Shown here piece after piece: positions 1-64,000 of a DNA stretch of 64,000 nucleotides. The translations under genes and the position numbers were made by a program. The number at the start of each line of letters is the position of its first letter. Within the stretch, counting starts at the first letter, position 1. Origin of the DNA: an uncultured Acidobacteriota bacterium (GTDB taxonomy: Bacteria > Acidobacteriota > UBA6911); NCBI GenBank assembly GCA_963827655.1, contig CAWHCF010000041.1, positions 32,001-96,000 of the forward strand, written 5' to 3'. Below the pieces are notes generated by a model. It worked only from the letters and a program-made list of their open reading frames with translations. It did no database searches and was not told where the DNA came from.

Positions 1-112
1 CGGTGATCGCGGGTCGCCTGGGATTTCCTGTCTCGCTCCCCTCCCTCCCCATCCCCGTCACCATCTCCCTCACCCTCTCCTCGGCGAGGCATAAAACCGT
101 AACGGAGCCACC

Positions 113-1579
113 ATGAACCGTCAGCGTTTCCTAGCCGTATCGGTCGCCTTCTTCTGGCTCGGCTTCCCGGGCGCGCTTACGGCGCAGAGGAAGGCCGGAG
201 AACTGAAACTCGAGCCCTACTCGTTCGATGGCGGCCGGGGAGAAAAGGTGGATGCGGAAATGGGGCGACTGACCGTGCCGGAGAGCCGAACCAGGCCCTC
301 CGGCAGATTGGTCGAGCTGCGCTTCGTTCGGTTCAAGAGCACCGCAGCGGCGCCGGGATCGCCCGTGGTCTACCTGGCCGGAGGGCCCGGCGGCTCCGGG
401 ATCGCGACCGCGCGCGGCGGCCGATTCCCGCTCTTCATGGCGATGCGACAGGTCGGGGACGTCATCGCGCTCGACCAGCGAGGCACCGGACTCTCGGAAC
501 CAAGGCTGGTTTGCCCTGAAACCCTGGACTATCCGCTCGATCGACCGGGCAACCGCGAAGAGATGCTGCATCTCATGACCGGCAAGGCCCGCTCCTGCGC
601 CGAATCATTCCGGAGCCAGGGAGTGGACCTTTCCGCCTACAACACCAGCGAGAGCGCCGATGATCTCGAAAGCTTGAGAGCGGCGCTCGGGGCTCCAAAG
701 ATCAGCCTGTGGAGCATCAGCTACGGTACTCATCTGGCGCTGGCCGCGTTGCGCAGGCATGAGAAAGGCATCGACCGCGTGATCCTGGCGGGTGTGGAAG
801 GACCCGACCACACGGCCAAGCTGCCGGGCAATATCCAAAAGGCGCTCGAGACGGTGAACGAGCTGATGAAAAAAGACCCCGCGGTTACATCGAAGATCCC
901 GGACTTCATAAGCCTGATCCGCCAGCTCGGAGCTCGTCTCGATCAGGACCCGGTTACGGTCGAAACCACCGAGCCGAGGACCCGTGAAAAGGTCAAGGTC
1001 ACGCTCGGCAGGTTCGACCTCGAATTGGTCCTGGCTCAATCGCTGGGCGATTCGGGGGCGGTGCTAGCCTATCCCGCTGTCGCGTATCGCATGTCGCAGG
1101 GGGACTTCTCCTTTCTGGCTCAGCGGGTTCTGCAGCTGCGGCGCTACCCGTTGGGTCTCATGATGTCGTACACCATGGACTGTGCTTCCGGAGCTTCGCC
1201 GGAACGAACGGCCCGAATTCTTCTCGAAGAGAAACAGACCCTGCTGGGGCGACTGATAGATCTGCCGTTTCCGGAGATCTGCCGGGCATGGGGCGTGCCG
1301 GATCTGGGCGCCGTGTTCCGAAGCCCCGTGAAGTCGCGAGTCCCGACGTTGTTCATCAGCGGAACCCTGGATGCGCGAACCCCGGTGAGCAATGCCGAAG
1401 AAGTGCGGCAAGGATTTTCCGAGAGCGCCCACCTCATCATCGAAGGGGCGGCCCACAGCGACGATCTCTTTCTGTCTTCGCCTCAGATCCAGCAGGTCAT
1501 GCTGGAATTCATGAAGGGCCAGAAGCTCTCGACCACCCGCATCACACTGCCTCCACCCCGGTTTTCGACGATACCGTAG
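113..1579 (+). CDS. Secreted alpha/beta hydrolase (peptidase S33 / TAP-like family)
   Basis: Signal peptide; YLAGGPGGSG, DQRGTG, nucleophile elbow SISYGT, SGTLDARTP and GAAH motifs; GGAG RBS upstream. Confidence 0.85.
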   Translation: MNRQRFLAVSVAFFWLGFPGALTAQRKAGELKLEPYSFDGGRGEKVDAEMGRLTVPESRTRPSGRLVELRFVRFKSTAAAPGSPVVYLAGGPGGSGIATARGGRFPLFMAMRQVGDVIALDQRGTGLSEPRLVCPETLDYPLDRPGNREEMLHLMTGKARSCAESFRSQGVDLSAYNTSESADDLESLRAALGAPKISLWSISYGTHLALAALRRHEKGIDRVILAGVEGPDHTAKLPGNIQKALETVNELMKKDPAVTSKIPDFISLIRQLGARLDQDPVTVETTEPRTREKVKVTLGRFDLELVLAQSLGDSGAVLAYPAVAYRMSQGDFSFLAQRVLQLRRYPLGLMMSYTMDCASGASPERTARILLEEKQTLLGRLIDLPFPEICRAWGVPDLGAVFRSPVKSRVPTLFISGTLDARTPVSNAEEVRQGFSESAHLIIEGAAHSDDLFLSSPQIQQVMLEFMKGQKLSTTRITLPPPRFSTIP

Positions 1580-1626
1580 CCTTAGCCTAGCCTAGTTCTT
1601 CGCGAAACCCGACTCCACCGGTTGCT

Positions 1627-1808
1627 GAGGCCCGAAGGGCCGAGAAAAATAAGCCCGGGGTTTTCAGAGCGTAGACATCGAGCCCAAGGGGCGACACAAA
1701 ATCCTTGCGCGACTTGGCTTTTGTGCCGCCCTTTCAGGGCTCCATTGTTTTTGCCGCCTGACCCCGGGCTCACGCCCGGGCTATTCTCGTGCCGCCCCTT
1801 CGGGGCTC
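1627..1808. repeat. REP-like nested palindromic intergenic element
   Basis: Outer arms gaggcccgaagggc...aagcccggg and cccgggct...gccccttcggggctc; inner stem agcccaaggggcgacacaaaa / ttttgtgccgccctttcagggct. Confidence 0.6.
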
Positions 1809-1978
1809 GGGCTGCAGGAACGCCGGATTCCGCAAATTCTGCGCCTGCGGCAACGTCTGGTGTATGATTCACAGGCTTCGGGGAGCTGGTGCAGTCTGCA
1901 CAAGTCGCCCTCACGAAGCAGCCGATCACGATAAGACGGCGCCTCGCTCTTGTCCGACGGCGCCGAAAGAGAGGATTC

Positions 1979-2914
1979 ATGGTCGAAGCTCCATCACGCG
2001 ATCAGGCATGGCCGGCCCTGCCGCTCGAAGCCTGGGCTGACGCGTGCGCCACGCTGCACATGTGGATCCAGATTGTCGGCAAGATCCGCTTTCGCGCCAG
2101 CCCGCCGATCAATCATGGCTGGCACTCCACGCTGTACGTCACGTCGCGCGGGTTGACGACATCGCCCATTCCGCACGGGCTGCGGACGTTTCAGATCGAC
2201 TTCGACTTCATCGACCATGTCCTGGTAGTCCAGGTGAGCGACGGGGGGACGGCCCGGGTGATGCTCGAGCCCCAGACCGTGGCCGCGTTCTATCGCCGGT
2301 TGATGGAAGCTCTGCGCACGCTCGGGATCGAGGTGCGAATCTATGGGAGGCCGAACGAGGTGCCGGACCCGATCCCGTTCGAGCGCGACGAGGTCCACCG
2401 GGCGTACGATGCCGAGTACGTCCACCGCTTCTGGCGCGTCCTGGTTCAGTCGGATCGAGTGTTCAAGGAGTTCCGCGCCCGCTTCATCGGCAAGTGCAGC
2501 CCCGTGCATCTCTTCTGGGGCGCCCTCGATCTGGCGGTCACGCGCTTTTCGGGACGGCCGGCGCCGGAGCATCCCGGCGGAATCCCCAACCTTCCCGATC
2601 GGGTGACGCGTGAAGCGTACTCGCACGAAGTGAGCAGTTGCGGATTCTGGGCCGGCAGCGGCATCGGACATCCGGCGTTCTACTCTTACGCCTACGCGGA
2701 GCCGGCCGGATTTGGCCAGGCGCGCGTCCGGCCGGACCAGGCCTTCTACAGCGCCGACTTCCGCGAATTCATCCTGCCGTACGACATTGTCCGACAGGCG
2801 GACGATCCTGACCGGACGCTGCTCGAGTTTCTGCAATCCACTTACGAAGCGGCGGCAAACCTGGCCCGATGGGATCGGGCAGGGTTGGAAAAAGCAGTAG
2901 GCGGTCGTCCGTAG
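1979..2914 (+). CDS. DUF5996-family protein
   Basis: WPALP..W..TLHMWIQIVGKIR, GKCSPVHLFWGALDLAVTRFSGR and EAYSHEVSSCGFW motifs; GAGG RBS before ATG 1979. Confidence 0.8.
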   Translation: MVEAPSRDQAWPALPLEAWADACATLHMWIQIVGKIRFRASPPINHGWHSTLYVTSRGLTTSPIPHGLRTFQIDFDFIDHVLVVQVSDGGTARVMLEPQTVAAFYRRLMEALRTLGIEVRIYGRPNEVPDPIPFERDEVHRAYDAEYVHRFWRVLVQSDRVFKEFRARFIGKCSPVHLFWGALDLAVTRFSGRPAPEHPGGIPNLPDRVTREAYSHEVSSCGFWAGSGIGHPAFYSYAYAEPAGFGQARVRPDQAFYSADFREFILPYDIVRQADDPDRTLLEFLQSTYEAAANLARWDRAGLEKAVGGRP

Positions 2915-2968
2915 GCAGTACGCAGTAACAACTCGCCTGCTTACTGGCTATTGCCTGCTGCCTTACTG
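2911..2968. repeat. Inverted heptamer repeat hairpin (GTAGGCA-type)
   Basis: gtaggca gtacgca gtaa ... ctgctta ctggcta ttgcctg ctgcctta ctg, located at a gene 3' end. Confidence 0.5.
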
Positions 2969-2972
2969 AATT

Positions 2973-3980
2973 ATGAAATCCGGAGTCAAACAATCGGACC
3001 TGGCCGCAGACTCTGATGCAGCCGGTGGCGAACACGGCAACTCGTGTCCGGCTTGCCAAAGCGCGGCCTCCCGCACCCTGTTCGAAGCGACCGACCGCCT
3101 TTACCGCACCACCACCAGGAATTTTCGAATCATCGAATGCCGGCAATGCCGGCTGATCCGCCTTTTCCCCCTGCCAGACGCCGGCGAACTGCGCGCGTAT
3201 TATCCCGACGATTACTGGTTCACTCCCGAGGCCGAAACCGTCGATCACCTGGAGGAACTCTATCGCCGCTTCGTCCTGCGGGATCATTTGAACTTCGTGT
3301 GCCACGCTCTCGGATCTTCGCAGGCAGACGGCCCCGTCCTCGACGTCGGATGCGGGGGCGGGCTGTTCCTGAGGATGCTCGCCGAGCGTGGATACCGCGT
3401 CGCCGGACTCGACTTCAGCCCGGCCGCCGCGAGACTCGCGTGGAAAGGCAACGCTGTGCCTGTGGTCTGTGGAACCCTGTCCAACGCGCCGCTGGCCCCG
3501 AACAGTTGCTCTGCCGTCACCATGTTTCACGTCCTGGAACACGTCGAGGATCCCTATGCGTATCTCGCCGAGGCCCGCAGGCTGTTGAAGACAGGGGGCC
3601 GTGTGATATTGCAGGTACCGAACGCCGCTTGCTGGCAGTTTCGTCTGCTGGGAAAAAAATGGAGCGGACTGGATGTGCCGCGTCACCTGTGGAATTTCCG
3701 TCCCCGCAATCTGGACCTGCTTCTCGACCGCAGCGGGTTTGAAGTCGTACGGCGAAAATACTTCTCTCTGCGCGACAATCCGGCGGGGCTTGCCACCAGT
3801 CTTGCACCCTGGTTGGATCCAATGGCACGCCGGATCCGCCGTGTCCGTGAATCTCAACCGATGCGATTGTGCAAGAACCTGATTTATTTCTGCCTTGTGC
3901 TCGCCTGCCTCCCCTTTGCGGTCCTCGAGGCCGCCTGCCGCGCCGGTTCAACGGTGATGGTGGAGGCGCGCAGAAAATAA
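2973..3980 (+). CDS. Class I SAM-dependent methyltransferase with N-terminal Zn-binding motif
   Basis: CPAC...CRQC; VLDVGCGGG; MFHVLEHVEDP; VPRHLW. Confidence 0.85.
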   Translation: MKSGVKQSDLAADSDAAGGEHGNSCPACQSAASRTLFEATDRLYRTTTRNFRIIECRQCRLIRLFPLPDAGELRAYYPDDYWFTPEAETVDHLEELYRRFVLRDHLNFVCHALGSSQADGPVLDVGCGGGLFLRMLAERGYRVAGLDFSPAAARLAWKGNAVPVVCGTLSNAPLAPNSCSAVTMFHVLEHVEDPYAYLAEARRLLKTGGRVILQVPNAACWQFRLLGKKWSGLDVPRHLWNFRPRNLDLLLDRSGFEVVRRKYFSLRDNPAGLATSLAPWLDPMARRIRRVRESQPMRLCKNLIYFCLVLACLPFAVLEAACRAGSTVMVEARRK

Positions 3981-4669
3981 TGAGATACGGCACACTCCCG
4001 CGTTTGTTGCCACGCTTCATGCGCAACTACGTGCTCGACTTCGAATGCTCGATCGAACGCGCAGTATCCGCGTTTGCGGCCGACCTCCCCTCCGGCGCGC
4101 GGGTCCTGGATGCGGGTGCCGGCGAGGGAAAGTACAACGGTTTCTTTCGGAATCACCGCTATTGCGGCGTCGATTTTGCCATGGGCGACGCGAAGTGGGA
4201 CTACGGAAGCCTGGATGCGGTTGCCGACCTTCTTGCGCTCCCTTTCCATGATGAGTGTTTCGATGCCTGTCTGAACATCGTGACTCTGGAACATGTGCGC
4301 GAACCGGCCTGTGTGCTCGGAGAGATCGCAAGAACCCTGAGGCCAGGCGGCCGACTGCTGCTGGTTGTGCCGCAGGATTGGGAAGTGCACCAGCCGCCGC
4401 ACGACTACTTTCGCTTCACACGCTACGGCGTCCGCCACCTGCTCGAAAGCGCCGGCTTCACAGACATCAGCATTCAACCGGCCGGCGGATTCTTCCGTCT
4501 GCTTGCCCGGAGGCTGCTGAATGGGCTGCAGTTCTTCCCGCCGGTTTTGGTCCTGCCGGCCGCTTTGTTTCTGGTTCCGCCGGCGCTTGTGCTGCCGCTG
4601 TTCGATTTCCTCGATCGCGAACGCAACTTCACTCTGGGCTACGTGTGCGTGGCGAGGGGGCCCCGCTGA
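3980..4669 (+). CDS. Class I SAM-dependent methyltransferase (type 11-like)
   Basis: VLDAGAGEG, LEHVREP and PHDYFRFT motifs; TAATG stop/start overlap with the upstream gene. Confidence 0.85.
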   Translation: MRYGTLPRLLPRFMRNYVLDFECSIERAVSAFAADLPSGARVLDAGAGEGKYNGFFRNHRYCGVDFAMGDAKWDYGSLDAVADLLALPFHDECFDACLNIVTLEHVREPACVLGEIARTLRPGGRLLLVVPQDWEVHQPPHDYFRFTRYGVRHLLESAGFTDISIQPAGGFFRLLARRLLNGLQFFPPVLVLPAALFLVPPALVLPLFDFLDRERNFTLGYVCVARGPR

Positions 4670-4998
4670 CCTGCGCCGCCTCCTGCGCGCCGGGAACATC
4701 TTGCCCGCTACCCAGACCGTGCTCTATGATCCAGCATCAGGAGCGCGAGGTAAACAGGTCGAAGGTCCGCTCCGACGTGTAGCATCTTCGGCGCTCGTTG
4801 CCAAACCTGATCTCTGTCCGGGCGAACAAATACCACGCAGGACATCGAGCTGACCCTGAAGGGACCGGGAAGCGAAACGTGACAGCTGACTCGACTTCGC
4901 TTCGCAACTGAACACTGGAGTGGACAGCATGTGGATTCGTCAAAGGCAACTGGATCTCCCTTGCACATCCGGGCATTGCCCGAAGCGTCGTCCTGGGC

Positions 4999-6018
4999 GT
5001 GGCCGTGGCGGTGTTCTCGTCTGCGGTGAACCCGGTACCGGGATTCGCGCAGAGCCATACCTTTCCCGGACGGCTCGACGCTTACCTGAAAAAAACGGTC
5101 CGTCTGACCGATCAGGAGCGCAGCATTCTGGTGGGCGGCGCTCCCGTAACGAAGCTCCTCGACTCGGATCCCGCGACCGAGGTCGCGGTCTTTGGCGCCG
5201 TCTGGGTGGCTGCGCCTCCGGAACTCTATGTGCGAGCCGTGACCGACATCGAGAACTTCGAAAAGGGCGAAAACTTTCGTATCACGAAGAAGATCAGCGA
5301 TCCGCCGCGGCCCGAAGATTTCGCGCAGCTCGTCCTGCCGGACGACGATATCGCGGACCTGCGCGAGTGCCAGGTAGGCAACTGCGCAATCAAGCTCAGT
5401 CAGAACGCGCTCGAGCGCGTACGCAAGGCGGTCGACTGGTCGAAGCCGACCGCCTCGGCGGATGTGAACGCCCTGGTCAAGCAGCTCGCCCTGGAGTATG
5501 CGAAGGCGTACCGTGAGGGGGGTAACTCGCGTCTGGCGGAATATCGGGACCAGGATCGTCCCACGTTCGTGGCCAAGGAATTCGAATCCATGGTGAACCG
5601 GATGCCGGAGCTGACCGAGTACATGCCCGACCTGCGGCGTTACCTGCTCGAGTACCCGAAATACACCATTCCAGGTTCGACGTTCTTTCTCTACTGGCAG
5701 GAGGCGGTGTTCGGGCTCAAGCCGACGATCCGCATCAACCACGTCGTGATTGCCGAACGGCCCGAGGCCGTCGCCGTCGCCTCGAAGCAGATTTATGCCA
5801 GCCACTATTTCTGGACGGCGCTCGAGCTCCGCGTGCTCGTTCCCGACCCATCGCGTGGCAAGGGTTTCTGGTTTATAAATGTCAATCGGAGCCGCTCGGA
5901 TGGTCTCTCCGGTTTCGTCGGCCGCATGATTCGCGGCAAGGTCCGCAGCGAGGCGCAAAGCGGCATGGAAGCCGTGCTGAAAATCACAAAGACGACGCTC
6001 GAGAAGCAGGCGCGGTGA
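4999..6018 (+). CDS. Exported hypothetical protein (start uncertain)
   Basis: 339-aa ORF with GC3-biased codons, hydrophobic N-terminus and SKQIYASHYF segment; no family recognised. Confidence 0.65.
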   Translation: MAVAVFSSAVNPVPGFAQSHTFPGRLDAYLKKTVRLTDQERSILVGGAPVTKLLDSDPATEVAVFGAVWVAAPPELYVRAVTDIENFEKGENFRITKKISDPPRPEDFAQLVLPDDDIADLRECQVGNCAIKLSQNALERVRKAVDWSKPTASADVNALVKQLALEYAKAYREGGNSRLAEYRDQDRPTFVAKEFESMVNRMPELTEYMPDLRRYLLEYPKYTIPGSTFFLYWQEAVFGLKPTIRINHVVIAERPEAVAVASKQIYASHYFWTALELRVLVPDPSRGKGFWFINVNRSRSDGLSGFVGRMIRGKVRSEAQSGMEAVLKITKTTLEKQAR

Positions 6019-6023
6019 TCACT

Positions 6024-6097
6024 TGTCATTGGTCATTGGTCATTAATCATTTGTACATGTCGAATGACGACAATGACTAATGACCAATGAGAAATGA
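6024..6097. repeat. Inverted heptamer repeat hairpin (TCATTGG/CAATGAC) between convergent genes
   Basis: gtcattggtcattggtcattaatcatt ... aatgacgacaatgactaatgaccaatga. Confidence 0.7.
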
Positions 6098-6820
6098 GTC
6101 AGTGTGTTTGTCTTTTGAAGATCTCAGGTTGATCCAGGACAAGACCAGATTCGCCAGGTTGGTCATCGCCAACTCCAGGTTCTGATCGAAATCGGATGGC
6201 GCAGTGCTGCCGGCGGTATCCGTAATCCCTCGAATCTCCAGGAAAGGCACCCGGCTGAATCGACACGCCCGGGCTCCACCGGCTCCTTCCCAGGCTACTG
6301 CCAGTGCCTTTGTTTGCCGGCAGAGAGCCAGTCGTCTTGCATGATCGACAACATCTTCGTCTCCACTCGCTACCGTTCCGAAGTGCACGCCAAATGACTG
6401 CTGCGCCGAGACCAGCCGCAGTTCGGCGATCGCCGCCGGCGCGCCTTCGAATCGGGGCATTGGCCGAGAATTGAACTTGTTCTGATAATCGTGTTCCAAG
6501 GTCACCGTGGCCACAATCACGTCGCCCACGGCCACATCGTCCGCCAGGGCCCCGGCCGCGCCGGCGCAAATAACCAGGCCCCAGCCAGAATCCGTATCCA
6601 ATAGGTGCTGCGTCTGAAGGGCGAACTGGGCTTTCCCGGTCCCGCCAGAAGCAAGCGTCAGACCGAGATCGGGCAGGCGGACCACCTGCAAGCGGCCAAG
6701 CGGCGACCGAAGCGCCCGATGTCCAAGCCTGGTGTACGCCCCCAGGACGAACTCGAGTTCCTTGCGCAGGGGCATCATGACAAGTGTTTCAGCTTCTCTG
6801 CTCCGGGACATTTCGGTCAA
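6077..6820 (-). CDS. MTA/SAH nucleosidase-like protein (PNP_UDP_1 family)
   Basis: GGTGKA, ICAGAAGAL..VGDVIVA, GTVASGD, AWEGAG and IRGITD motifs. Confidence 0.8.
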   Translation of the reverse strand: MTEMSRSREAETLVMMPLRKELEFVLGAYTRLGHRALRSPLGRLQVVRLPDLGLTLASGGTGKAQFALQTQHLLDTDSGWGLVICAGAAGALADDVAVGDVIVATVTLEHDYQNKFNSRPMPRFEGAPAAIAELRLVSAQQSFGVHFGTVASGDEDVVDHARRLALCRQTKALAVAWEGAGGARACRFSRVPFLEIRGITDTAGSTAPSDFDQNLELAMTNLANLVLSWINLRSSKDKHTDSFLIGH

Positions 6821-6903
6821 GGAACCATCGGCGCTTCGACGCCGCTCGCCGGCACGCGACGCGGGACGGCGACTCGCGGTGGTAAGAGTAAAAAACCACG
6901 GTT

Positions 6904-8287
6904 CTATCGTCGAGCCAGGTCATATAGCCGGTTCGAGAATCCCGCCATCGCCTGAGTCAACGGCTTGTAGTAATTTCCCCACGGATCCTGCACGCCGGAA
7001 TGCTGCTTTTCCTGCTGCTGCGCCTTCAAGCCGTCGATCCACCCGCACCACGTCCAGCCCACAAAGTCACTCCGGGCGAAGGCGTGCTCACCGAATTCCA
7101 GGAACCGCCCTGCCCGCTCCTGCTGGCTGGCGCAATGCGGACCATAAGGATTGGGCATCTGATCGTAAGGCACTGCGTATGACGAATCGCCGTTGAAGAG
7201 AGCCTTGCCGGTGAGCCGCGACCAGGCGTCGAGTTTGGGCTTCTGCTCCTCCCAGAAGCCGTACATCTGATAAAACACGAGGTCCGCGTGCCGCCCGGCC
7301 AGTCTCACTATCGAGTCCGGCGTGTCGGTATTGCCGTTGAGCTTGTCGCCCAGAACAAGATGATTTGGATCGTAGCGGCGAATCGATGCCACGGCCACCG
7401 CGTAATAGCGGTCGACGACGCGCTCCAGAAAGAACAGGTTGTCTCTGGTTTCGAGGGCGTTGTTTGCGTCCGTCTGCGGCCTCCAGTTCATCGCGTGCTC
7501 AAGCGCCTCGAAAGAAGAGAATGCGGTTCCGTAGACGACGTTGAACCGGGTAATGTCTCCGCCATACAACTCCCGCATCGCCGCGGTGTAAGCTCGTTTC
7601 CCGGGGCTGGACCCTTCGAGGTTCCTCAATACGCGCGGCCAGGTAGGCAATCCCTTGCGAACGGCGCCGTACACGCTGTTGCTCCGCGGCGCGGCGTCCA
7701 GATCGGTGAAGACCGGGCAGTCGGTCATGAAGTAGCCGATCAGCCAGGCATCGTCTTTTCTCGGCAGCACTTCGGACTGCGCCACACGGTCGCAGTGTGA
7801 CTCGAACGCGGGAGAGAACACATCGAGGAAGTCGGATTCGGAGGGAGTCATGTAATGGCAGATATCGACGAAGCGCGCGGTGTGGATGTAGGGAACTGCG
7901 CCGGACGGGAGGTCGCGCAACGACGAGTGAACGCCGAGCGTGTTCATCCCCAGAGCGGCAAGATCTTCCCGCACTTTCTGCGCGTACCCGGCGGCAAACT
8001 GGCGGACATCGGAAGCGTCCCGGGCGCCGAAGGTCTTCGTCCAGTGGTCGATGCACTGCGGCCGCCGCAGCAAACCAGGGGTGACGTGATTCAATCCGAA
8101 AGAAAGGAATGCGTTGCCCTCCGGCGTCACCAGCCACCAGCGGTCCTTCTTTTCAAGCCGGAAAAAACCCGTTCCATTGAACCGGACATCCGGACAACCG
8201 CCGAACTTGTCTCTTAAGCGGGAAGGCGGCCGGCAACAGAGCCAGCCCTTTCAGAAAATCGCGTCGGAGCAAAGTCCTCATTGCCAT
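6904..8287 (-). CDS. Tat-exported glycoside hydrolase-like protein (beta-agarase/GH50-like), frameshifted near 8225
   Basis: Tat leader MRTLLRRDFLKGLALL is in one frame; DKFGG..TGFFRLEKKDRWWLVTPEGNAFLSFGLNH, LIGYF and IRRYDPNHLVLG are in the next frame. Confidence 0.6.
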
Positions 8288-8319
8288 CCTTATAATGCGC
8301 CGAACAGACTATCGCCAGA

Positions 8320-8922
8320 CTACGCGCCCAGCGCAACCCAGGCGGCCAGGGTAGCCATCTTCTCCTCGGCACCCCAGGGTCGACCCGCGGCACGGCCCAA
8401 CTGCGCTATGGCTTCCTTGAGGTCGTCCGGCGAACGGCCGAGTAGAGCACCCGCCTTGGCGTAAGCCTCGCTCTCCACCAGGATCATCGATCGAGCGTCA
8501 CAGGCGGCGGCTCCCGCCTCGAGTACTTCCCGGAAGAGCCGGCCTTCTGAAGCATGGGCGCGGATGTGGGGGTTGCCAAGTTTACCGGGATCGCGATCGC
8601 TCCCCACGACCAGGCCGACTCCATGGAGCTTGAAGCCGCCGGCTCGCAACTTGCTTTCAAGGTCGCGTACCGCGCGATTGGCTATCGCCTGCACGGCATC
8701 TCTGGCGCGTCCCACGATTTTGGCTCCCGCCTCTTCAGTGAGTTCCAGCGCCGCGTGATAAGGCTCCCTGGTCTCGGGAAGGTCAGGATCCCACAGCTGC
8801 ACATCGCGCCGCTCCAGCAGGCGCGGCGCTTCGACAGGACCGGCCAGCAGCACCGCGATAGCGCGTGCCGTCTTGACGCGAAAGCCGATGGTTGCCGGGG
8901 AATCAGCCGGTCTCTGACTCAT
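8320..8922 (-). CDS. Conserved hypothetical protein
   Basis: 200-aa ORF from ATG 8922 with good codon bias; IGFRVKTARAIAVLL...EPYHAA...HASEGRLFRE...GRPWGAEEKMA. Confidence 0.65.
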   Translation of the reverse strand: MSQRPADSPATIGFRVKTARAIAVLLAGPVEAPRLLERRDVQLWDPDLPETREPYHAALELTEEAGAKIVGRARDAVQAIANRAVRDLESKLRAGGFKLHGVGLVVGSDRDPGKLGNPHIRAHASEGRLFREVLEAGAAACDARSMILVESEAYAKAGALLGRSPDDLKEAIAQLGRAAGRPWGAEEKMATLAAWVALGA

Positions 8923-9067
8923 CGTGTCCGATATTGCCCGCAGTTGTCGACGAGCCACCGCAGCTCGACTGCCTGTCAGTATCGCGCGGAATTTCCCGTT
9001 TGGGCAAGAGGGGTCTTGGCCGGGCGCGCCGAAAAACGGTATCCTTGGAGACTGCCGGGAGGACACT

Positions 9068-10099
9068 ATGTCTGCGCCCGAAAAAGTCTTCCACGAATCG
9101 GCTCTTGGATCGACGCCGATCCGAAATCTGGGACTTACCCTGGCGGGCACGCCGCTGGAGCCTGTGCTGGCCGGTTTTCTCGAGGAGGTCCGCAACGCGG
9201 GAATCGTTCGTCTGAAGCCCAGATTCTACCTCTCGACTGAATGGGGAGTTCCCTTTGACACGATTGCCATTGCGATTCCATTCTATCTGGCGCGGCCGGA
9301 GCTCACAGCTATCCATGCGGAACGCGCGGGATTGGTCGAAGGGAAAAGCCGCACCGATATTCTGCGTTATCTGCGCCACGAGATGGGTCACGTGGTGAAC
9401 TACGCCTACCAGCTTTACAACAATCAGGACTGGGTCAAGATCTTCGGGTCGATTACGCAGCCCTACGTCGAAGAGTATCGTCCAGAGCCTTTCAGCCGGC
9501 GTTTTGTGCGGCACTTGCCCGGATGGTACGCCCAGAAACATCCAGACGAGGATTGGGCCGAGACCTTCGCCGTGTGGATGACCCCGGGACTGAATTGGCG
9601 CGAAGAATACAAGGGCTGGCCGGACGCTCTGGCCAAGTTGCAGTACTGCGACCTCACCGTAGCAACTCTCTCGAACCAGGACCCCAAGGTCACAGCCGAT
9701 GAACTCGATGAAGACGTGGGTGAGGTCAGCCATTCAATCGATCAGTTCTATAGTGAGTTGTCCGAGACTGACGTGGAGTTTCCCCACGGGCTGGACGGGG
9801 CCTTGCGGGCTATCTTCGAAGATCTCGGCCAGCCCGAGGACACCGCACCCGATCTGCCACGGAAGGAGGCCTCGGCCCTGATCTTCAAACTGGAACGGGA
9901 CCTTACGGCAAACGTGTATCGCTGGACCGGTCACTTTCCCGAGCGCACCCGCCTGCTACTGCGTCACCTCGCCGGGCGCGCCGACTCGCTGCGGCAGGTC
10001 TATCCGGAAAACCAGGAGGTTCAGGCCGCCACGGCGCTTACTACCTTGATCACGGCGCTCGCCATGAATCATGTGCTGCGCGGAACCTACCTGCCTTAG
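9068..10099 (+). CDS. Putative zinc-binding metallopeptidase (zincin, Peptidase_Mx-like)
   Basis: LRHEMGH motif and YAQKHPDEDWAETFAVW; GGAGG RBS before ATG 9068. Confidence 0.85.
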   Translation: MSAPEKVFHESALGSTPIRNLGLTLAGTPLEPVLAGFLEEVRNAGIVRLKPRFYLSTEWGVPFDTIAIAIPFYLARPELTAIHAERAGLVEGKSRTDILRYLRHEMGHVVNYAYQLYNNQDWVKIFGSITQPYVEEYRPEPFSRRFVRHLPGWYAQKHPDEDWAETFAVWMTPGLNWREEYKGWPDALAKLQYCDLTVATLSNQDPKVTADELDEDVGEVSHSIDQFYSELSETDVEFPHGLDGALRAIFEDLGQPEDTAPDLPRKEASALIFKLERDLTANVYRWTGHFPERTRLLLRHLAGRADSLRQVYPENQEVQAATALTTLITALAMNHVLRGTYLP

Positions 10100-10212
10100 C
10101 GCTTAGCGAAGCGTTCAAACCAACATGTTGTCGTTCAGAAGGTGGCTGAACGCAGTCCGCACGAACCAATACCCCAAGACGCTAAAACGCAAAGAAGCAC
10201 TCAGGAAATCGC

Positions 10213-11202
10213 TCAGCGACTCGCCTTACCGACCTTGTAGCGGTCCAGCGCCAGGTCCACAATCTTCTGGATCAGGTCGGGAAATTCGATTCCCGCCGCG
10301 GCGGCGGCCATGACGAACTCGCTCGATTGCTCGAGGTAGCAGCTTGCGTTGACCTCGAGGACATAGATGTCACCGGTATCTGTGAGCCGCAGGTCGACAC
10401 GGCCGTAATCGCGCACACGAAGGGCGCGATACGCGTCGAGTGACACCTTGTGCAACTTTGCCTTCAACTCGTCTGGAATGTCGGCGATTACCGATTTGGT
10501 TCCCTTGTATTCGGCGCTCTGCTTCTCCCACTTGGCTTTTGTGTCCAGGACGCGTACGGCCCCTTCGGGAAGACCGGAAAAATCTACTTCGATCGGCGGC
10601 AGGGCCAGCGGTTGTTGGTTGCCGAGTATCCCGACATAAAACTCCCGCCCTTCGATATACTCTTCGGCAAGCGCGGCATCGTCACATTCTTCATGAATGG
10701 CGACTACTCGCTTCATGAGCGCGACGGTATCCGTGACCAGGGCCTTCCGATCAATACCGATTGAAGCGTCCATCCGAAGCGGCTTGACAAAGAGCGGCAT
10801 GCGCAAATTGCCGCCGGTTTCCAGTTCCGCCTTCCTGGAAAAGACCGCGAACCGCGGAAACGCAATCCCCTCGAAGGCCAGGATCTTCTTGGCGAGAGCC
10901 TTGTCTTGCGCAAGGTACAGTTCTCCGGGCCCGGATCCGGTATAGCGCAGCTTCATCAGAGTCAGAAGGCCTGCGGCCGCGACATCGCCCGTAACATCAT
11001 CGCCGAACATTTCCATCAAATTGAAAACCAGATCGGGCTTGAGCCGTCTCAGCCCGGAGATCAGTTTCCTGAGATTTGAATTCGTCCCCAGAACCGAAAC
11101 CTTGTGGTTGTGTTCACGCAGGGCCGAAGCCACCTGATCTACAACGAGGTCGTAGTCCTTGGAGTTTTCTTGTTCGACGTAAGTCAGAACCGTTATGTTC
11201 AT
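10213..11202 (-). CDS. D-Ala-D-Ala ligase-like ATP-grasp protein
   Basis: PDLVFNL, YTGS, DKALAK, FVKP..DASIGI, EEYIEGRE, YGRVDLR and LEVN motifs. Confidence 0.85.
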   Translation of the reverse strand: MNITVLTYVEQENSKDYDLVVDQVASALREHNHKVSVLGTNSNLRKLISGLRRLKPDLVFNLMEMFGDDVTGDVAAAGLLTLMKLRYTGSGPGELYLAQDKALAKKILAFEGIAFPRFAVFSRKAELETGGNLRMPLFVKPLRMDASIGIDRKALVTDTVALMKRVVAIHEECDDAALAEEYIEGREFYVGILGNQQPLALPPIEVDFSGLPEGAVRVLDTKAKWEKQSAEYKGTKSVIADIPDELKAKLHKVSLDAYRALRVRDYGRVDLRLTDTGDIYVLEVNASCYLEQSSEFVMAAAAAGIEFPDLIQKIVDLALDRYKVGKASR

Positions 11203-11311
11203 CGAGAGATTCTGGGGTTCGGCAACCGGAGTTTCCTCGACTCCAGGCGGCTTCATGACGTAGCTTACTGGGTCGGGAATTCCAACGGAACACCTTTCTT
11301 CGACGACAACT

Positions 11312-12373
11312 ATGCGAGGAAATGCTGAGAAGCCTCCCAATCACGTGCCAGGAACCAGGCGCCCGCGTGTGCCCGCCCTGGTTTCGGTGCTGGTTGGGAT
11401 CCTGATTTTTTTATCCTCGTGCAGCCAGGCGAGACGGGAACCGGTCGTGATCTACGTCTCCACCGATCGTCCCTTTTCGGAACCGGTGCTTCGCGCCTTC
11501 GAAAAGAAGAGCGGAATCTCTGTTCGAGCCGTCTACGACGCCGAGACGAACTCGATCGGCCTGGCCAATCGCCTGTTGGCCGAGAAAGTTTATCCCCAGG
11601 CAGACGTGTTTTGGAGCGACGAACCGCTTCGCACACTCATCCTCAAGAAAAACGGCGTCCTGGCGCGATACAGGTCGCCCGGCGCGGACGCTATTCCAGC
11701 CGGCTTCAAAGATCCGGAGTCTTACTGGACGGGCTTTTCGGCGCGCTGCCGGGTCATACTCTACAACAGCAGTCTGGTCCAGGAAGTGGAAGCTCCGAAA
11801 TCGATCTTCGATCTGACCGATCCGAAGTGGAAAAATCAGGTGGTGATCTCCGATCCTCGCTTCGGCACCATGTCGTTTCATGCCGCCGCGCTCTTTGCCG
11901 CCCTGGGCGACGAAAGGGCCGTACAGTTTTTCCAGGATCTCAAGCGAAACGAGGTGACGGTAGCGGCCAGTAAGTCCGAAGTAAGGCGCCTGGTTGAGAC
12001 CGGCGAATTCGCAATCGGGCTCACCGATACCGATGACGCCAACCTGGCCTTGCTTTCGGGCAACCCGGTCGTTGTCGTATACCCCGACGAACAGGGGCTG
12101 GGCACGCCATTTATCCCGAACGTGGTCTCGCTGATCGCCGGCGGACCCAACCCCCAGCAGGGCAAGGAGCTGATCGATTTTCTGCTGAGTCCGGAAGCCG
12201 AAGCAATGCTGGCCGAATCCGCGGCCGTTCAAATGCCGCTGCATCCTTCCGTTCCTTTACCGGCCAACGTCCGCAGCCTCAAGAATCTGAAACTGCTTCA
12301 AATCGACTATGGAGCCGCGGCCGATCGTCTTGACCATGTGATCAAGGCACTGCAGCCGATACTGGGGCTATGA
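11312..12373 (+). CDS. Fe(III)/AfuA-type ABC transporter solute-binding lipoprotein
   Basis: Lipobox-like FLSSC; RLLAEK..PQADVFWS, RVILYN and IGLTDTDDA motifs. Confidence 0.8.
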   Translation: MRGNAEKPPNHVPGTRRPRVPALVSVLVGILIFLSSCSQARREPVVIYVSTDRPFSEPVLRAFEKKSGISVRAVYDAETNSIGLANRLLAEKVYPQADVFWSDEPLRTLILKKNGVLARYRSPGADAIPAGFKDPESYWTGFSARCRVILYNSSLVQEVEAPKSIFDLTDPKWKNQVVISDPRFGTMSFHAAALFAALGDERAVQFFQDLKRNEVTVAASKSEVRRLVETGEFAIGLTDTDDANLALLSGNPVVVVYPDEQGLGTPFIPNVVSLIAGGPNPQQGKELIDFLLSPEAEAMLAESAAVQMPLHPSVPLPANVRSLKNLKLLQIDYGAAADRLDHVIKALQPILGL

Positions 12374-12377
12374 AGAC

Positions 12378-12446
12378 AGGATTTAGGATTCAGGGTCCAG
12401 GATTTGTCCGGATCCTGGTTCACCTAAATCCTGGATCCTAAATCCC
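12378..12446. repeat. Inverted heptamer repeat hairpin (AGGATTT/AAATCCT) between convergent genes
   Basis: aggatttaggattcagggtccaggattt ... aaatcctggatcctaaatcc. Confidence 0.6.
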
Positions 12447-14309
12447 AGATCCTGTGTTCAACGGGAGCGTGACGGTAAATTCCGTTCCTTTCCCGACCTG
12501 GCTCTCGACCTGAATCTGTCCTTTATGCTTTTGAACGATACTGTGCGAGATCGATAAGCCGAGTCCCGTACCGATTCCCGTCCCCTTGGTGGTAAAGCCC
12601 GGGTCGAAGATCCTGGGAAGATTCTCTGGCGGGATTCCCCTGCCCGTGTCGGCAACCCTTATGAAGGCGCTGCCGGCATCGGCGCGAGTCTTGATTGTAA
12701 TAGTCCCGTTCCCCTCTAGAGCTTCCACGGCATTGCGGAACAGATTCAAGAAGAGTTGATTCAGCTCATTCGGATAACAAAGCACCTTCGGAATCTCGCC
12801 ATATTCCTTGATCAGCGTGGCTTTATTCTTCAACTCGTATTCGATAAGGTTCAAGGTGCTCTCGATACCTTCGTGAATGTCGGCCCATTGCAGTTCGGCC
12901 TCATCGAGCCGGGCGAAGTTTTTCAAGTTGCGCACGATGCGAGAGACTCTTTCCGCCGCGCTCGCTATCACCCGATTGTTCTCTTTGAGGAGCGCCATCA
13001 ACTCCTGCAAGTACGATTCATGTTTCAGACTTTCGATGGACTCGGCGGCTTCGATAAGCCTGAACACCTTGTTCAGGCCGCGATCAGACAGGTCCGCGGC
13101 GCTGACGACGGCGCCGATCGGCGTATTCACCTCATGGGCTACGCCGGCCACCAGTGCTCCGACCGACGCCAGTTTTTCCCGAATGATGAGCTGGTTCTGC
13201 GCCTCCCGCAACTGCGACAGCGTTTGTTCGAGCTGTTCGTTCTTGGACTTCAACTCTCTGGTGCGTTCGTAGACCCTGTCTTCAAGCGCGCGGCTGTATT
13301 CCTGCTGCAGTCTCTCGGCCTGCTTTCTCTCGGTGACGTCTCGAAAATTTATGACGATACCGGATACATCCTCGTCCTCGAGCAGATTGTGAGCTACCGA
13401 CTCCAGGTAGCGCCACTCTCCATTCCGATGTCTGAATCGAAGGTCAGCCGATTGAATGACGCCGGGATGGGCAACCGTGAATTCGTGGATCCGGGTGAGA
13501 TAGTCCAGGTCATCCGGATGGACATACTCGGCCGCGCGCTTGCCGAGCACTTCCTCCGGAGTGTAGCCCATCACTCTCTCGAGCGACGGGCTGGAATAGA
13601 CAATGGTCCCATCCCTGTCGATGATCTCAACCGCGTCCAGCGCGTTCTCGATCAGGGATCTGAACCGCTTCTCGCTCCGCCGCAATGCCAGCTCGGTCCG
13701 TCTACGTTCGCTCGCTTCGATGGCCAGGGAAACGAAGTCTCCAATCGAGGCAGCGAAGTTCTGCTCCCTCACCGTCCATCTTCGAGCAGATCCCACGTGC
13801 TCGTGGCATACGACTCCGCGCATTCGCCCCTCCACCCGCACGGGGACGTCGAGCATGGCCGCGATTCCGAGAGGTGTGAGATACGATGTCCGGAATTCCC
13901 GAGTCCTGCTGTCGGAACGCGCGTCGTGGGCGGCGATCGTGCGATCTTGTTCGAGGGCGCGGAAGTACAAAGGATAGTCGGCCGCTGCCAGCTCCTGCCC
14001 CTGCGAGTGGCGGCGGGCGCTTCGCTCGTAAAGGTCGAGACACTGGATTTTGGAGCGGTCCTCGGTGAAGAACCACACGCTCACTCGCTCGGTGCCCAGG
14101 ATTCTGGCAGAGATCTCGGTTATTTCGCGCAAGGCCGTGGCTAAATCGCCCCCGCCCAGGCTGTCGCTCTTGGCGAGCTTGAGAAGCGCGCGGTTCTGCA
14201 GGCGAAGGCTTCTCTGTCGATCACGCAGCTCCACAGTCTCCGCTTCGACCCCGCCGGCCCTATTCACGCTCCACATCCTTTCACTGTCATGCCTTGACTT
14301 CGGCTCCAT
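12438..14309 (-). CDS. GAF-PAS sensor histidine kinase (start uncertain)
   Basis: GAF (ERVSVW..GVVCHEHVG), PAS (VHPDD, RDVTERK), H-box AGVAHEVNTP, N/G boxes NQLFLNL, DTGRGI, FTTK and GTGLGL. Confidence 0.9.
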   Translation of the reverse strand: MEPKSRHDSERMWSVNRAGGVEAETVELRDRQRSLRLQNRALLKLAKSDSLGGGDLATALREITEISARILGTERVSVWFFTEDRSKIQCLDLYERSARRHSQGQELAAADYPLYFRALEQDRTIAAHDARSDSRTREFRTSYLTPLGIAAMLDVPVRVEGRMRGVVCHEHVGSARRWTVREQNFAASIGDFVSLAIEASERRRTELALRRSEKRFRSLIENALDAVEIIDRDGTIVYSSPSLERVMGYTPEEVLGKRAAEYVHPDDLDYLTRIHEFTVAHPGVIQSADLRFRHRNGEWRYLESVAHNLLEDEDVSGIVINFRDVTERKQAERLQQEYSRALEDRVYERTRELKSKNEQLEQTLSQLREAQNQLIIREKLASVGALVAGVAHEVNTPIGAVVSAADLSDRGLNKVFRLIEAAESIESLKHESYLQELMALLKENNRVIASAAERVSRIVRNLKNFARLDEAELQWADIHEGIESTLNLIEYELKNKATLIKEYGEIPKVLCYPNELNQLFLNLFRNAVEALEGNGTITIKTRADAGSAFIRVADTGRGIPPENLPRIFDPGFTTKGTGIGTGLGLSISHSIVQKHKGQIQVESQVGKGTEFTVTLPLNTGSGI

Positions 14310-14647
14310 TTTACCGGGTCGGAGGCACATGGAAACGTGAAAACTGCGCACACATCGGTATCCTTAGCCTAACAAGTTCATTGTGCCCCCTCGGAAGCGG
14401 GACGGGCTTGATAGCCCGTCCGCACATGGATCGGGAGGTTTTGAGACAGTCTCTCACCCCGGGCCCACGCACTGCCGGCCCCACGGGCCTTGGCGAAGCT
14501 TGCGCCTTGTGCGATCACAGTTTGCCCACCCCCAAAACCACGTTTCGACAAATCCCATTTGTGCCTCGAGCCCTGCGCAGGTAAATTGAAAGAAGCAGTA
14601 GGCGGTAGGAGGCAGGGAACGGCGCGGAATGCAAAGGAGATGAACCA

Positions 14648-15987
14648 ATGACATTCAGAACCGATGCAGAACAGGCGCAGGTTGAAACCAAAACCATGAT
14701 GGATCGTTATCAGGATGTGCGCGGGCGAACCATGGAGATCGTTGCGCCGCTTGAAATCGAAGACTACGTAGTGCAAACGGCTGAATTCATGAGTCCGCCG
14801 CGGTGGCATCTCGGCCATACCTCATGGTTCTTCGAAACGCTGCTCGAGCGCTACTTGCCCGGATACGAAGTCTACTCAACGGAGTTCCTCTTCTTCTTTA
14901 ATTCCTATTACGAGGGCTTCGGACCCAGGATCGAGCGTGCCCGGCGCGGCACCCGCTCGCGCCCCACCGTAGCGGAAACCGTGACCTACCGGAACCATAT
15001 TGACCGATCGATGCTGAAGCTGCTGGCTCACATCCAGGAATCTTCGGAAGCCGAGACGGTCCTACCGCTGGTAAGGTTGGGGCTGGAGCACGAAATGCAG
15101 CACCAGGAATTGCTGGTCTATGACATCAAACACTTGCTCTGCGATCAATACGGGCCGCCCCGTCGGGCCCAGATTCCGCCGGCCAGGGCCGTCCGGGGAT
15201 CTGCCGAGGTTGAGGGCGGATTGTTCGATCTGGGCTATTCCGGGAACGACTTCGCCTTCGATAACGAAAAGCCGATGCACAAAGTGTACCTGCATGACTT
15301 CGCGATCGATCGCGCCCCGGTCAGTAACGGCGAGTTCCTGGAGTTCATCGACGCCGGCGGCTACCGTGACTACCGGTGGTGGTACGCCGAAGGCTGGGAT
15401 TTTGTGTCGCAGACAGGCTGCCAGGCGCCGCTATACTGGGAACAGAATGGCGCCGAGTGGATGATCAGGGACTTCTGGGGTCTTCATCCGGTGAGCGCTA
15501 AAGCAGACGAGCCGGTCTCTCATGTCAGCCACTACGAAGCGTCCGCTTTCGCAAAATGGTCGGGAGGTCGTCTGCCGACCGAGGGAGAGTGGGAAAAAGC
15601 GGCCTGCTTTGATCCCGCCCGTGAGCAAAAACGGTGTTTCCCCTGGGAAGATAGCCGTACCGTAGATGACCCCGAGAAGGCTAATCTGTTCGAAAACCAG
15701 GTGTGGGGTGTCGCCCGGATCGGTTCCTTTCCCGACGGGCGCAGCGCCTACGGTTGCCATCAGATGATCGGCGACGTTTGGGAGTGGACCAACTCGGATT
15801 ACGTTCCCTACCCCGGGTTCAAGTCTGAATTCGACGAGTACAACGACAAATGGTTTGTTAACCAGAAGGTGCTGCGCGGCGGGTCATTCGCCACGCCTCG
15901 GTCCCACCTGCGCGCGACCTACCGGAACTTCTTCCATCCCAACGAACGTTGGATGATCTCGGGCTTTCGCCGCGCCCGGATCTATGA
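14648..15987 (+). CDS. egtB: Ergothioneine sulfoxide synthase EgtB family (DinB + FGE-sulfatase domains)
   Basis: [41 protein letters not shown] and VLRGGS..T...RATYRNFF motifs. The true stop is probably at ~15987; the ORF runs on to 16153 via a likely 1-nt deletion. Confidence 0.85.
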
Positions 15988-16036
15988 CCACAAGACTCGA
16001 AGACCTAACGCAGCCGTGGGTCGCAACCGAAGTGCT

Positions 16037-16150
16037 CTTAGTGTTTCTTTGTGTCTTCGTGTCTTTGTGGTTGAGCTGTCTAACAAATACCACGAAGACT
16101 CAAAGACACGAAGAAACACCAAGAATCTTGCCAAAAACGCAAGAAGTTAT
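16037..16150 (+). repeat. 9-mer-based palindromic dispersed repeat, full copy
   Basis: gtgtcttcgtgtctttgtggttgagctgtctaacaaataccacgaagactcaaagacacgaagaaacaccaagaatcttgcc; near-identical to 42047-42119 and 46172-46272. Confidence 0.85.
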
Positions 16151-16303
16151 TAGGAAACCAGCGAACCAAGCGTAATTCTGAAACAAGAAATTCATATTGC
16201 GACAAACTCTTTTTCACTTATCCTCGTCATCATTTTCAAGAGTGACTGATTCACTCCGAGGATGTTGTCACGTCAATGCCCTCCCCTCCCTGAGGAGTTC
16301 CCT

Positions 16304-19300
16304 ATGCCTGCAATGAGAATCCGGTCCGGGTCAGGATCCGCGCATCGCATTTTTGTGCTCATCGTTGGTTTTATTTTTCAGCAGGGCCTCTATGCCCAAT
16401 TCGAAACTGCTTCCGTGCTGGGCACAGTCAAGGATGAAAGCGGCGCGGTGCTGCCTGGCGCCTCGGTCACTCTGACCCACAACGCGATGGGAATCTCAGC
16501 CAGGACGTTTACCGACGAAAACGGCAACTATCAATTCCTGAACGTCAAGATCGGAAACTACCGAGTCGAAGTCCAGATGGCCTCGTTTTCCGCGGCGGTA
16601 ATCGACAATGTGCAGGTCGCGGTGGGAGCCCGCCAGAGGGTCGATTTCAGCCTCAAGCTTGGCGAATTGAACACGACCATCGAGGTTGCAGCCCTGGCTG
16701 CCTCGGTGCTGGAAACGGACACGAGCGATCGGGGCCAGGTTGTCAACCAGAGGCAGATCGTGGAGCTCCCGTTGAATGGCCGCAATTACTCGGATCTCGC
16801 GCTCTTGACCACCGGTGTGCGCCGCTCCGCTTACGCCTTCGCCAATCCTCCGCGGGAAGGGGCCTTCAATGTAAATGGGCAGCGCAGCATCTTTAATAAC
16901 TTCTTGATGGACGGCATCGACAACAACTCTTACGGAACCAGCAACCAGGGCTTTTCTAACCAGGTCATGCAGCTGACCCCGGATGCCGTGGCGGAATTCA
17001 AGGTTGTCACCAGCCTCATGAGCGCCGAGTATGGCCGGAGTTCCGGCGCCGTGATAAATGCTTCGATGAAGAGCGGCACGAACGAGTTTCATGGCACCGC
17101 GTGGGAATATCTCAGGAACACAAGTTTGAACGCGGCCGGGTTTTTCCGCCCCGCCACGGGGAAGCCCGTGTTTCAGCGCAACCAGTTCGGATTGACGTTC
17201 GGCGGACCCATTGTGAAGAGCCGCGCTTTTTTCTTTACCGACTATGAAGGCTTTCGAGAGCGGCTGAAATTCCCCGAGTTTTCCAGTCTCCCGACTCTCG
17301 ATGACCGTCAGGGCATCTTTCCGGTTGCAGTCAGGAACCCTCTGACTGAAGAAACCTTTCCCGCGAATACCCCGATTCCCCAGGACAGGATCACCCCGTT
17401 CGCCCGCCGCGTACTGTCGGAGTTGCCGCCGCCGAATACAGGCTCCGGGCGAGGAAACAATTTCGTCAATCTGAGGCGCGACACGAACAATAATGACAAG
17501 ATCGATCTGAAACTGGACGGGCAGATCAGCAGCCGCTCGACCACATTTGTCCGTCTCAGCCACCGCAAGAGCAATATCTTCCAGGCTCCCACGATCCCGG
17601 GACCCTCCGGTGGCGGAGGCAACGGGTTCATTCGCGTTCTGAATCAGCAGATGGCCTCGGGTTACACCTATACGCCGTCAGCGCCCTCGCTGCTGGAGAT
17701 CCGGGTCGGCTTATCCCGGACGCGCGCCGGCAAGGAACCCCCCGGACTTGGCGGCCCTAGTATGCGCGAGCTCTACGGAATTGCCGGACTCTCCGAAGAT
17801 CCCCGGCTCACCGGGGGCTTGACGCCGCAGGAGGTCACCGGATTCTCGGCGTTCGGCCGGCAGGCGACCAACCCTCAGTGGCAGCATCCCTTCGTGACGA
17901 ACGCCAAGGCAAACTACTCCTACATACTCGGCCGGCACTCGTTGAAAGTGGGCTACGAATATCAGCGCATTCATACCGAAATACAGGATGTAAACCCGCT
18001 CTACGGGCGCGACATCTACAATGGCCAGTTCAGCAGGCCGGCGGGAGGCGCAGCAGATTCTCAGACCCACAACCTCGCCGATTTCATGTTCGGGGCGCGA
18101 AGCGAGTATCAGCTGGTGAATTTCTACATCGCTCAATATCGTCAGGCCATGAACTTCGCTTACCTGCAGGACGACTGGAAAGTGAATTCCCGGCTGACGC
18201 TGAACCTGGGGGTCCGGTACGAGTATGCGACGCCCCAGTGGGAACGCGACAACAGGCTCAGCAACTTCGATCCCGTCAGCAACCAGTTGATCCAGGCAAA
18301 AGAGGGATCGGTCACCGACCGGGCGCTGGTCAACCCGGATCGCAATAACTGGGCGCCCCGCTTCGGCCTGGCCTACAGCATGGACAACAGGACCGTGATT
18401 CGATCCGGCTACGGCATCAGCTACGTACACTTCAACCGGGCCGGCGGAGGAAACATCCTCGGGATCAATGGTCCGCAGGTCGTGATTGCCGCGATCGCGC
18501 AGAACCCTGCCGGTCTTGACTTTCGTCCCACTCAGCAGGGATATCCGCAGGGGCTGACGGATCCTGACAAGTTCAATCCGATTCTGGCCAACATCTCTTA
18601 TATACCGCCTGACTCGCCCTCCGGGTACGTGCAAAACTGGTCCTTTTCAATCCAGCGCGAAATTTTCCGGAATACGATTCTGGACCTGGCATATGTCGGG
18701 AGTAAATCGACTCACCTGATTCTCTTCGCGGATTACAACGAGGCCCGGCCGAATCGTCCCGGTGAAAGCCTCTCCATCCAGGCGCGGCGGCCTAACCAGG
18801 CTTTCGGAGCCATTACGGTGACCTGGCCTGGCGCCTTTGCCAACTATCATGCGCTTCAGGCGAAGTTCGAGCGGCGTTTATCGAGCGGCTTCTATTTCCT
18901 GAACTCTTTCGTCTATTCGAAGGCGATTGACAACGTCGGCCAGGCGCTTGAAGCTCAGGGGAGCGGCGGCCGGTCGAGCCCGCAGAGCTTTTACAACATC
19001 AGGGCCGAGAAGGCCGTCTCCGATTTCGATCAAACCTTCAATAACACCACCAGCATCGTCTACGAACTTCCCTTCGGCAAGGGTCGCCGCTACCTCTCGA
19101 GCGCTGCAACTGCCGCCGATTACTTCCTGGGAGGATGGCAGCTCTCCGCAATCAACAACATGTGGAGCGGCGAGCCCCTGAACCTCGCCTATAATCCACC
19201 CGCGGCCTTTCAGGTCTCACAGACTCTTCCGGACTGGAGGGGTGGCATCAGCTACCGTCCCAATCTGACGGGCCCGGTCATAACGCCCTCCGATAGCCGT

Positions 19301-19606
19301 TCGATCGACAATTATCTCAATGCGGCCACCGTGGTAGTCCCCACCGACTCGAGCCAACCTTTCGGCAACGCAGGACGCAATGTGGCGCGCAGCTACTCTC
19401 TTTACCAGCTTGACCTGGGAATGGCGAAGGCGATCAAGCTTTCCGGTGAGTCGGTATCGCTGCAGTTTCGCGCCGAAGCTTTCAATCTCTTCAATAACAC
19501 GAATTTTCGCAACGCAAACACCAACCGCTCGGTTGCCGGCTTCGGGCAGGTGCGCACTACCTTCCCGGCCCGGCAGATCCAGTTCGCGCTTCGTCTGATC
19601 TTCTGA
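16304..19606 (+). CDS. TonB-dependent receptor, Oar-like, with carboxypeptidase-regulatory N-domain
   Basis: GTVKDESGAVLPGASVT, LPLNGRN, SAEYGR, YLQDDWK and C-terminal RQIQFALRLIF; GAGGAG RBS. Confidence 0.92.
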   Translation: MPAMRIRSGSGSAHRIFVLIVGFIFQQGLYAQFETASVLGTVKDESGAVLPGASVTLTHNAMGISARTFTDENGNYQFLNVKIGNYRVEVQMASFSAAVIDNVQVAVGARQRVDFSLKLGELNTTIEVAALAASVLETDTSDRGQVVNQRQIVELPLNGRNYSDLALLTTGVRRSAYAFANPPREGAFNVNGQRSIFNNFLMDGIDNNSYGTSNQGFSNQVMQLTPDAVAEFKVVTSLMSAEYGRSSGAVINASMKSGTNEFHGTAWEYLRNTSLNAAGFFRPATGKPVFQRNQFGLTFGGPIVKSRAFFFTDYEGFRERLKFPEFSSLPTLDDRQGIFPVAVRNPLTEETFPANTPIPQDRITPFARRVLSELPPPNTGSGRGNNFVNLRRDTNNNDKIDLKLDGQISSRSTTFVRLSHRKSNIFQAPTIPGPSGGGGNGFIRVLNQQMASGYTYTPSAPSLLEIRVGLSRTRAGKEPPGLGGPSMRELYGIAGLSEDPRLTGGLTPQEVTGFSAFGRQATNPQWQHPFVTNAKANYSYILGRHSLKVGYEYQRIHTEIQDVNPLYGRDIYNGQFSRPAGGAADSQTHNLADFMFGARSEYQLVNFYIAQYRQAMNFAYLQDDWKVNSRLTLNLGVRYEYATPQWERDNRLSNFDPVSNQLIQAKEGSVTDRALVNPDRNNWAPRFGLAYSMDNRTVIRSGYGISYVHFNRAGGGNILGINGPQVVIAAIAQNPAGLDFRPTQQGYPQGLTDPDKFNPILANISYIPPDSPSGYVQNWSFSIQREIFRNTILDLAYVGSKSTHLILFADYNEARPNRPGESLSIQARRPNQAFGAITVTWPGAFANYHALQAKFERRLSSGFYFLNSFVYSKAIDNVGQALEAQGSGGRSSPQSFYNIRAEKAVSDFDQTFNNTTSIVYELPFGKGRRYLSSAATAADYFLGGWQLSAINNMWSGEPLNLAYNPPAAFQVSQTLPDWRGGISYRPNLTGPVITPSDSRSIDNYLNAATVVVPTDSSQPFGNAGRNVARSYSLYQLDLGMAKAIKLSGESVSLQFRAEAFNLFNNTNFRNANTNRSVAGFGQVRTTFPARQIQFALRLIF

Positions 19607-19616
19607 GCCGCGGTTT

Positions 19617-19708
19617 ATTCGTGTCTTCGTGGTTAGAGCTGCGAAACCAATCCCACGACACAAAGATACAAAGAAACACCAGGAATCATTGCAATACAGC
19701 AAGAAAGT
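19617..19708 (+). repeat. 9-mer-based palindromic dispersed repeat, diverged copy
   Basis: ttcgtgtcttcgtggttagagctg...ccacgacacaaagatacaaagaaacaccaggaatc. Confidence 0.75.
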
Positions 19709-19746
19709 ACTTATATAATGTGCTTCCCATTTCCATGGAGGCGCCA

Positions 19747-22700
19747 ATGATTCGAGTATACCTTCTCGTCTGCGCTCTGAGTGTGAGCGTGGGCTTCTTC
19801 GTTGTTCGCACAAGGCGGTGAGTCGACACAAATCCTCGGGATCGTCGAGGACAGCACGGGAGCAGTGATCCCGGGAGTCGCCGTGACTGCAACTCACATG
19901 GCCACCGGCCAGACCCGGAAAACCGTTACGGGAGATTCAGGCACGTATGTGTTCCCATTGATGACTCCGGGCGAGTACACCGTGCGCGCCGAAATGCAAG
20001 GCTTCAAGACCGACGTCCGAACCGGGCTGATTCTGCAGCTGAATCAGAAGGCTCGCGTCGACTTCCAGCTCCAGGTAGGCGCCGTCAGTGAATCGGTGGA
20101 GGTCAGCGCAAAAGGCATTATTCTTCACACCGATGACGCCACCATGGGCAATGTCGTCGAGCAGAAGCGGATCATCGACCTGCCCTTGAACGGACGAAAC
20201 TTTGCCAATCTCGCCGGTCTGATGCCGGGGGTGATCAAGGGCATCTCGTCGAACACGAACCAGTATGGCCGGCGCGATACCGCCATCGCCATCAGCGCGA
20301 ACGGCATGCGTGAAAACCAGGGGCAGGTGCTCTACGACGGAGTCAGCACCGCCTGGAACATCAATAACGCGACATTCTTCAAGGCGTCCATCGAAGCCAT
20401 CCAGGAGTTCAAGGTGCACGCCGGCACTTACACGTCGGAATACGGTCACAATGCCGGCGCGCAGGTCGAGATCCTCACCCGGCCTGGAACGAATCAGTTG
20501 CACGGCGCCTTCTTCGAATTCTTGCGCAACGATAACTTCGATGCGCGAAACTATTTTCGTCCAGAACCGCTGAGCAAAGACGTGCTGCAGCGCAACCAGT
20601 TCGGCATGGTGTTGAGCGGCCCGGTCTACATTCCTAAACTGTACAACGGCCGCGACAAGACGTTCTGGATGGTCAACTACGAAGGTCAGCGGGAGAAGAA
20701 TGAGGCCGCCTCGATCGCGTCGGTGATACCCGTGGATTTCAGGCGCGGGGATTTCAGCGCCATCACGACTCAGCTGCGTGACCCGACCGGCGGTGTTTTT
20801 CCGGGCAACATCATTCCGGAAAGCCGGATCGAGCCGATCTCACGCCGTTATCTGGAGATGCACCCGCTGCCGAATCTTCCGGGGATCGGCTCGAACCTGG
20901 CGGGCGTCGATCAGCAGCTGAACAATATCAACCAGCTGTTCACACGCGGCGACCACAGCTTCAGCGACAAGGACAAGCTGTTTGCCCGCGTCGCCTTCTT
21001 CAAATTCGACTTCCCCACGATTCCGATCAACTATTTCTCGACCATCGACAGCAGAATCAAAGCGAGCAACGCGGTGCTCAGTCACACCCACATCTTCAGC
21101 CCGACACTGCTTAATGAGGCCAAGATCGGCTACAACCGCAACTGGATTCTGCGCAAGAACCCCCGCACCAACACGGATTTCGATCCGGAGTCGGTCGGGT
21201 TGAGGGGCATCCGCGCCGGCGCAGGCGCAGGTCAGTCGCGCCCCCTGTCGCCGCTGGAGACGGGATACCTGCCTATAACCGCCGCCGGATATCTGACCAT
21301 GGGTGACGGCGACCTGCTCCCTGATTACAACATCAGCGAGACCTGGCAGTTAGTGGACAGCATCACCTGGAACCGCGGCGTCCACACGTTCAAGGCGGGC
21401 ATCGACTTCCGCAGGCTGCGCATGGATCGTGCCGGCGCGAACGTCCCGCGCGGAGCGTTCCAGCACAATGGCCAGGTGACCGGCAACTCGGCGGCCGATT
21501 TTCTCATCGGCTATCTGTCGCAATCGCAGTCACCCGAAGGAATCCTGCCGGTCGAGTTTCGCCAGCACACCTACGCCTGGTACATTCAGGACGACTGGAA
21601 GGCCGGGCGCAAGCTGACGCTGAACCTCGGCCTGCGATATGACTATGTCGGAACCGTGGACGAGATCAACGGCATCCAGCGCGCTCTGCGGCTCGACCAG
21701 CCGGGCGGCTACCTTTACCCCGAGACCCCGGGCCCGCGCGAAGAAGTCATTCACCTATACACCGCCGAGAAGAACCGCTTCTGGCCGCGAGTCGGTCTCG
21801 CCTACCGCCCGGCGGATGGCTGGGTTGTCCGGATCGGCGGCGGCGTCTTCAACAACGCCAACCAGATGAACAATCTCACCGTGTTCTCCGATCCCGAGCG
21901 GCGCGCATCCATCACCTTTGTCGGGGACCCGTTGAACCCGTCGGCACTCACGTATGCGAATCCCTTCCCGATCGGCCTCGAGGCCGCGGCGCCTCCGATC
22001 AACGTCGTCTACATCGCGCCCGACCGGGTGAATGCTTACAACGTGCAGTGGAGCGCCTCGGTACAGCGCCAGCTTTCGGAATCGACCGTCCTGGAAATGG
22101 CCTACGTGGGCAGCCAGGCGTCGCATCTCGACAATAGCCGCAACCTGAATGACGCGCCTACGGGCACGGGCGCCTTCCAGCCGCGGCGGCCTTATCCGCG
22201 CTGGGGCACGATCCGCTACCTGGCGAGCGACGGCAAGTCTTACTACCAGTCGATGCAGCTCCGTGCAGAGCGCCGCTTCAGCCGTGGCTTTTCTTTCCTG
22301 TCAAGTTACACCTGGGCGCACAATATCGACCAGGCGTACGGGACCAACGAGTCCCTGCCCTTCACGCCGGGCGGCGTCCAGAACCAGGACTGCTTCGCGT
22401 GCGAGAGGTCTGACTCAGGGTTTGATTACCGCCATCGATTTACCACCAGCTTCATGTGGGATGTGCCGGCGCCCGCCGCATGGACCGGTTTCAGAGGGGT
22501 TCTCCTAAGGAACTGGTCGCTGAACGGCGTCGTGGGATATCAGACGGGATTTCCGTTCACGGTCACCCAGCAGGGCAATCGTCAGGGAACGAGCTCGGCC
22601 ACGCAGCGGCCCGATTACGTCCCCGGACAGAATCCCAAGCTCGACAACCCGGATCCCACGCGCTGGTTCAACACGGATGCGTTCCAGTTCGCCAATCTCA

Positions 22701-22948
22701 AGTACGGCGCGGTAGGGCGCAACACGCTCAGGCAGCCGGGCATGAAGGTGTGGGACCTGGGACTGTTCAAGGAATTCCCGATCACCGAAGGTCAGCGTAT
22801 CCAGTTCCGGTATGAAGTGTTCAACGTGTGGAACACGCCCCAACTCCGCGCGCCCAACGCGCAGCTTGGGGGGCCCTCTTTCGGTCAAATCACTTCCACC
22901 TGGCTCGACAATCGCCAGATGCAGTTCGCGTTGAAGTACCTGTTCTGA
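19747..22948 (+). CDS. TonB-dependent receptor, Oar-like (frameshift in signal peptide at ~19790-19800)
   Basis: GGAGG RBS and MIRVYLLVCALSVSV leader are one frame off from FAQGGEST...; LPLNGRNF, YIQDDWK and RQMQFALKYLF motifs. Confidence 0.9.
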
Positions 22949-23002
22949 TTCGTGTGGTTTGTTGCGCCGTCTCAGCGAAGCAGACCGGCGCTGGAGTGTG
23001 GC

Positions 23003-23200
23003 GCGCGAATTAGCCCCGGGCAAGTGACGCGCAGCCCGGGGTTAGGCGGTTAATAGTCAATGCGACCTGGAGGGGCGCCGGAGCAACGAAGGGCAGCGTC
23101 CAGCGCCCCTCCGGGGCGCATTGCTTTGCTTGTGCCGTGACCGTGGGGCCGCGCTTCTAGCTTGCCACCGGCTAATTTCCTTCGCCCATGTCAGGGCGCG
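23003..23200. repeat. REP-like nested palindromic intergenic element
   Basis: Outer arms aattagccccgggcaag / cttgccaccggctaatt; inner stem ggaggggcgc / gcgcccctcc; same architecture as 1627-1808. Confidence 0.55.
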
Positions 23201-23338
23201 AAGCTGACGTAACCGATTCGTTCTGGGCCAACTACAAGCATGCGTTGAAGCGTTCTGAGCTTGCCAATCGCCTTAGGTTGGCGAGGCTTGCTTCGCCGGC
23301 AAACGCAAAATTGAAATTTCCGGAGAAATAGAGAAATC

Positions 23339-24586
23339 ATGCGTAAGATCCTTGCGGCACTCTTCGCGCTGGCATCGTCCCTCGGCGCGCAAACCCCCAC
23401 CTACGATCTGCTCCTCAAGGGCGGCCATGTCATCGATGCCAAAAACCAGATCAACGCGCCGATGGACGTCGCGGTAACAGGCGGAAAAATCGCGCGCGTG
23501 GCGCCGAATATCCCGGCGGCGCAGGCGCGGAAGACAATCGACATCGCCGGATTGACCGTGGCGCCCGGATTCATCGATATCCACGTTCACGTCTATCCAC
23601 GGCCGGAGAATACGTCGATGTCGCGGGACAGCAGCGTCCAGCCCGATGCCTTCTCCTTCCGCAGCGGCGTGACCACCGTGGTCGACGCGGGGACCTCGGG
23701 ATGGCGCACGTTCCCCGACTTCCGCCGCCGCGTGATCGACAAGGCGCAGACACGGGTGCTCGCGCTGCTGAACATCGCCGGCGTGGGTATGGGCACGGGC
23801 AGTGAGGATGACCTTGCGGAACTCGACGCCGACGCGGCGGTCAAGATGGCGAAAGCCAATGCGGACGTCATCGTCGGTTTCAAGTCCGCTCACTTCGCCG
23901 GGCCCGGCTGGGAGTCGATCGAAGCCGCGGCGAAGGCAGGAAAAGCCGTCGACAAGCCCGTGATGGTCGACTTCGGGTATCTGAACCAGGTCCGCAATCT
24001 CTCCACCCTGCTGCTTGACAAGCTACGGGCAGGAGACATCTACACGCACTGCTACTCCGGTCATCGCGAGGAGCTGCTCGAGACCGGCAAGGTCAATCCG
24101 GTTATGACCGGCGGCCGCAAGCGGGGCATCTTTTTCGACATTGGTCACGGCTCCGGGAGCTTCTACTGGTACGTTGCCGTGCCCGCATACGAACAGAGTT
24201 TCTATCCGGATTCCATCTCGACCGACCTGCACATCAGCAGCATGAACTCCGGGATGAAGGACATGGCCAATGTCATGTCGAAGATGCTGAATCTGGGTTC
24301 GCCCCTGGACCAGGTGATTCAAATGTCGACCTGGAATCCGGCCCGGGAGATCAAACGCCCCGATCTGGGGCATCTCGATGTGGGCGCGGAAGCAGACGTT
24401 GCCGTGGTGCGCGTCGACCGCGGCAAGTTCGGATTCATCGATTCGGCCGGCGCCGCGAATGCCGGGGACCGGTTGATCGTCTCAGAATTGACCCTGCGCA
24501 AGGGCCGAGTCGTGTGGGATCTCAACGGCCGGGCGAGCGAAAACTGGAAAGCATTCCCGTACGAAAAAAAGGCCTGGAAGAAGTAA
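23339..24586 (+). CDS. Exported amidohydrolase (dihydroorotase-like/deacetylase family)
   Basis: PGFIDIHVH, SGVTTVVDAG, DIYTH, DIGHGSGSF, ISTDLH and TWNPA motifs; signal peptide. Confidence 0.88.
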   Translation: MRKILAALFALASSLGAQTPTYDLLLKGGHVIDAKNQINAPMDVAVTGGKIARVAPNIPAAQARKTIDIAGLTVAPGFIDIHVHVYPRPENTSMSRDSSVQPDAFSFRSGVTTVVDAGTSGWRTFPDFRRRVIDKAQTRVLALLNIAGVGMGTGSEDDLAELDADAAVKMAKANADVIVGFKSAHFAGPGWESIEAAAKAGKAVDKPVMVDFGYLNQVRNLSTLLLDKLRAGDIYTHCYSGHREELLETGKVNPVMTGGRKRGIFFDIGHGSGSFYWYVAVPAYEQSFYPDSISTDLHISSMNSGMKDMANVMSKMLNLGSPLDQVIQMSTWNPAREIKRPDLGHLDVGAEADVAVVRVDRGKFGFIDSAGAANAGDRLIVSELTLRKGRVVWDLNGRASENWKAFPYEKKAWKK

Positions 24587-24602
24587 CGCGAATTTCCCCA
24601 CC

Positions 24603-27600
24603 TCAATTCGTAAGATCAGCTTCAAACCAAACTGCACGATCCGCGGCAAGTTGCCCTGCGCGCTGACGACGCCGTATTGAGCGTTACCGAAGGCCTGGTT
24701 AGGCGGCGCGAAGCGTGGCGTGTTAGAGATGTTGAATACTTCGGCGCGGAACTGGAGGTTCCAGCGCTCGGCAATGCGCGTGTTCTTGGTAAGGGTGAAG
24801 TCAACCTGGGAAGTTCCGTCGCTGCGACAGCCGTTGAACGTGCGGGGCGCGTTGCCGAAGGTATACGCCGGCGGGTTGGAAAACGGCGCGCGATCCAGCC
24901 ATTGATCAGGTGTTGGATTCGCCGCGCACGGGTTCTGGCCGTCCCAGTTCGGGCGCTGGCCGCCGCCTTGCGAGAAAGTATTGTTCACGTTCGAGTTTAC
25001 ACCGAGCGGTCCGCCGGAAAAACCCACCCAGATTCCGCCCACTTGCCACCCGCCCAGCGCCTTGCCGACGGCGCCCTTCGAGTTGCGGAGAAACGGCAGT
25101 TCATAGACGGCGTTGAGAACATAGCGGTTCGTCTGGTCCAGCGTCGAGCTGGCCCATTCAGCCGCAAGGTCGTTATTGTTCTGGAACGCTGCCCCGCCGA
25201 GCGTTTCGCCGGCAAAGGTCCCGATGCCATAGTCCATCAGCTTCGAATACGTGTGGGAAGCAATCAGGATCAGTCCTGACGCGTAGCGCTTCTCGACCCT
25301 GGCCTCCAGCGCGTGGTAGTTCGAGGTGGCCCAGGAAGCCAGGTTGGAGGTCACGCTTTGAAAGTGCGGGTAGGGCCGCAAGAGTTGGGCGCGGGCAACC
25401 ATCGGTTGAGCGAGCGGCCCGACTTGAATCTGGCCGAAGAAGGGATTGGCGACCTGAGTGCGGAGACCGTCGCCGAGAGCGAGAGCGGAGTCGGGAAGCT
25501 GGTTCAACTCGCGGTTTTGGGAGAAGCCGACGCCGCGACTGCCGGCGTAGCCCACTTCGACCACGATGTTCTTGGGCAGCTCATACTGGATGTTGAAATT
25601 CCACTGGAAGCTGTAGGGCGTGTAGTTGCTCCGATCGAAGAAGCTCACGCTCTGGCCCAGCAGAGTGGCGGCGCCGAGGCTATTACCAGTAGCTTGATTG
25701 AATCCGTCGGGATAGGGATTGGACCAGCTGAAGACGGGGGTGACGCCATCGAGACTGGTGACGGCTTGCGTGCTCGCCTGGAAGCCGGAAGTGCCAAAGG
25801 CCCCGGAGCCGGTGCCCACACCGGTGGTGGACGAGTAGAAGAGACCCCCGCCGGTGCGGATCACGGCTTTCGGCGTCAGCACGGTAGGCGATGCCGACGC
25901 GGGGAGCGATGTTGTTGCGGTCCGGAACGGCGTTCTGGCGTGGAAGCCCGCCCACACCGACGAAGGTGAGCGCGCCCTTCAAGTCGAAGCCAGGAGCGGT
26001 GAGAGGAGGCGCGAGGCCGTAGTCGAAGTTGGTGAGCTGGTTGAAGCGGTCGACGCGCGGCGATTCATAATCGTAGCGAATTCCGAGATTGAGCGTGAGT
26101 CTGGGGGTAACGCGCCATGAGTCCTGCACGAATGCCGCCCAGTAACTGATCGATTGGGCGAGGGCGGGCGCGGGCGTGACGCCCCCTCCGCCAATGCCCA
26201 GCAAGAACGAAGCCAGCGCCGAGCCGGCGGTGGCGGTCGACTGCGCAGGGTTGGGCCCCTGGGTCCATTGGGGCGTAAAGCCGAAGGTGGTGCTGGTGTC
26301 GCCGGTCTGCTGGTTATTGAACTGGATGACTCGGAACTCGCCTCCGGCTTTCAGCGTGTGTTTGGTGAGATTCTTGCTCAGGTTGGCCTGGGCGGCGTGC
26401 GAGGTGTTGCCGAGACGGATCAGGTCGGTTGCTCCCACCAGCCCTCCGACGATAATGTTGGGGATCGATCCGGTCATGTTGAATCCGGTAATGGTGATCG
26501 CGGGAAACGCCTGGGGGTCGCCGATCGCATCCTTCAGATAGGCCGGCAGGCCGAGCTCGGTGATATCGAATCCGTCGGAGTAAGGACGGCGGTTGTTGAC
26601 CAGGCGTGTGACCGAATAGCGGAAACTGCCCAGTAAAGTCGGCGAGAAGGTGTGGGTGTCTTCGATGACGGCGTTGCGGCGCGTGAAGACTTGCGGGCCG
26701 GCGGTCGGCGAGGCTGCCAGCGCTTCGGGTGTGGCTTGACCGTAGACCGGGGCGCGGCGGAAGGGCGTGTCGTCGTAGGAGTAGCGGCCGAAGATGCGGT
26801 TGGAGTTGTTGATGCCGTGGTCGAGGCGGATGCTGTAGCTGTTCTTGTCGACGATGTTGCCGTCGGTGCGCGTGAAATTCTGGACGCCCGTGATCGGGTT
26901 GCCCTGCCGTGTTGGGCCTCTGGAAATAGCGCATGATGTTGCGTGCAATGGGGTCGATGCGCGTGGCGGGAATGACGTTTCCCGGGAAAGCGTCGCGAAT
27001 GAAGCCCGTGCCGCTCGGCCTGGTGGTGGCAGGGTCGTAAATGATGATGGGCTGATTATTGGCATTGCGCAGACCGCTGAAGTCACCGGCGAGCTGGCTG
27101 GGATCCGGAGTGGTGCCGGTGAAGGTAATGCCCTGGACGAAGCGGACGAGTTCGACGTTAACGAAGAAGAAGGTGCGATCGCGGCCGTTGTAGACCTTGG
27201 GAAAGACGACCGGACCGCCGACGGTGCCGCCAAACTGGTTGAATCTGAAGGGAGCGCGCGGCTGGCCGCCCCGGTTGGCAAACCAATCGTTGGCGTTGAG
27301 CTTGTCGTTGCGGAGAAACTCGTAGAGGGAGAAGTGGAGATCGTTGGTTCCGCTGCGGGTGACGACGTTGAAGACGCCGCCGGCCGAACGGCCGAATTCC
27401 GCGCTGAAATTGTTGGTCTCGACCTTGAATTCCTGGACCATGTCGGGATTGGCGTTGATGACGGGCTGGTTTTGCGAGGGAGCGGAATTGGGAGCGCCGT
27501 CAAGCAGGAATTCATTCGCGCTGGCGCGCTGGCCGTTTATCGAATAGGAGACGGTGCTGATCTGGTCGATTACCAGGTTGTTCACGCCGAAAGAGGGTCG

Positions 27601-28065
27601 TACCGCAGGAACCAGCATGGCCAGCGCATAGGTGTTGCGCCCCAGCAGCGGCAGTTCGCTTACCTGGCGGTTGCCGATCACCTGGCCCACTGTGGAGCTC
27701 TCGCTGTCAAGCAGCGGGGTCTGCGCCTGCACCTCGATGGTCTCGCTCAGCGCGCCGACTTTCAGGGTGATATCGAGACGCACTACTTGCTGGACCGTGA
27801 GTTCGAGGCCGGTCTGCTTCACCGGAACAAAGCCCTGTTTGGTCACGTTCAATTCGTAGTGGCCGGGCGGCAGCGCCGGGAGCGTGTAGTAACCCTCGGA
27901 GGTTGTCTCCGTGGTTGTCGTGAGTCCGGTATCGGTCGCGCGGGCGGTGACCGAAGCCTGCGGGACCACTGCGCCGGTCTGGTCGGTGATGCGGCCCGTG
28001 AGAGTGGCAACCTGGGCGAGCGCGGCCGAAGCGCACAATAGAAGGACAAAAGCGAGACGGGTCAT
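24603..28065 (-). CDS. TonB-dependent receptor, Oar-like, split by frameshifts (~26905, ~25880, possibly ~24610)
   Basis: Three consecutive ORF pieces: GRITDQTGAVVP..LPLLGRN, then FVQDSW..NNIAPRVG, then PRIVQFGLKLI; 3' end is approximate. Confidence 0.85.
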
Positions 28066-28137
28066 AGCGGCTAAGGCAACGACAGGTGTGAACAAAACGC
28101 CTCTAATCAACATGGGCTCTCCTTCATAGCAACCAAA

Positions 28138-28176
28138 GTGTTCTTGGTGTTCCTTCGTGTCTTCGTGACTTTGTGC
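28138..28176. repeat. Half copy of the 9-mer dispersed repeat
   Basis: cttggtgttccttcgtgtcttcgtgactttgtg. Confidence 0.6.
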
Positions 28177-28191
28177 TATTCGGATCTGCTG

Positions 28192-30291
28192 CTAACTCTC
28201 ACCATTCAACCAGCGCTTCAACCAGGCATGCACTTCCTGATAGAAAAATCTGCTGTTTTCTCCCTTCAGAATCCAGTGGTTTTCCTCGGGAAATACAATC
28301 AGCCTGCTTGGTATCTTCAGGCGTTGATGAACACTCCAGTTCTCGATCGAGTTGTTCATCGGCACCCGGAAATCATTTTCGCCCACGGTAATCAACATTG
28401 GCGTGCGGAACTTGGATGCGTACCGGATCGGGTTCTGCTCCCGCCAGACCGGGCCTTGCTCCCACACGGGGCCACCGTTGTTGACTTCGCGCGAGTAGAT
28501 CGTGTCGCTGGTGCCCCACTGCGACTCCAGACTGACCAGGCCGGCGTGATTGATCAGGCATTTATATCGCGTCGTAGTCGCCTGTAACCAGCTCGACAGA
28601 TGGCCGCCATAACTCGCGCCCCCAGCGGCCTGCCTTGACGCGTCGATGAACTTGAACTGTCTGATCGCTTCATCAGCGGCTTCGTTCAGTTCCTCGCCTG
28701 GGCCTTTGAGAGGATCACCCTGAATCTCCTGAGCGAACTTTTCGCCGTATCCGGTCGAGCCGGTGTAATCGGTCATCAAGACGATGTAACCCGGCTGGGC
28801 GAGCAAGTGATAGTTCCAGCGAATGAAAAACTGGTCCCGGGTCATCGTGTGAGGCCCGCCGTGTATGAAGACGAACAGAGGGTACTTCTTGTTCTCGTCA
28901 AAGCCGGGCGGCAGGGCGATGAGGCTGTGAATCCGTTTGCCGCGCTTACTCGTGAACCAGAAATGACGCAGCGGCTGCCATTCAATCTGCGCCACCCGTT
29001 CACCATTAAAATCGCTGATCGGCTTATGGGTCCGGGTCCCGAGATCAACCCGCACAACTTCAGCAGGATTTGTCGCACTCTCCCAATCGGCAAAAAGCAT
29101 TGCTGATGGCGCCGCCGACGGAATGGCCAGATTCGTATAAACCCCGCGGGTCACATCCATGGCCGGCTTGACCTCCCCGCCACTGGCTGGAACCGAATAG
29201 AGTTTTTCGTTACCCGCCTCTTCGGCAAGCAAAAAGATGGTCTTGCTGTCCGGCGTAACCGCGAAGCCGGAAGGCGCGCGGTCGAAATTCGCGGTAAGCA
29301 CTTTTCGATCGCCCATTGCCGGCCAGGTAAAGCTGACAATTCGATTAAGGTTGTAGACTCTGTCCGTATTCGGCACAAAATTGCAGTAAAGAGCTTTCCC
29401 ATCCGGGCTGAATTTCGGTCCATAGTGGCTGTCTTTACCGGCTGTCAACCGCTTCGGCTCCCCGCCGTTCGAGGAAACTTGGAAAAGGTCGGTATTGGTT
29501 TCAGAGTAAGCCGCGGCGCTGCGGTTGGTCATAGCGACAAAGACAACCGATTGGCCGTCGGGCGACCAGATCCCCTGCAATTCATCACCCCCTGGAGTCG
29601 TGGGTCCTGAAAATCCCGGCTCGGCGACGAGCTTGGTTCCCGCCAGCAAATCTTTCGGTTTTGCGCCGGGTTCCAATGACTGGACAAAGATGTGCGTCTG
29701 CAGTTCATCCAACCAGCGATCCCAGTTGCGGATCGGGAAGCCATCATAGACTCGCGCGCGATACTTACGCGCCTTTCGTTCGGCCGCGATCTTCTTGTTC
29801 GCTTCGTCGTCGATCGCGCCCGGATAGACACTGCTCGCGAACAGAATTGCTTTGCCGTCCGGACGCCACTGCGGGCTTCGCGCCCCGGTTGAAATCGAAG
29901 TCACGCGGGCCGCCTCGCCGCCATCAACTATGTCGATCACATAAATCTGATTGACTTCATCACCTTCACGCCTGGCAGAAAATGCTATGCGACGACTGTT
30001 GGGGCTCCAGACTGCTCCGCTCTCGGCGCCCCGGGTTGCCGTTAACCGGCGTGGTTTCGCGCTCCCGTCTCCCGGCGCAATCCAAAGATCGGATACCTGG
30101 TCTTTTTCGTCGTAGGCAGGTTCGATTACCGAAAAAGCCACCCATTTGCCGTCGGGGCTTGGCACCGGCGCTCCGACGCGTTTCATCAGCCACACGTCTT
30201 CGTGAGTGATCGGGCGCCTGGTTTGCGCGAGCGCCGTAGACGAAACGAGCAGCCCGAAGAGTGCGATGAAGATGGTGCGAGGCTTGAACAT
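28192..30291 (-). CDS. S9 family peptidase (prolyl oligopeptidase / acylaminoacyl peptidase)
   Basis: Signal peptide, SPDG propeller repeats, IHGGPH, GASYGG, NDFRVP and EENHW motifs. Confidence 0.92.
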   Translation of the reverse strand: MFKPRTIFIALFGLLVSSTALAQTRRPITHEDVWLMKRVGAPVPSPDGKWVAFSVIEPAYDEKDQVSDLWIAPGDGSAKPRRLTATRGAESGAVWSPNSRRIAFSARREGDEVNQIYVIDIVDGGEAARVTSISTGARSPQWRPDGKAILFASSVYPGAIDDEANKKIAAERKARKYRARVYDGFPIRNWDRWLDELQTHIFVQSLEPGAKPKDLLAGTKLVAEPGFSGPTTPGGDELQGIWSPDGQSVVFVAMTNRSAAAYSETNTDLFQVSSNGGEPKRLTAGKDSHYGPKFSPDGKALYCNFVPNTDRVYNLNRIVSFTWPAMGDRKVLTANFDRAPSGFAVTPDSKTIFLLAEEAGNEKLYSVPASGGEVKPAMDVTRGVYTNLAIPSAAPSAMLFADWESATNPAEVVRVDLGTRTHKPISDFNGERVAQIEWQPLRHFWFTSKRGKRIHSLIALPPGFDENKKYPLFVFIHGGPHTMTRDQFFIRWNYHLLAQPGYIVLMTDYTGSTGYGEKFAQEIQGDPLKGPGEELNEAADEAIRQFKFIDASRQAAGGASYGGHLSSWLQATTTRYKCLINHAGLVSLESQWGTSDTIYSREVNNGGPVWEQGPVWREQNPIRYASKFRTPMLITVGENDFRVPMNNSIENWSVHQRLKIPSRLIVFPEENHWILKGENSRFFYQEVHAWLKRWLNGES

Positions 30292-30352
30292 ATAGAACTC
30301 CTATGTAATGCGAAACAAATACCACGGGACACGAAGACGCGAGGAAACACCA

Positions 30353-30583
30353 AGGGTTCGCGCAGAAGTTCGCATTCTGCTGGCAGGCCCCAGGACTGCT
30401 GGCTAGGCGCGAGCGACGATGCGTACCGGTGCGGTACGTGAGAGAGCGAGCAACAAAGCCAGCGGGCCTGCGGGCCGCAGCTCGAAGGGGCGCGATGCTC
30501 AGCGTGCTTAGCGAACAGAAACCGGTTCATGATTGACCGTCGGCTTTCGCGCCAGAATGTGAAGTTATTTCTGAGCGAGCCCT
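30353..30583. mobile_element. MITE-like element with ISAzo13-like terminal inverted repeats
   Basis: Left end agggttcgcgcagaa---gttcgcattctg; right end cagaatgtgaagttatttctgagcgagccct; homologous to 54036-54330. Confidence 0.7.
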
Positions 30584-30584
30584 T

Positions 30585-32544
30585 AGGGCCCGCGCAAAAA
30601 TAACTAGGCATATATAATCGTACATTGGTCATATCGACTTGGGTGCCGTTGGACGATTTTCAAGCTAACTCGACTCAGTTTCCCCTACTAGCAAGTATTT
30701 CCTATACGCTCGCCAAGTAGACAGGGCGTGTGCTGTTCTGTTATAGTTCCGGCTCGGAGGCCGACTCAATCGGAACTATAACATTATGAGACCATCGTCT
30801 ATTGCCGCCAGCGCTATTCGCCAATTAGTCGTCCGCAACCAGATCGCCGATCTCCGGGAGCTTAAGCAGGCTCTCGGTACCTCGGTGGATGTCACTGTGT
30901 TTCGGAAGCTGAGACAACTGGATTACCTTTCCAGCTACTCTCACCGCGGTCGCTATTACACGCTCCCAGAGATCGCTCACTTCGATGTCAATGGTCTTTG
31001 GTCCTGCCAGTCCGTATGGTTTTCTCGTTACGGCACTTTGTTGACTACCGCCGAAGCCTTTGTCAATCAATCCGCGAAGGGTTACTTCGCCGAGGAGTTA
31101 GCCCAGACCTTGCATGTGGAAGTGCATGACGCGCTGCTGCAGTTGGTGCGGCAGCGCAGAGTCACCCGGCGGCAGGTCTCGGGGTTGTATCTCTACACTT
31201 CCATGACTCCTGACCTCCGACGCCGGCAATTATTGGCCCGGCGCCAGTCTCAGACTGTTCCCATCGCGACCGATATCACGACCGTGGAGATCTTGCCTGA
31301 CGAACTCAAAACCGCGATCATTCTCTTCTACAGCTTGCTTGATGAACAACAACGTCGGTTGTACGCCGGCCTGGAATCCTTAAAACTAGGTCGCGGCGGC
31401 GATCCCCAACTGGCCGAGTTTCTCGGCTTGGATCCGCACACCGTCGCCCGAGGACGACAAGAGCTATCGGACCAGAAGGTCGCAATCGGTCGTGTGCGTC
31501 GATCCGGCGGCGGACGAAAGCCCGTGGAAAAAAAACGCCCAAAATAGTCACCGCCATCAAAATCCTTCTCGAGCACGACACTGCAGGCGACCCGATCACC
31601 GGATTGAAGTGGAGTCGCCGAACCACCGGCAAGATCGCTTGCCTTCTCGATCAGGTAGGAATCTGTGTTTCCCCGAATACCGTCGCCCGCTTGCTGCACC
31701 AAATGAAATACTCTCTCCGGGTTAACCACAAGATGCTCGCCACCGATTCCAGTCCCAACCGCAATCAACAGTTTGACTACATCTCCGTATTACGCACCCG
31801 ATTCCAGCGCCGGCACCTTCCCATTATCAGTGTCGATACCAAAAAACGAGAACTCGTCGGCAACTTCAAAAATCCCGGAGCCCGCTGGGATTGCTCTCCT
31901 ATACTCGTCAACGATCACGATTTCCGAACCGATTCTATCGGCGTAGCTATCCCCTACGGGATTTACGATCTGATAGCCAATCGGGGCTCCATCTTTGTGG
32001 GAGTTTCTCATGACACTCCACGCTTCGCAGCTCGTTCGATCGCCCGCTGGTGGTACCGGGAAGGTATCTCTCGCTACCCTCATGCCAGCCAACTCCTCAT
32101 CTTGGCCGATACGGGTGGGAGCAACTCGTGCCGCTACTTTGCTCTGGAAGACGGAGCTCCGAAGACAGCTCTGCAACCGCTTTGACCTTACTATTACAGT
32201 GGCTCACTACCCCACCGGAGCCTCCAAATGGAATCCGGTTGAACATCGCCTGTTCTCAGAGATCTCCAAGAACTGGGCGGGTGAGCCCTTAACCAATTAC
32301 GAAAAAATCCTTAAGTTTCTTCGTACGACCGAGACTTACACTGGCTTGAAAGTAACCTCTTATCTTGATCGCTCTTTTTACCCAACCGGTGCCGCACCCA
32401 CTACAGAACAGCTTCACCGGCTTCGCCTACGTCCACACAAAAGGTTGCCAACGTGGAACATTCACTATCGCACCCAATCCGTGAGATCATTACCGCTGCG
32501 TCACGGACCGCAACCATGCGAACTTGAAACTTCGCGCGGCCCCT
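30585..32544 (+). mobile_element. ISAzo13-family insertion sequence
   Basis: Left IR agggcccgcgcaaaaataact; imperfect right IR aacttgaaacttcgcgcggcccct; lower GC than flanks; encloses the transposase. Confidence 0.8.
30786..32484 (+). CDS. ISAzo13-family DDE transposase, multi-frame
   Basis: LDEQQRRLYAGLE..RVRRSGGGRK, TAGDP..LKW, ISVDTKKRELVGNFKNPG, DTGGSN and HYPTGASKWNPVEHRLFSEIS motifs; frame changes at ~31535, ~32140 and ~32460. Confidence 0.88.
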
Positions 32545-32967
32545 TAGATGGCGATATTTTCCGGATCATGATCGCCACCGATGATCCGGGATTCCTGCCG
32601 GGAACGGCCAGCCAGTGCGCGTACATTATATTCGAAATAGGCGCGTTGAGTCGGGACATTGCGCTCATAATCCATCAAATACTCTTTGGGCTCCGGGCTC
32701 TGATTCGCCGATTGGATTTTGGCGAACCGACAGGTCTAGGAGACTTCTCTGAGAACTTCACTTCCCGACAGCGTGTGGTATATGATTCAAAAACAATTTG
32801 GCTCGCAGAAGTTGACATAAGATTCCCGCAGCCACAAGAGTTAGGATAGACTGCTTCAACCCCCCAGTGTGTTAGTCCGGCTATCCACTCTCGCTGGTCT
32901 GCGGCGATTCTCGCACTGACCCGGTGGGTAGCGACCCAACCATCAACGTTATCGAAAGCAGGTAGCC

Positions 32968-35277
32968 GTGGGATCGGCAGGGCAGAAGGAACTTTTTGTG
33001 GCTGGCCTCACAAGTGCGTTGGTGTGCATCGGCTACCTCTGGGTCTCGTGGTATGGCTTCGATTTACTCGAAGAGGGCTACTTTGCGACCCACTCTCGAC
33101 GAGTGCAGTTAGGCGGTCTGCCCTACCGCGACTTCTCCACGCCTTATACGCCCGGGATATTCTATCTCGGGGCTCTACTGATGGACTGGTTCGGTACTGA
33201 CGTCGTCACGCTGCGGTTGCCGCAGGTCATCAGCCGGGTCGTACTCAGCCTCGCTCTGTATTCGGCGGGGCGGCACCTGATGCCTCCGTTCTTCGCGGCC
33301 CTTCCTCCAGGACTCATTTTGATGCTGGATCCGGTGCCCCACCGTTGGAGTCTCCACCCAGGCTGGATCACCGCGGCGGTTGCCACTCTCGGAGTTTTGG
33401 CGATGGCTCGCTATCTGCAGACCGGGCTGGGCCGTTGGCTCCTGGTTTCCGGCCTTGCGAGCGGCGTGGGCTTCGCGTTCAAGCAGAACTTGGCTGCCTA
33501 CGGTTTGATGTCCGCGCTATGGCTGGTTGTCGTCGCCGAGCGCCACATGCCGCTTGTTCCGGCGCCTCGCTCGTGGCGGTGGTTGTTTCCGTTGCGGTTC
33601 ATTCTGCCGGCAGCAAGCAACACCCTTCCCTCCAAGCAGAGTGAACCTGGTGGGCGTCGGCTGGGACGCGCCGATGCGAGTGGAGAGCTCGGGGGGATCG
33701 CGTCGCAGGGAAAGGCCCGCTTCCGGATTGGCTCTGTGGCCAGCCGACTGCGGATTGGCCATCCAAATGGCGGCGCTCGCGCTCTTGCCGTTGACGGCAG
33801 TGGTGCTGGTGCGCTCGTATTTTTCGACCGTAGTGGCAGGGCTTCTGGTTCTGCCGCTAGCGGCGGTTTCGTGGGCTGCCGCGACAGGCGTGGCATTCCG
33901 CGGCCACGCTGCGGTTGGGAACGCATGCCCAGGGCCGCGTCGTGCTCACGCGCGAGGCAAGCTTCTACGCCCGTCCTCTCCTCTTGATGATCGGCTTCAG
34001 TGCGGTGACCGTACCCTGGCTAGTCCTGCTCATCAAAGCACTCCAAGGGAACGTCGCGCTTCTGCGTGGCTTCGTGGGAGATGTCGATCTGACCGCCTAT
34101 GTCCTCCCGATGCCGCGACTGAGAATGACAGACCGCGTGCTCCTCGTGGCGGCGGTGCTGCCCCCTCTGCTGCTGGTCGTGCGCTACAGCAGCAGCTGTG
34201 GAAGCGGCGTGGCGCAACGGTAGGATTGTGCGTATGCGTGGGGTTGCTCGCCGTTTACGTGATTGAGAGTGTCTCGGTCCGATGCCTCCAGTGCGGTCGT
34301 TCTGGGCGTGTGGGGAGCCGCCGGTCCTGCCTGGAGCCCTTATGCAGGCACCGGCGGCGACAACAGTGGCGTGCTGTTTCTGTACCTGCCGACGCTGGCC
34401 TTCTGGGCAGCGTTCGCGAAACTGCTACTCACGCTGCGTAAGGAACAAACAACACTGACGGGCGGGACGGCGCTCCGCCTATGGTATCTCACCGCCGGAT
34501 CCGCGCTGCTCCTGAACCAATACCCGCGCATGGACGCGGCGCACATGGTGTGGTCAGGTGGGGTGCTGCTGGTGGTGGGCGCAGACCTGCTGCACGTCTG
34601 GTATCAGTTTCTGCTGCGACAACTGCCCACGACCTGCGGTGGGCCGGCCGATCGGTCGTGGGGCTGAGCGTAGTGCTCCTGCCGATCATGGCGGCAGTCC
34701 CTCAGGCCTCGGATCGCCTCCACGGCTTGAGCCTGTTCGCGATGAGTCAAGCTGCAGCGCTCTCTCCCAGCAGGCTGGGACCTGTGCAACGCTATGTGCA
34801 ACTGACTCCGGCGCGGCGCGGGCGCCTCCGTCTGGGCGCCCGCCGATCAGGCACGTCCCATCCAGGAGGTGGTGGACTTCCTGCGGCAACATACAGCGCC
34901 CGGCGAGCCGATCTTCACCTACCCGGCCATTCCCGGCTTCTATTTCCTGGCGGATCGACCCAATGCGACGCGATTCAACCACCTCTTTGGCGGCATGGCA
35001 TCGCGGAGAGATCAGGAAGAGATGGTCACTCAACTCGAAGCGGTGCGTTACGTCGTGTGGGATGACAGAGGCGCGCACATCGTGGGTGGGTCCCGGGGAC
35101 AATGCGCGTCTCACCGAATACATCCACGCGCATTTCCGCGTGGAGCGCGTGCTGGGCATTTACACCATCCTGTCGCGCCACGCTGCAGGGCCGTCGTTAC
35201 TGGAAATTATCGGCCGAAAGAGAGCGGGAGCGCCTGTTCCCGTTGAGTATACCTGCTGTTTCTTCCGCCACCCTTAA
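32968..35277 (+). CDS. Polytopic GT-C/ArnT-PMT-like membrane glycosyltransferase, multiply frameshifted (possible pseudogene)
   Basis: TM1 followed by DLLEEGY..G.LPYRDF.TPYTPG, FKQN, many TM segments and C-terminal T.PGEPIFTYP..PGFYFLADR.NATRF, spread over several ORF pieces. Confidence 0.6.
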
Positions 35278-35665
35278 CTCCAATCGCGAGGACGAATCGG
35301 TCGAGGAACTACTGTTCCGGGCCTCGCACTCATTGACCCGAGACCTCCACTGACGGAACCCTACCTCCTCTCGTATCTGCAGCGCCTCGGGAAGTTTGAT
35401 CCACAACCGATTCTAGAGAGGATCCGACAAAAAGAATTCGACGTTGTAATTACTTCCGTGCATCCTGGAAGTTGGCGGGGTATAGATCACGTTGCACCCG
35501 ACCTTCGTAATGCGATAGCGGCCTCGTACAGACCTCAATGCATCCTGCGCGGGATCCCTCGTGCATTTGCCCCGTAATCCGGGTCCTGTCAGCAGCGCTT
35601 TGGCACAGGACTTGGCAAACATCGGTTGTGTGCCAACTCCGCCAGAGTAGATGGCACCGGTCCTT

Positions 35666-36310
35666 CTAACTACTTTTCAACCGGGCGCGAATGAACATCT
35701 GCTTGCCGAACGGCTTCCAGCGAAAAGACAAATACATCCGGATGAGGATGGGTGAAACGGGCAGGCTCGATTTCACGGTGAGCGGCAGAAAGCGTGGCCG
35801 GCACTCGATTACCTGGTAGCCGTGCGCGTCAAGGAAGTCGGCGATGCTGATATGAGTGTAAACCGTCCTGTGGGTGTAATCATCGAAATACTCACGATAC
35901 GCGTAGTAGTAATTGGGCTGTAGGATGTTCAGCGTACCGCTTCTGACCAGCGCTCTCTTAAGCTGACGCAAGACAGAAGCAAAATCCTCCTGACTTATAT
36001 GCTCGAACACGTTACTGGCGAACACAAAATTCACCGACGAAGGTTCAAGGAACGACAGGTCGGTCACGCTGCCGGTTCGGCTTTCGATTCCGGGTTGCAG
36101 ATAGTTGACGAACTCATCCCAGGAATCCAGAGCAATCCTTCTTTTCGCCGCGACCTGGTTGATGAAGTGGCCGTACCCGGCGCCAAGCTCGAGGACACAA
36201 TCGCTCTCCGAAACGAGTCGGGAAAAGTGGTAACGCCACAATGCCCGCCACAGCACTTCCCGCCGCGCGTCGGGTGCGAATCGTGTTCGAAAGTACGCTT
36301 CCGAACTCAT
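35666..36310 (-). CDS. Class I SAM-dependent methyltransferase
   Basis: VLELGAGYG, ASNVFEH and YFDDYTH motifs; ATGA overlap with the upstream GT2 gene. Confidence 0.85.
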   Translation of the reverse strand: MSSEAYFRTRFAPDARREVLWRALWRYHFSRLVSESDCVLELGAGYGHFINQVAAKRRIALDSWDEFVNYLQPGIESRTGSVTDLSFLEPSSVNFVFASNVFEHISQEDFASVLRQLKRALVRSGTLNILQPNYYYAYREYFDDYTHRTVYTHISIADFLDAHGYQVIECRPRFLPLTVKSSLPVSPILIRMYLSFRWKPFGKQMFIRARLKSS

Positions 36311-37290
36311 TTCAAATGCCAGCCGAAGCACAACCCTGCGATCATTCTGAGCCCGACGCGAAGCGCACGAAAATTGTTGACGTTGCCGCCCTTGCTGACG
36401 CCGACCCTGGGGTGAAACGTGATCGGGCATTCAACGACTCTTTCACCGATCGCCAGCGCAGTATCCAGAAAATGAGCATTGAACTCTAAATTGATTTCCG
36501 GGTTGAGCACGGGCATCAGCCGTTCGAGACTTCCTCGGCGAGCGAGCTTGTACGTAGTGCCCACGTCGGTGAACGTGCCACGCCCAAGATGTTTTAACTC
36601 GAGTAGCTTCCCGACGAAGAAATTGCCGTAATACATGAATGTCGAGAGCTGCGTGGAGTATTCGCGCAACTGCTCCACAATCCGCGTGCCGTTTACAATA
36701 TCGGCCTCATCAATGTACGCAAGCAACTTTTCGAGGTCCTTGGCGCGGAAAGTCATGTCGCCCTCGCAGAGCACGATCAAGTGTGCGGCTTCGTCCGCCA
36801 AGGCTTCCTGGAAACAGCGATAAACACACCTTCCGTATCCGGACATAGTCTCGGTGACCACCATTGCCCCGGCGCTGGTTGCGATAGCGCATGTCTGATC
36901 CCGGCTGTTGTTGTCGACGACGATTACGCGGCGGACAAGCGGATGGTTGCGAAAATCAGCAACCGCATCGCCTATGCTTTGTTCATCATTATAAGCCGTA
37001 AGGGCGACCACGACTTGCCGATCAAAAACTCGCTCCGGAGGTTTGCGTCTCAAACTCATACGCTTGGCCGGGAGCAGAAACGCAAGGTCCAGGGCCGCCA
37101 ACAGCAGTCCGAGTGTGCACGGAACCCCGCTGTACCAAACAACCGCTTCATTCCAGGTTCGATATGGTTCTCCGAGGCCCAGCAGAAGTCGAAAAACCGA
37201 AAATACCATACCGAAGAAATAGAGGGCTAAGCCGAAGAGTCCCAGCAGGACTCCAAAGAAGAAAAGAGGAATAAGACGTGTCCGGCGCAT
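36307..37290 (-). CDS. GT2 glycosyltransferase (DPM1/GtrB-like) with N-terminal TM helices
   Basis: TAYNDE..I, VVDNNSRDQT, GYG, EGDMTF, TDVG and RVGVSK motifs. Confidence 0.88.
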   Translation of the reverse strand: MRRTRLIPLFFFGVLLGLFGLALYFFGMVFSVFRLLLGLGEPYRTWNEAVVWYSGVPCTLGLLLAALDLAFLLPAKRMSLRRKPPERVFDRQVVVALTAYNDEQSIGDAVADFRNHPLVRRVIVVDNNSRDQTCAIATSAGAMVVTETMSGYGRCVYRCFQEALADEAAHLIVLCEGDMTFRAKDLEKLLAYIDEADIVNGTRIVEQLREYSTQLSTFMYYGNFFVGKLLELKHLGRGTFTDVGTTYKLARRGSLERLMPVLNPEINLEFNAHFLDTALAIGERVVECPITFHPRVGVSKGGNVNNFRALRVGLRMIAGLCFGWHLK

Positions 37291-38498
37291 TGTGGAAGTG
37301 TTGGCCGCGACGGCGCCGGCAGGTGTCGCAGTTTCTTGACGCTCGAAGAAGCGGCTTCATTTCCGGCTTCATTTCCGATATACGATCGGCCACATACCGC
37401 CGGGGGCATGCAGGATCGGGCAGTCTATCACGTCGTCCCCGGCTCACGGTCGTCCAAGGGCAACGGCGTCGTTATCGGCTGTTCACGACGGCTCCAGACA
37501 CCGTCCTACGGACGGCGACGGGAGAGTCTGAGCTTTGTCGACGAGGTTTCGTCGTCGGGATCGTAGTAACCCTGAACCGGCAAAGCGCTTCCGCTGAGGC
37601 GGTAGCGTGTCTGCGCAATTGCACCAAGTGCGAGTCCTCGCCGTAAGGGATGGAGGGCCGCGCTCACGCTTGGCTGAGCTATGCCGCGAGCACGGATCCG
37701 GTGCTTTCGGGCCGCATTATTCGCCGGAAGGTGGTCCAATATATCGCCCGATGAACATCGCCGTCGTGATCGAGCACCGCGCTCACGTCTCGCCAAAGAG
37801 CACATTGAGTCGAAAAAGCCTGCGGCCAAGCGAGTCTGGAAACGGTCGCGTTTCCGCACAGCCGTCATTCTACCTCAATGCACACGAAGCGGGAAACATC
37901 GTGCCAGGAGATCGAGGCGTCGTTAACTCCGACCGCGTCGTCCCAACGTTGACTATCACTTCTCGATTTCGTAAACAGTCATGACGAGGCGTGCGACAGA
38001 TTTGGGCTGGGTTTCCAGCAAGGCTGAACGAGCCTGACCGTGCTTCCGAACTCTTGCCGGCGACCACGGAGCAGGCCGCATCAGTCGAGCGATAATCTCA
38101 AAGCCTGCCTTCTCGATTCGAAACGGATGCTCTCTTTGAGAACCGCGCTCAACGCGTAAGATTCGGATACGGATTTCCGCTCACGACTGGTTCCTGGCGA
38201 TCCTGGATCAGTCCGCCGTCCGGAGACTGGAGAAACTCAAGTAACAGGCACTAAATGGCGGCAGCTTGGTGCCGCGTCGCGAAATGGCCAGTCTTTTGTA
38301 CGCATGTCAAATGCAGACCCTTGGGAGGTGAGATCGCTGATTGACGGGTCAATCAAACGGTGATAAAGACGATTCTATCTGACTGTGCGTCTAATGATAA
38401 TCGAATTTGCGCGGGCGAAGTCAAAGCTGGACAGCCGGCAGCAAGCTTGCGCACTCCGAGTCACTTGCGATCTTTTCGACGCTGTGAGGAGAAAGGTC

Positions 38499-40694
38499 AT
38501 GAGGCTACGTTTTTGGGGAGCTCTGGCGCTTGGGCTTGCCGCAAGCACGGTTTCTGTCGCCCAGCAGGAAGATCTTTCAGTTGTGGCCCGCTACATCGCC
38601 TGGACTGACGCGCCCAACTGGCTCCAGAAGCATCTGAATGCAATCGCCTTCAGTCAGCTTGCCGCGCGCCGAGAGCGCATCGGCAAGCTAAGAACGGCTG
38701 AGGATTGGAAGGCCCGCCGCCAGGAAGTCCGGGATGCTTTGGCCAAGGTCGTGGGGCCGTTCCCCGAACGCACTCCGCTCAATCCTCGCATTCTCGGCAC
38801 GGTCAAGAAAGAGGGCTACCGGATCGAGAAGGTGGTTTTCGAGTCCCAGCCGAAATTCTTCGTCACGGCCTGTCTTTTCATCCCGAATCAGCTGAACGGA
38901 AGGACGCCGGCGATCCTCAACGTCATCGGGCACACCGGTATCTCGTTTCGCGCTCCATCCTATCAGCGACTGCTCCTCAACCTGGTTCAGAAGGGCTTCA
39001 TTGTCCTGGCCATGGACCCGATCGGGCAGGGTGAAAGGCTTCAGTACTACGATCCGGCGCTCAAGACCTCGAGCGTAGGAGGGAGCACCGCTGAGCATTC
39101 TTACCTGGCCAACCAGTGCTTCCTCGTCGAAAGCTCCGCCGCCCGCTACTTCACCTGGGACGGAATTCGCGCGATCGATTACCTGGTCTCGCGCCCCGAC
39201 GTCGATCCAGCCCGGATCGGCGTTACCGGCCTTTCCGGCGGCGGCACCCAGACGGCGTATATCGCCGCCCTGGATGATCGAGTTGCCGCGGCGGCGCCGG
39301 CAAACTACATCTGCGGCTTGGAGCGGCTGTTCGCGTCGATCGGGCCGCAGGATGGGGAGCAGCACTTCAACCGCGGCGTCGCGGAGGGACTGGACCACGC
39401 CGACCTTCTCGAGGTCCGGGCTCCGAAGCCCACTTTGATTGTTGCCACTACCCGTGATTTCTTCAGCATCCAGGGGGCGCGCGAGGTCTTTGCCGAAACC
39501 CACAAGGCCTTTGAGGCCCTCGGAGTTCGCGAGAATGTTGAACTGGCCGAGGACGACTACGAGCACGGCTATACGGTCCGGACCCGTGAGGCGATCTACC
39601 GCTTCTTTCAGAAGCATCTCGCTCTGCCCGGCCAGGCGGCCGACGAAAAGGTCTCGATGGTTGGGCTCGAGGAGTTGAGGGTCACAGAGACCGGTCAGGT
39701 AAGCGATTCTCTCGGCGGCGAGACCGTCTTTTCACTCAACCGCGCCCACGCGCAGCGGCTGCTCGAGCGGCTCGAGCGTTCCCGCGCGGAGCTCGGCACG
39801 CATCTGCCGAAAGTGAAGACTGCAGCCCGGGAACTTTCCGGGTATCTCGCCCCGCGGGAGACCGCCGGCCTCGTCTTCCGGGGGCAGTATCAACGAGATG
39901 GATACACGATAGAAAAATGGGCGATGGCGGGCGAGGGGGAATACATCGTCCCGTTCCTCCTGATGATCCCTGCCGGTGTCTCGAATCCTCCGGGCGTCCT
40001 CTACCTGCATCCTCGAGGCAAGTCGGCCGCAGCCGGCCGCGGCGGCGAGATCGAATGGTTCGTCCGGCAAGGTTACGCCGTGCTCGCCCCGGATCTTCCA
40101 GGGGTGGGTGAAATCGGCCCGGCCGAGGCGCCGGCGGGACGGCGCAGCCTCACGGCGTTCCTCGGAGCGCAGACCGGCCGCAGCATCGTGGGAATCCGGG
40201 CCGGAGACATCGCTCGCTGCGTGCGCTATCTCGAGTCGCGCCCCGGCATCGACGGGCGCCGGATCGCGGCTGTCGCTCGGGGACCGATGACGATTCCGCT
40301 GCTTCATGCGGCCGCCTTCAACGATTCCATCGGAAGGATTGCGCTGATCGAGCCGCTGGTCTCGTTCGAGTCGGTCGTGATGAACCGTTTTTACAACACC
40401 GATTTTCCCGACACCGTCGCGAACGCTCTGACCGCTTATGACCTTCCCGACCTTGCGGCGGCGCTCGCCCCTCGGCCGCTGCTTATCGTGGGCCCTCAGG
40501 ACCAGCTGGGCGCCCCTGCCGGAAAGGATCAGGTGGAGCGCGAGCTTCGGGTCGTCCGCGCAGCATACGCGCACTCGGGCGCTGCGGCCAGGTTCAGCAC
40601 GACACGCTGGGAAGCATTCCAGGGCCCCGACGAGGTGCTCGGCGAGTGGCTGAGAAGCGACCAAAAGCCGCTGAGACCCAAAGAAACACCATGA
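38499..40694 (+). CDS. Secreted acetylxylan esterase-like tandem alpha/beta hydrolase
   Basis: Signal peptide; [40 protein letters not shown]; second degenerate hydrolase domain (YDLPDL). Confidence 0.82.
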
Positions 40695-41464
40695 ACGAAA
40701 TTGAGAAGCGCCGTCTCGACCAGGACGGATATCTCGTGCTCGAAAACTTCATGTCGCAAGAGTTGCTCGACGAGATTCGACGCCGCATCGAGGAAATCTT
40801 CATTGAGGAAGGAGACCGCGCCGGTTCCGAATTCAAGCAAGAACCGCAGACACGCCGGCTGGCAAACCTGGTGAACCGGGGTGAGATTTTCCAGCACGTG
40901 ATCGCGATGCCGAGGATTCTCGAGTGCATAGCTCACGTCCTGGGACCGGAGTTCAAACTCAGCAGCCTTAACGCGCGCTCGGCCAATCCACACTCCGACT
41001 GGGTACAACCGCTCCATTGCGACGCGGGGGCTATCCCGGACGCTCTCGGCTACTGGGTGTGCAACTCGGTCTGGCTGCTGGATGATTTCACGACGGAGAA
41101 CGGCGCCATCCGTATGGTTCCTGGTTCGCATCGCTGGGGCAAGCTGCCGCAGGAGGTCCTGGCCGACCCTGTGGCGCCTCACCCGGACCAGGTCCTGTTA
41201 ACGGGCAACGCGGGCGATGTCGTTATCATGAACACTCACATGTGGCATGGCGCCACCGCGAACCGCACGGCGGCGCCCCGTCGAGCGATGCACAGTTTTT
41301 ATTGCCGCTGGGACAAGCCCCAGCAGCAGCATCAAAAAGTGCTGATTCACCCTGACGTGCAACGACGCCTGAGCCCCTCGCTGCGCCGGCTGCTTGCCCT
41401 CGACGATCCTTTGAATGACGAGCTCAGCTCGAAGGACAGCGGGCGAAGCGGATTCCTCAAGTGA
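40691..41464 (+). CDS. Phytanoyl-CoA dioxygenase (PhyH) family Fe/2OG oxygenase
   Basis: [28 protein letters not shown] and WHG..N...RR motifs; ATGA overlap. Confidence 0.88.
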
Positions 41465-41539
41465 TCGCGGCGGAAAAAACCAACCTCCAAGACACGAAGA
41501 CTGTTGGGGGTGTTCGAATATATAAGTAATAAAAGGCCG

Positions 41540-42040
41540 ACGGTTCCCGGCTCAGGATCGACGACCCCGATCTGGACCCGATCTGGGAAGCAGTGCGCTC
41601 GACTAAAGCTCCCCGTGTTCATTCACACAGCCGATCCGCAAGAGTTCTCTCAAACCGATCGACTACACGAATGAGCGCTGGCTCGAGTTGGCCCTCTTTC
41701 CCGAACGGCGGTATTCCTCCGGATAAGATTCCCGCCGTTCGAAACGCTGATGACCGAGCGCGACAACTTGTTCGTCGCAAGCTCGAACACGATATTCGTG
41801 GCTGCGCACATGGGCTGGCACGCAAACGATCTCAGCGCGGCTCGGCAGGATGATGGACGAAATGCCGAATCTGTAGCCGAGGTAGGCGCCGTACTCTACG
41901 ATATCGGACGCCAGCCGCGCGCCGCGTACGACTTCTTCATCAAATACCAGGACCGCATTCTCTTTGGCAAGGATGCGTTCCAACCGGAAGAGTATCCGTA
42001 CTACTGGCGCGTTTTCGAGACGAACGACGAGTATTCTCAG
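41540..42040 (+). pseudogene. Internal fragment of an amidohydrolase_2 family gene
   Basis: [57 protein letters not shown] in shifting frames; no start, truncated end. Confidence 0.75.
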
Positions 42041-42046
42041 TGTCGT

Positions 42047-42119
42047 CGCGTCTTCGTGGTTAGAGCTGTCTAACAAATACCACTAAGACTCAAAGACACG
42101 AAGAAACACCAAGAATCTT
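42047..42119 (+). repeat. 9-mer-based palindromic dispersed repeat copy
   Basis: gtcttcgtggttagagctgtctaacaaataccactaagactcaaagacacgaagaaacaccaagaatctt. Confidence 0.85.
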
Positions 42120-42127
42120 TGATCCTG

Positions 42128-43435
42128 TCAGCTCAGGTCGAGCGCCATGGCAACTTTTCGATCGCGCACATACAGTCTGGTCCCGACGAGCGACGGAGCA
42201 GTCCAGGCATTACTGCTCAGGAGGGCCGCCTTGGCCAGCACTTTCACGCCTTCGGGAGATACCGTGGCTAGCGCCAGATCGCCATCCTCCTCGACCATGA
42301 TCAGCTTTCCATCGGCATAGACAAAACTCGTCTTTGAAAACGTCCGATCCTGCCACGCGATCTTTCCGGTCTTGATTTCGATGGCGCACAGGAACGCGGG
42401 GCCAAAATCGCCGCTCGACCCATAGACATAGTCTCCGATTCGAACCACGTTTCCGATGTGCACGCGCATCCGGTTGTTAAACCAGAGTTCCTTGGGAGTT
42501 GTCTTGCCGCCGGTACGATTCAATTGGATGACCCGGCTGCCCCCATCGTATGCCGAGCTGACAAACAACAGATTACCGTCGCTCCAAATCGGCGTGGTGA
42601 TATTTAGACCGTATTGGGTCTTATGGGGATGCGTCCACAACAGATCGCCGTTATCGGGATCCATCCCCGCGATTTCATTCGCCCCAATCATGACAAGCTG
42701 GTCCTGCCCGTCGACGTTTATGATGATCGGCGAAGACGGCCCCCACTCGAGGTCCTGTTTCTTCCAGGCCACGGTTCCGTCCTTTTGATTGAATGCCATC
42801 ATGAATTGTCCCGGCCCGCCTGCCGGAACAATGACCGTGTTCCGGTATGCGAGGGGGCTGCTGGAGTAGCCCCGGCCGCGGACCGGCGCGTTGAATTTTT
42901 TCTGTAGATCGATCGACCAGAGTACTTTTCCACTTCCCTTATCCAGGCAAAGCAACACTCCCATCACCCCGACAGTAAAAAGGCGATTCCCGGCAACAAG
43001 AGGAGTCACATGGGGTCCGGGCCCGTTTTCCATTTTCATCTTCGGGTCGAAAGGCGCGTCATAGCTGTACTCCCAGAGCGTCTTGCCGGTGTTCGCATCC
43101 ATACTGATGACAACATCCTGATCCACCTTCCCTGTTTCCTGGGCGACGCGGCGATACATGGTGTAGAGTTTGCCCTGCTCTACAGCAATCGCGGAATAAC
43201 CGTCGCCGAGGTTACGGGTCCAGAGCCGGCGCGGTCCGTTAGCCGGCCAGGTGTTCGCCAATCCCTTCGACTCGGCCGTGAAGTTCCGGCTCGGCCCTCC
43301 CCACTGAGGCCAGTCTGGCGTCGGGGAGGCGCCTGCGTATACGAGGAACAATCCCGTGATAACGACCAGAGAAGCGCACGCGAGCCAGCGGCGAACTTCG
43401 GAATAACTGTTTCCTGCGCGGATCCATGCAATCAT
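42128..43435 (-). CDS. PQQ-like beta-propeller protein (BamB-like family)
   Basis: DWPQWGGP.RN, repeated ..TGK..W units, SSP motifs and C-terminal W.AP......LYVRD. Confidence 0.85.
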   Translation of the reverse strand: MIAWIRAGNSYSEVRRWLACASLVVITGLFLVYAGASPTPDWPQWGGPSRNFTAESKGLANTWPANGPRRLWTRNLGDGYSAIAVEQGKLYTMYRRVAQETGKVDQDVVISMDANTGKTLWEYSYDAPFDPKMKMENGPGPHVTPLVAGNRLFTVGVMGVLLCLDKGSGKVLWSIDLQKKFNAPVRGRGYSSSPLAYRNTVIVPAGGPGQFMMAFNQKDGTVAWKKQDLEWGPSSPIIINVDGQDQLVMIGANEIAGMDPDNGDLLWTHPHKTQYGLNITTPIWSDGNLLFVSSAYDGGSRVIQLNRTGGKTTPKELWFNNRMRVHIGNVVRIGDYVYGSSGDFGPAFLCAIEIKTGKIAWQDRTFSKTSFVYADGKLIMVEEDGDLALATVSPEGVKVLAKAALLSSNAWTAPSLVGTRLYVRDRKVAMALDLS

Positions 43436-43487
43436 GAGAAGGCTCCTTTAAGTGCGGCCCAGGAAGGCCGGCCGAAAGCTTAGTACG

Positions 43488-43570
43488 TCTTCGTGTCTTC
43501 GTGTAGGGCTGCAAAACAATACCACCAGGACCCAAAGACACGAAGAAACACCAGGAATCTTGCCAAAAAA
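43488..43570 (+). repeat. 9-mer-based palindromic dispersed repeat copy
   Basis: tcttcgtgtcttcgtgtagggctgcaaaacaataccaccaggacccaaagacacgaagaaacaccaggaatcttgccaaaaa. Confidence 0.8.
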
Positions 43571-43753
43571 GAAACGACCGCACCCGCTAGTGATATGGTT
43601 TTGAGTTCTCGGTCATTGATATCCGATGCCTGACTGAAGATACTTGTTCGGCATTCTCGACGCAAGTAGAGGGCCACCGTGGCGAATTAAGTAGACTACT
43701 TAGGCCGGAACGGCGATGACCGTATCCACCAGACGCCATAGATCGAATTGCAC

Positions 43754-44611
43754 ATGCTGAAACGCCAGAAGTCGGGAGCTGTTCTTTGCCGTTCTTGTGG
43801 AAAGCTGGTCGGCGTGAACGACGAGAAATGTTTGAACTGCGGCCATTCGAACCCGGCCCTGTGGGGTTTTGCGCCGGCCCTCCGCCGCCTGGGACAAGAC
43901 CTCGGGTTCGTTGCAATCGTGATCGGCGGATGCGCCGCTCTCTATACCGCGACACTCCTTGTAGATCCCGAAGGAATCCGCACCACGGGTCTCTTTTCTT
44001 TCCTTGCTCCCAGCACGCGCGCTTTGTTCATGTTCGGCGCCAGCGGCGCGATGCCCGTATTCGTTTACGATCGGTGGTGGACGGTGCTGAGCGCTGCCTG
44101 GCTCCACGGTGGTTTGCTACACATCATCTTTAACATGATGTGGATCCGCCAGCTCGCTCCGGCCACGGCTGAACTGTACGGACCGGGGCGCATGGTGATC
44201 ATTTACACCGCCGCCGCGATCAGCGGCTTTGGACTGAGCACTCTGGCCGGCGCTTTCTTGGGGTCCCTTCCTCTTCTCCTTCGAGGCGCGCAGTTCACGA
44301 TCGGAGCCTCAGCGCCCCTCTTCGGTTTGTTGGGAGCCCTGGTACTCTATGGGCGTCGAAGCGGAAGCAGCTACATTCGCGCTCAGGCATTCGGCAACGC
44401 GGTCGTCCTGTTTGTGTTCGGTCTCGTGATGCAGGGAATCGACAACTATGCCCACCTCGGCGGGTTTGCGGGAGGGTACCTGGCGGCAAGATGGCTGGAT
44501 CCCCTGCGCCCTGAAAGAGTCGAGGACCAGATCGCCGGCCTGGCCTGCCTCGGGCTTTCGGCAGCGTCCATCCTCGCGTCCCTCTTTCATGGATTTAACC
44601 TCTTTCGATAA
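43754..44611 (+). CDS. Rhomboid intramembrane serine protease with N-terminal zinc ribbon
   Basis: CRSC..CLNC; LHGGLLHIIFNM, IGASA and AHLGG motifs. Confidence 0.9.
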   Translation: MLKRQKSGAVLCRSCGKLVGVNDEKCLNCGHSNPALWGFAPALRRLGQDLGFVAIVIGGCAALYTATLLVDPEGIRTTGLFSFLAPSTRALFMFGASGAMPVFVYDRWWTVLSAAWLHGGLLHIIFNMMWIRQLAPATAELYGPGRMVIIYTAAAISGFGLSTLAGAFLGSLPLLLRGAQFTIGASAPLFGLLGALVLYGRRSGSSYIRAQAFGNAVVLFVFGLVMQGIDNYAHLGGFAGGYLAARWLDPLRPERVEDQIAGLACLGLSAASILASLFHGFNLFR

Positions 44612-44642
44612 GCAAAGAGGGCGCAAGAGAGACCCCGGAATC

Positions 44643-46082
44643 TCACGACTTGCCTGAAGCTTTCTTGCCCCCTTCCCGCAGCAATTGCTTCAACTGCTTG
44701 ATTGTCTCGGCATGCTTGGAGTCGTTGGCCAGGTTCTTCAATTCACGCGGGTCGCTGTCATGATCGTACAACTCGGTCCCTTTTTTCCCTTCGTCCCATT
44801 CCGTGTAACGCCAGCGTTCGGTCCGCACGCTCTTTCCCATGAACCTCTCCTGCGCGGCCCCGCGAGTGACCTGCGTAATAGCCGGCTCGTCCCACGCTTG
44901 CTGGGGATTGTCGAGTAGAGCCCGCAGGCTCGTTCCTTCCAGCGCCGGCGGAGCCGCCAACCCGCACAAATCCGCCAGAGTCGGGTAGAGATCGACGAGC
45001 TCAACCGTGCGCGGCGATGCCTTGCCGTTTCCTTTCCTTGAGGGCGCCGACACGATGAGGGGAACCCGCGCGGACTCTTCGAACAGGCTCATCTTCTGCC
45101 ACTGCCCATGTTCGCCCAGAAGCCAGCCGTGATCCCCAAAAAAAACGACGATTGTATTGTCAGTCAGCTTCAATCGGTCAAGGGCATCGAGTACCCGGCC
45201 AACCTGGGCATCCATAAAGCTGATGCTGGCAAAATAGGCGCGGATAAAGAGGCGAAGCTGATCCGGGGGGACGCCGTAGTGGGGCGGCGTAACCGATAAC
45301 GCGGCGGATGGCAAGGCACCCAGGTGGTCCGCAGGCTCCTGAGGCAGTACGATCTTTTCGAGCGGATAGAGGTCGAAGTACTTCTTGGGCGCGACGCAAG
45401 GCACGTGCGGGCGATAGAACCCCGTTGAAATGAAGAAAGGCTTGTCTTTGTTCTCTTCAAGCAGGCGGATCGTCTCGCTGGCGACTTTGCCGTCGGTCTG
45501 CTCTTCGTCTGTGCCCTCGGCCGCAAGCCAGCAAAGAGCCGAGCCCAGCCCGCGTTGCGGAGTGTAGTTGGTCAGCTTGTCCTCCTCATCTTTGTCGCGC
45601 CCGCGCGGATTGACCACGAGGTTCCACGATTTCTCGTCGTCAAGTCCGCTGGTGCCTATCTGGCCTGGAACGCCATAGTGGTAGAGCTTGCCGACGCGAG
45701 CCGCAAAGTAGCCGTTTTTCTGAAACAGCTGCGGCAGAGTGGTCGCCTCGGGCACGTTTTGACGGAAATGAGTCATGTTCTCGTAGACCTTGGTCGTATC
45801 GGGCCGCAACCCTGTGAGGAACGAGGACCGACTCGGGTTACAAAGCGGAAACTGGCAGTAGGCACGATCAAAGCGAACGCCCCTGCGCGCCAGCCGGTCG
45901 ATATTGGGCGACTTGACCAGCCGATGCCCATAGGATCCCAGCGCATTGTTTAGATCGTCCACTGCGATGAACAGAACATTCATTTTTCTCGAAGGCTGCT
46001 GCGACTGGGCTGAGAACTTCATTCCAACGACAGTAAAGGCGGCGGCTAGAAAAACAAGAAGCGCGAATAGTCGGCGACGCAT
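44643..46082 (-). CDS. Sulfatase (iduronate-2-sulfatase-like, S1 family)
   Basis: [32 protein letters not shown] and DHGW motifs; AGGAGG RBS. Confidence 0.92.
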
Positions 46083-46171
46083 CGAATTCCTCCTTTGGCG
46101 GCTCGAAAACAACCCGGAACGCGCATTGTCATACGAATGGGGTGGCCGGATCAATCCACTTGACGTTCCCG

Positions 46172-46272
46172 GCGTTTCTTCGTGTCTTCGTGGTTAGAGC
46201 TGTCTAACAAATACCACTAAGGCTCAAAGACACGAAGAAACACCAAGAATCTTGCCAAAAAGCAAGAAGTTA
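46172..46272 (+). repeat. 9-mer-based palindromic dispersed repeat, full copy
   Basis: tttcttcgtgtcttcgtggttagagctgtctaacaaataccactaaggctcaaagacacgaagaaacaccaagaatcttgccaaaaagcaagaagtta. Confidence 0.85.
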
Positions 46273-46375
46273 CGACCCTGTAATACGAAGACTTGAAGAC
46301 ACCGTTTGGGTCACGACACACCATGAGACTTCAGGTTTATACTGTATGATCTGATCAGAAGAAGGAGAGACGCCC

Positions 46376-47026
46376 ATGGAACCAGAGATATCCGATTTGC
46401 GCGTGATGGCTCAACGGCTCGAAAAGCTCGAAAGACAAAACCGGAGGCTCATGCAGGGGGGAGTTCTGGCTCTGGCCGTCTTGTTCTCCATCGTATGGAT
46501 GGGACAAGCTCCTCCTCCTCGCAAGCTCCGCCCCGTCGAGGCGGACAGATTCATTCTAAAGGACCCGACCGGAAAGAAACGGGCGGAACTGATGATGGAG
46601 GAGACCGGCCCGGGCTTGGTGTTATATGACACCGCTGGGAAGCGTATCGGCCGATTTGGAGGAGTAAGCAACGGGGCCGGGCTCAGCCTGCAGAGTGTCG
46701 AGGGGGGGGCCAGACTCTCGCTCGTGTCTCAGCCCGAGGGCCCTTACCTGTTGCTCTTTGACGCCGAGGGAAAATTCAGAACTGAATTGGGAGCAGGCCA
46801 GAGAGGGCCCTACATGCTGCTTCATGACAGTGATGGAATCCCGCGTGCGGCTCTGGCCCTGGACAACGAGCAACCCAAACTTCACCTCTCCGATAGCCAA
46901 GGGTTCACAGCGATCCTGGGCAGCAACCCGCTCGTGACGGCGAATACTCAAGCCGTTCAGAAGACAAATGCCGCCTCCCTCCTGTTCTTTGGCAAAGACA
47001 GGGAGATTCTCTGGCGGGCCCCCTAG
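46376..47026 (+). CDS. Membrane-anchored hypothetical protein with L.L.D..G..R beta-hairpin repeats
   Basis: AAGGAG RBS; RLEKLERQNRRL coiled coil, one TM helix, ~21-aa repeats. Confidence 0.75.
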   Translation: MEPEISDLRVMAQRLEKLERQNRRLMQGGVLALAVLFSIVWMGQAPPPRKLRPVEADRFILKDPTGKKRAELMMEETGPGLVLYDTAGKRIGRFGGVSNGAGLSLQSVEGGARLSLVSQPEGPYLLLFDAEGKFRTELGAGQRGPYMLLHDSDGIPRAALALDNEQPKLHLSDSQGFTAILGSNPLVTANTQAVQKTNAASLLFFGKDREILWRAP

Positions 47027-47259
47027 GGTCGGCGCAGAAACAGGTCTGATCCAGGCCCCGAAGCGGCGCGAGTGGACCTGCGTACGCGGGTACGCGAGGA
47101 GCGAGCAATATGGCCAGGGCGGGCCAGCCAGACGCAGCCCAAACGGGCGCAACAAGAGGCTTGCCAGGCTGTAGCGCTGGCGTGAACACCTTTAAAGAGA
47201 GGAAAAAATCCCTGATTTTTACTCCCGGCCATCGGGGAAAGAAGTCCGCTGTTTATCTC

Positions 47260-47272
47260 CAAGTGGTTGATA
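47260..47272 (-). promoter_or_regulatory. IHF binding site
   Basis: Reverse strand reads TATCAACCACTTG, matching the WATCAA-N4-TTR consensus, ~30 bp upstream of the sigma54 site. Confidence 0.55.
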
Positions 47273-47302
47273 TTTCGATTTGTAAATACCAAGCTTGTTT
47301 CT

Positions 47303-47318
47303 TGGCACGGTGATTGCA
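47303..47318 (+). promoter_or_regulatory. Sigma54 (-24/-12) promoter of the OmpA-family gene
   Basis: TGGCAC-GGTGA-TTGCA, exact consensus and spacing, 70 bp before the ATG. Confidence 0.75.
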
Positions 47319-47387
47319 GTTGGGTTATGATGCAAGGGCTGTTAAACATCTTAAACTGAGGAGTTTCTTAGCCAGGAGGGGATTTCC

Positions 47388-48485
47388 ATGAGAGATTTCG
47401 CAAACCGCCAGCTGTACTTCGCGCTGGTTGTTGCTGTCGTGCTTGCGATTGCCTTACCCGCTACAGCACAACAGAGCACCGCCAAACCAGACGCCCAGAA
47501 GGCGCAGCCGACTCAAACCCAGGCGTCGCAGCCGGCCGCAAAAGCAGAGCCGACCGGTAAGAAAATCGAAGTCAAGGGTACAATCGTGAAGCGGGACGCT
47601 GATACCTTTACCCTGCGAGACCAGCAGGGCCAGCAAACCGTGGTAACGCTTAACAACGAAACAGAAGTCAAGGAAAAGAAGAGCAATCCGTTCCGCCGCT
47701 CCAAGAACTACGCAACGACGCAAATCATGCGCGGTCTCGTCGTGGAGGTCGAAGGACACGGTGATACCGGCAGGATTACGGCAGACGAGATCAGGTTCAC
47801 CGACGTCGACTACAGAATGGCTTCCTCAGTAGAGACGGCGGTGGTCCCAGTCGAGGGTCGCCTGACTCAGAGCGAGACTCGATTGACCCAGGCGGAAACC
47901 AACGCGCAGCGGCTTTCGGGTCAGGTTGACGAGCTGAGCGCCGTGTCGAATGCCGCCAAAGGCGGCGCCAAGGCGGCCCAGGAGACTGCGGATGCCGCCA
48001 TGGCAGGTGTCAACGAAACCAAAACCCAAGTTGCCGCAACCGGCGAAAGAGTGAACCGGACCAACGAACGGATTTCGTCACTGGACGATTATGATGTCAA
48101 GCAGAACCTTGTGATCAACTTCAAGGTCGGCAGCGCGGTTCTTTCGAAAGAGTCGCAAGCCCAGCTCGATACTCTGGCCGAGCAAGCGAAGACCGATAAG
48201 GGGTATGTCATCGAGGTCACCGGGTTTGCGTCCGCCGATGGGAATGAGGATTATAATCGCCGCCTGAGCCACAACCGCGCCGACGCAGTGGTCCAGTATC
48301 TGGCGGAAAACCACATGATCCCGTTGCGGCGGATCATTACTCCCTTCGGCTACGGGGAAAAGCAGCCGATCGCCGACAACGCGACTCGTGACGGCCGGCA
48401 GCAGAACCGCCGCGTGGAGGTCAAGATCCTGATGAACAAAGGGCTGACCGAGACAGCGAAGGCATCTGCGCCCACCGGACCCTGA
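47388..48485 (+). CDS. OmpA-family protein (signal peptide, DUF5666-like OB domain, coiled coil, OmpA_C)
   Basis: F..GS..L, IEVTGFAS..G...N..LS..RA and GYGE..P...N.....R..NRRVE motifs; AGGAGG RBS. Confidence 0.9.
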   Translation: MRDFANRQLYFALVVAVVLAIALPATAQQSTAKPDAQKAQPTQTQASQPAAKAEPTGKKIEVKGTIVKRDADTFTLRDQQGQQTVVTLNNETEVKEKKSNPFRRSKNYATTQIMRGLVVEVEGHGDTGRITADEIRFTDVDYRMASSVETAVVPVEGRLTQSETRLTQAETNAQRLSGQVDELSAVSNAAKGGAKAAQETADAAMAGVNETKTQVAATGERVNRTNERISSLDDYDVKQNLVINFKVGSAVLSKESQAQLDTLAEQAKTDKGYVIEVTGFASADGNEDYNRRLSHNRADAVVQYLAENHMIPLRRIITPFGYGEKQPIADNATRDGRQQNRRVEVKILMNKGLTETAKASAPTGP

Positions 48486-48521
48486 CTGATAAAGGCATGA
48501 ATAGAGTTGTTCTTTGACCGG

Positions 48522-48558
48522 GCGGCTCGCTCCCAGTCGGGGCGAGCCGCTTTTTTTT
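48522..48558 (+). terminator. Rho-independent terminator
   Basis: gcggctcgc...gcgagccgc stem followed by T8. Confidence 0.8.
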
Positions 48559-48588
48559 CTACCAGCATTCTCGAGGGGTGGGGTGATC

Positions 48589-49533
48589 ATGCAAGCCAAA
48601 CAAGCGATAATCAAGCTTGCTCTGGTTTCAATCCTCTCCGTTCCCCCCTTCTGCACGGTTCAATCCCAGACGCTTCCGGGCCAGACTCCCGTCATCCGCG
48701 TCAACGCGAACCTTGTCTCCGTTCCGGTATCCGTGACAAACAATGCGGGAGAACCAGTTCAGAATCTGCGAGCCGAAGACTTCAGAATCGAAGAAGATGG
48801 AAAGCCCCAGACCATTTCGAACATGGGAGAACCGGGCGAGGCCCGGATGGAGCTGGCTCTGCTGTTCGATGTCTCAGGGAGTCTTTTCCCCAAGTTCGAC
48901 TTCGCCAAGGAGGCGGCCTCACGGTTCCTCCAATCAATTCTTCGGCCCGTGGATGCGGTTTCCATCTACACCATCGGTGCCACGCCGCGACGCGTTCTCG
49001 ACAGGACCATGGGCGCGAAAGCCGCACTGGAGGGCCTGGCAGCGATTAAACCCAGTCGCGAGCAAACGGCCTTCTTCGACGCTGTGATGGCAGCCGCAGG
49101 TTCCGTGGGTCAGGGCGCGGCGCCGGATGCGAGACGCGTGGTCGTGGTCCTCTCGGATGGCGAGGACAACAACAGCGAGTCCAACAGGCTGGCCGGCACG
49201 CTTCAGGCGCTGCAGCGCGCCGACTGCATCCTCTATTCGATAAACCCGAGCGGTCCCTCGATTTGGCTGAACAAGGTCAGTCTCAAGGGGCACGAGGTGT
49301 TGAAGCAGCTGGCTTCTCAAACGGGAGGGTCGGCGTTCCTGCCCGATAAACTGGAGGACCTCGATGCGATATTCACGCGCATCGCGGCCGAGATCAAGGC
49401 CCAGTACCTGCTGGGTTACTATCCTCCCGACAATCCGATGGACGGCTCCTTCCGGCGCATTGCGGTACACGTCCCGAAGAGGCCGGAACTCCTTGTTCGC
49501 GCGCGCCAGGGGTACTACACTTCTAAACCGTGA
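48589..49533 (+). CDS. Acidobacterial-type vWA domain protein
   Basis: IRVNANLVSVPVSV, DFRIEEDGKPQ, MIDAS DVSGS, LSDGEDN, QYLLGY and VRARQGYY motifs. Confidence 0.9.
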   Translation: MQAKQAIIKLALVSILSVPPFCTVQSQTLPGQTPVIRVNANLVSVPVSVTNNAGEPVQNLRAEDFRIEEDGKPQTISNMGEPGEARMELALLFDVSGSLFPKFDFAKEAASRFLQSILRPVDAVSIYTIGATPRRVLDRTMGAKAALEGLAAIKPSREQTAFFDAVMAAAGSVGQGAAPDARRVVVVLSDGEDNNSESNRLAGTLQALQRADCILYSINPSGPSIWLNKVSLKGHEVLKQLASQTGGSAFLPDKLEDLDAIFTRIAAEIKAQYLLGYYPPDNPMDGSFRRIAVHVPKRPELLVRARQGYYTSKP

Positions 49534-49595
49534 CTCGTGTCCCTGGTGTTTCTTCGTGTAGTCTCATGCTGGTTGAAACCTCTCGAAGCGTCCCT

Positions 49596-50375
49596 ATGAG
49601 CTTCCGCTCTCTATCATCTATCGTCCTATCGCTTGCGTTTCTCGCAGCCGCTGCTCGTGCCGGGACGCAGAATCAAGATCTCGCACCGCGGCCCGATCCG
49701 ACGACTTCACAGGCCGAACCCGGGCTGTCCAGATCGGACGTTATAAGAACCGCCGAAGAGTATAAAGCCAGCCTCGAAAGGTTGATCCCTTTCCAGGAAG
49801 CCTTCATCAAACGTGCCGCAGAAATGGCGGAGAAGCGGGAGATGCTTTTCGCGCAGGGTCTCATCTCGAAAGTCGAACTCGAGCAGAGTCAGGCCGAGCA
49901 AGCGGACGCTAAAGCGAAGCTGGAGGAGACTCTAACGAAGATTTCGGAATCGGCCAACCTCATTGCCGAAGCCAGGCTGGAGGAAGAGCTCGGGCAGGCG
50001 AAACCGCCAGACCCTGACGTGGTAATTCGCTACACAGGCCCTGAAATCTGGTCGCTCTCGAAACTGGTCAACATCGAGAGCTTTTTCGCCGCTCGATTCG
50101 GCCACACGCTGCCTGTGAGCGCTTTTGGTCAGACGGCGCTGCACGACCGCCTGGGTTTCATGCACGGAGAGGCCATCGATATCGCGCTGCACCCCGACAG
50201 TCCGCAAGGCCAGGAGTTGATGAATTACCTGCGCAGCGCCGGTATATCGTTCATCGCCTTTCGCACGGCCGTGCCGGGATCGGCTACAGGCGCGCACATC
50301 CATATAGGAAAGCCGTCGCCCAAAAGCATCGTCGACTCGCGGCGTGTTCGCAACTTCATAAGTAGCACCTCCTGA
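49596..50375 (+). CDS. Exported coiled-coil protein with putative C-terminal LAS/M15-like Zn-peptidase domain
   Basis: Signal peptide, helical N-half, GFMHGEAIDI and GAHIHIG motifs. Confidence 0.6.
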   Translation: MSFRSLSSIVLSLAFLAAAARAGTQNQDLAPRPDPTTSQAEPGLSRSDVIRTAEEYKASLERLIPFQEAFIKRAAEMAEKREMLFAQGLISKVELEQSQAEQADAKAKLEETLTKISESANLIAEARLEEELGQAKPPDPDVVIRYTGPEIWSLSKLVNIESFFAARFGHTLPVSAFGQTALHDRLGFMHGEAIDIALHPDSPQGQELMNYLRSAGISFIAFRTAVPGSATGAHIHIGKPSPKSIVDSRRVRNFISSTS

Positions 50376-50497
50376 CGAAGTCCACCCTCCTGAGACCCGC
50401 CCGGCTTCATGAATCGAGTGAGCAAGTCCGTCCTCTGTCACCGTACCAGGAAGCGTCAGGTTCGACTGACTTCGGGCCAGTGCTGATTGCCGATTAC

Positions 50498-51307
50498 CTA
50501 TCTGGATGCGGGCGTGTTCGGAGCTTCGACCAGAATCTTGCCGGTAAGCAGGTAAGCGAGGGTCTGGTTCAGGTCACGCTCATCTGTGGCAGCCAGAACC
50601 AGCCCTCCCGCATCGCGGACCGCGTTGAATCGATCTGCCTTGATATCGAACGCCACGAAATAAATCGAGGCGCGATCCTGTTCGCGCTGCCGGGCGATCG
50701 CTTCCGCGACATCGCCCGGCGAATAACCGCGGGTATTCTGCCCGTCGGTAACGACCAGGATGTGGCGGCGCGAGAGACGGGTCGCGTCCAGGTCGCGCTT
50801 GGCTACGATCATGGCATCGCCGATCGGAGTTCCCCCTTCGGCCTTCAGGCCCTTCAGCGCGGTCTCCGCCGCCCGCAGATCCGGTGGCCCCAGCGGCACG
50901 GATTTCCGGCAGTGCGGCCCTCTATCGCGGGAACTGAATTCGTAGATGCCCAGGCTTATCCGGCGATCTTTGTGCTCGATGGAAAACTTCTCGAACTGAC
51001 GTACCAGCTCCAGGACGGCACGGCGCGCAATCTGGAGTTTAGGCTTCTTTGCTCCGTCGGCATCCTTAACTTTGTCCTTCATGCTTCCCGAAGTGTCCAG
51101 CACAACGATTGCGGCAGTGCCTTCCTGGAATTCGATGTCAGGCGGCAGGCGCAGTTGTTCCTCGACAGGATTTGCCGGCGCCGAGCCGGATCCACCAACC
51201 TGACGGTGGGGCTCGCAACTTGCAGCGAGAAAAGCGCTCAGGGCAACCAGCGCCAGACTCCAACCCGGCCCAGCCAGAGGCTTACTTTTGTTCGGGCGGA
51301 AAGACAC
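50498..51307 (-). CDS. vWA domain lipoprotein (start uncertain)
   Basis: Lipobox-like LAASC; MIDAS DTSGSM, GGTPI and VVTDG motifs. Confidence 0.85.
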   Translation of the reverse strand: MSFRPNKSKPLAGPGWSLALVALSAFLAASCEPHRQVGGSGSAPANPVEEQLRLPPDIEFQEGTAAIVVLDTSGSMKDKVKDADGAKKPKLQIARRAVLELVRQFEKFSIEHKDRRISLGIYEFSSRDRGPHCRKSVPLGPPDLRAAETALKGLKAEGGTPIGDAMIVAKRDLDATRLSRRHILVVTDGQNTRGYSPGDVAEAIARQREQDRASIYFVAFDIKADRFNAVRDAGGLVLAATDERDLNQTLAYLLTGKILVEAPNTPASR

Positions 51308-52988
51308 TGATTTCTACTCGCCGATTCAGAGCGTGATTGGCGGACTCACCGGGATCGGCCGGCTGATCCCACCCTTTCCCCTCGATGGTGAACTTATTGG
51401 GATCGAACTTGAATTTCTCGATCAGAGAGCGCTTGATCGCCTCGGCGCGGGCGAGGCTGAGGTCGCGCACCGCCTGCACTGGAACGCGCCCCTTCATGCT
51501 GGAGTCGGTGTGCCCTTCGATCAGAATGACGGCTCGAGCGAATTGTCCTGCCAGGCGCGCCACCTGCTCGAGCGTCGCGCTTACATTTGGATCATATAGC
51601 TTGCCGGCAACAGTGGAGCCGCTCTCATCGCGCGCAGGCTCGTAAGGGTTCGCCGAATTCGGAAAGAAGTTGATCCGAATGGTCTGGGTCAGGATCGGAG
51701 CTTCTGCGGTGATCTTGCGAAAGCTGGCCGGCGTAAAGGCGGCGACGCTTTCGTCCTTGTGGTGCGCGAACATTCCTTTCTGCTGGATCTTCTGGACGAA
51801 GGTAAAATCCATCACCTGGTCGAACGACGCCGGAGCGTTGATTCGACCCAGCTCGCGATAGACGTAACTTGCGTTCTTCCACGTGCGCTCGAAATTCGTC
51901 GGATTGGAAGCATTCAGGAAAAACTGGATATTTTCCGCCAGGTTAGTCAGGTGCGCGTCGTTGCGCATCTTCATTACGTCTTCGGGTTTCATTCCAAAAG
52001 CATCCGCCATCCAGCGGGCCGCCTCCTCCGGTTTTTCCTTTACCAGATCCATCCCTTCGAAGATCCCGGCAATCAGTCCCTCAACCACCTCGGGATGATC
52101 GCGCACGAAGTCGGCGCGAACTGCGTAAACATCCGCAATCAGCTTGTTGGCGTCAGCCGTACTCGACAGGATGCGCGTCCCGGCAATACGTTCGGGGATA
52201 TTGTAGATATCCGGCGCCCACGAGACGCAGGCGTCCACTTTCTTGTCGGCCACGAATGCGGCCGCGGCTTCGAACGCCGTGGCCGTGTATTTCGGGTTGA
52301 TATCGGCAGGGCGAAGCCCCGCCGAGAGAAGCAGCGAATTCAAGTAGTATTCGCTGGGCGAATTCTGAGCCAGCGTGATGGTCCGCTTGCGCAGATCCGC
52401 GACCGATTTGATGGAGCTGCGCACCACAATCCCATCGCCGCCGTTTGACCAGTCAATCTGCTGAAGGATGCGGGGAGCGGTCCTGGAATCGCGCTGTAAC
52501 TCAGGCGCAAAGAGGGTCATCATGTCCACCGTTCCCCACAGCGTGTGGACCTCGCCGGCGGCGAAAGCATCGCGCGCCGCGACCGGATCGTCCATCAGGA
52601 CCATTTCCAGACGAAACCCGTGTTTCTTGGCAAACACGCTGTCGGGGTTTGGTTTTGTTCCCCGATTGGCCGCAATGACCGGAAGCCAACCGCCCCAGAC
52701 GTTGTAGGAGAAGCGAAGGATCTTCTCGTTCGCATTCCATTTATACTGGCTGACGCCCTTGACGGCGGGCAGACGATCGGCCGGGACGTACTTGTATTCC
52801 TTGACCGTAGTGACTCCCGACGTATCGGGAGCTTCGGTTTGCGGGCCCTCCGCTCCGGGAGTCGCAGCCGAGCGGGGTTGTTGGCTCTTGCGCGCGACGA
52901 TAATCGCGCCGGCCACAATCAACCCCACGATCAGCAGGATCGAAAGAAATTTACCCAAGGTCGTTAACCGGGCTCCTTCATTAGCCAT
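51282..52988 (-). CDS. Membrane-anchored NMT1/SsuA-type solute-binding protein fused to OmpA_C
   Basis: One N-terminal TM; WGGW, DWSNGGDGIV, SWAP and IADV (PBP2 fold); C-terminal IEGHTDS, LS.ARA and NRRVEI. Confidence 0.88.
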   Translation of the reverse strand: MANEGARLTTLGKFLSILLIVGLIVAGAIIVARKSQQPRSAATPGAEGPQTEAPDTSGVTTVKEYKYVPADRLPAVKGVSQYKWNANEKILRFSYNVWGGWLPVIAANRGTKPNPDSVFAKKHGFRLEMVLMDDPVAARDAFAAGEVHTLWGTVDMMTLFAPELQRDSRTAPRILQQIDWSNGGDGIVVRSSIKSVADLRKRTITLAQNSPSEYYLNSLLLSAGLRPADINPKYTATAFEAAAAFVADKKVDACVSWAPDIYNIPERIAGTRILSSTADANKLIADVYAVRADFVRDHPEVVEGLIAGIFEGMDLVKEKPEEAARWMADAFGMKPEDVMKMRNDAHLTNLAENIQFFLNASNPTNFERTWKNASYVYRELGRINAPASFDQVMDFTFVQKIQQKGMFAHHKDESVAAFTPASFRKITAEAPILTQTIRINFFPNSANPYEPARDESGSTVAGKLYDPNVSATLEQVARLAGQFARAVILIEGHTDSSMKGRVPVQAVRDLSLARAEAIKRSLIEKFKFDPNKFTIEGKGWDQPADPGESANHALNRRVEISVFPPEQK

Positions 52989-53000
52989 GGTTCTCTCCTC

Positions 53001-53131
53001 GATTGCAGATTTCGGATTGCAGATTGCGGATTCTATCGATCTCGGATTGCGGATTTAAGAACTCGTCAACAATAGAAATCTGCAGGTCTGTCAAGTCCGC
53101 AATCCGCAATCCGCAATCCGCAATCCGCAAT
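53001..53131. repeat. Inverted heptamer repeat hairpin (GATTGCG / AATCCGC x5)
   Basis: gattgcagatttcggattgcagattgcggatt ... tccgcaatccgcaatccgcaatccgcaatccgcaat. Confidence 0.85.
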
Positions 53132-53133
53132 TG

Positions 53134-53877
53134 TTAGGTCTTCTGGGCAGGGCCAATCTCCTTGGCCGCGGACGGACTCTCAGCCGACGCGGGCGCCTGA
53201 ATTCCCTGGCTCGCCAGAAACTCGGCCAGGGCGGCCTGTTCCAGCGCTTTGCGTTCGTTCTCTTTTTCCTGAACTTTTTCGATATCCACCAGATCTTTGG
53301 CGACACGCGCCTTGCCGGCAGACCTCTCGTAGCGCTTGGCCAGGATCTCTTCCACGCTTTTCATCGTGTCTCCGAGATCGCCCACGCTGAAAGCCGCATT
53401 TCCCAGCGCCGCCGCAGCCTCGGCCTGCGCTTCCTTGATCTGGACCTGCGAAAGCTGTTTTTCGAGTCTGCGCACCTTGTCCCCAAATTCCTTTTGAGCA
53501 AGCTTTGCCTGTCGCAGGTTCGCCTGATAGGCCTCTTCGGTTTCCTGAAGTTCCTGTGTATCGGTGACCAGATCCGCTTTCAGTTCCTGCAACTCTCGGG
53601 CGAGGCTCCCGGCCAGTTCGCTGTTACCTGCCTGATGATTGGCGAGGATTCGCCGCTCGAGTTCCTGGGCCCGGCCGGTTTTCCCCTTCACCTGGTTTTT
53701 CAGGCGTTCGGCGACCCCGGCCATTCGGGCCAGAGCCAGATTGTACTGCACCATCTTGGCGCGAAATTCCTGCCGGGCGGCTTCCATCAAGGCTTCAGGA
53801 TTCCGTTCTTCAATGCCGCTGATAAAGAGGCTCAGGAAGCCTCTAAATAGTGTTCCAATACGAGAAAACAACGCCAT
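53134..53877 (-). CDS. pspA: PspA/IM30 (Vipp1, ESCRT-III superfamily) protein
   Basis: Amphipathic N-helix MALFSRIGTLFRGF, E..NPE motif, long helical hairpin; GGAGGA RBS. Confidence 0.85.
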   Translation of the reverse strand: MALFSRIGTLFRGFLSLFISGIEERNPEALMEAARQEFRAKMVQYNLALARMAGVAERLKNQVKGKTGRAQELERRILANHQAGNSELAGSLARELQELKADLVTDTQELQETEEAYQANLRQAKLAQKEFGDKVRRLEKQLSQVQIKEAQAEAAAALGNAAFSVGDLGDTMKSVEEILAKRYERSAGKARVAKDLVDIEKVQEKENERKALEQAALAEFLASQGIQAPASAESPSAAKEIGPAQKT

Positions 53878-54035
53878 TGCGTTCCTCCCCTCGTAGATAG
53901 AAGACCCCGCGGTTCCGGGTGCCAGCCCCATGCGACCGCTACGACTCCGGCGCGTCCTGGAGCGTCTTCTGTGTCTGGCAGATTACACTCGTCTCAGGGA
54001 AAAATTCGGCCCATTGTAAGTCTTTTTGACATAAA

Positions 54036-54330
54036 AGAGCTCGCGCAGAAATAAGTTCGCATTCTGCTGCAGGCCCGAAGGCCAAGCATAGCTGGCGGTA
54101 TGGCGCGAGCGGAAGCTGGGTCGCAGGTAGGCCCGCGTAGGCCGGTAGCGTCAGCGAACGACCGAGGTCAAAGGCCGGCCGGTCGACCTTCGGCGCTCCC
54201 GCAGGCTACCCGACGGGCCTCGCGGCCCTTAGGTGCCAATACTCACCGAGCAGCTAACAGAAAACGAACCGGTTCATAATTGACCAGCGACACTCGCGCC
54301 AGAATGTGAAGTTATTTCTGCGGGAGCCCT
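54036..54330. mobile_element. MITE-like element with ISAzo13-like terminal inverted repeats
   Basis: ~30-bp imperfect TIR agagctcgcgcagaaataagttcgcattctg / cagaatgtgaagttatttctgcgggagccct; homologous to 30353-30583. Confidence 0.78.
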
Positions 54331-54973
54331 ACGGTTCGTCCGCGGTGGTGATTACCGGGCGATCGATGAGATATCCGATCGCCCAGGCCAGGTCCCGCTC
54401 TACGGCAGCCTTCTTCTGCTGCCACTGGCGCCAGTGCTCCTCATCCTGCGCCGCTTCCCTGCGCAAGCCATCGAGTTCTTCCTGGAGTGACCGGACCTGG
54501 GATTCCAGTTCCGACGTTTTTCGGGCGCGCGCGGTGTTGCGCTGTTCCATCTTCCTGGCGGCGAATCCCTCGAATGCATCCAGCGCCTGGTCGCGGGCCA
54601 CAGCATCCCTCACCACCTCCTCGACCGCCACCTTTTCATTCGCCAGGATGTTGAGAATCGCCTTTTGGACCTCCTCCCGATCCTTCGACTTGAATTGCTC
54701 CGTCTTCAGGAGCTGTTTCAGCCGTTCGACCGTCCAGCCATGAGCTGCGGCCTTTACGCCCGCGGTCGCAAAAATCTGCTCGACCGGAACGGAGAGTTCA
54801 GCCGGTAGTTCGGCCAGAGCGCGCACTTCCTCCTGCCGAATCTCGATCAACAGGTCCTTAAGGCTGACAGTTCGGGTCTGGATCTTGGCGGGACGACTCG
54901 GACTCGTGGCCGGCCTCATTTCGACAATTCCGAGGCGATCGCCTACAGCACGCAAGAGGTCGATCAGATTCAT
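54329..54973 (-). CDS. All-helical hypothetical protein with C-terminal coiled coil
   Basis: 214 aa, 19 bp downstream of the AAA gene; amphipathic N-terminus; DAVARDQALDAFE segment. Confidence 0.8.
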   Translation of the reverse strand: MNLIDLLRAVGDRLGIVEMRPATSPSRPAKIQTRTVSLKDLLIEIRQEEVRALAELPAELSVPVEQIFATAGVKAAAHGWTVERLKQLLKTEQFKSKDREEVQKAILNILANEKVAVEEVVRDAVARDQALDAFEGFAARKMEQRNTARARKTSELESQVRSLQEELDGLRREAAQDEEHWRQWQQKKAAVERDLAWAIGYLIDRPVITTADEP

Positions 54974-54992
54974 CGATAAACCCGGGACGTCC

Positions 54993-56723
54993 CTAAATAA
55001 ATTTTCTCAACTCACCGATTCGTTGTTCCAGATACTCGGGGGTCAGCTCGCGGTATCGAGGAGGCAGGAACCTCGAATCCGTGCACTCTTTGACCGCGAC
55101 CAAATCCATGTACTCGAGCTTGCGGGTGTGTGCGCTGGGGCGAACCTCGTGGAAGACGTCCGCCAGGATCTCTTTCAGTGATTGGCGCGGCTCGGAGGCC
55201 AGCTCGTACGTCCGCAGGGCGCGAACCAGTACTCCTTCAATCTCGTTGCCGCCCAGCACCACGCTTTCCTTGAGGTCGGGAAGATCCGCCTCGGCCAAGG
55301 GAAACTTCAGCTTGCGGGCAATTGCCAGAAGCAGCGCGCGCATCTCTTCCGGAGTCTCCGGTGGAAAGAGAGGTATGTGCACATCGAGCCTCCCCTGGCG
55401 CTTCAAGTCGACTTCCAGCAGGTCGGGTCTTGAAGTGGCAAAGACCCAGATAATCCTGCCGCGATTTCGCGTGTCCGACATCTCTTTCGCGAGCATGGAA
55501 TAGACCCTGCCCGACAGGCCGCTGTCTCCCTCTCCCCCTTCCCGTTTTCCCGCCGCCTGGTCCGCTTCATCCACAAAAACCACAACCTGGCCCAGGGCGC
55601 GGAGCACCGAGAAAATCTTCTCGAGATTCGACTCCGTAGCCCCTACCCAGCGGTCCCGGAAATTCTTGAAGACCACGCAGGGTATCCCGAGTTCGCCGGC
55701 CCAGCATTGCACCAGGAAGGTCTTGCCGGTTCCGATCCGGCCGGCAATCAGGTATCCCATCGGAAGCGCATGGAGCGCTCCGCGTTTAAGAAGCTGGGTG
55801 TCCTCCCGCAACCAGGCTTTGACCGCATCGTGACCCGCGAGATTGTCCAACGTGAAGGAAGATTCAACGAACTCGAGCAGTCCCTGGCATTCTTTTTCGA
55901 TCATCTCCTTTTTCATGCGAGTCAAGAACGCCGACGTGACGGTTTGGTTCTTCTTGAGAGCGATCGAGAGGACTGTGCGCGCGCCGATCCGGCTCAATCC
56001 GGTCAGGCGACGCGCGAGGTTTTCGATAGGTACTTCGCACTTTGAAGGCAGATCCGGAAACTGCGAAGTCACGAGTATTTGAAGATAGTCGAGCATCTCC
56101 GTCTCGCTCGGCAGCGGAATCTTCAGAACGGCGACATGCGGGTTGTCGACAACCAGATCATTCAGATCGTGCAATCCCTCTGCAAGGAGCACGGTCACGA
56201 TGTTCGACTGGAGAATGGCGGGATCGTTTGCCCAGCTCAGGACTTTGACCACATTGGCGCTGAACGCACCGCCCAGCGCCAGGGGATCGCCGCGCGGAAC
56301 GACGAACTCCGCGAAATCAATCACGATCGCAATCTTGCGTGAAGGCGCCTCGCCTTTGCGAAGAGATTGAAGATTCAAGGTCCGGAGTAAATAGCGATCG
56401 AGGAGCTCAAGAGCAGGCCCCGGGTCACGCGTCTGGCCCAATGTGAATGCCTGTTCACCAAGAGCCTGCTTCAACCACTCCCCCCAGTCCTCGGATCCCC
56501 GGCTTAGGCGTATCCCCTTTCCTCGATCGTAATGCATCACGATTTCGTAGCTTTCGAACATCACCTCGTCCAGGAACGTCTTTAGCGGAACGAGCTTTCT
56601 TCCGGAAGGACCCGGCGCCGGGACAATGTCGAAGAGGTTTCCGTGAATCAAAAACTGAGCGACGGATCCCGATTTGAAGAGGTCGCGCATCTCCTCGGCC
56701 CACGAAGGGAGTTCGGAAGTCAC
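54993..56723 (-). CDS. AAA+ ATPase (degenerate N-terminal AAA module plus active classical AAA; Ycf46/Vps4-like)
   Basis: Walker A GRIGTGKT, pore loop RWVGATESN, Walker B VVFVDEAD, SRH ATSRPDLLEVDLKRQGRLD; GTG start at 56723 preceded by AAGGAG. Confidence 0.85.
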   Translation of the reverse strand: MTSELPSWAEEMRDLFKSGSVAQFLIHGNLFDIVPAPGPSGRKLVPLKTFLDEVMFESYEIVMHYDRGKGIRLSRGSEDWGEWLKQALGEQAFTLGQTRDPGPALELLDRYLLRTLNLQSLRKGEAPSRKIAIVIDFAEFVVPRGDPLALGGAFSANVVKVLSWANDPAILQSNIVTVLLAEGLHDLNDLVVDNPHVAVLKIPLPSETEMLDYLQILVTSQFPDLPSKCEVPIENLARRLTGLSRIGARTVLSIALKKNQTVTSAFLTRMKKEMIEKECQGLLEFVESSFTLDNLAGHDAVKAWLREDTQLLKRGALHALPMGYLIAGRIGTGKTFLVQCWAGELGIPCVVFKNFRDRWVGATESNLEKIFSVLRALGQVVVFVDEADQAAGKREGGEGDSGLSGRVYSMLAKEMSDTRNRGRIIWVFATSRPDLLEVDLKRQGRLDVHIPLFPPETPEEMRALLLAIARKLKFPLAEADLPDLKESVVLGGNEIEGVLVRALRTYELASEPRQSLKEILADVFHEVRPSAHTRKLEYMDLVAVKECTDSRFLPPRYRELTPEYLEQRIGELRKFI

Positions 56724-57578
56724 TGGCTCTCCTTGGTCCGCGCCGCTGGTGATTGGGGGCGGCTCCGCGAGCAGATCCTCCATGGCGCCGTAAATCTGCT
56801 GCTGCTCCCTGATCCACTGAGTCGTTCCACCCAGGGTCGTCGTGATCTGATCGATGCGTTCAGAGAGTGTTTCCGGGTCGGTCGACAGAATGGCCTGTTC
56901 GCGAATCAGCTCTACCTGTTCCTGAATCCGGGTCAACTCCGCGTCCAGGAATGCGAGCTTGTCGCGCGCCTCGCTCCTGCGCTCGAGACGCTGTCGTAGA
57001 ATCTCGCTCTGGCTCGACAGACTCTTGCGCAGCTCCTCGGTCAGCGAGTCTTCCTTCAGCCGCGCTTCGAGCTGCCCGATTCTCTCCTTCAAACGCGCCG
57101 AGTCCTCTTCCGCACCGGTTGATTCTCGCACGATCCGTTCAATCGACTGGCGGGTGAGGAGGAGGCGAAGGAAGATCCAGCTCAGACGCCCCAGCCCTTC
57201 TCCCTGCGTATCAATTACGGGCGCTGAGAGCGAACTCCGTGATTGCTGCTCCAGAATCGACCGGCACCGATGTTCGAACAGGCGGTACCGGCCCTGGTCC
57301 GCTTCGCCCAGTTGTCTGATCAGGCTGTTAAGTCTGGCCTGCCAGTCGCCTTGATTCCTGGCCAGCCGCGAGGCTACGACTGTTCGCTGAAAGCGCGGGT
57401 TGGTTGCGAGGAAGCCGAGATAACCCAGTTCAAGTCCCGCGCCGATAAGCCAGAATCCGGGATTCAAGATCCCTAGGAATCCGAAGAGGCCAAGACCGAT
57501 CCAGTTGGGAGCGACAAACATGCCCACCGGACGAGCATTGAAGGCTGCGCGGATGTAATCGCCCAAACCGAGTTTCAT
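56720..57578 (-). CDS. Membrane protein with 2 N-terminal TM segments and long coiled coil
   Basis: Hydrophobic N-terminus then heptad-rich region; alternative-frame end ARTKESQ-TGA overlaps the AAA GTG; appears fused to the AAA gene in this assembly. Confidence 0.7.
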
Positions 57579-58405
57579 GTTCCCTCTGCTGACTGCCTGC
57601 TGCTTTTGTCCACCCGGCGGAAGGCTTCTGTTACCACCGAAACTGCTTTCTTAAAATCAGGCCGTTCCTGTGCCACCAGCGGGGGTATCCCGGCCGAAGG
57701 CGGAATATTGTCTCGAATATCGTAGGCAATCTGGCCTGGCGCGTGACTAAAAATCCAAACCCGTTCGCCAAGGTAGACCGCCTCGGTCACACTATGGGTG
57801 ACGCACAAGATCGTAGGATGTATCCGGTGCCAGAGTTCAACCAGGAGTTCTTGCATCTCAAACCGCGTTGGCTCGTCGAGGGCAGAGAAGGGTTCGTCCA
57901 TGAGAAGAATCTGGGGTTCCATCGCGAGTGAGCGCGCTATGGCAACCCGCTGCTGCTGCCCTCCTGAAAGCTGATGAGGGTACTTGTGCTCATGACCCGA
58001 CAATCCAACCTGTTCGATAAGATTGCTGGCGCGGTCGCGGCGCGCATTTTTGTCCAGATTCATTTCAACTCTATTGATCTCGAGGCCGAAAAGGACATTA
58101 CCCAGCACGGTAAGGTGCGGAAAAGAGCTGTACTGCTGGAAGATCATTCCGCGCTCGCGACCAGGACCCGCTACCGGTTGCCCCTTGATCAGAACCGCGC
58201 CTTCCGTGGGACGCAAAAAGCCTGCAATCAGATTCAAGGCCGTACTCTTGCCGCACCCGGAAGGGCCGATGATTGTAACAAACTCTCCCCGATCCGCCAC
58301 ATCCGGGATTGCAAACGAAAGATCAGTAATTGCGGTAAATGCTCCGAATCGAACCGTTACACTGCGAAACTCCACGATGGGCGCCGGAGATGTATCAGCG
58401 TTCAC
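57575..58405 (-). CDS. ABC transporter ATP-binding protein (NitT/TauT family)
   Basis: GPSGCGKST, YPHQLSGGQQQR, LLMDEPFSALD and VTHS motifs; overlapping start/stop junctions at both ends. Confidence 0.93.
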   Translation of the reverse strand: MNADTSPAPIVEFRSVTVRFGAFTAITDLSFAIPDVADRGEFVTIIGPSGCGKSTALNLIAGFLRPTEGAVLIKGQPVAGPGRERGMIFQQYSSFPHLTVLGNVLFGLEINRVEMNLDKNARRDRASNLIEQVGLSGHEHKYPHQLSGGQQQRVAIARSLAMEPQILLMDEPFSALDEPTRFEMQELLVELWHRIHPTILCVTHSVTEAVYLGERVWIFSHAPGQIAYDIRDNIPPSAGIPPLVAQERPDFKKAVSVVTEAFRRVDKSSRQSAEGT

Positions 58406-59232
58406 GCGCGGCTCCGCCGGTACGGAAAGAGGCGACTGCCGAGTTGTCCCCAAGCCTGATCGGCAATCCAGGAAATCAGCGAGATCACTATGATCGTGAG
58501 GTAGATGTGTTCTCTCGGGCCGCGCCGTCGCGAAATCTCGATCAAGTAGCCCAGTCCATCGACCAGTACGACGACCTCAGCGAGCACGAGATAGGTCCAG
58601 CCCACGCCGAAGGCCAGGCGCATCGAATGCCAGATGTCGGGCAAGGCAACCGGGACGAGCACCTTTCTGACTATCTGGAAGCGCGAGGCGCCCAGCGTGA
58701 AGGCTGTTCGCAGGTAGACGTCGGGAACGGCATCGATGGCTTTGGCCACAAGTGGCAAGAGGTAGATTCCAAATGCCATGGCCAGGAAAATGATTTTTTG
58801 CAGCTCGCCGGTACCGAACCAGGACATCGTGAGAGGCACCAGCGTCGCAATCGGAACGTACCCGCTCGCGGTCACAACGGGAGTGAACGCCGCGCTCGCG
58901 CTCCCGAAAGCGCCCATCAGAATCCCAAGGGGGAAGACGATCGCCAGGGCAAGGAGGTAACTGAGACCAACACGCTGCAGGCTGGCTCCGATATGGAGCA
59001 GGAGGTTTCTGTCGGTCAGAAGCTCGGGCACGCTCTGAAGAACTTCGCCCGGACTGGGAAGGATCGTGGGTGCTATGCTTCGCTCTTCCGCGGGTCCCAA
59101 GGTCAGGATCCACCACAGCAGAATCAGCAACGCCACCGGTACCGCGCCGAGAAGAATCGCCATGCTGCGGGGAACTTCCCCTCGAACCGCGACAAACCAT
59201 GCAGGTATCATAGGTTTGACGACCTTACGCAA
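58402..59232 (-). CDS. ABC transporter permease (NitT/TauT family)
   Basis: LPSPGEV, SLQRV, WFGTGE, EAA-like loop AFTLGASR and GW..LVLAE..GLGYLI motifs. Confidence 0.92.
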   Translation of the reverse strand: MRKVVKPMIPAWFVAVRGEVPRSMAILLGAVPVALLILLWWILTLGPAEERSIAPTILPSPGEVLQSVPELLTDRNLLLHIGASLQRVGLSYLLALAIVFPLGILMGAFGSASAAFTPVVTASGYVPIATLVPLTMSWFGTGELQKIIFLAMAFGIYLLPLVAKAIDAVPDVYLRTAFTLGASRFQIVRKVLVPVALPDIWHSMRLAFGVGWTYLVLAEVVVLVDGLGYLIEISRRRGPREHIYLTIIVISLISWIADQAWGQLGSRLFPYRRSRA

Positions 59233-59571
59233 GTCAGATCCAGCATGTCAATCGTTCTACAACGAACCGTGGCGAGCCGCCCGGCACCCAATTAATTCCG
59301 GTCACGAGATTTCACGGAGCCCGATTGGATTCATGAGAATCGCGGAACCCGCGAGCGCCTGGTTCGTACACTAATCTTGTAATTTTGCATTATTCAATGG
59401 CAATTCTAGACACAATACATAAAGAACAACTGAAACCGAACCGTTGATCTCCGGACCGCATCGCTCAACACCTGACAACAAATACCGCCAAGCTCGACTG
59501 CATCAGTCCAAGTGTAACGTGCCGACGCCTTTTTATTCGGGGCGGAGCCTGGCTGGCGCGGAGGAGCACGC

Positions 59572-59620
59572 AGCAAGCGTGCGCACTCCAAAGGAGCGCC
59601 TTGGAGTGCGTTCGGCTTGC
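59572..59620. repeat. REP-like hairpin (GCACTCCAA/TTGGAGTGC)
   Basis: gcaagc..cgcactccaa-aggagcgcc-ttggagtgcg..gcttgc. Confidence 0.5.
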
Positions 59621-59652
59621 TTCGCCTCCCGCGACCGCGGTTTGCAAACCTG

Positions 59653-59880
59653 CTACTGAGATGTGGGCTTGATGTTTTGGTTGAGCCGGAAGAAATTCGT
59701 GCCGTCGTACTTTGCCTTGATCTCGAGGAGTCTGCCATAGTTCGAGCCGAAGCTCGCTCGAGTGAGACTGTCCGCGTCGTGCTCTTCAAGACCGAGATAG
59801 TTTAGATAAACTGCGCCGGTCGAGTGCGGCGCGAGGCGGTTCCACGCCTCCCGCACCCACGCGACATGCCGGGGTGTACA
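59653..59880 (-). pseudogene. C-terminal BBE-domain fragment of an FAD-linked oxidase
   Basis: WVRE.W..L.P.STG.VYLNY...FGSNY.RL..IK.KYD..NFFRLNQNIKP; no FAD-binding N-terminal part upstream. Confidence 0.75.
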
Positions 59881-60231
59881 AGCTTCTCGGTGATCAGCAG
59901 GCACCACGACTCGGCCAAAGTCCTGCGTCAATCCAGCCGGGAATGTGCGAGCCGATCCCTGGGTCTCGCAACAACATCACTCGCCGCGGTGAGGTTCGCG
60001 ATGATTTCCTTTTGCCTTCGTTTATACCAGCGGATTTGGGGCGAGAAACCGGTCTCATTCGCGACACGTTGGTCGCGTTCCGGTCATGTGGTCTTGACCA
60101 CCGCCTGCGCTTGAATCCGAATCGAGCCAACCATCGGCCCAGTGACTGTTGAGCCTTTCTCCCCGTTATCACTGTTGAAGAAACTTGCTCAAAATTGACA
60201 ATCCAACATTCGGGGGGTGCAGCTTCTCGTC

Positions 60232-63200
60232 CTAATTGGCGGCCGTGTAGATATAGTCATTCGATTGCCATACGCCGCTGATCTTCGACCAGAGTCTCAC
60301 ATAGAGCGTGCTCCCATTGGTCGGCAGGCCGGAAACTGTTACCGACAGGCTTGCTCCTTGGGATTGAGTGTAGACCTCGTAACCTCCAGGGCTCGTCCCT
60401 ATGTACACCCAGTATTCGGATACTCCACTACCGACACTCCACGTGAAGGTGACTACGGAGGAGGTCAGAGTCGATCCGGGCGTCGGGCTCGTCATCTGCG
60501 CCTTAGTCGCGTTACCTCCCGCCGTGTAGATATAGTCATTCGATTGCCATACGCCGCTGATCTTCGACCAGAGTCTCACATAGAACGTGCTCCCATTGGT
60601 CGGCAGGCCGGAAACTGTTACCGACAGGCTTGCTCCTTGGGATTGAGTGTAGAACTCGTAACCTCCAGGGCTCGTCCCTATGTACACCCAGTATTCGGAT
60701 ACTCCACTGCCGACACTCCACGTGAAGGTGACTACGGAGGAGGTCAGAGTCGATCCGGGCGCCGGGCTCGTCATCTGCGCCTTAGCGCGTACCTCCGGAA
60801 GCCGCCGTGTAGGTATAGTCATTCGATTGCCATACGCCGCTGATCTTCGACCAGAGTCTCACATAGAGCGTGCTCCCATTGGTCGACAGGCCGGAAACTG
60901 TTACCGACAGGCTTGCTCCTTGGGATTGAGTGTAGAACTCGTAACCTCCAGGGCTCGTCCCTATGTACACCCAGTATTCGGATACTCCACTACCGACACT
61001 CCACGTGAAGGTGACTACGGAGGAGGTCAGAGTCGATCCGGGCGCCGGGCTCGTCATCTGCGCCTTAGTCGCGTTACCTCCGGAAGCCGCCGTGTAGGTA
61101 TAGTCATTCGATTGCCATACGCCGCTGATCTTCGACCAGAGTCTCACATAGAGCGTGCTCCCATTGCTCGACAGGCCGGAAACTGTTACCGACAGGCTTG
61201 CTCCTTGGGATTGAGTGTAGAACTCGTAACCTCCAGGGCTCGTCCCTATGTACACCCAGTATTCGGATACTCCACTGCCGACACTCCACGTGAAGGTGAC
61301 TACGGAGGAGGTCAGAGTCGATCCGGGCGTCGGGCTCGTCATCTGCGCCTTAGTCGAGTTATCTCCGGGAGCCGCCGTGTAGGTATAGTCATTCGATTGC
61401 CATACGCCGCTGATCTGCGACCAGAGTCTCACATAGAGCGTGCTCCCATTGCTCGACAGGCCGGAAACTGTTACCGACAGGCTTGCTCCTTGGGATTGAG
61501 TGTAGAACTCGTAACCTCCAGGGCTCGTCCCTATCTCCAGCCAGTATTCGGATACTCCACTACCGGCACTCCACGTGAAGCTGACTACGGAGGAGGTCAG
61601 AGTCGATCCGGGCGTCGGGCTCGTCATCTGGGCAGGAGCGGTGGTGCCGGTATTGTGTAGGTAGCCGTAAAGGTGGTGTTGGTAGCAGGAGTGGCAATGT
61701 TGTGGGCGGCCGCTCCTCCATCAGACCAGGAGACGAAAGTCCAGGTCGTGCCATTCACGTTTTGCGGTGAAACGGCTTCGAGATTTCGCATCAGTCCGGC
61801 CACGCCAACGAAGGAAAACGGCGTCGTGACAGGCTGGCCATCGAGCTTCATCTGCAATCCAGGCGGGATGGTTGCCAGACTCACGGTTGAGACGCGCGGG
61901 AGAATGTCCCGGAACGAACTGTGGGTCAGACCGCCCGAATCCTGGACCGTGAGGTGAATACGGTACCAGACATTGGGACTCGTCTCGCCCGTGGTTGGAA
62001 TTACAAAAGAGCCTGTTTGGGATCCTGATGTCGGCGGGACAAAAGGATGGAAATGATTGTCATGATGAAAATCCACTCGCCACGTGAAGGCTGAAGCTGG
62101 AAGGGTACCGTCCTCGGAATCCGTGCCGATGCCGGCGTAGCCGATAGTGTTACCGGCTGTATAGATGGTGCCGGCCGTCGGTTGCGTGATGCTGCCGGTC
62201 GGGGGACTGTTGCCGGTCACGGTGAGGACGGCCTCATTACTTGTGGCGCTTCCGTAGGAGTTGGTAACTACACAGCGGAATAACGCGCCACTATCCGAGA
62301 ACTGGGCCGCGATGGTATAGCTGGACGAACTGGCGCCAGAAATGTTGTTACCGTTCCGCTGCCACTGGTAGTAAAGGGGTTGGGCGCCTGACGCGGTCAC
62401 CGAGAATGTCGCTGGTTGGCCGACAGAGACAGTCTGGCTCGCAGGGTGTCTTGTGATGCCAGGCGTGGGATTGGCAGTATAGTCGATTCTGAAAACACTG
62501 CCCAAGCCGAACGCCAGATAGTACAAACTACCATCAGGCCCTACCTGAAGGTTCAACGGGTAACCAACATCGGTGGCAAACTCGACGACCGAACCGTCGT
62601 TAGGGTCAAGGCGATTTATCCAGCCGTTGCAGAGGTCCGAGAAGAAGTAATTGCCGAGATATTCGGCCGGAAAAGTCGGGAACGAAGGATTATAGAAAAC
62701 GCCGCCGGTAATTGCGCAGCCTGAAGGGGTGCCTCCATGCGAATAGGCAAAAAATGGTGTCCTGTATTGCGATTCATTGGTAGGACCTTCGGTGTCGGGC
62801 CAGCCGTAGTTCGATCCTGCGATGCCGTCGTTGATCTCCTCCCAGGTCTCGTTTCCCACATCGTTGATGAACATTCGCCCGGTGCCGGGCTGGAATGCGA
62901 AGGTAAAGGGATTGCGAAGACCCAGGGCCCAAATCGCCCGATTGTTGCCCGTGGTCGCGGAGTAGAAGGGATTGTCCGCGGGAATAGTGCCGTCTGGATT
63001 CAAGCGGAGTATTTTCCCGAGTAGATTATTCAGCGTCTGGGCGTTGGGCCCGAAGGCATTCTCGCCCACAGCGGCATAGAGCTTCCCGTCGGGACCGAAA
63101 TGAATGGCTCCGCCGTTATGGGCTATGGCGTTGCTCAGGTTGTCCAATTCCAGGATCACGACTTCGCTTCCCGGCACGGCCACATCGCCGGCGGCAGTGA

Positions 63201-63558
63201 ACCGGCTAATCCGGTTGTGGATCGCCGGTGTGGTTGCAGTGTAGTAGACGTAGAGATACTGGTTGGACGTAAAATTCGGATCGACGGCGACACCCAGCAA
63301 ACCAGCCTCGCCATTCGTAGGAAAGCTCACTGCGAGGTCCACGAACGACGTGGATAGCAGGGTCCCGTTTTTGATGACCCGCAAACTTCCCCATTGTTCG
63401 CAGACGAAGATCCGCCCATCGGGTGCAAGAGCCATTGCGGTCGGATTGAAGAGACCGGTTGCAATCTCTGTTTCGGAAAATCCACTCGGAAGGTTTGCGC
63501 CATAGAGTGAAGCTGAACTCAGCCACGCGACAACTATCAAACCAATATACCGATTCAT
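60232..63558 (-). CDS. Secreted PQQ-dependent sugar dehydrogenase-like (GSDH propeller) protein with Ig-like domains and five C-terminal repeats; frameshifts at ~61630 and ~60790
   Basis: Signal peptide; LPSGF, HNGG..FGPDGKLY, GKILRLNPDG..P.DNPF, GLRNP, WEEIN..NYGWP; Ig I-set PASQTV..YQWQRNG; repeats AQMTSP.PGSTL. Confidence 0.82.
60242..61632 (-). repeat. Five tandem ~280-bp near-identical coding repeats (~94-aa Ser/Thr-rich beta-sandwich)
   Basis: Anchor gccgtgtag at 60242, 60521, 60804, 61089 and 61374 (periods 279, 283, 285, 285). Confidence 0.92.
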
Positions 63559-63649
63559 GGGTGGTCCTTTTCGCAGCGCAGTGTTCGACCCACGCACTTT
63601 GCGAAGCGGTTCGCCTTCGCTGCCTCACCGTACCTAAGCGGAAAACAGT

Positions 63650-63885
63650 GGCTTGAAAGAGCACATCGATATGCACCCACTCGGCCAGGTCGCGATTGTT
63701 CCGGATATAACGAGGAGCCGGATCGAAGCGATCCGATCCGCGCTCGTGCCGCGCGGACCTCGACCCAGTACGAAACCAGGTAATCATCGTCAGGTACGAC
63801 GGTGCGGATCTGCTGGCTGATGGTTTGGGCGCCGAAGGGAACATCTTCCCACAGAAACTGAGAGATGTAAAGGCCGGCGACAGGC
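63650..63885 (-). pseudogene. Internal fragment of a vanadium-dependent haloperoxidase-like gene
   Basis: G.YISQFLW..VPFGAQ.I.Q...DYL then, after a frame change, RYIRNNRDLAEWVHIDVLFQA. Confidence 0.6.
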
Positions 63886-64000
63886 GCCGGGAGTGTTCCC
63901 TCGGAATAAGGTCGCAGGAGTCGACGGCACGGCCTTCGGTCCACGGAAATCAGAGAATCGCGACAGATCAGCTGCTGCGGCCTGGGTGAGAGGATTAGCG

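Follow-up and report, generated by a model that had tools for sequence, protein, structure and literature searches.

In the window, a stretch of 64,000 nucleotides from an uncultured Acidobacteriota bacterium, seven open reading frames, all on the minus strand, span the whole of positions 50498..59232 (Table 1). They encode the permease and ATPase of an ABC transporter, a two-TM coiled-coil protein (TMCC) run together with a tandem AAA ATPase, a helical protein (hel214), PspA/IM30, a fusion of a TM segment, a solute-binding domain and an OmpA domain (TM-SBP-OmpA), and a vWA lipoprotein. Overlaps of 52 nt, ATGA and 26 nt occur at three of the six gene junctions, while 19, about 450 and 145 nt separate the genes at the other three, the last two gaps flanking pspA. 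The original prediction, in which the genes were mostly joined by overlapping start and stop codons, was therefore generously worded. Searches for promoters, terminators and riboswitches at the cluster yielded none that would delimit operon units or point to a ligand.

Table 1. Genes and features of the PspA/AAA cluster, in window coordinates
Feature	Position	Strand	Remarks
ABC permease, NitT/TauT-like	58402..59232	-	276 aa; PF00528 62 bits
ABC ATPase	57575..58453	-	292 aa; PF00005 116.6 bits; stop overlaps next start (ATGA)
Single TMCC+AAA ORF	54993..57578	-	861 aa; hairpin 20-45, then coiled coil, PF00004 at 610-736
TMCC	56720..57578	-	N-terminal TM hairpin (hydrophobic) and cytoplasmic helical/coiled-coil domain; fused to AAA in window
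2-nt deletion site	56738..56739		private to this assembly; joins TMCC with AAA
Tandem AAA ATPase	54993..56723	-	576 aa from GTG at 56723; PF00004 83 bits
hel214, helical protein	54329..54973	-	214 aa; without known family
PspA/IM30	53134..53877	-	247 aa; PF04012 34.9 bits (cut-off 33.9)
PspA C-terminal tip KEIGP	53149..53163	-	downstream of variable linker
TM-SBP(NMT1/SsuA)-OmpA	51282..52988	-	568 aa; PF00691 42.6 bits, PF09084 37.1 bits
vWA lipoprotein	50498..51307	-	269 aa; PF13519 43.5 bits; accessory

Eight genes had been predicted, and the window holds seven because the coiled-coil protein and the ATPase share one 861-aa reading frame, the result of the 2-nt deletion. Contigs from four of four metagenome runs (three DNA studies and one RNA run) carry two extra letters at 56738/56739, which restore a TMCC stop (...KESQ*) overlapping the GTG start of the AAA gene (GTGA); the +1 frame at the deletion site reads ...ARTKESQ*, matching relatives. 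In the relatives, TMCC has a gene to itself, of about 285 aa. The two genes are separate in all 66 related loci in which both parts were called, frequently with a start/stop overlap, and the gene caller's own AAA product for the window is 576 aa. Eight genes is therefore the state of the population and not of the window sequence. The junction is also bridged by an RNA contig, a weak hint of transcription across it.

An operon type comprising PspA, a tandem AAA with an inactive N-terminal copy, a TM protein, an ABC ATPase and permease and a PBPB-OmpA protein has been described in silico from genome comparison (Ravi et al., mSystems 2024; PMC11237479). The window cluster is another instance of this type, so its layout was already catalogued in 2024, as the original prediction had guessed of comparative surveys. 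Its further guess that experimental characterization is lacking agrees with the literature, in which no bench experiment on a PspA/tandem-AAA cluster was found. Gene content, the Snf7/Vps4 analogy and the roles proposed for the OmpA and solute-binding domains are common to that description and to ours. However, the TM protein is called a Snf7 homologue there, whereas no such homology was detected here by PF03357, hhalign (probability 1.3% against PspA) or fold searches. Neither hel214 nor the vWA lipoprotein was found in passages of section 18 of that survey, and the same holds for the three variants and the tip of the PspA tail.

The gene set forms one conserved unit. With the AAA gene as anchor, and with only loci having room for the gene concerned as denominators, TMCC lies upstream in 75/77 loci, PspA is present in 70/72 (absent from L025 and L077) and SBP-OmpA in 62/64, which bears out the predicted single system centred on PspA and the AAA ATPase. 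With SBP-OmpA as anchor (45 loci, each flanked on both sides by 6 kb or more), PspA, TMCC and AAA accompany it in 40, 41 and 38 loci, respectively. The core genes stay together through at least five gene orders, and the core of TMCC, tandem AAA, PspA and TM-SBP-OmpA was found in Acidobacteriota, Gemmatimonadota and Planctomycetota. The association extends to distant relatives. At 37-41% AAA identity, tblastn matches to PspA and TMCC adjoin the AAA gene in three of three loci (L084-L086). At 34-38%, scanning of neighbouring ORFs revealed PF04012 PspA proteins (62-128 bits) in six of nine loci, those of L088, L092 and L095 having been scanned in part.

Carriers number 29 among 301 Acidobacteriota genomes, 7 among 151 from Gemmatimonadota and 26 among 201 from Planctomycetota. 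This patchy spread, together with identities above 70% between phyla and weak IetA/IteA-type matches to the AAA protein, is what might be expected of a horizontally moved anti-phage or conflict system in which the AAA, vWA and membrane effector proteins act on infection. Such a role is nevertheless most improbable: PADLOC returned generic ATPase-level matches (IetA 44 bits) and none for four of the eight proteins, no nuclease, toxin or mobile-element genes were found in the window cluster, and in Gemmatimonadota the module has hrcA-dnaJ-prmA-rsmE-HIT on one side and mutS2-dnaG on the other, a setting that is no defence island.

PspA is the sole PF04012 match in the genome. Its reading frame is open up to 53931, and homologues begin at MALFSR. 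A profile of 41 homologues matches the Vipp1 structures 8qfv and 7o3w (E 2e-6, residues 1-172). The protein thus belongs to the PspA/Vipp1 family of the ESCRT-III superfamily, of which it is the only member in the genome. Homologues from three phyla share 74-85% identity with it, and in comparison with classical Psp systems its subfamily is unusually conserved (mean column identity 80%). A K-[T/E]-hydrophobic-G-P tip at the C-terminus, a new finding here, is specific to AAA-linked PspAs. Scored as [KR][TED][ILM]G[PSAK] inside the final 40 residues, it occurs in 74 of 80 such proteins (39/41 close, 8/9 distant and 27/30 others), against 0/15 control tails and 22 of 8000 shuffled tails, and K239, G242 and P243 are invariant. 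In ESCRT-III proteins the MIM tails likewise place a conserved tip at the C-terminus, behind a flexible linker.

Classical Psp and Lia systems, such as pspF-pspABCDE of E. coli, liaIH-GFSR of B. subtilis and clgR-pspA-pspM-pspN of M. tuberculosis, also pair a PspA effector with a small integral membrane partner, as outlined in PMC11237479 and PMC7619361. In contrast, no PspB/C, PspF, LiaI/F/S/R, ClgR or PspM/N was found in the window cluster, in line with the predicted lack of pspBC, pspF and liaRS-type genes, and neither PspC nor Snf7 domains were found in the whole 8.18-Mb genome (90% complete). The AAA protein is of the unfoldase type and, unlike PspF, not a transcription activator.

The ATPase belongs to the classical AAA proteins and has two AAA domains in tandem, the second of which (D2) retains all the motifs of a substrate-threading motor: Walker A GRIGTGKT, the pore loop WVG, Walker B DE and RQGR do not vary among 45 of 45 AAA sequences. 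Ahead of it lie a conserved N-terminal LPxWA helix and a degenerate D1 (about residues 20-285), in which HGN stands in place of the P-loop. The best Foldseek matches are tandem AAA proteins (Rix7, Cdc48 and Pex1/6), aligned over 580-686 columns across both AAA domains (E 1e-10), and the best sequence match is the D2 of VAT/Cdc48 (E 1e-35); in the structure model, residues 328-405, within D2, have pLDDT below 50. Type II tandem AAA unfoldases (Cdc48/p97/VAT, Rix7, Pex1/6 and AFG2) are thus the nearest group by sequence and fold, but they differ from the window protein in the lost P-loop of its D1, in its score on the CDC48 model (65 bits, cut-off 803) and in its separate D2 clade.

As in ESCRT-III with Vps4/CdvC, a gene for a polymer-forming ESCRT-III superfamily protein adjoins one for a classical-clade AAA protein with an intact pore loop. 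Orthology to Vps4 was nonetheless rejected: no MIT domain was found in the AAA protein, which has the degenerate D1 instead and reaches 34 bits on the CdvC model (cut-off 650), and in the tree its D2 forms a clade of its own, split from nine Asgard Vps4 sequences with support of 100/100. The likeness to Vps4 suggested by the original prediction is therefore not one of descent. A further difference from Vps4/CdvC is its apparent tethering by a separate TM protein and coupling to periplasmic proteins.

We give even weight to the proposal that the cluster is a PspA-centred inner-membrane maintenance machine and to all other readings together. In this proposal, the TM hairpin of TMCC would keep the AAA hexamer on the cytoplasmic side of the membrane, as the translational coupling of the two genes suggests. 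PspA would polymerize at stressed membrane, where the AAA protein may recognize it, a plausible handle being its conserved C-terminal helix with linker and tip. Extraction or unfolding of PspA subunits would then remodel or recycle the polymer, much as Vps4 acts on ESCRT-III but with an independent origin. TM-SBP-OmpA may tie the site to peptidoglycan and report a periplasmic ligand or the state of the envelope, and in the window variant, transport or sensing of this putative ligand could be contributed by the NitT/TauT ABC transporter, hel214 and the vWA lipoprotein.

The anchoring role of TMCC is deduced from its topology. Its structure model is all-helical (pLDDT 81), no Pfam family matched it, none of 40 members of its family matched PspM/Rv2743c, and neither fold-search list contained ESCRT-III chains.

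Complex prediction for the AAA N-domain with PspA gave a score of 0.32 (runs 0.27, 0.35 and 0.32), with contact agreement of at least 84% and partner pLDDT of at least 59; the best of three controls scored 0.00. Among solved complexes 58 of 80 attained the mark used, as did 2 of 110 mismatched pairs, but at scores up to 0.60 only 7 of the 80 did so, along with both mismatches, a range in which, without a good prior, a pass is more likely wrong than right. The prediction reported no interface. This lends weak support to the earlier suggestion that the AAA protein cycles PspA polymers, which we still infer.

The modest score also leaves some room, though not much, for a substrate other than PspA. 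The ATPase might extract or remodel a membrane protein (for example TMCC, TM-SBP-OmpA or damaged inner-membrane proteins) while PspA only seals or stabilizes the extraction site, a scheme closer to Cdc48 or Msp1-type extraction than to Vps4. The nearest sequences and folds (Cdc48/p97, Pex1/6 and AFG2) are indeed extraction and unfolding machines, and the AAA protein appears membrane-tethered through a partner. We regard this as unlikely, however: besides TMCC, only PspA follows the AAA family through all divergence tiers, the tip on the PspA tails is family-specific and the cluster contains neither a protease nor another degradation partner.

On the periplasmic side of the proposed PspA machine, TM-SBP-OmpA has one TM segment (residues 14-32), an SsuA/NMT1-type binding domain (67 bits on SsuA_fam) and an OmpA-like peptidoglycan-binding domain; its PDB matches include SsuA (2x26, E 1e-8) and Omp38. 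The permease has at least five hydrophobic segments, with SaoP (121 bits) and TauC (108 bits) as its nearest NCBIfam models, both far under their cut-offs, and the ABC ATPase is TauB-like (210 bits, under the cut-off of 357). All three proteins thus share folds with, and match models of, NitT/TauT importers such as SsuABC and TauABC. This similarity, the gaps around pspA and the absence of both PspA and AAA from 4 of the 45 SBP-OmpA loci (L219, L237, L247 and L254) could indicate two independent units side by side, namely a nutrient importer (for sulfonate, taurine, nitrate or similar) and a Psp module. That is very unlikely, since no equivalog cut-off was reached and the binding protein has a membrane anchor and an OmpA domain as fusion partners. 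In the neighbourhood test set beforehand, moreover, the ABC/SBP part was not independently distributed, SBP keeping its core partners through at least five rearrangements in 38-41 of 45 loci.

Of 51 loci with full room, 30 retain the SBP-like-OmpA gene without ABC genes nearby, so the transporter is accessory and not the integral component first proposed; this persistence in related clusters is compatible with a sensor or tether role. The vWA gene is similarly optional (33 of the 51). In its product, a hydrophobic signal (residues 11-29) can be read and, after it, a lipobox (LAASC) and a DTSGS motif; the signal peptide and lipobox place the protein in the periplasm. A MoxR-type partnership was rejected for this exported lipoprotein, and the proposed analogy with AAA+/vWA chaperone pairs falls with it, the AAA protein being of the classical clade and not MoxR. 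As for hel214, no match was found in Pfam, NCBIfam, PDB or PADLOC, and its Atlas matches are unnamed acidobacterial clusters only; the gene occurs in all 20 window-type loci and in 28 of the 45 SBP-anchored loci.

The original prediction described an eight-gene cluster, which is real and is read in the window as seven minus-strand ORFs (Table), the predicted genes for TMCC and AAA being one ORF. TMCC is a protein with an N-terminal transmembrane (TM) hairpin and a cytoplasmic helical/coiled-coil part, and AAA is a 576-aa tandem ATPase with a degenerate D1 (also called the N-domain) and an active D2. The remaining names stand for a helical protein (hel214) and for a TM-anchored protein with a solute-binding and an OmpA-like domain (SBP-OmpA).

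Table. ORFs of the PspA cluster in the window
Feature	Position	Strand	Basis
ABC permease	in 50498-59232	-	PF00528
ABC ATPase	in 50498-59232	-	PF00005
861-aa ORF, TMCC and AAA joined	in 50498-59232	-	ORF reading
hel214, helical, 214 aa	in 50498-59232	-	no family
PspA	in 50498-59232	-	PF04012, 34.9 bits (cut-off 33.9)
SBP-OmpA, 568 aa	in 50498-59232	-	one TM (residues 14-32), SsuA/NMT1-type and OmpA-like domains
vWA protein	in 50498-59232	-	N-terminal hydrophobic signal, then LAASC

TMCC and AAA are two genes in all 66 related loci in which both parts were called; most of these pairs overlap by ATGA or GTGA, and 10 of them share a frame with a stop codon between. In the window, the +1 frame right before the AAA start ends in ...ARTKESQ and a stop codon, as the TMCC C-termini of relatives do. 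Two extra letters at 56738/56739, which restore this stop, are found in contigs of all four sequencing runs compared (three DNA runs from three studies and one RNA run), and the collection's own gene call for the window is the 576-aa AAA protein (P0001). The fusion thus stems from the loss of 2 nt in this assembly alone, by error or as a recent variant; if it is an error, the genome may hold other frameshifts. A natural TMCC-AAA fusion was considered and rejected, as the 818-856-aa proteins returned by a representative search (P0122, P0124, P0127 and P0178) carry two inactive N-domain copies ahead of the active AAA domain and no TMCC. The fifth protein fetched in this check, P0146 (608 aa), is apparently frameshifted.

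A plus-strand trio at 47388-50375, convergent with the PspA cluster, encodes an OmpA-family protein, an acidobacterial VWFA protein (TIGR03436) and an unknown 281-aa protein. It lies beside the cluster in none of 80 related loci and is not part of it. The OmpA-family gene that leads the trio (47388-48485) is preceded at about 70 nt by a perfect sigma-54 consensus, TGGCAC-N5-TTGC (47303-47317, plus strand), which is the sole zero-mismatch match of the window. The best sigma-54 match 5' of pspA has two mismatches and is at chance level, and no sigma-70 promoter, terminator, riboswitch or other ligand-indicating RNA was found above chance. A search of the gap 54329-53931 for an extra small ORF gave no convincing candidate. 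On the 5' side of the cluster, two adjacent, partly overlapping minus-strand ORFs of 196 and 281 aa (60232-61627) have weak matches to DUF3823_C, YcxB and Biotin_lipoyl (Pfam) in common and come after a gene for a glucose/sorbosone dehydrogenase with Ig domains (61624-63597).

Conservation was assessed from both ends of the gene set. The search for AAA in the species-genome collection gave 170 relatives that were confirmed. Of these, the best 80 loci were analysed with ORFs called by a per-locus codon model, and co-location was counted only where there was enough flanking DNA. Among these best 80, TMCC is located 5' of AAA in 75 of 77 loci, PspA within 2.5 kb 3' of AAA in 70 of 72 (the exceptions being L025 and L077) and SBP-OmpA follows in 62 of 64. 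The reverse search with SBP-OmpA yielded 236 relatives, and 45 of the best 80 loci analysed have at least 6 kb on either side. These contain TMCC (41), PspA (40), permease (40), ABC ATPase (40) and AAA (38), while four of them lack both PspA and AAA. SBP-OmpA-anchored loci show at least five gene orders and extend to more phyla, among them Ignavibacteriae, Omnitrophota, Riflebacteria-type and Desulfatitalea MAGs. Co-location from both anchors bears out the earlier view that the genes form one unit. Relatives of AAA at merely 34-41% identity still adjoin PspA, in orders such as pspA-SBP.OmpA-perm-abc-TMCC-AAA (L084) and PspA-TMCC-AAA (L085, L086). Six additional loci hold a canonical PspA (PF04012 at 62-128 bits) and a 280-340-aa membrane/helical protein; for another three, L088, L092 and L095, the scan covered some of the neighbours.

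Several variants can be distinguished among the 51 loci with full flanking room. Twenty are of the window's type, all with hel214, permease and ABC ATPase and 15 with vWA. Thirty encode an SBP-like-OmpA protein of 26-32% identity and no hel214 or ABC genes, with vWA in 18, and one has no SBP-OmpA, hel214, ABC or vWA gene. Vicinamibacterales-type loci carry a Tat-signal flavin oxidase (PF01593) between SBP-like-OmpA and vWA. Its gene (approximately 490 aa, at about 13.2-14.9 kb in L006, L007, L009, L035, L046, L051 and others) is absent from the window's type, and the product is HpnE-like at 59-81 bits, under the cut-off; polyamine oxidase genes are mentioned for other PspA operons in part of the survey by Ravi et al. 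(2024; PMC11237479). Gemmatimonadota loci have the four core genes immediately after hrcA-dnaJ-prmA-rsmE-HIT and ahead of mutS2 and dnaG, a housekeeping/heat-shock context seen in L024, L027, L033, L039, L045, L069-L072 and L079. At E <= 1e-100, sampled genomes with a member of the AAA family number 29 of 301 in Acidobacteriota, 7 of 151 in Gemmatimonadota and 26 of 201 in Planctomycetota, and the operon type is common in soil members of these phyla.

The co-occurrence of PspA with a protein that has two AAA+ domains, the N-terminal one inactive, has been described in a passage of Ravi and colleagues (mSystems, 2024; PMC11237479). The window fits the operon type given there (PspA, tandem AAA with an inactive N copy, ABC ATPase, permease and PBPB+OmpA) and is a further case of this catalogued type, which is known from genes alone. 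Full-text searches found no experimental work on it. As the idea has already been published, in one in silico paragraph of 2024, the value of the present analysis lies in testable detail, not in discovery of the layout. Elsewhere, a Vps4-like ATPase is said, in a part of a 2025 review, to appear "absent in bacteria" (PMC7619361), systems of vps4 with ESCRT-III are limited to archaea and eukaryotes in the relevant section of Makarova et al. (2024; PMC10936438), and the relevant passages of a 2026 review of cyanobacterial/chloroplast ESCRT-III mention Vps4 for eukaryotes and archaea only (PMC13051332).

AAA matches PF00004 at 83 bits. All 45 sequences compared share its GRIGTGKT, W-V-G, D-E and R-Q-G-R motifs (Walker A, pore loop 1, Walker B and the arginine fingers, respectively) without change. 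The best PDB sequence matches are to the D2 domain of VAT/Cdc48/p97 (E 1e-35 to 1e-31). Over residues 1-285 the beta-alpha pattern is that of an AAA domain, HGN taking the position of the P-loop. A search of 1.84 billion representatives at E <= 1e-3 gave 2698 clusters of this N-domain family. A structural model of AAA has a mean pLDDT of 69 (mostly 75-93 in the N-domain, below 50 at D2 residues 328-405), and its Foldseek matches are Rix7, Cdc48, Pex1/6, AFG2, NVL and NSF over 580-686 columns (E 1e-10 to 1e-8, at TM-scores of merely 0.25-0.35). Family models gave 65 (CDC48), 59 (FtsH), 46 (PAN) and 34 bits (CdvC), all far under their cut-offs. Like CDC48/p97, AAA has two AAA domains; it differs in scoring 65 bits on TIGR01243, for which the cut-off is 803, and in a D1 without a P-loop. 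Unlike Vps4/CdvC, it has no MIT domain in Pfam or NCBIfam, its 285 N-terminal residues folding and aligning as a degenerate D1 instead, and it reaches 34 bits on NF041006 against a cut-off of 650. An unrooted maximum-likelihood tree of 30 rows with a small reference set placed 13 PspA-linked D2 domains in one clade (100/100). A 100/100 branch parts them from nine Asgard Vps4-like proteins (themselves 99/99), two CDC48 (D1 and D2), two PAN, the genome's own FtsH and an IteA-like sequence. Within this small, unrooted comparison, nothing ties AAA to Vps4 by descent. The missing MIT domain, the score on the CdvC model and the separate clade thus speak against a kinship with Vps4; the analogy with ESCRT-III/Vps4 drawn in the original prediction is judged right, descent aside.

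Ycf46 was compared by profile-versus-genome search only: the N-domain profile had no full match in five cyanobacterial genomes and one partial match (33.5 bits). No paper naming Ycf46 and Vipp1 together was found in a full-text search, and defence-system models (PADLOC) gave generic matches only.

TMCC is modelled as all-helical (pLDDT 81). Its best Foldseek match is to BAR domains (E 0.12) and its best VIA Z is 9.5, within the range of generic helical bundles, with no ESCRT-III chain among the fold matches listed. The TM protein of the operon type is called a Snf7 homologue in a passage of Ravi et al. (PMC11237479); there is no PF03357 match in this genome at E 0.01, and the assignment, made with more sensitive methods, may still hold. 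Kinship of TMCC with PspM (Rv2743c) was suggested by an Atlas feature score of 0.86, taken as a lead only, and was rejected as none of 40 members matches PF25587 at E up to 10. A hidden PspA paralogue was likewise rejected for TMCC and for hel214 (hhalign against PspA, 1.3% and 0.3%, respectively). No family was found for hel214 in Pfam, NCBIfam, a PDB profile search, PADLOC or Atlas.

The PspA of the window belongs to the PspA/IM30 family (ESCRT-III superfamily). It passes its Pfam cut-off by a narrow margin (35.1 bits in the genome scan) and is the sole PF04012 match in the 8.18-Mb genome, in which neither PspC nor Snf7 matches were found. A 41-sequence PspA profile matches the Vipp1 structures 8qfv, 8qhv and 7o3w (residues 1-172 versus 1-163; E 2e-6 to 1e-5), the homology extending from the N-terminal amphipathic helix across the helical hairpin, and a PDB search with the single sequence returned TPR and coiled-coil noise alone, with no PspA chain. 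The subfamily is 74-85% identical over three phyla. The C-terminus of AAA-linked PspAs consists of an amphipathic helix, which is conserved, followed by a variable linker rich in Pro/Ala/Ser and then a short tip. Helix and tip read ALAEFLASQGIQ and KEIGP, respectively, in the window; distant tips read KTLGP, RTLGS, KTMGP, KELGP and KEMGP. The pattern [KR][TED][ILM]G[PSAK], sought in the last 40 residues, occurs in 39 of 41 close PspAs, 8 of 9 distant ones, 27 of 30 from rearranged operons and 22 of 8000 shuffled tails. It was found in none of 15 control ORF tails at PspA/Vipp1 matches, one of which (L319) is possibly miscalled, taken from two acidobacterial-class genomes without the AAA family and five cyanobacterial genomes without a full N-domain match. 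The tip of AAA-linked PspAs is a detail new in this analysis.

All parts of a NitT/TauT transporter are present (PF00528, PF00005 and PF09084/SsuA_fam). A role of the SBP domain as sensor or tether is more likely than one as a mere importer part, since the SBP-like-OmpA gene is kept where no ABC genes are near. None of the transporter models reaches its equivalog cut-off, all being far below, and no riboswitch was found; thus, no substrate or ligand is named. The OmpA-like domain scores 42.6 bits on PF00691 (cut-off 27.2) and matches Omp38 in the PDB (3td3, E 2e-9). AAA and vWA had also been likened to AAA+/vWA remodelling chaperones. Unlike in MoxR-vWA pairs, AAA here belongs to the classical clade and vWA is not cytoplasmic, with an export signal and the lipobox LAASC; the vWA gene is also missing from 18 of 51 full-room loci, and the proposed pairing is not upheld.

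Building on the gene set, family memberships and motor motifs, which are established, a mechanism can be proposed in which TMCC would anchor AAA, AAA would act on PspA by way of the PspA tail, and SBP-OmpA would sense or tether. When the AAA N-domain and PspA were modelled as a complex, the score was 0.32 (best of three controls, 0.00), with contacts agreeing at 84% or more and a partner pLDDT of at least 59. The mark used for such predictions is reached by 58 of 80 solved complexes and 2 of 110 mismatched pairs, and at scores of 0.60 or less by 7 of those 80 and both mismatches; the model thereby lends weak support to a predicted binding. We consider the chances about even that AAA acts directly on PspA polymers. 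More tentatively, and with the odds somewhat against it, the operon may represent an independent bacterial ESCRT-III/Vps4-like cycle. In such a cycle, a membrane-tethered tandem AAA of non-Vps4 lineage would read the K-[T/E]-hydrophobic-G-P tip, which sits on a flexible linker in AAA-linked PspAs only and would be the functional counterpart of a MIM tail. It would then strip subunits from PspA polymers with ATP, gated from the periplasm by the peptidoglycan-tethered SBP. For the disassembly of bacterial PspA/Vipp1 polymers, the operon supplies specific, testable candidates for a motor, an anchor and a recognition tip.

Some loci depart from the common arrangement. L010 has a tandem pair of PspA genes 3' of AAA (10779-12613), and two SBP-OmpA genes flank pspA in the Ozemobacteraceae/Riflebacteria-type loci L268, L271 and L275-L277. 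In two of the distant PspA-AAA loci, a 334-338-aa neighbour of AAA carries a TonB_C domain at 28-29 bits (L091:6929-7933 and L093:10391-11407) and is an alternative periplasm-reaching partner replacing SBP-OmpA.
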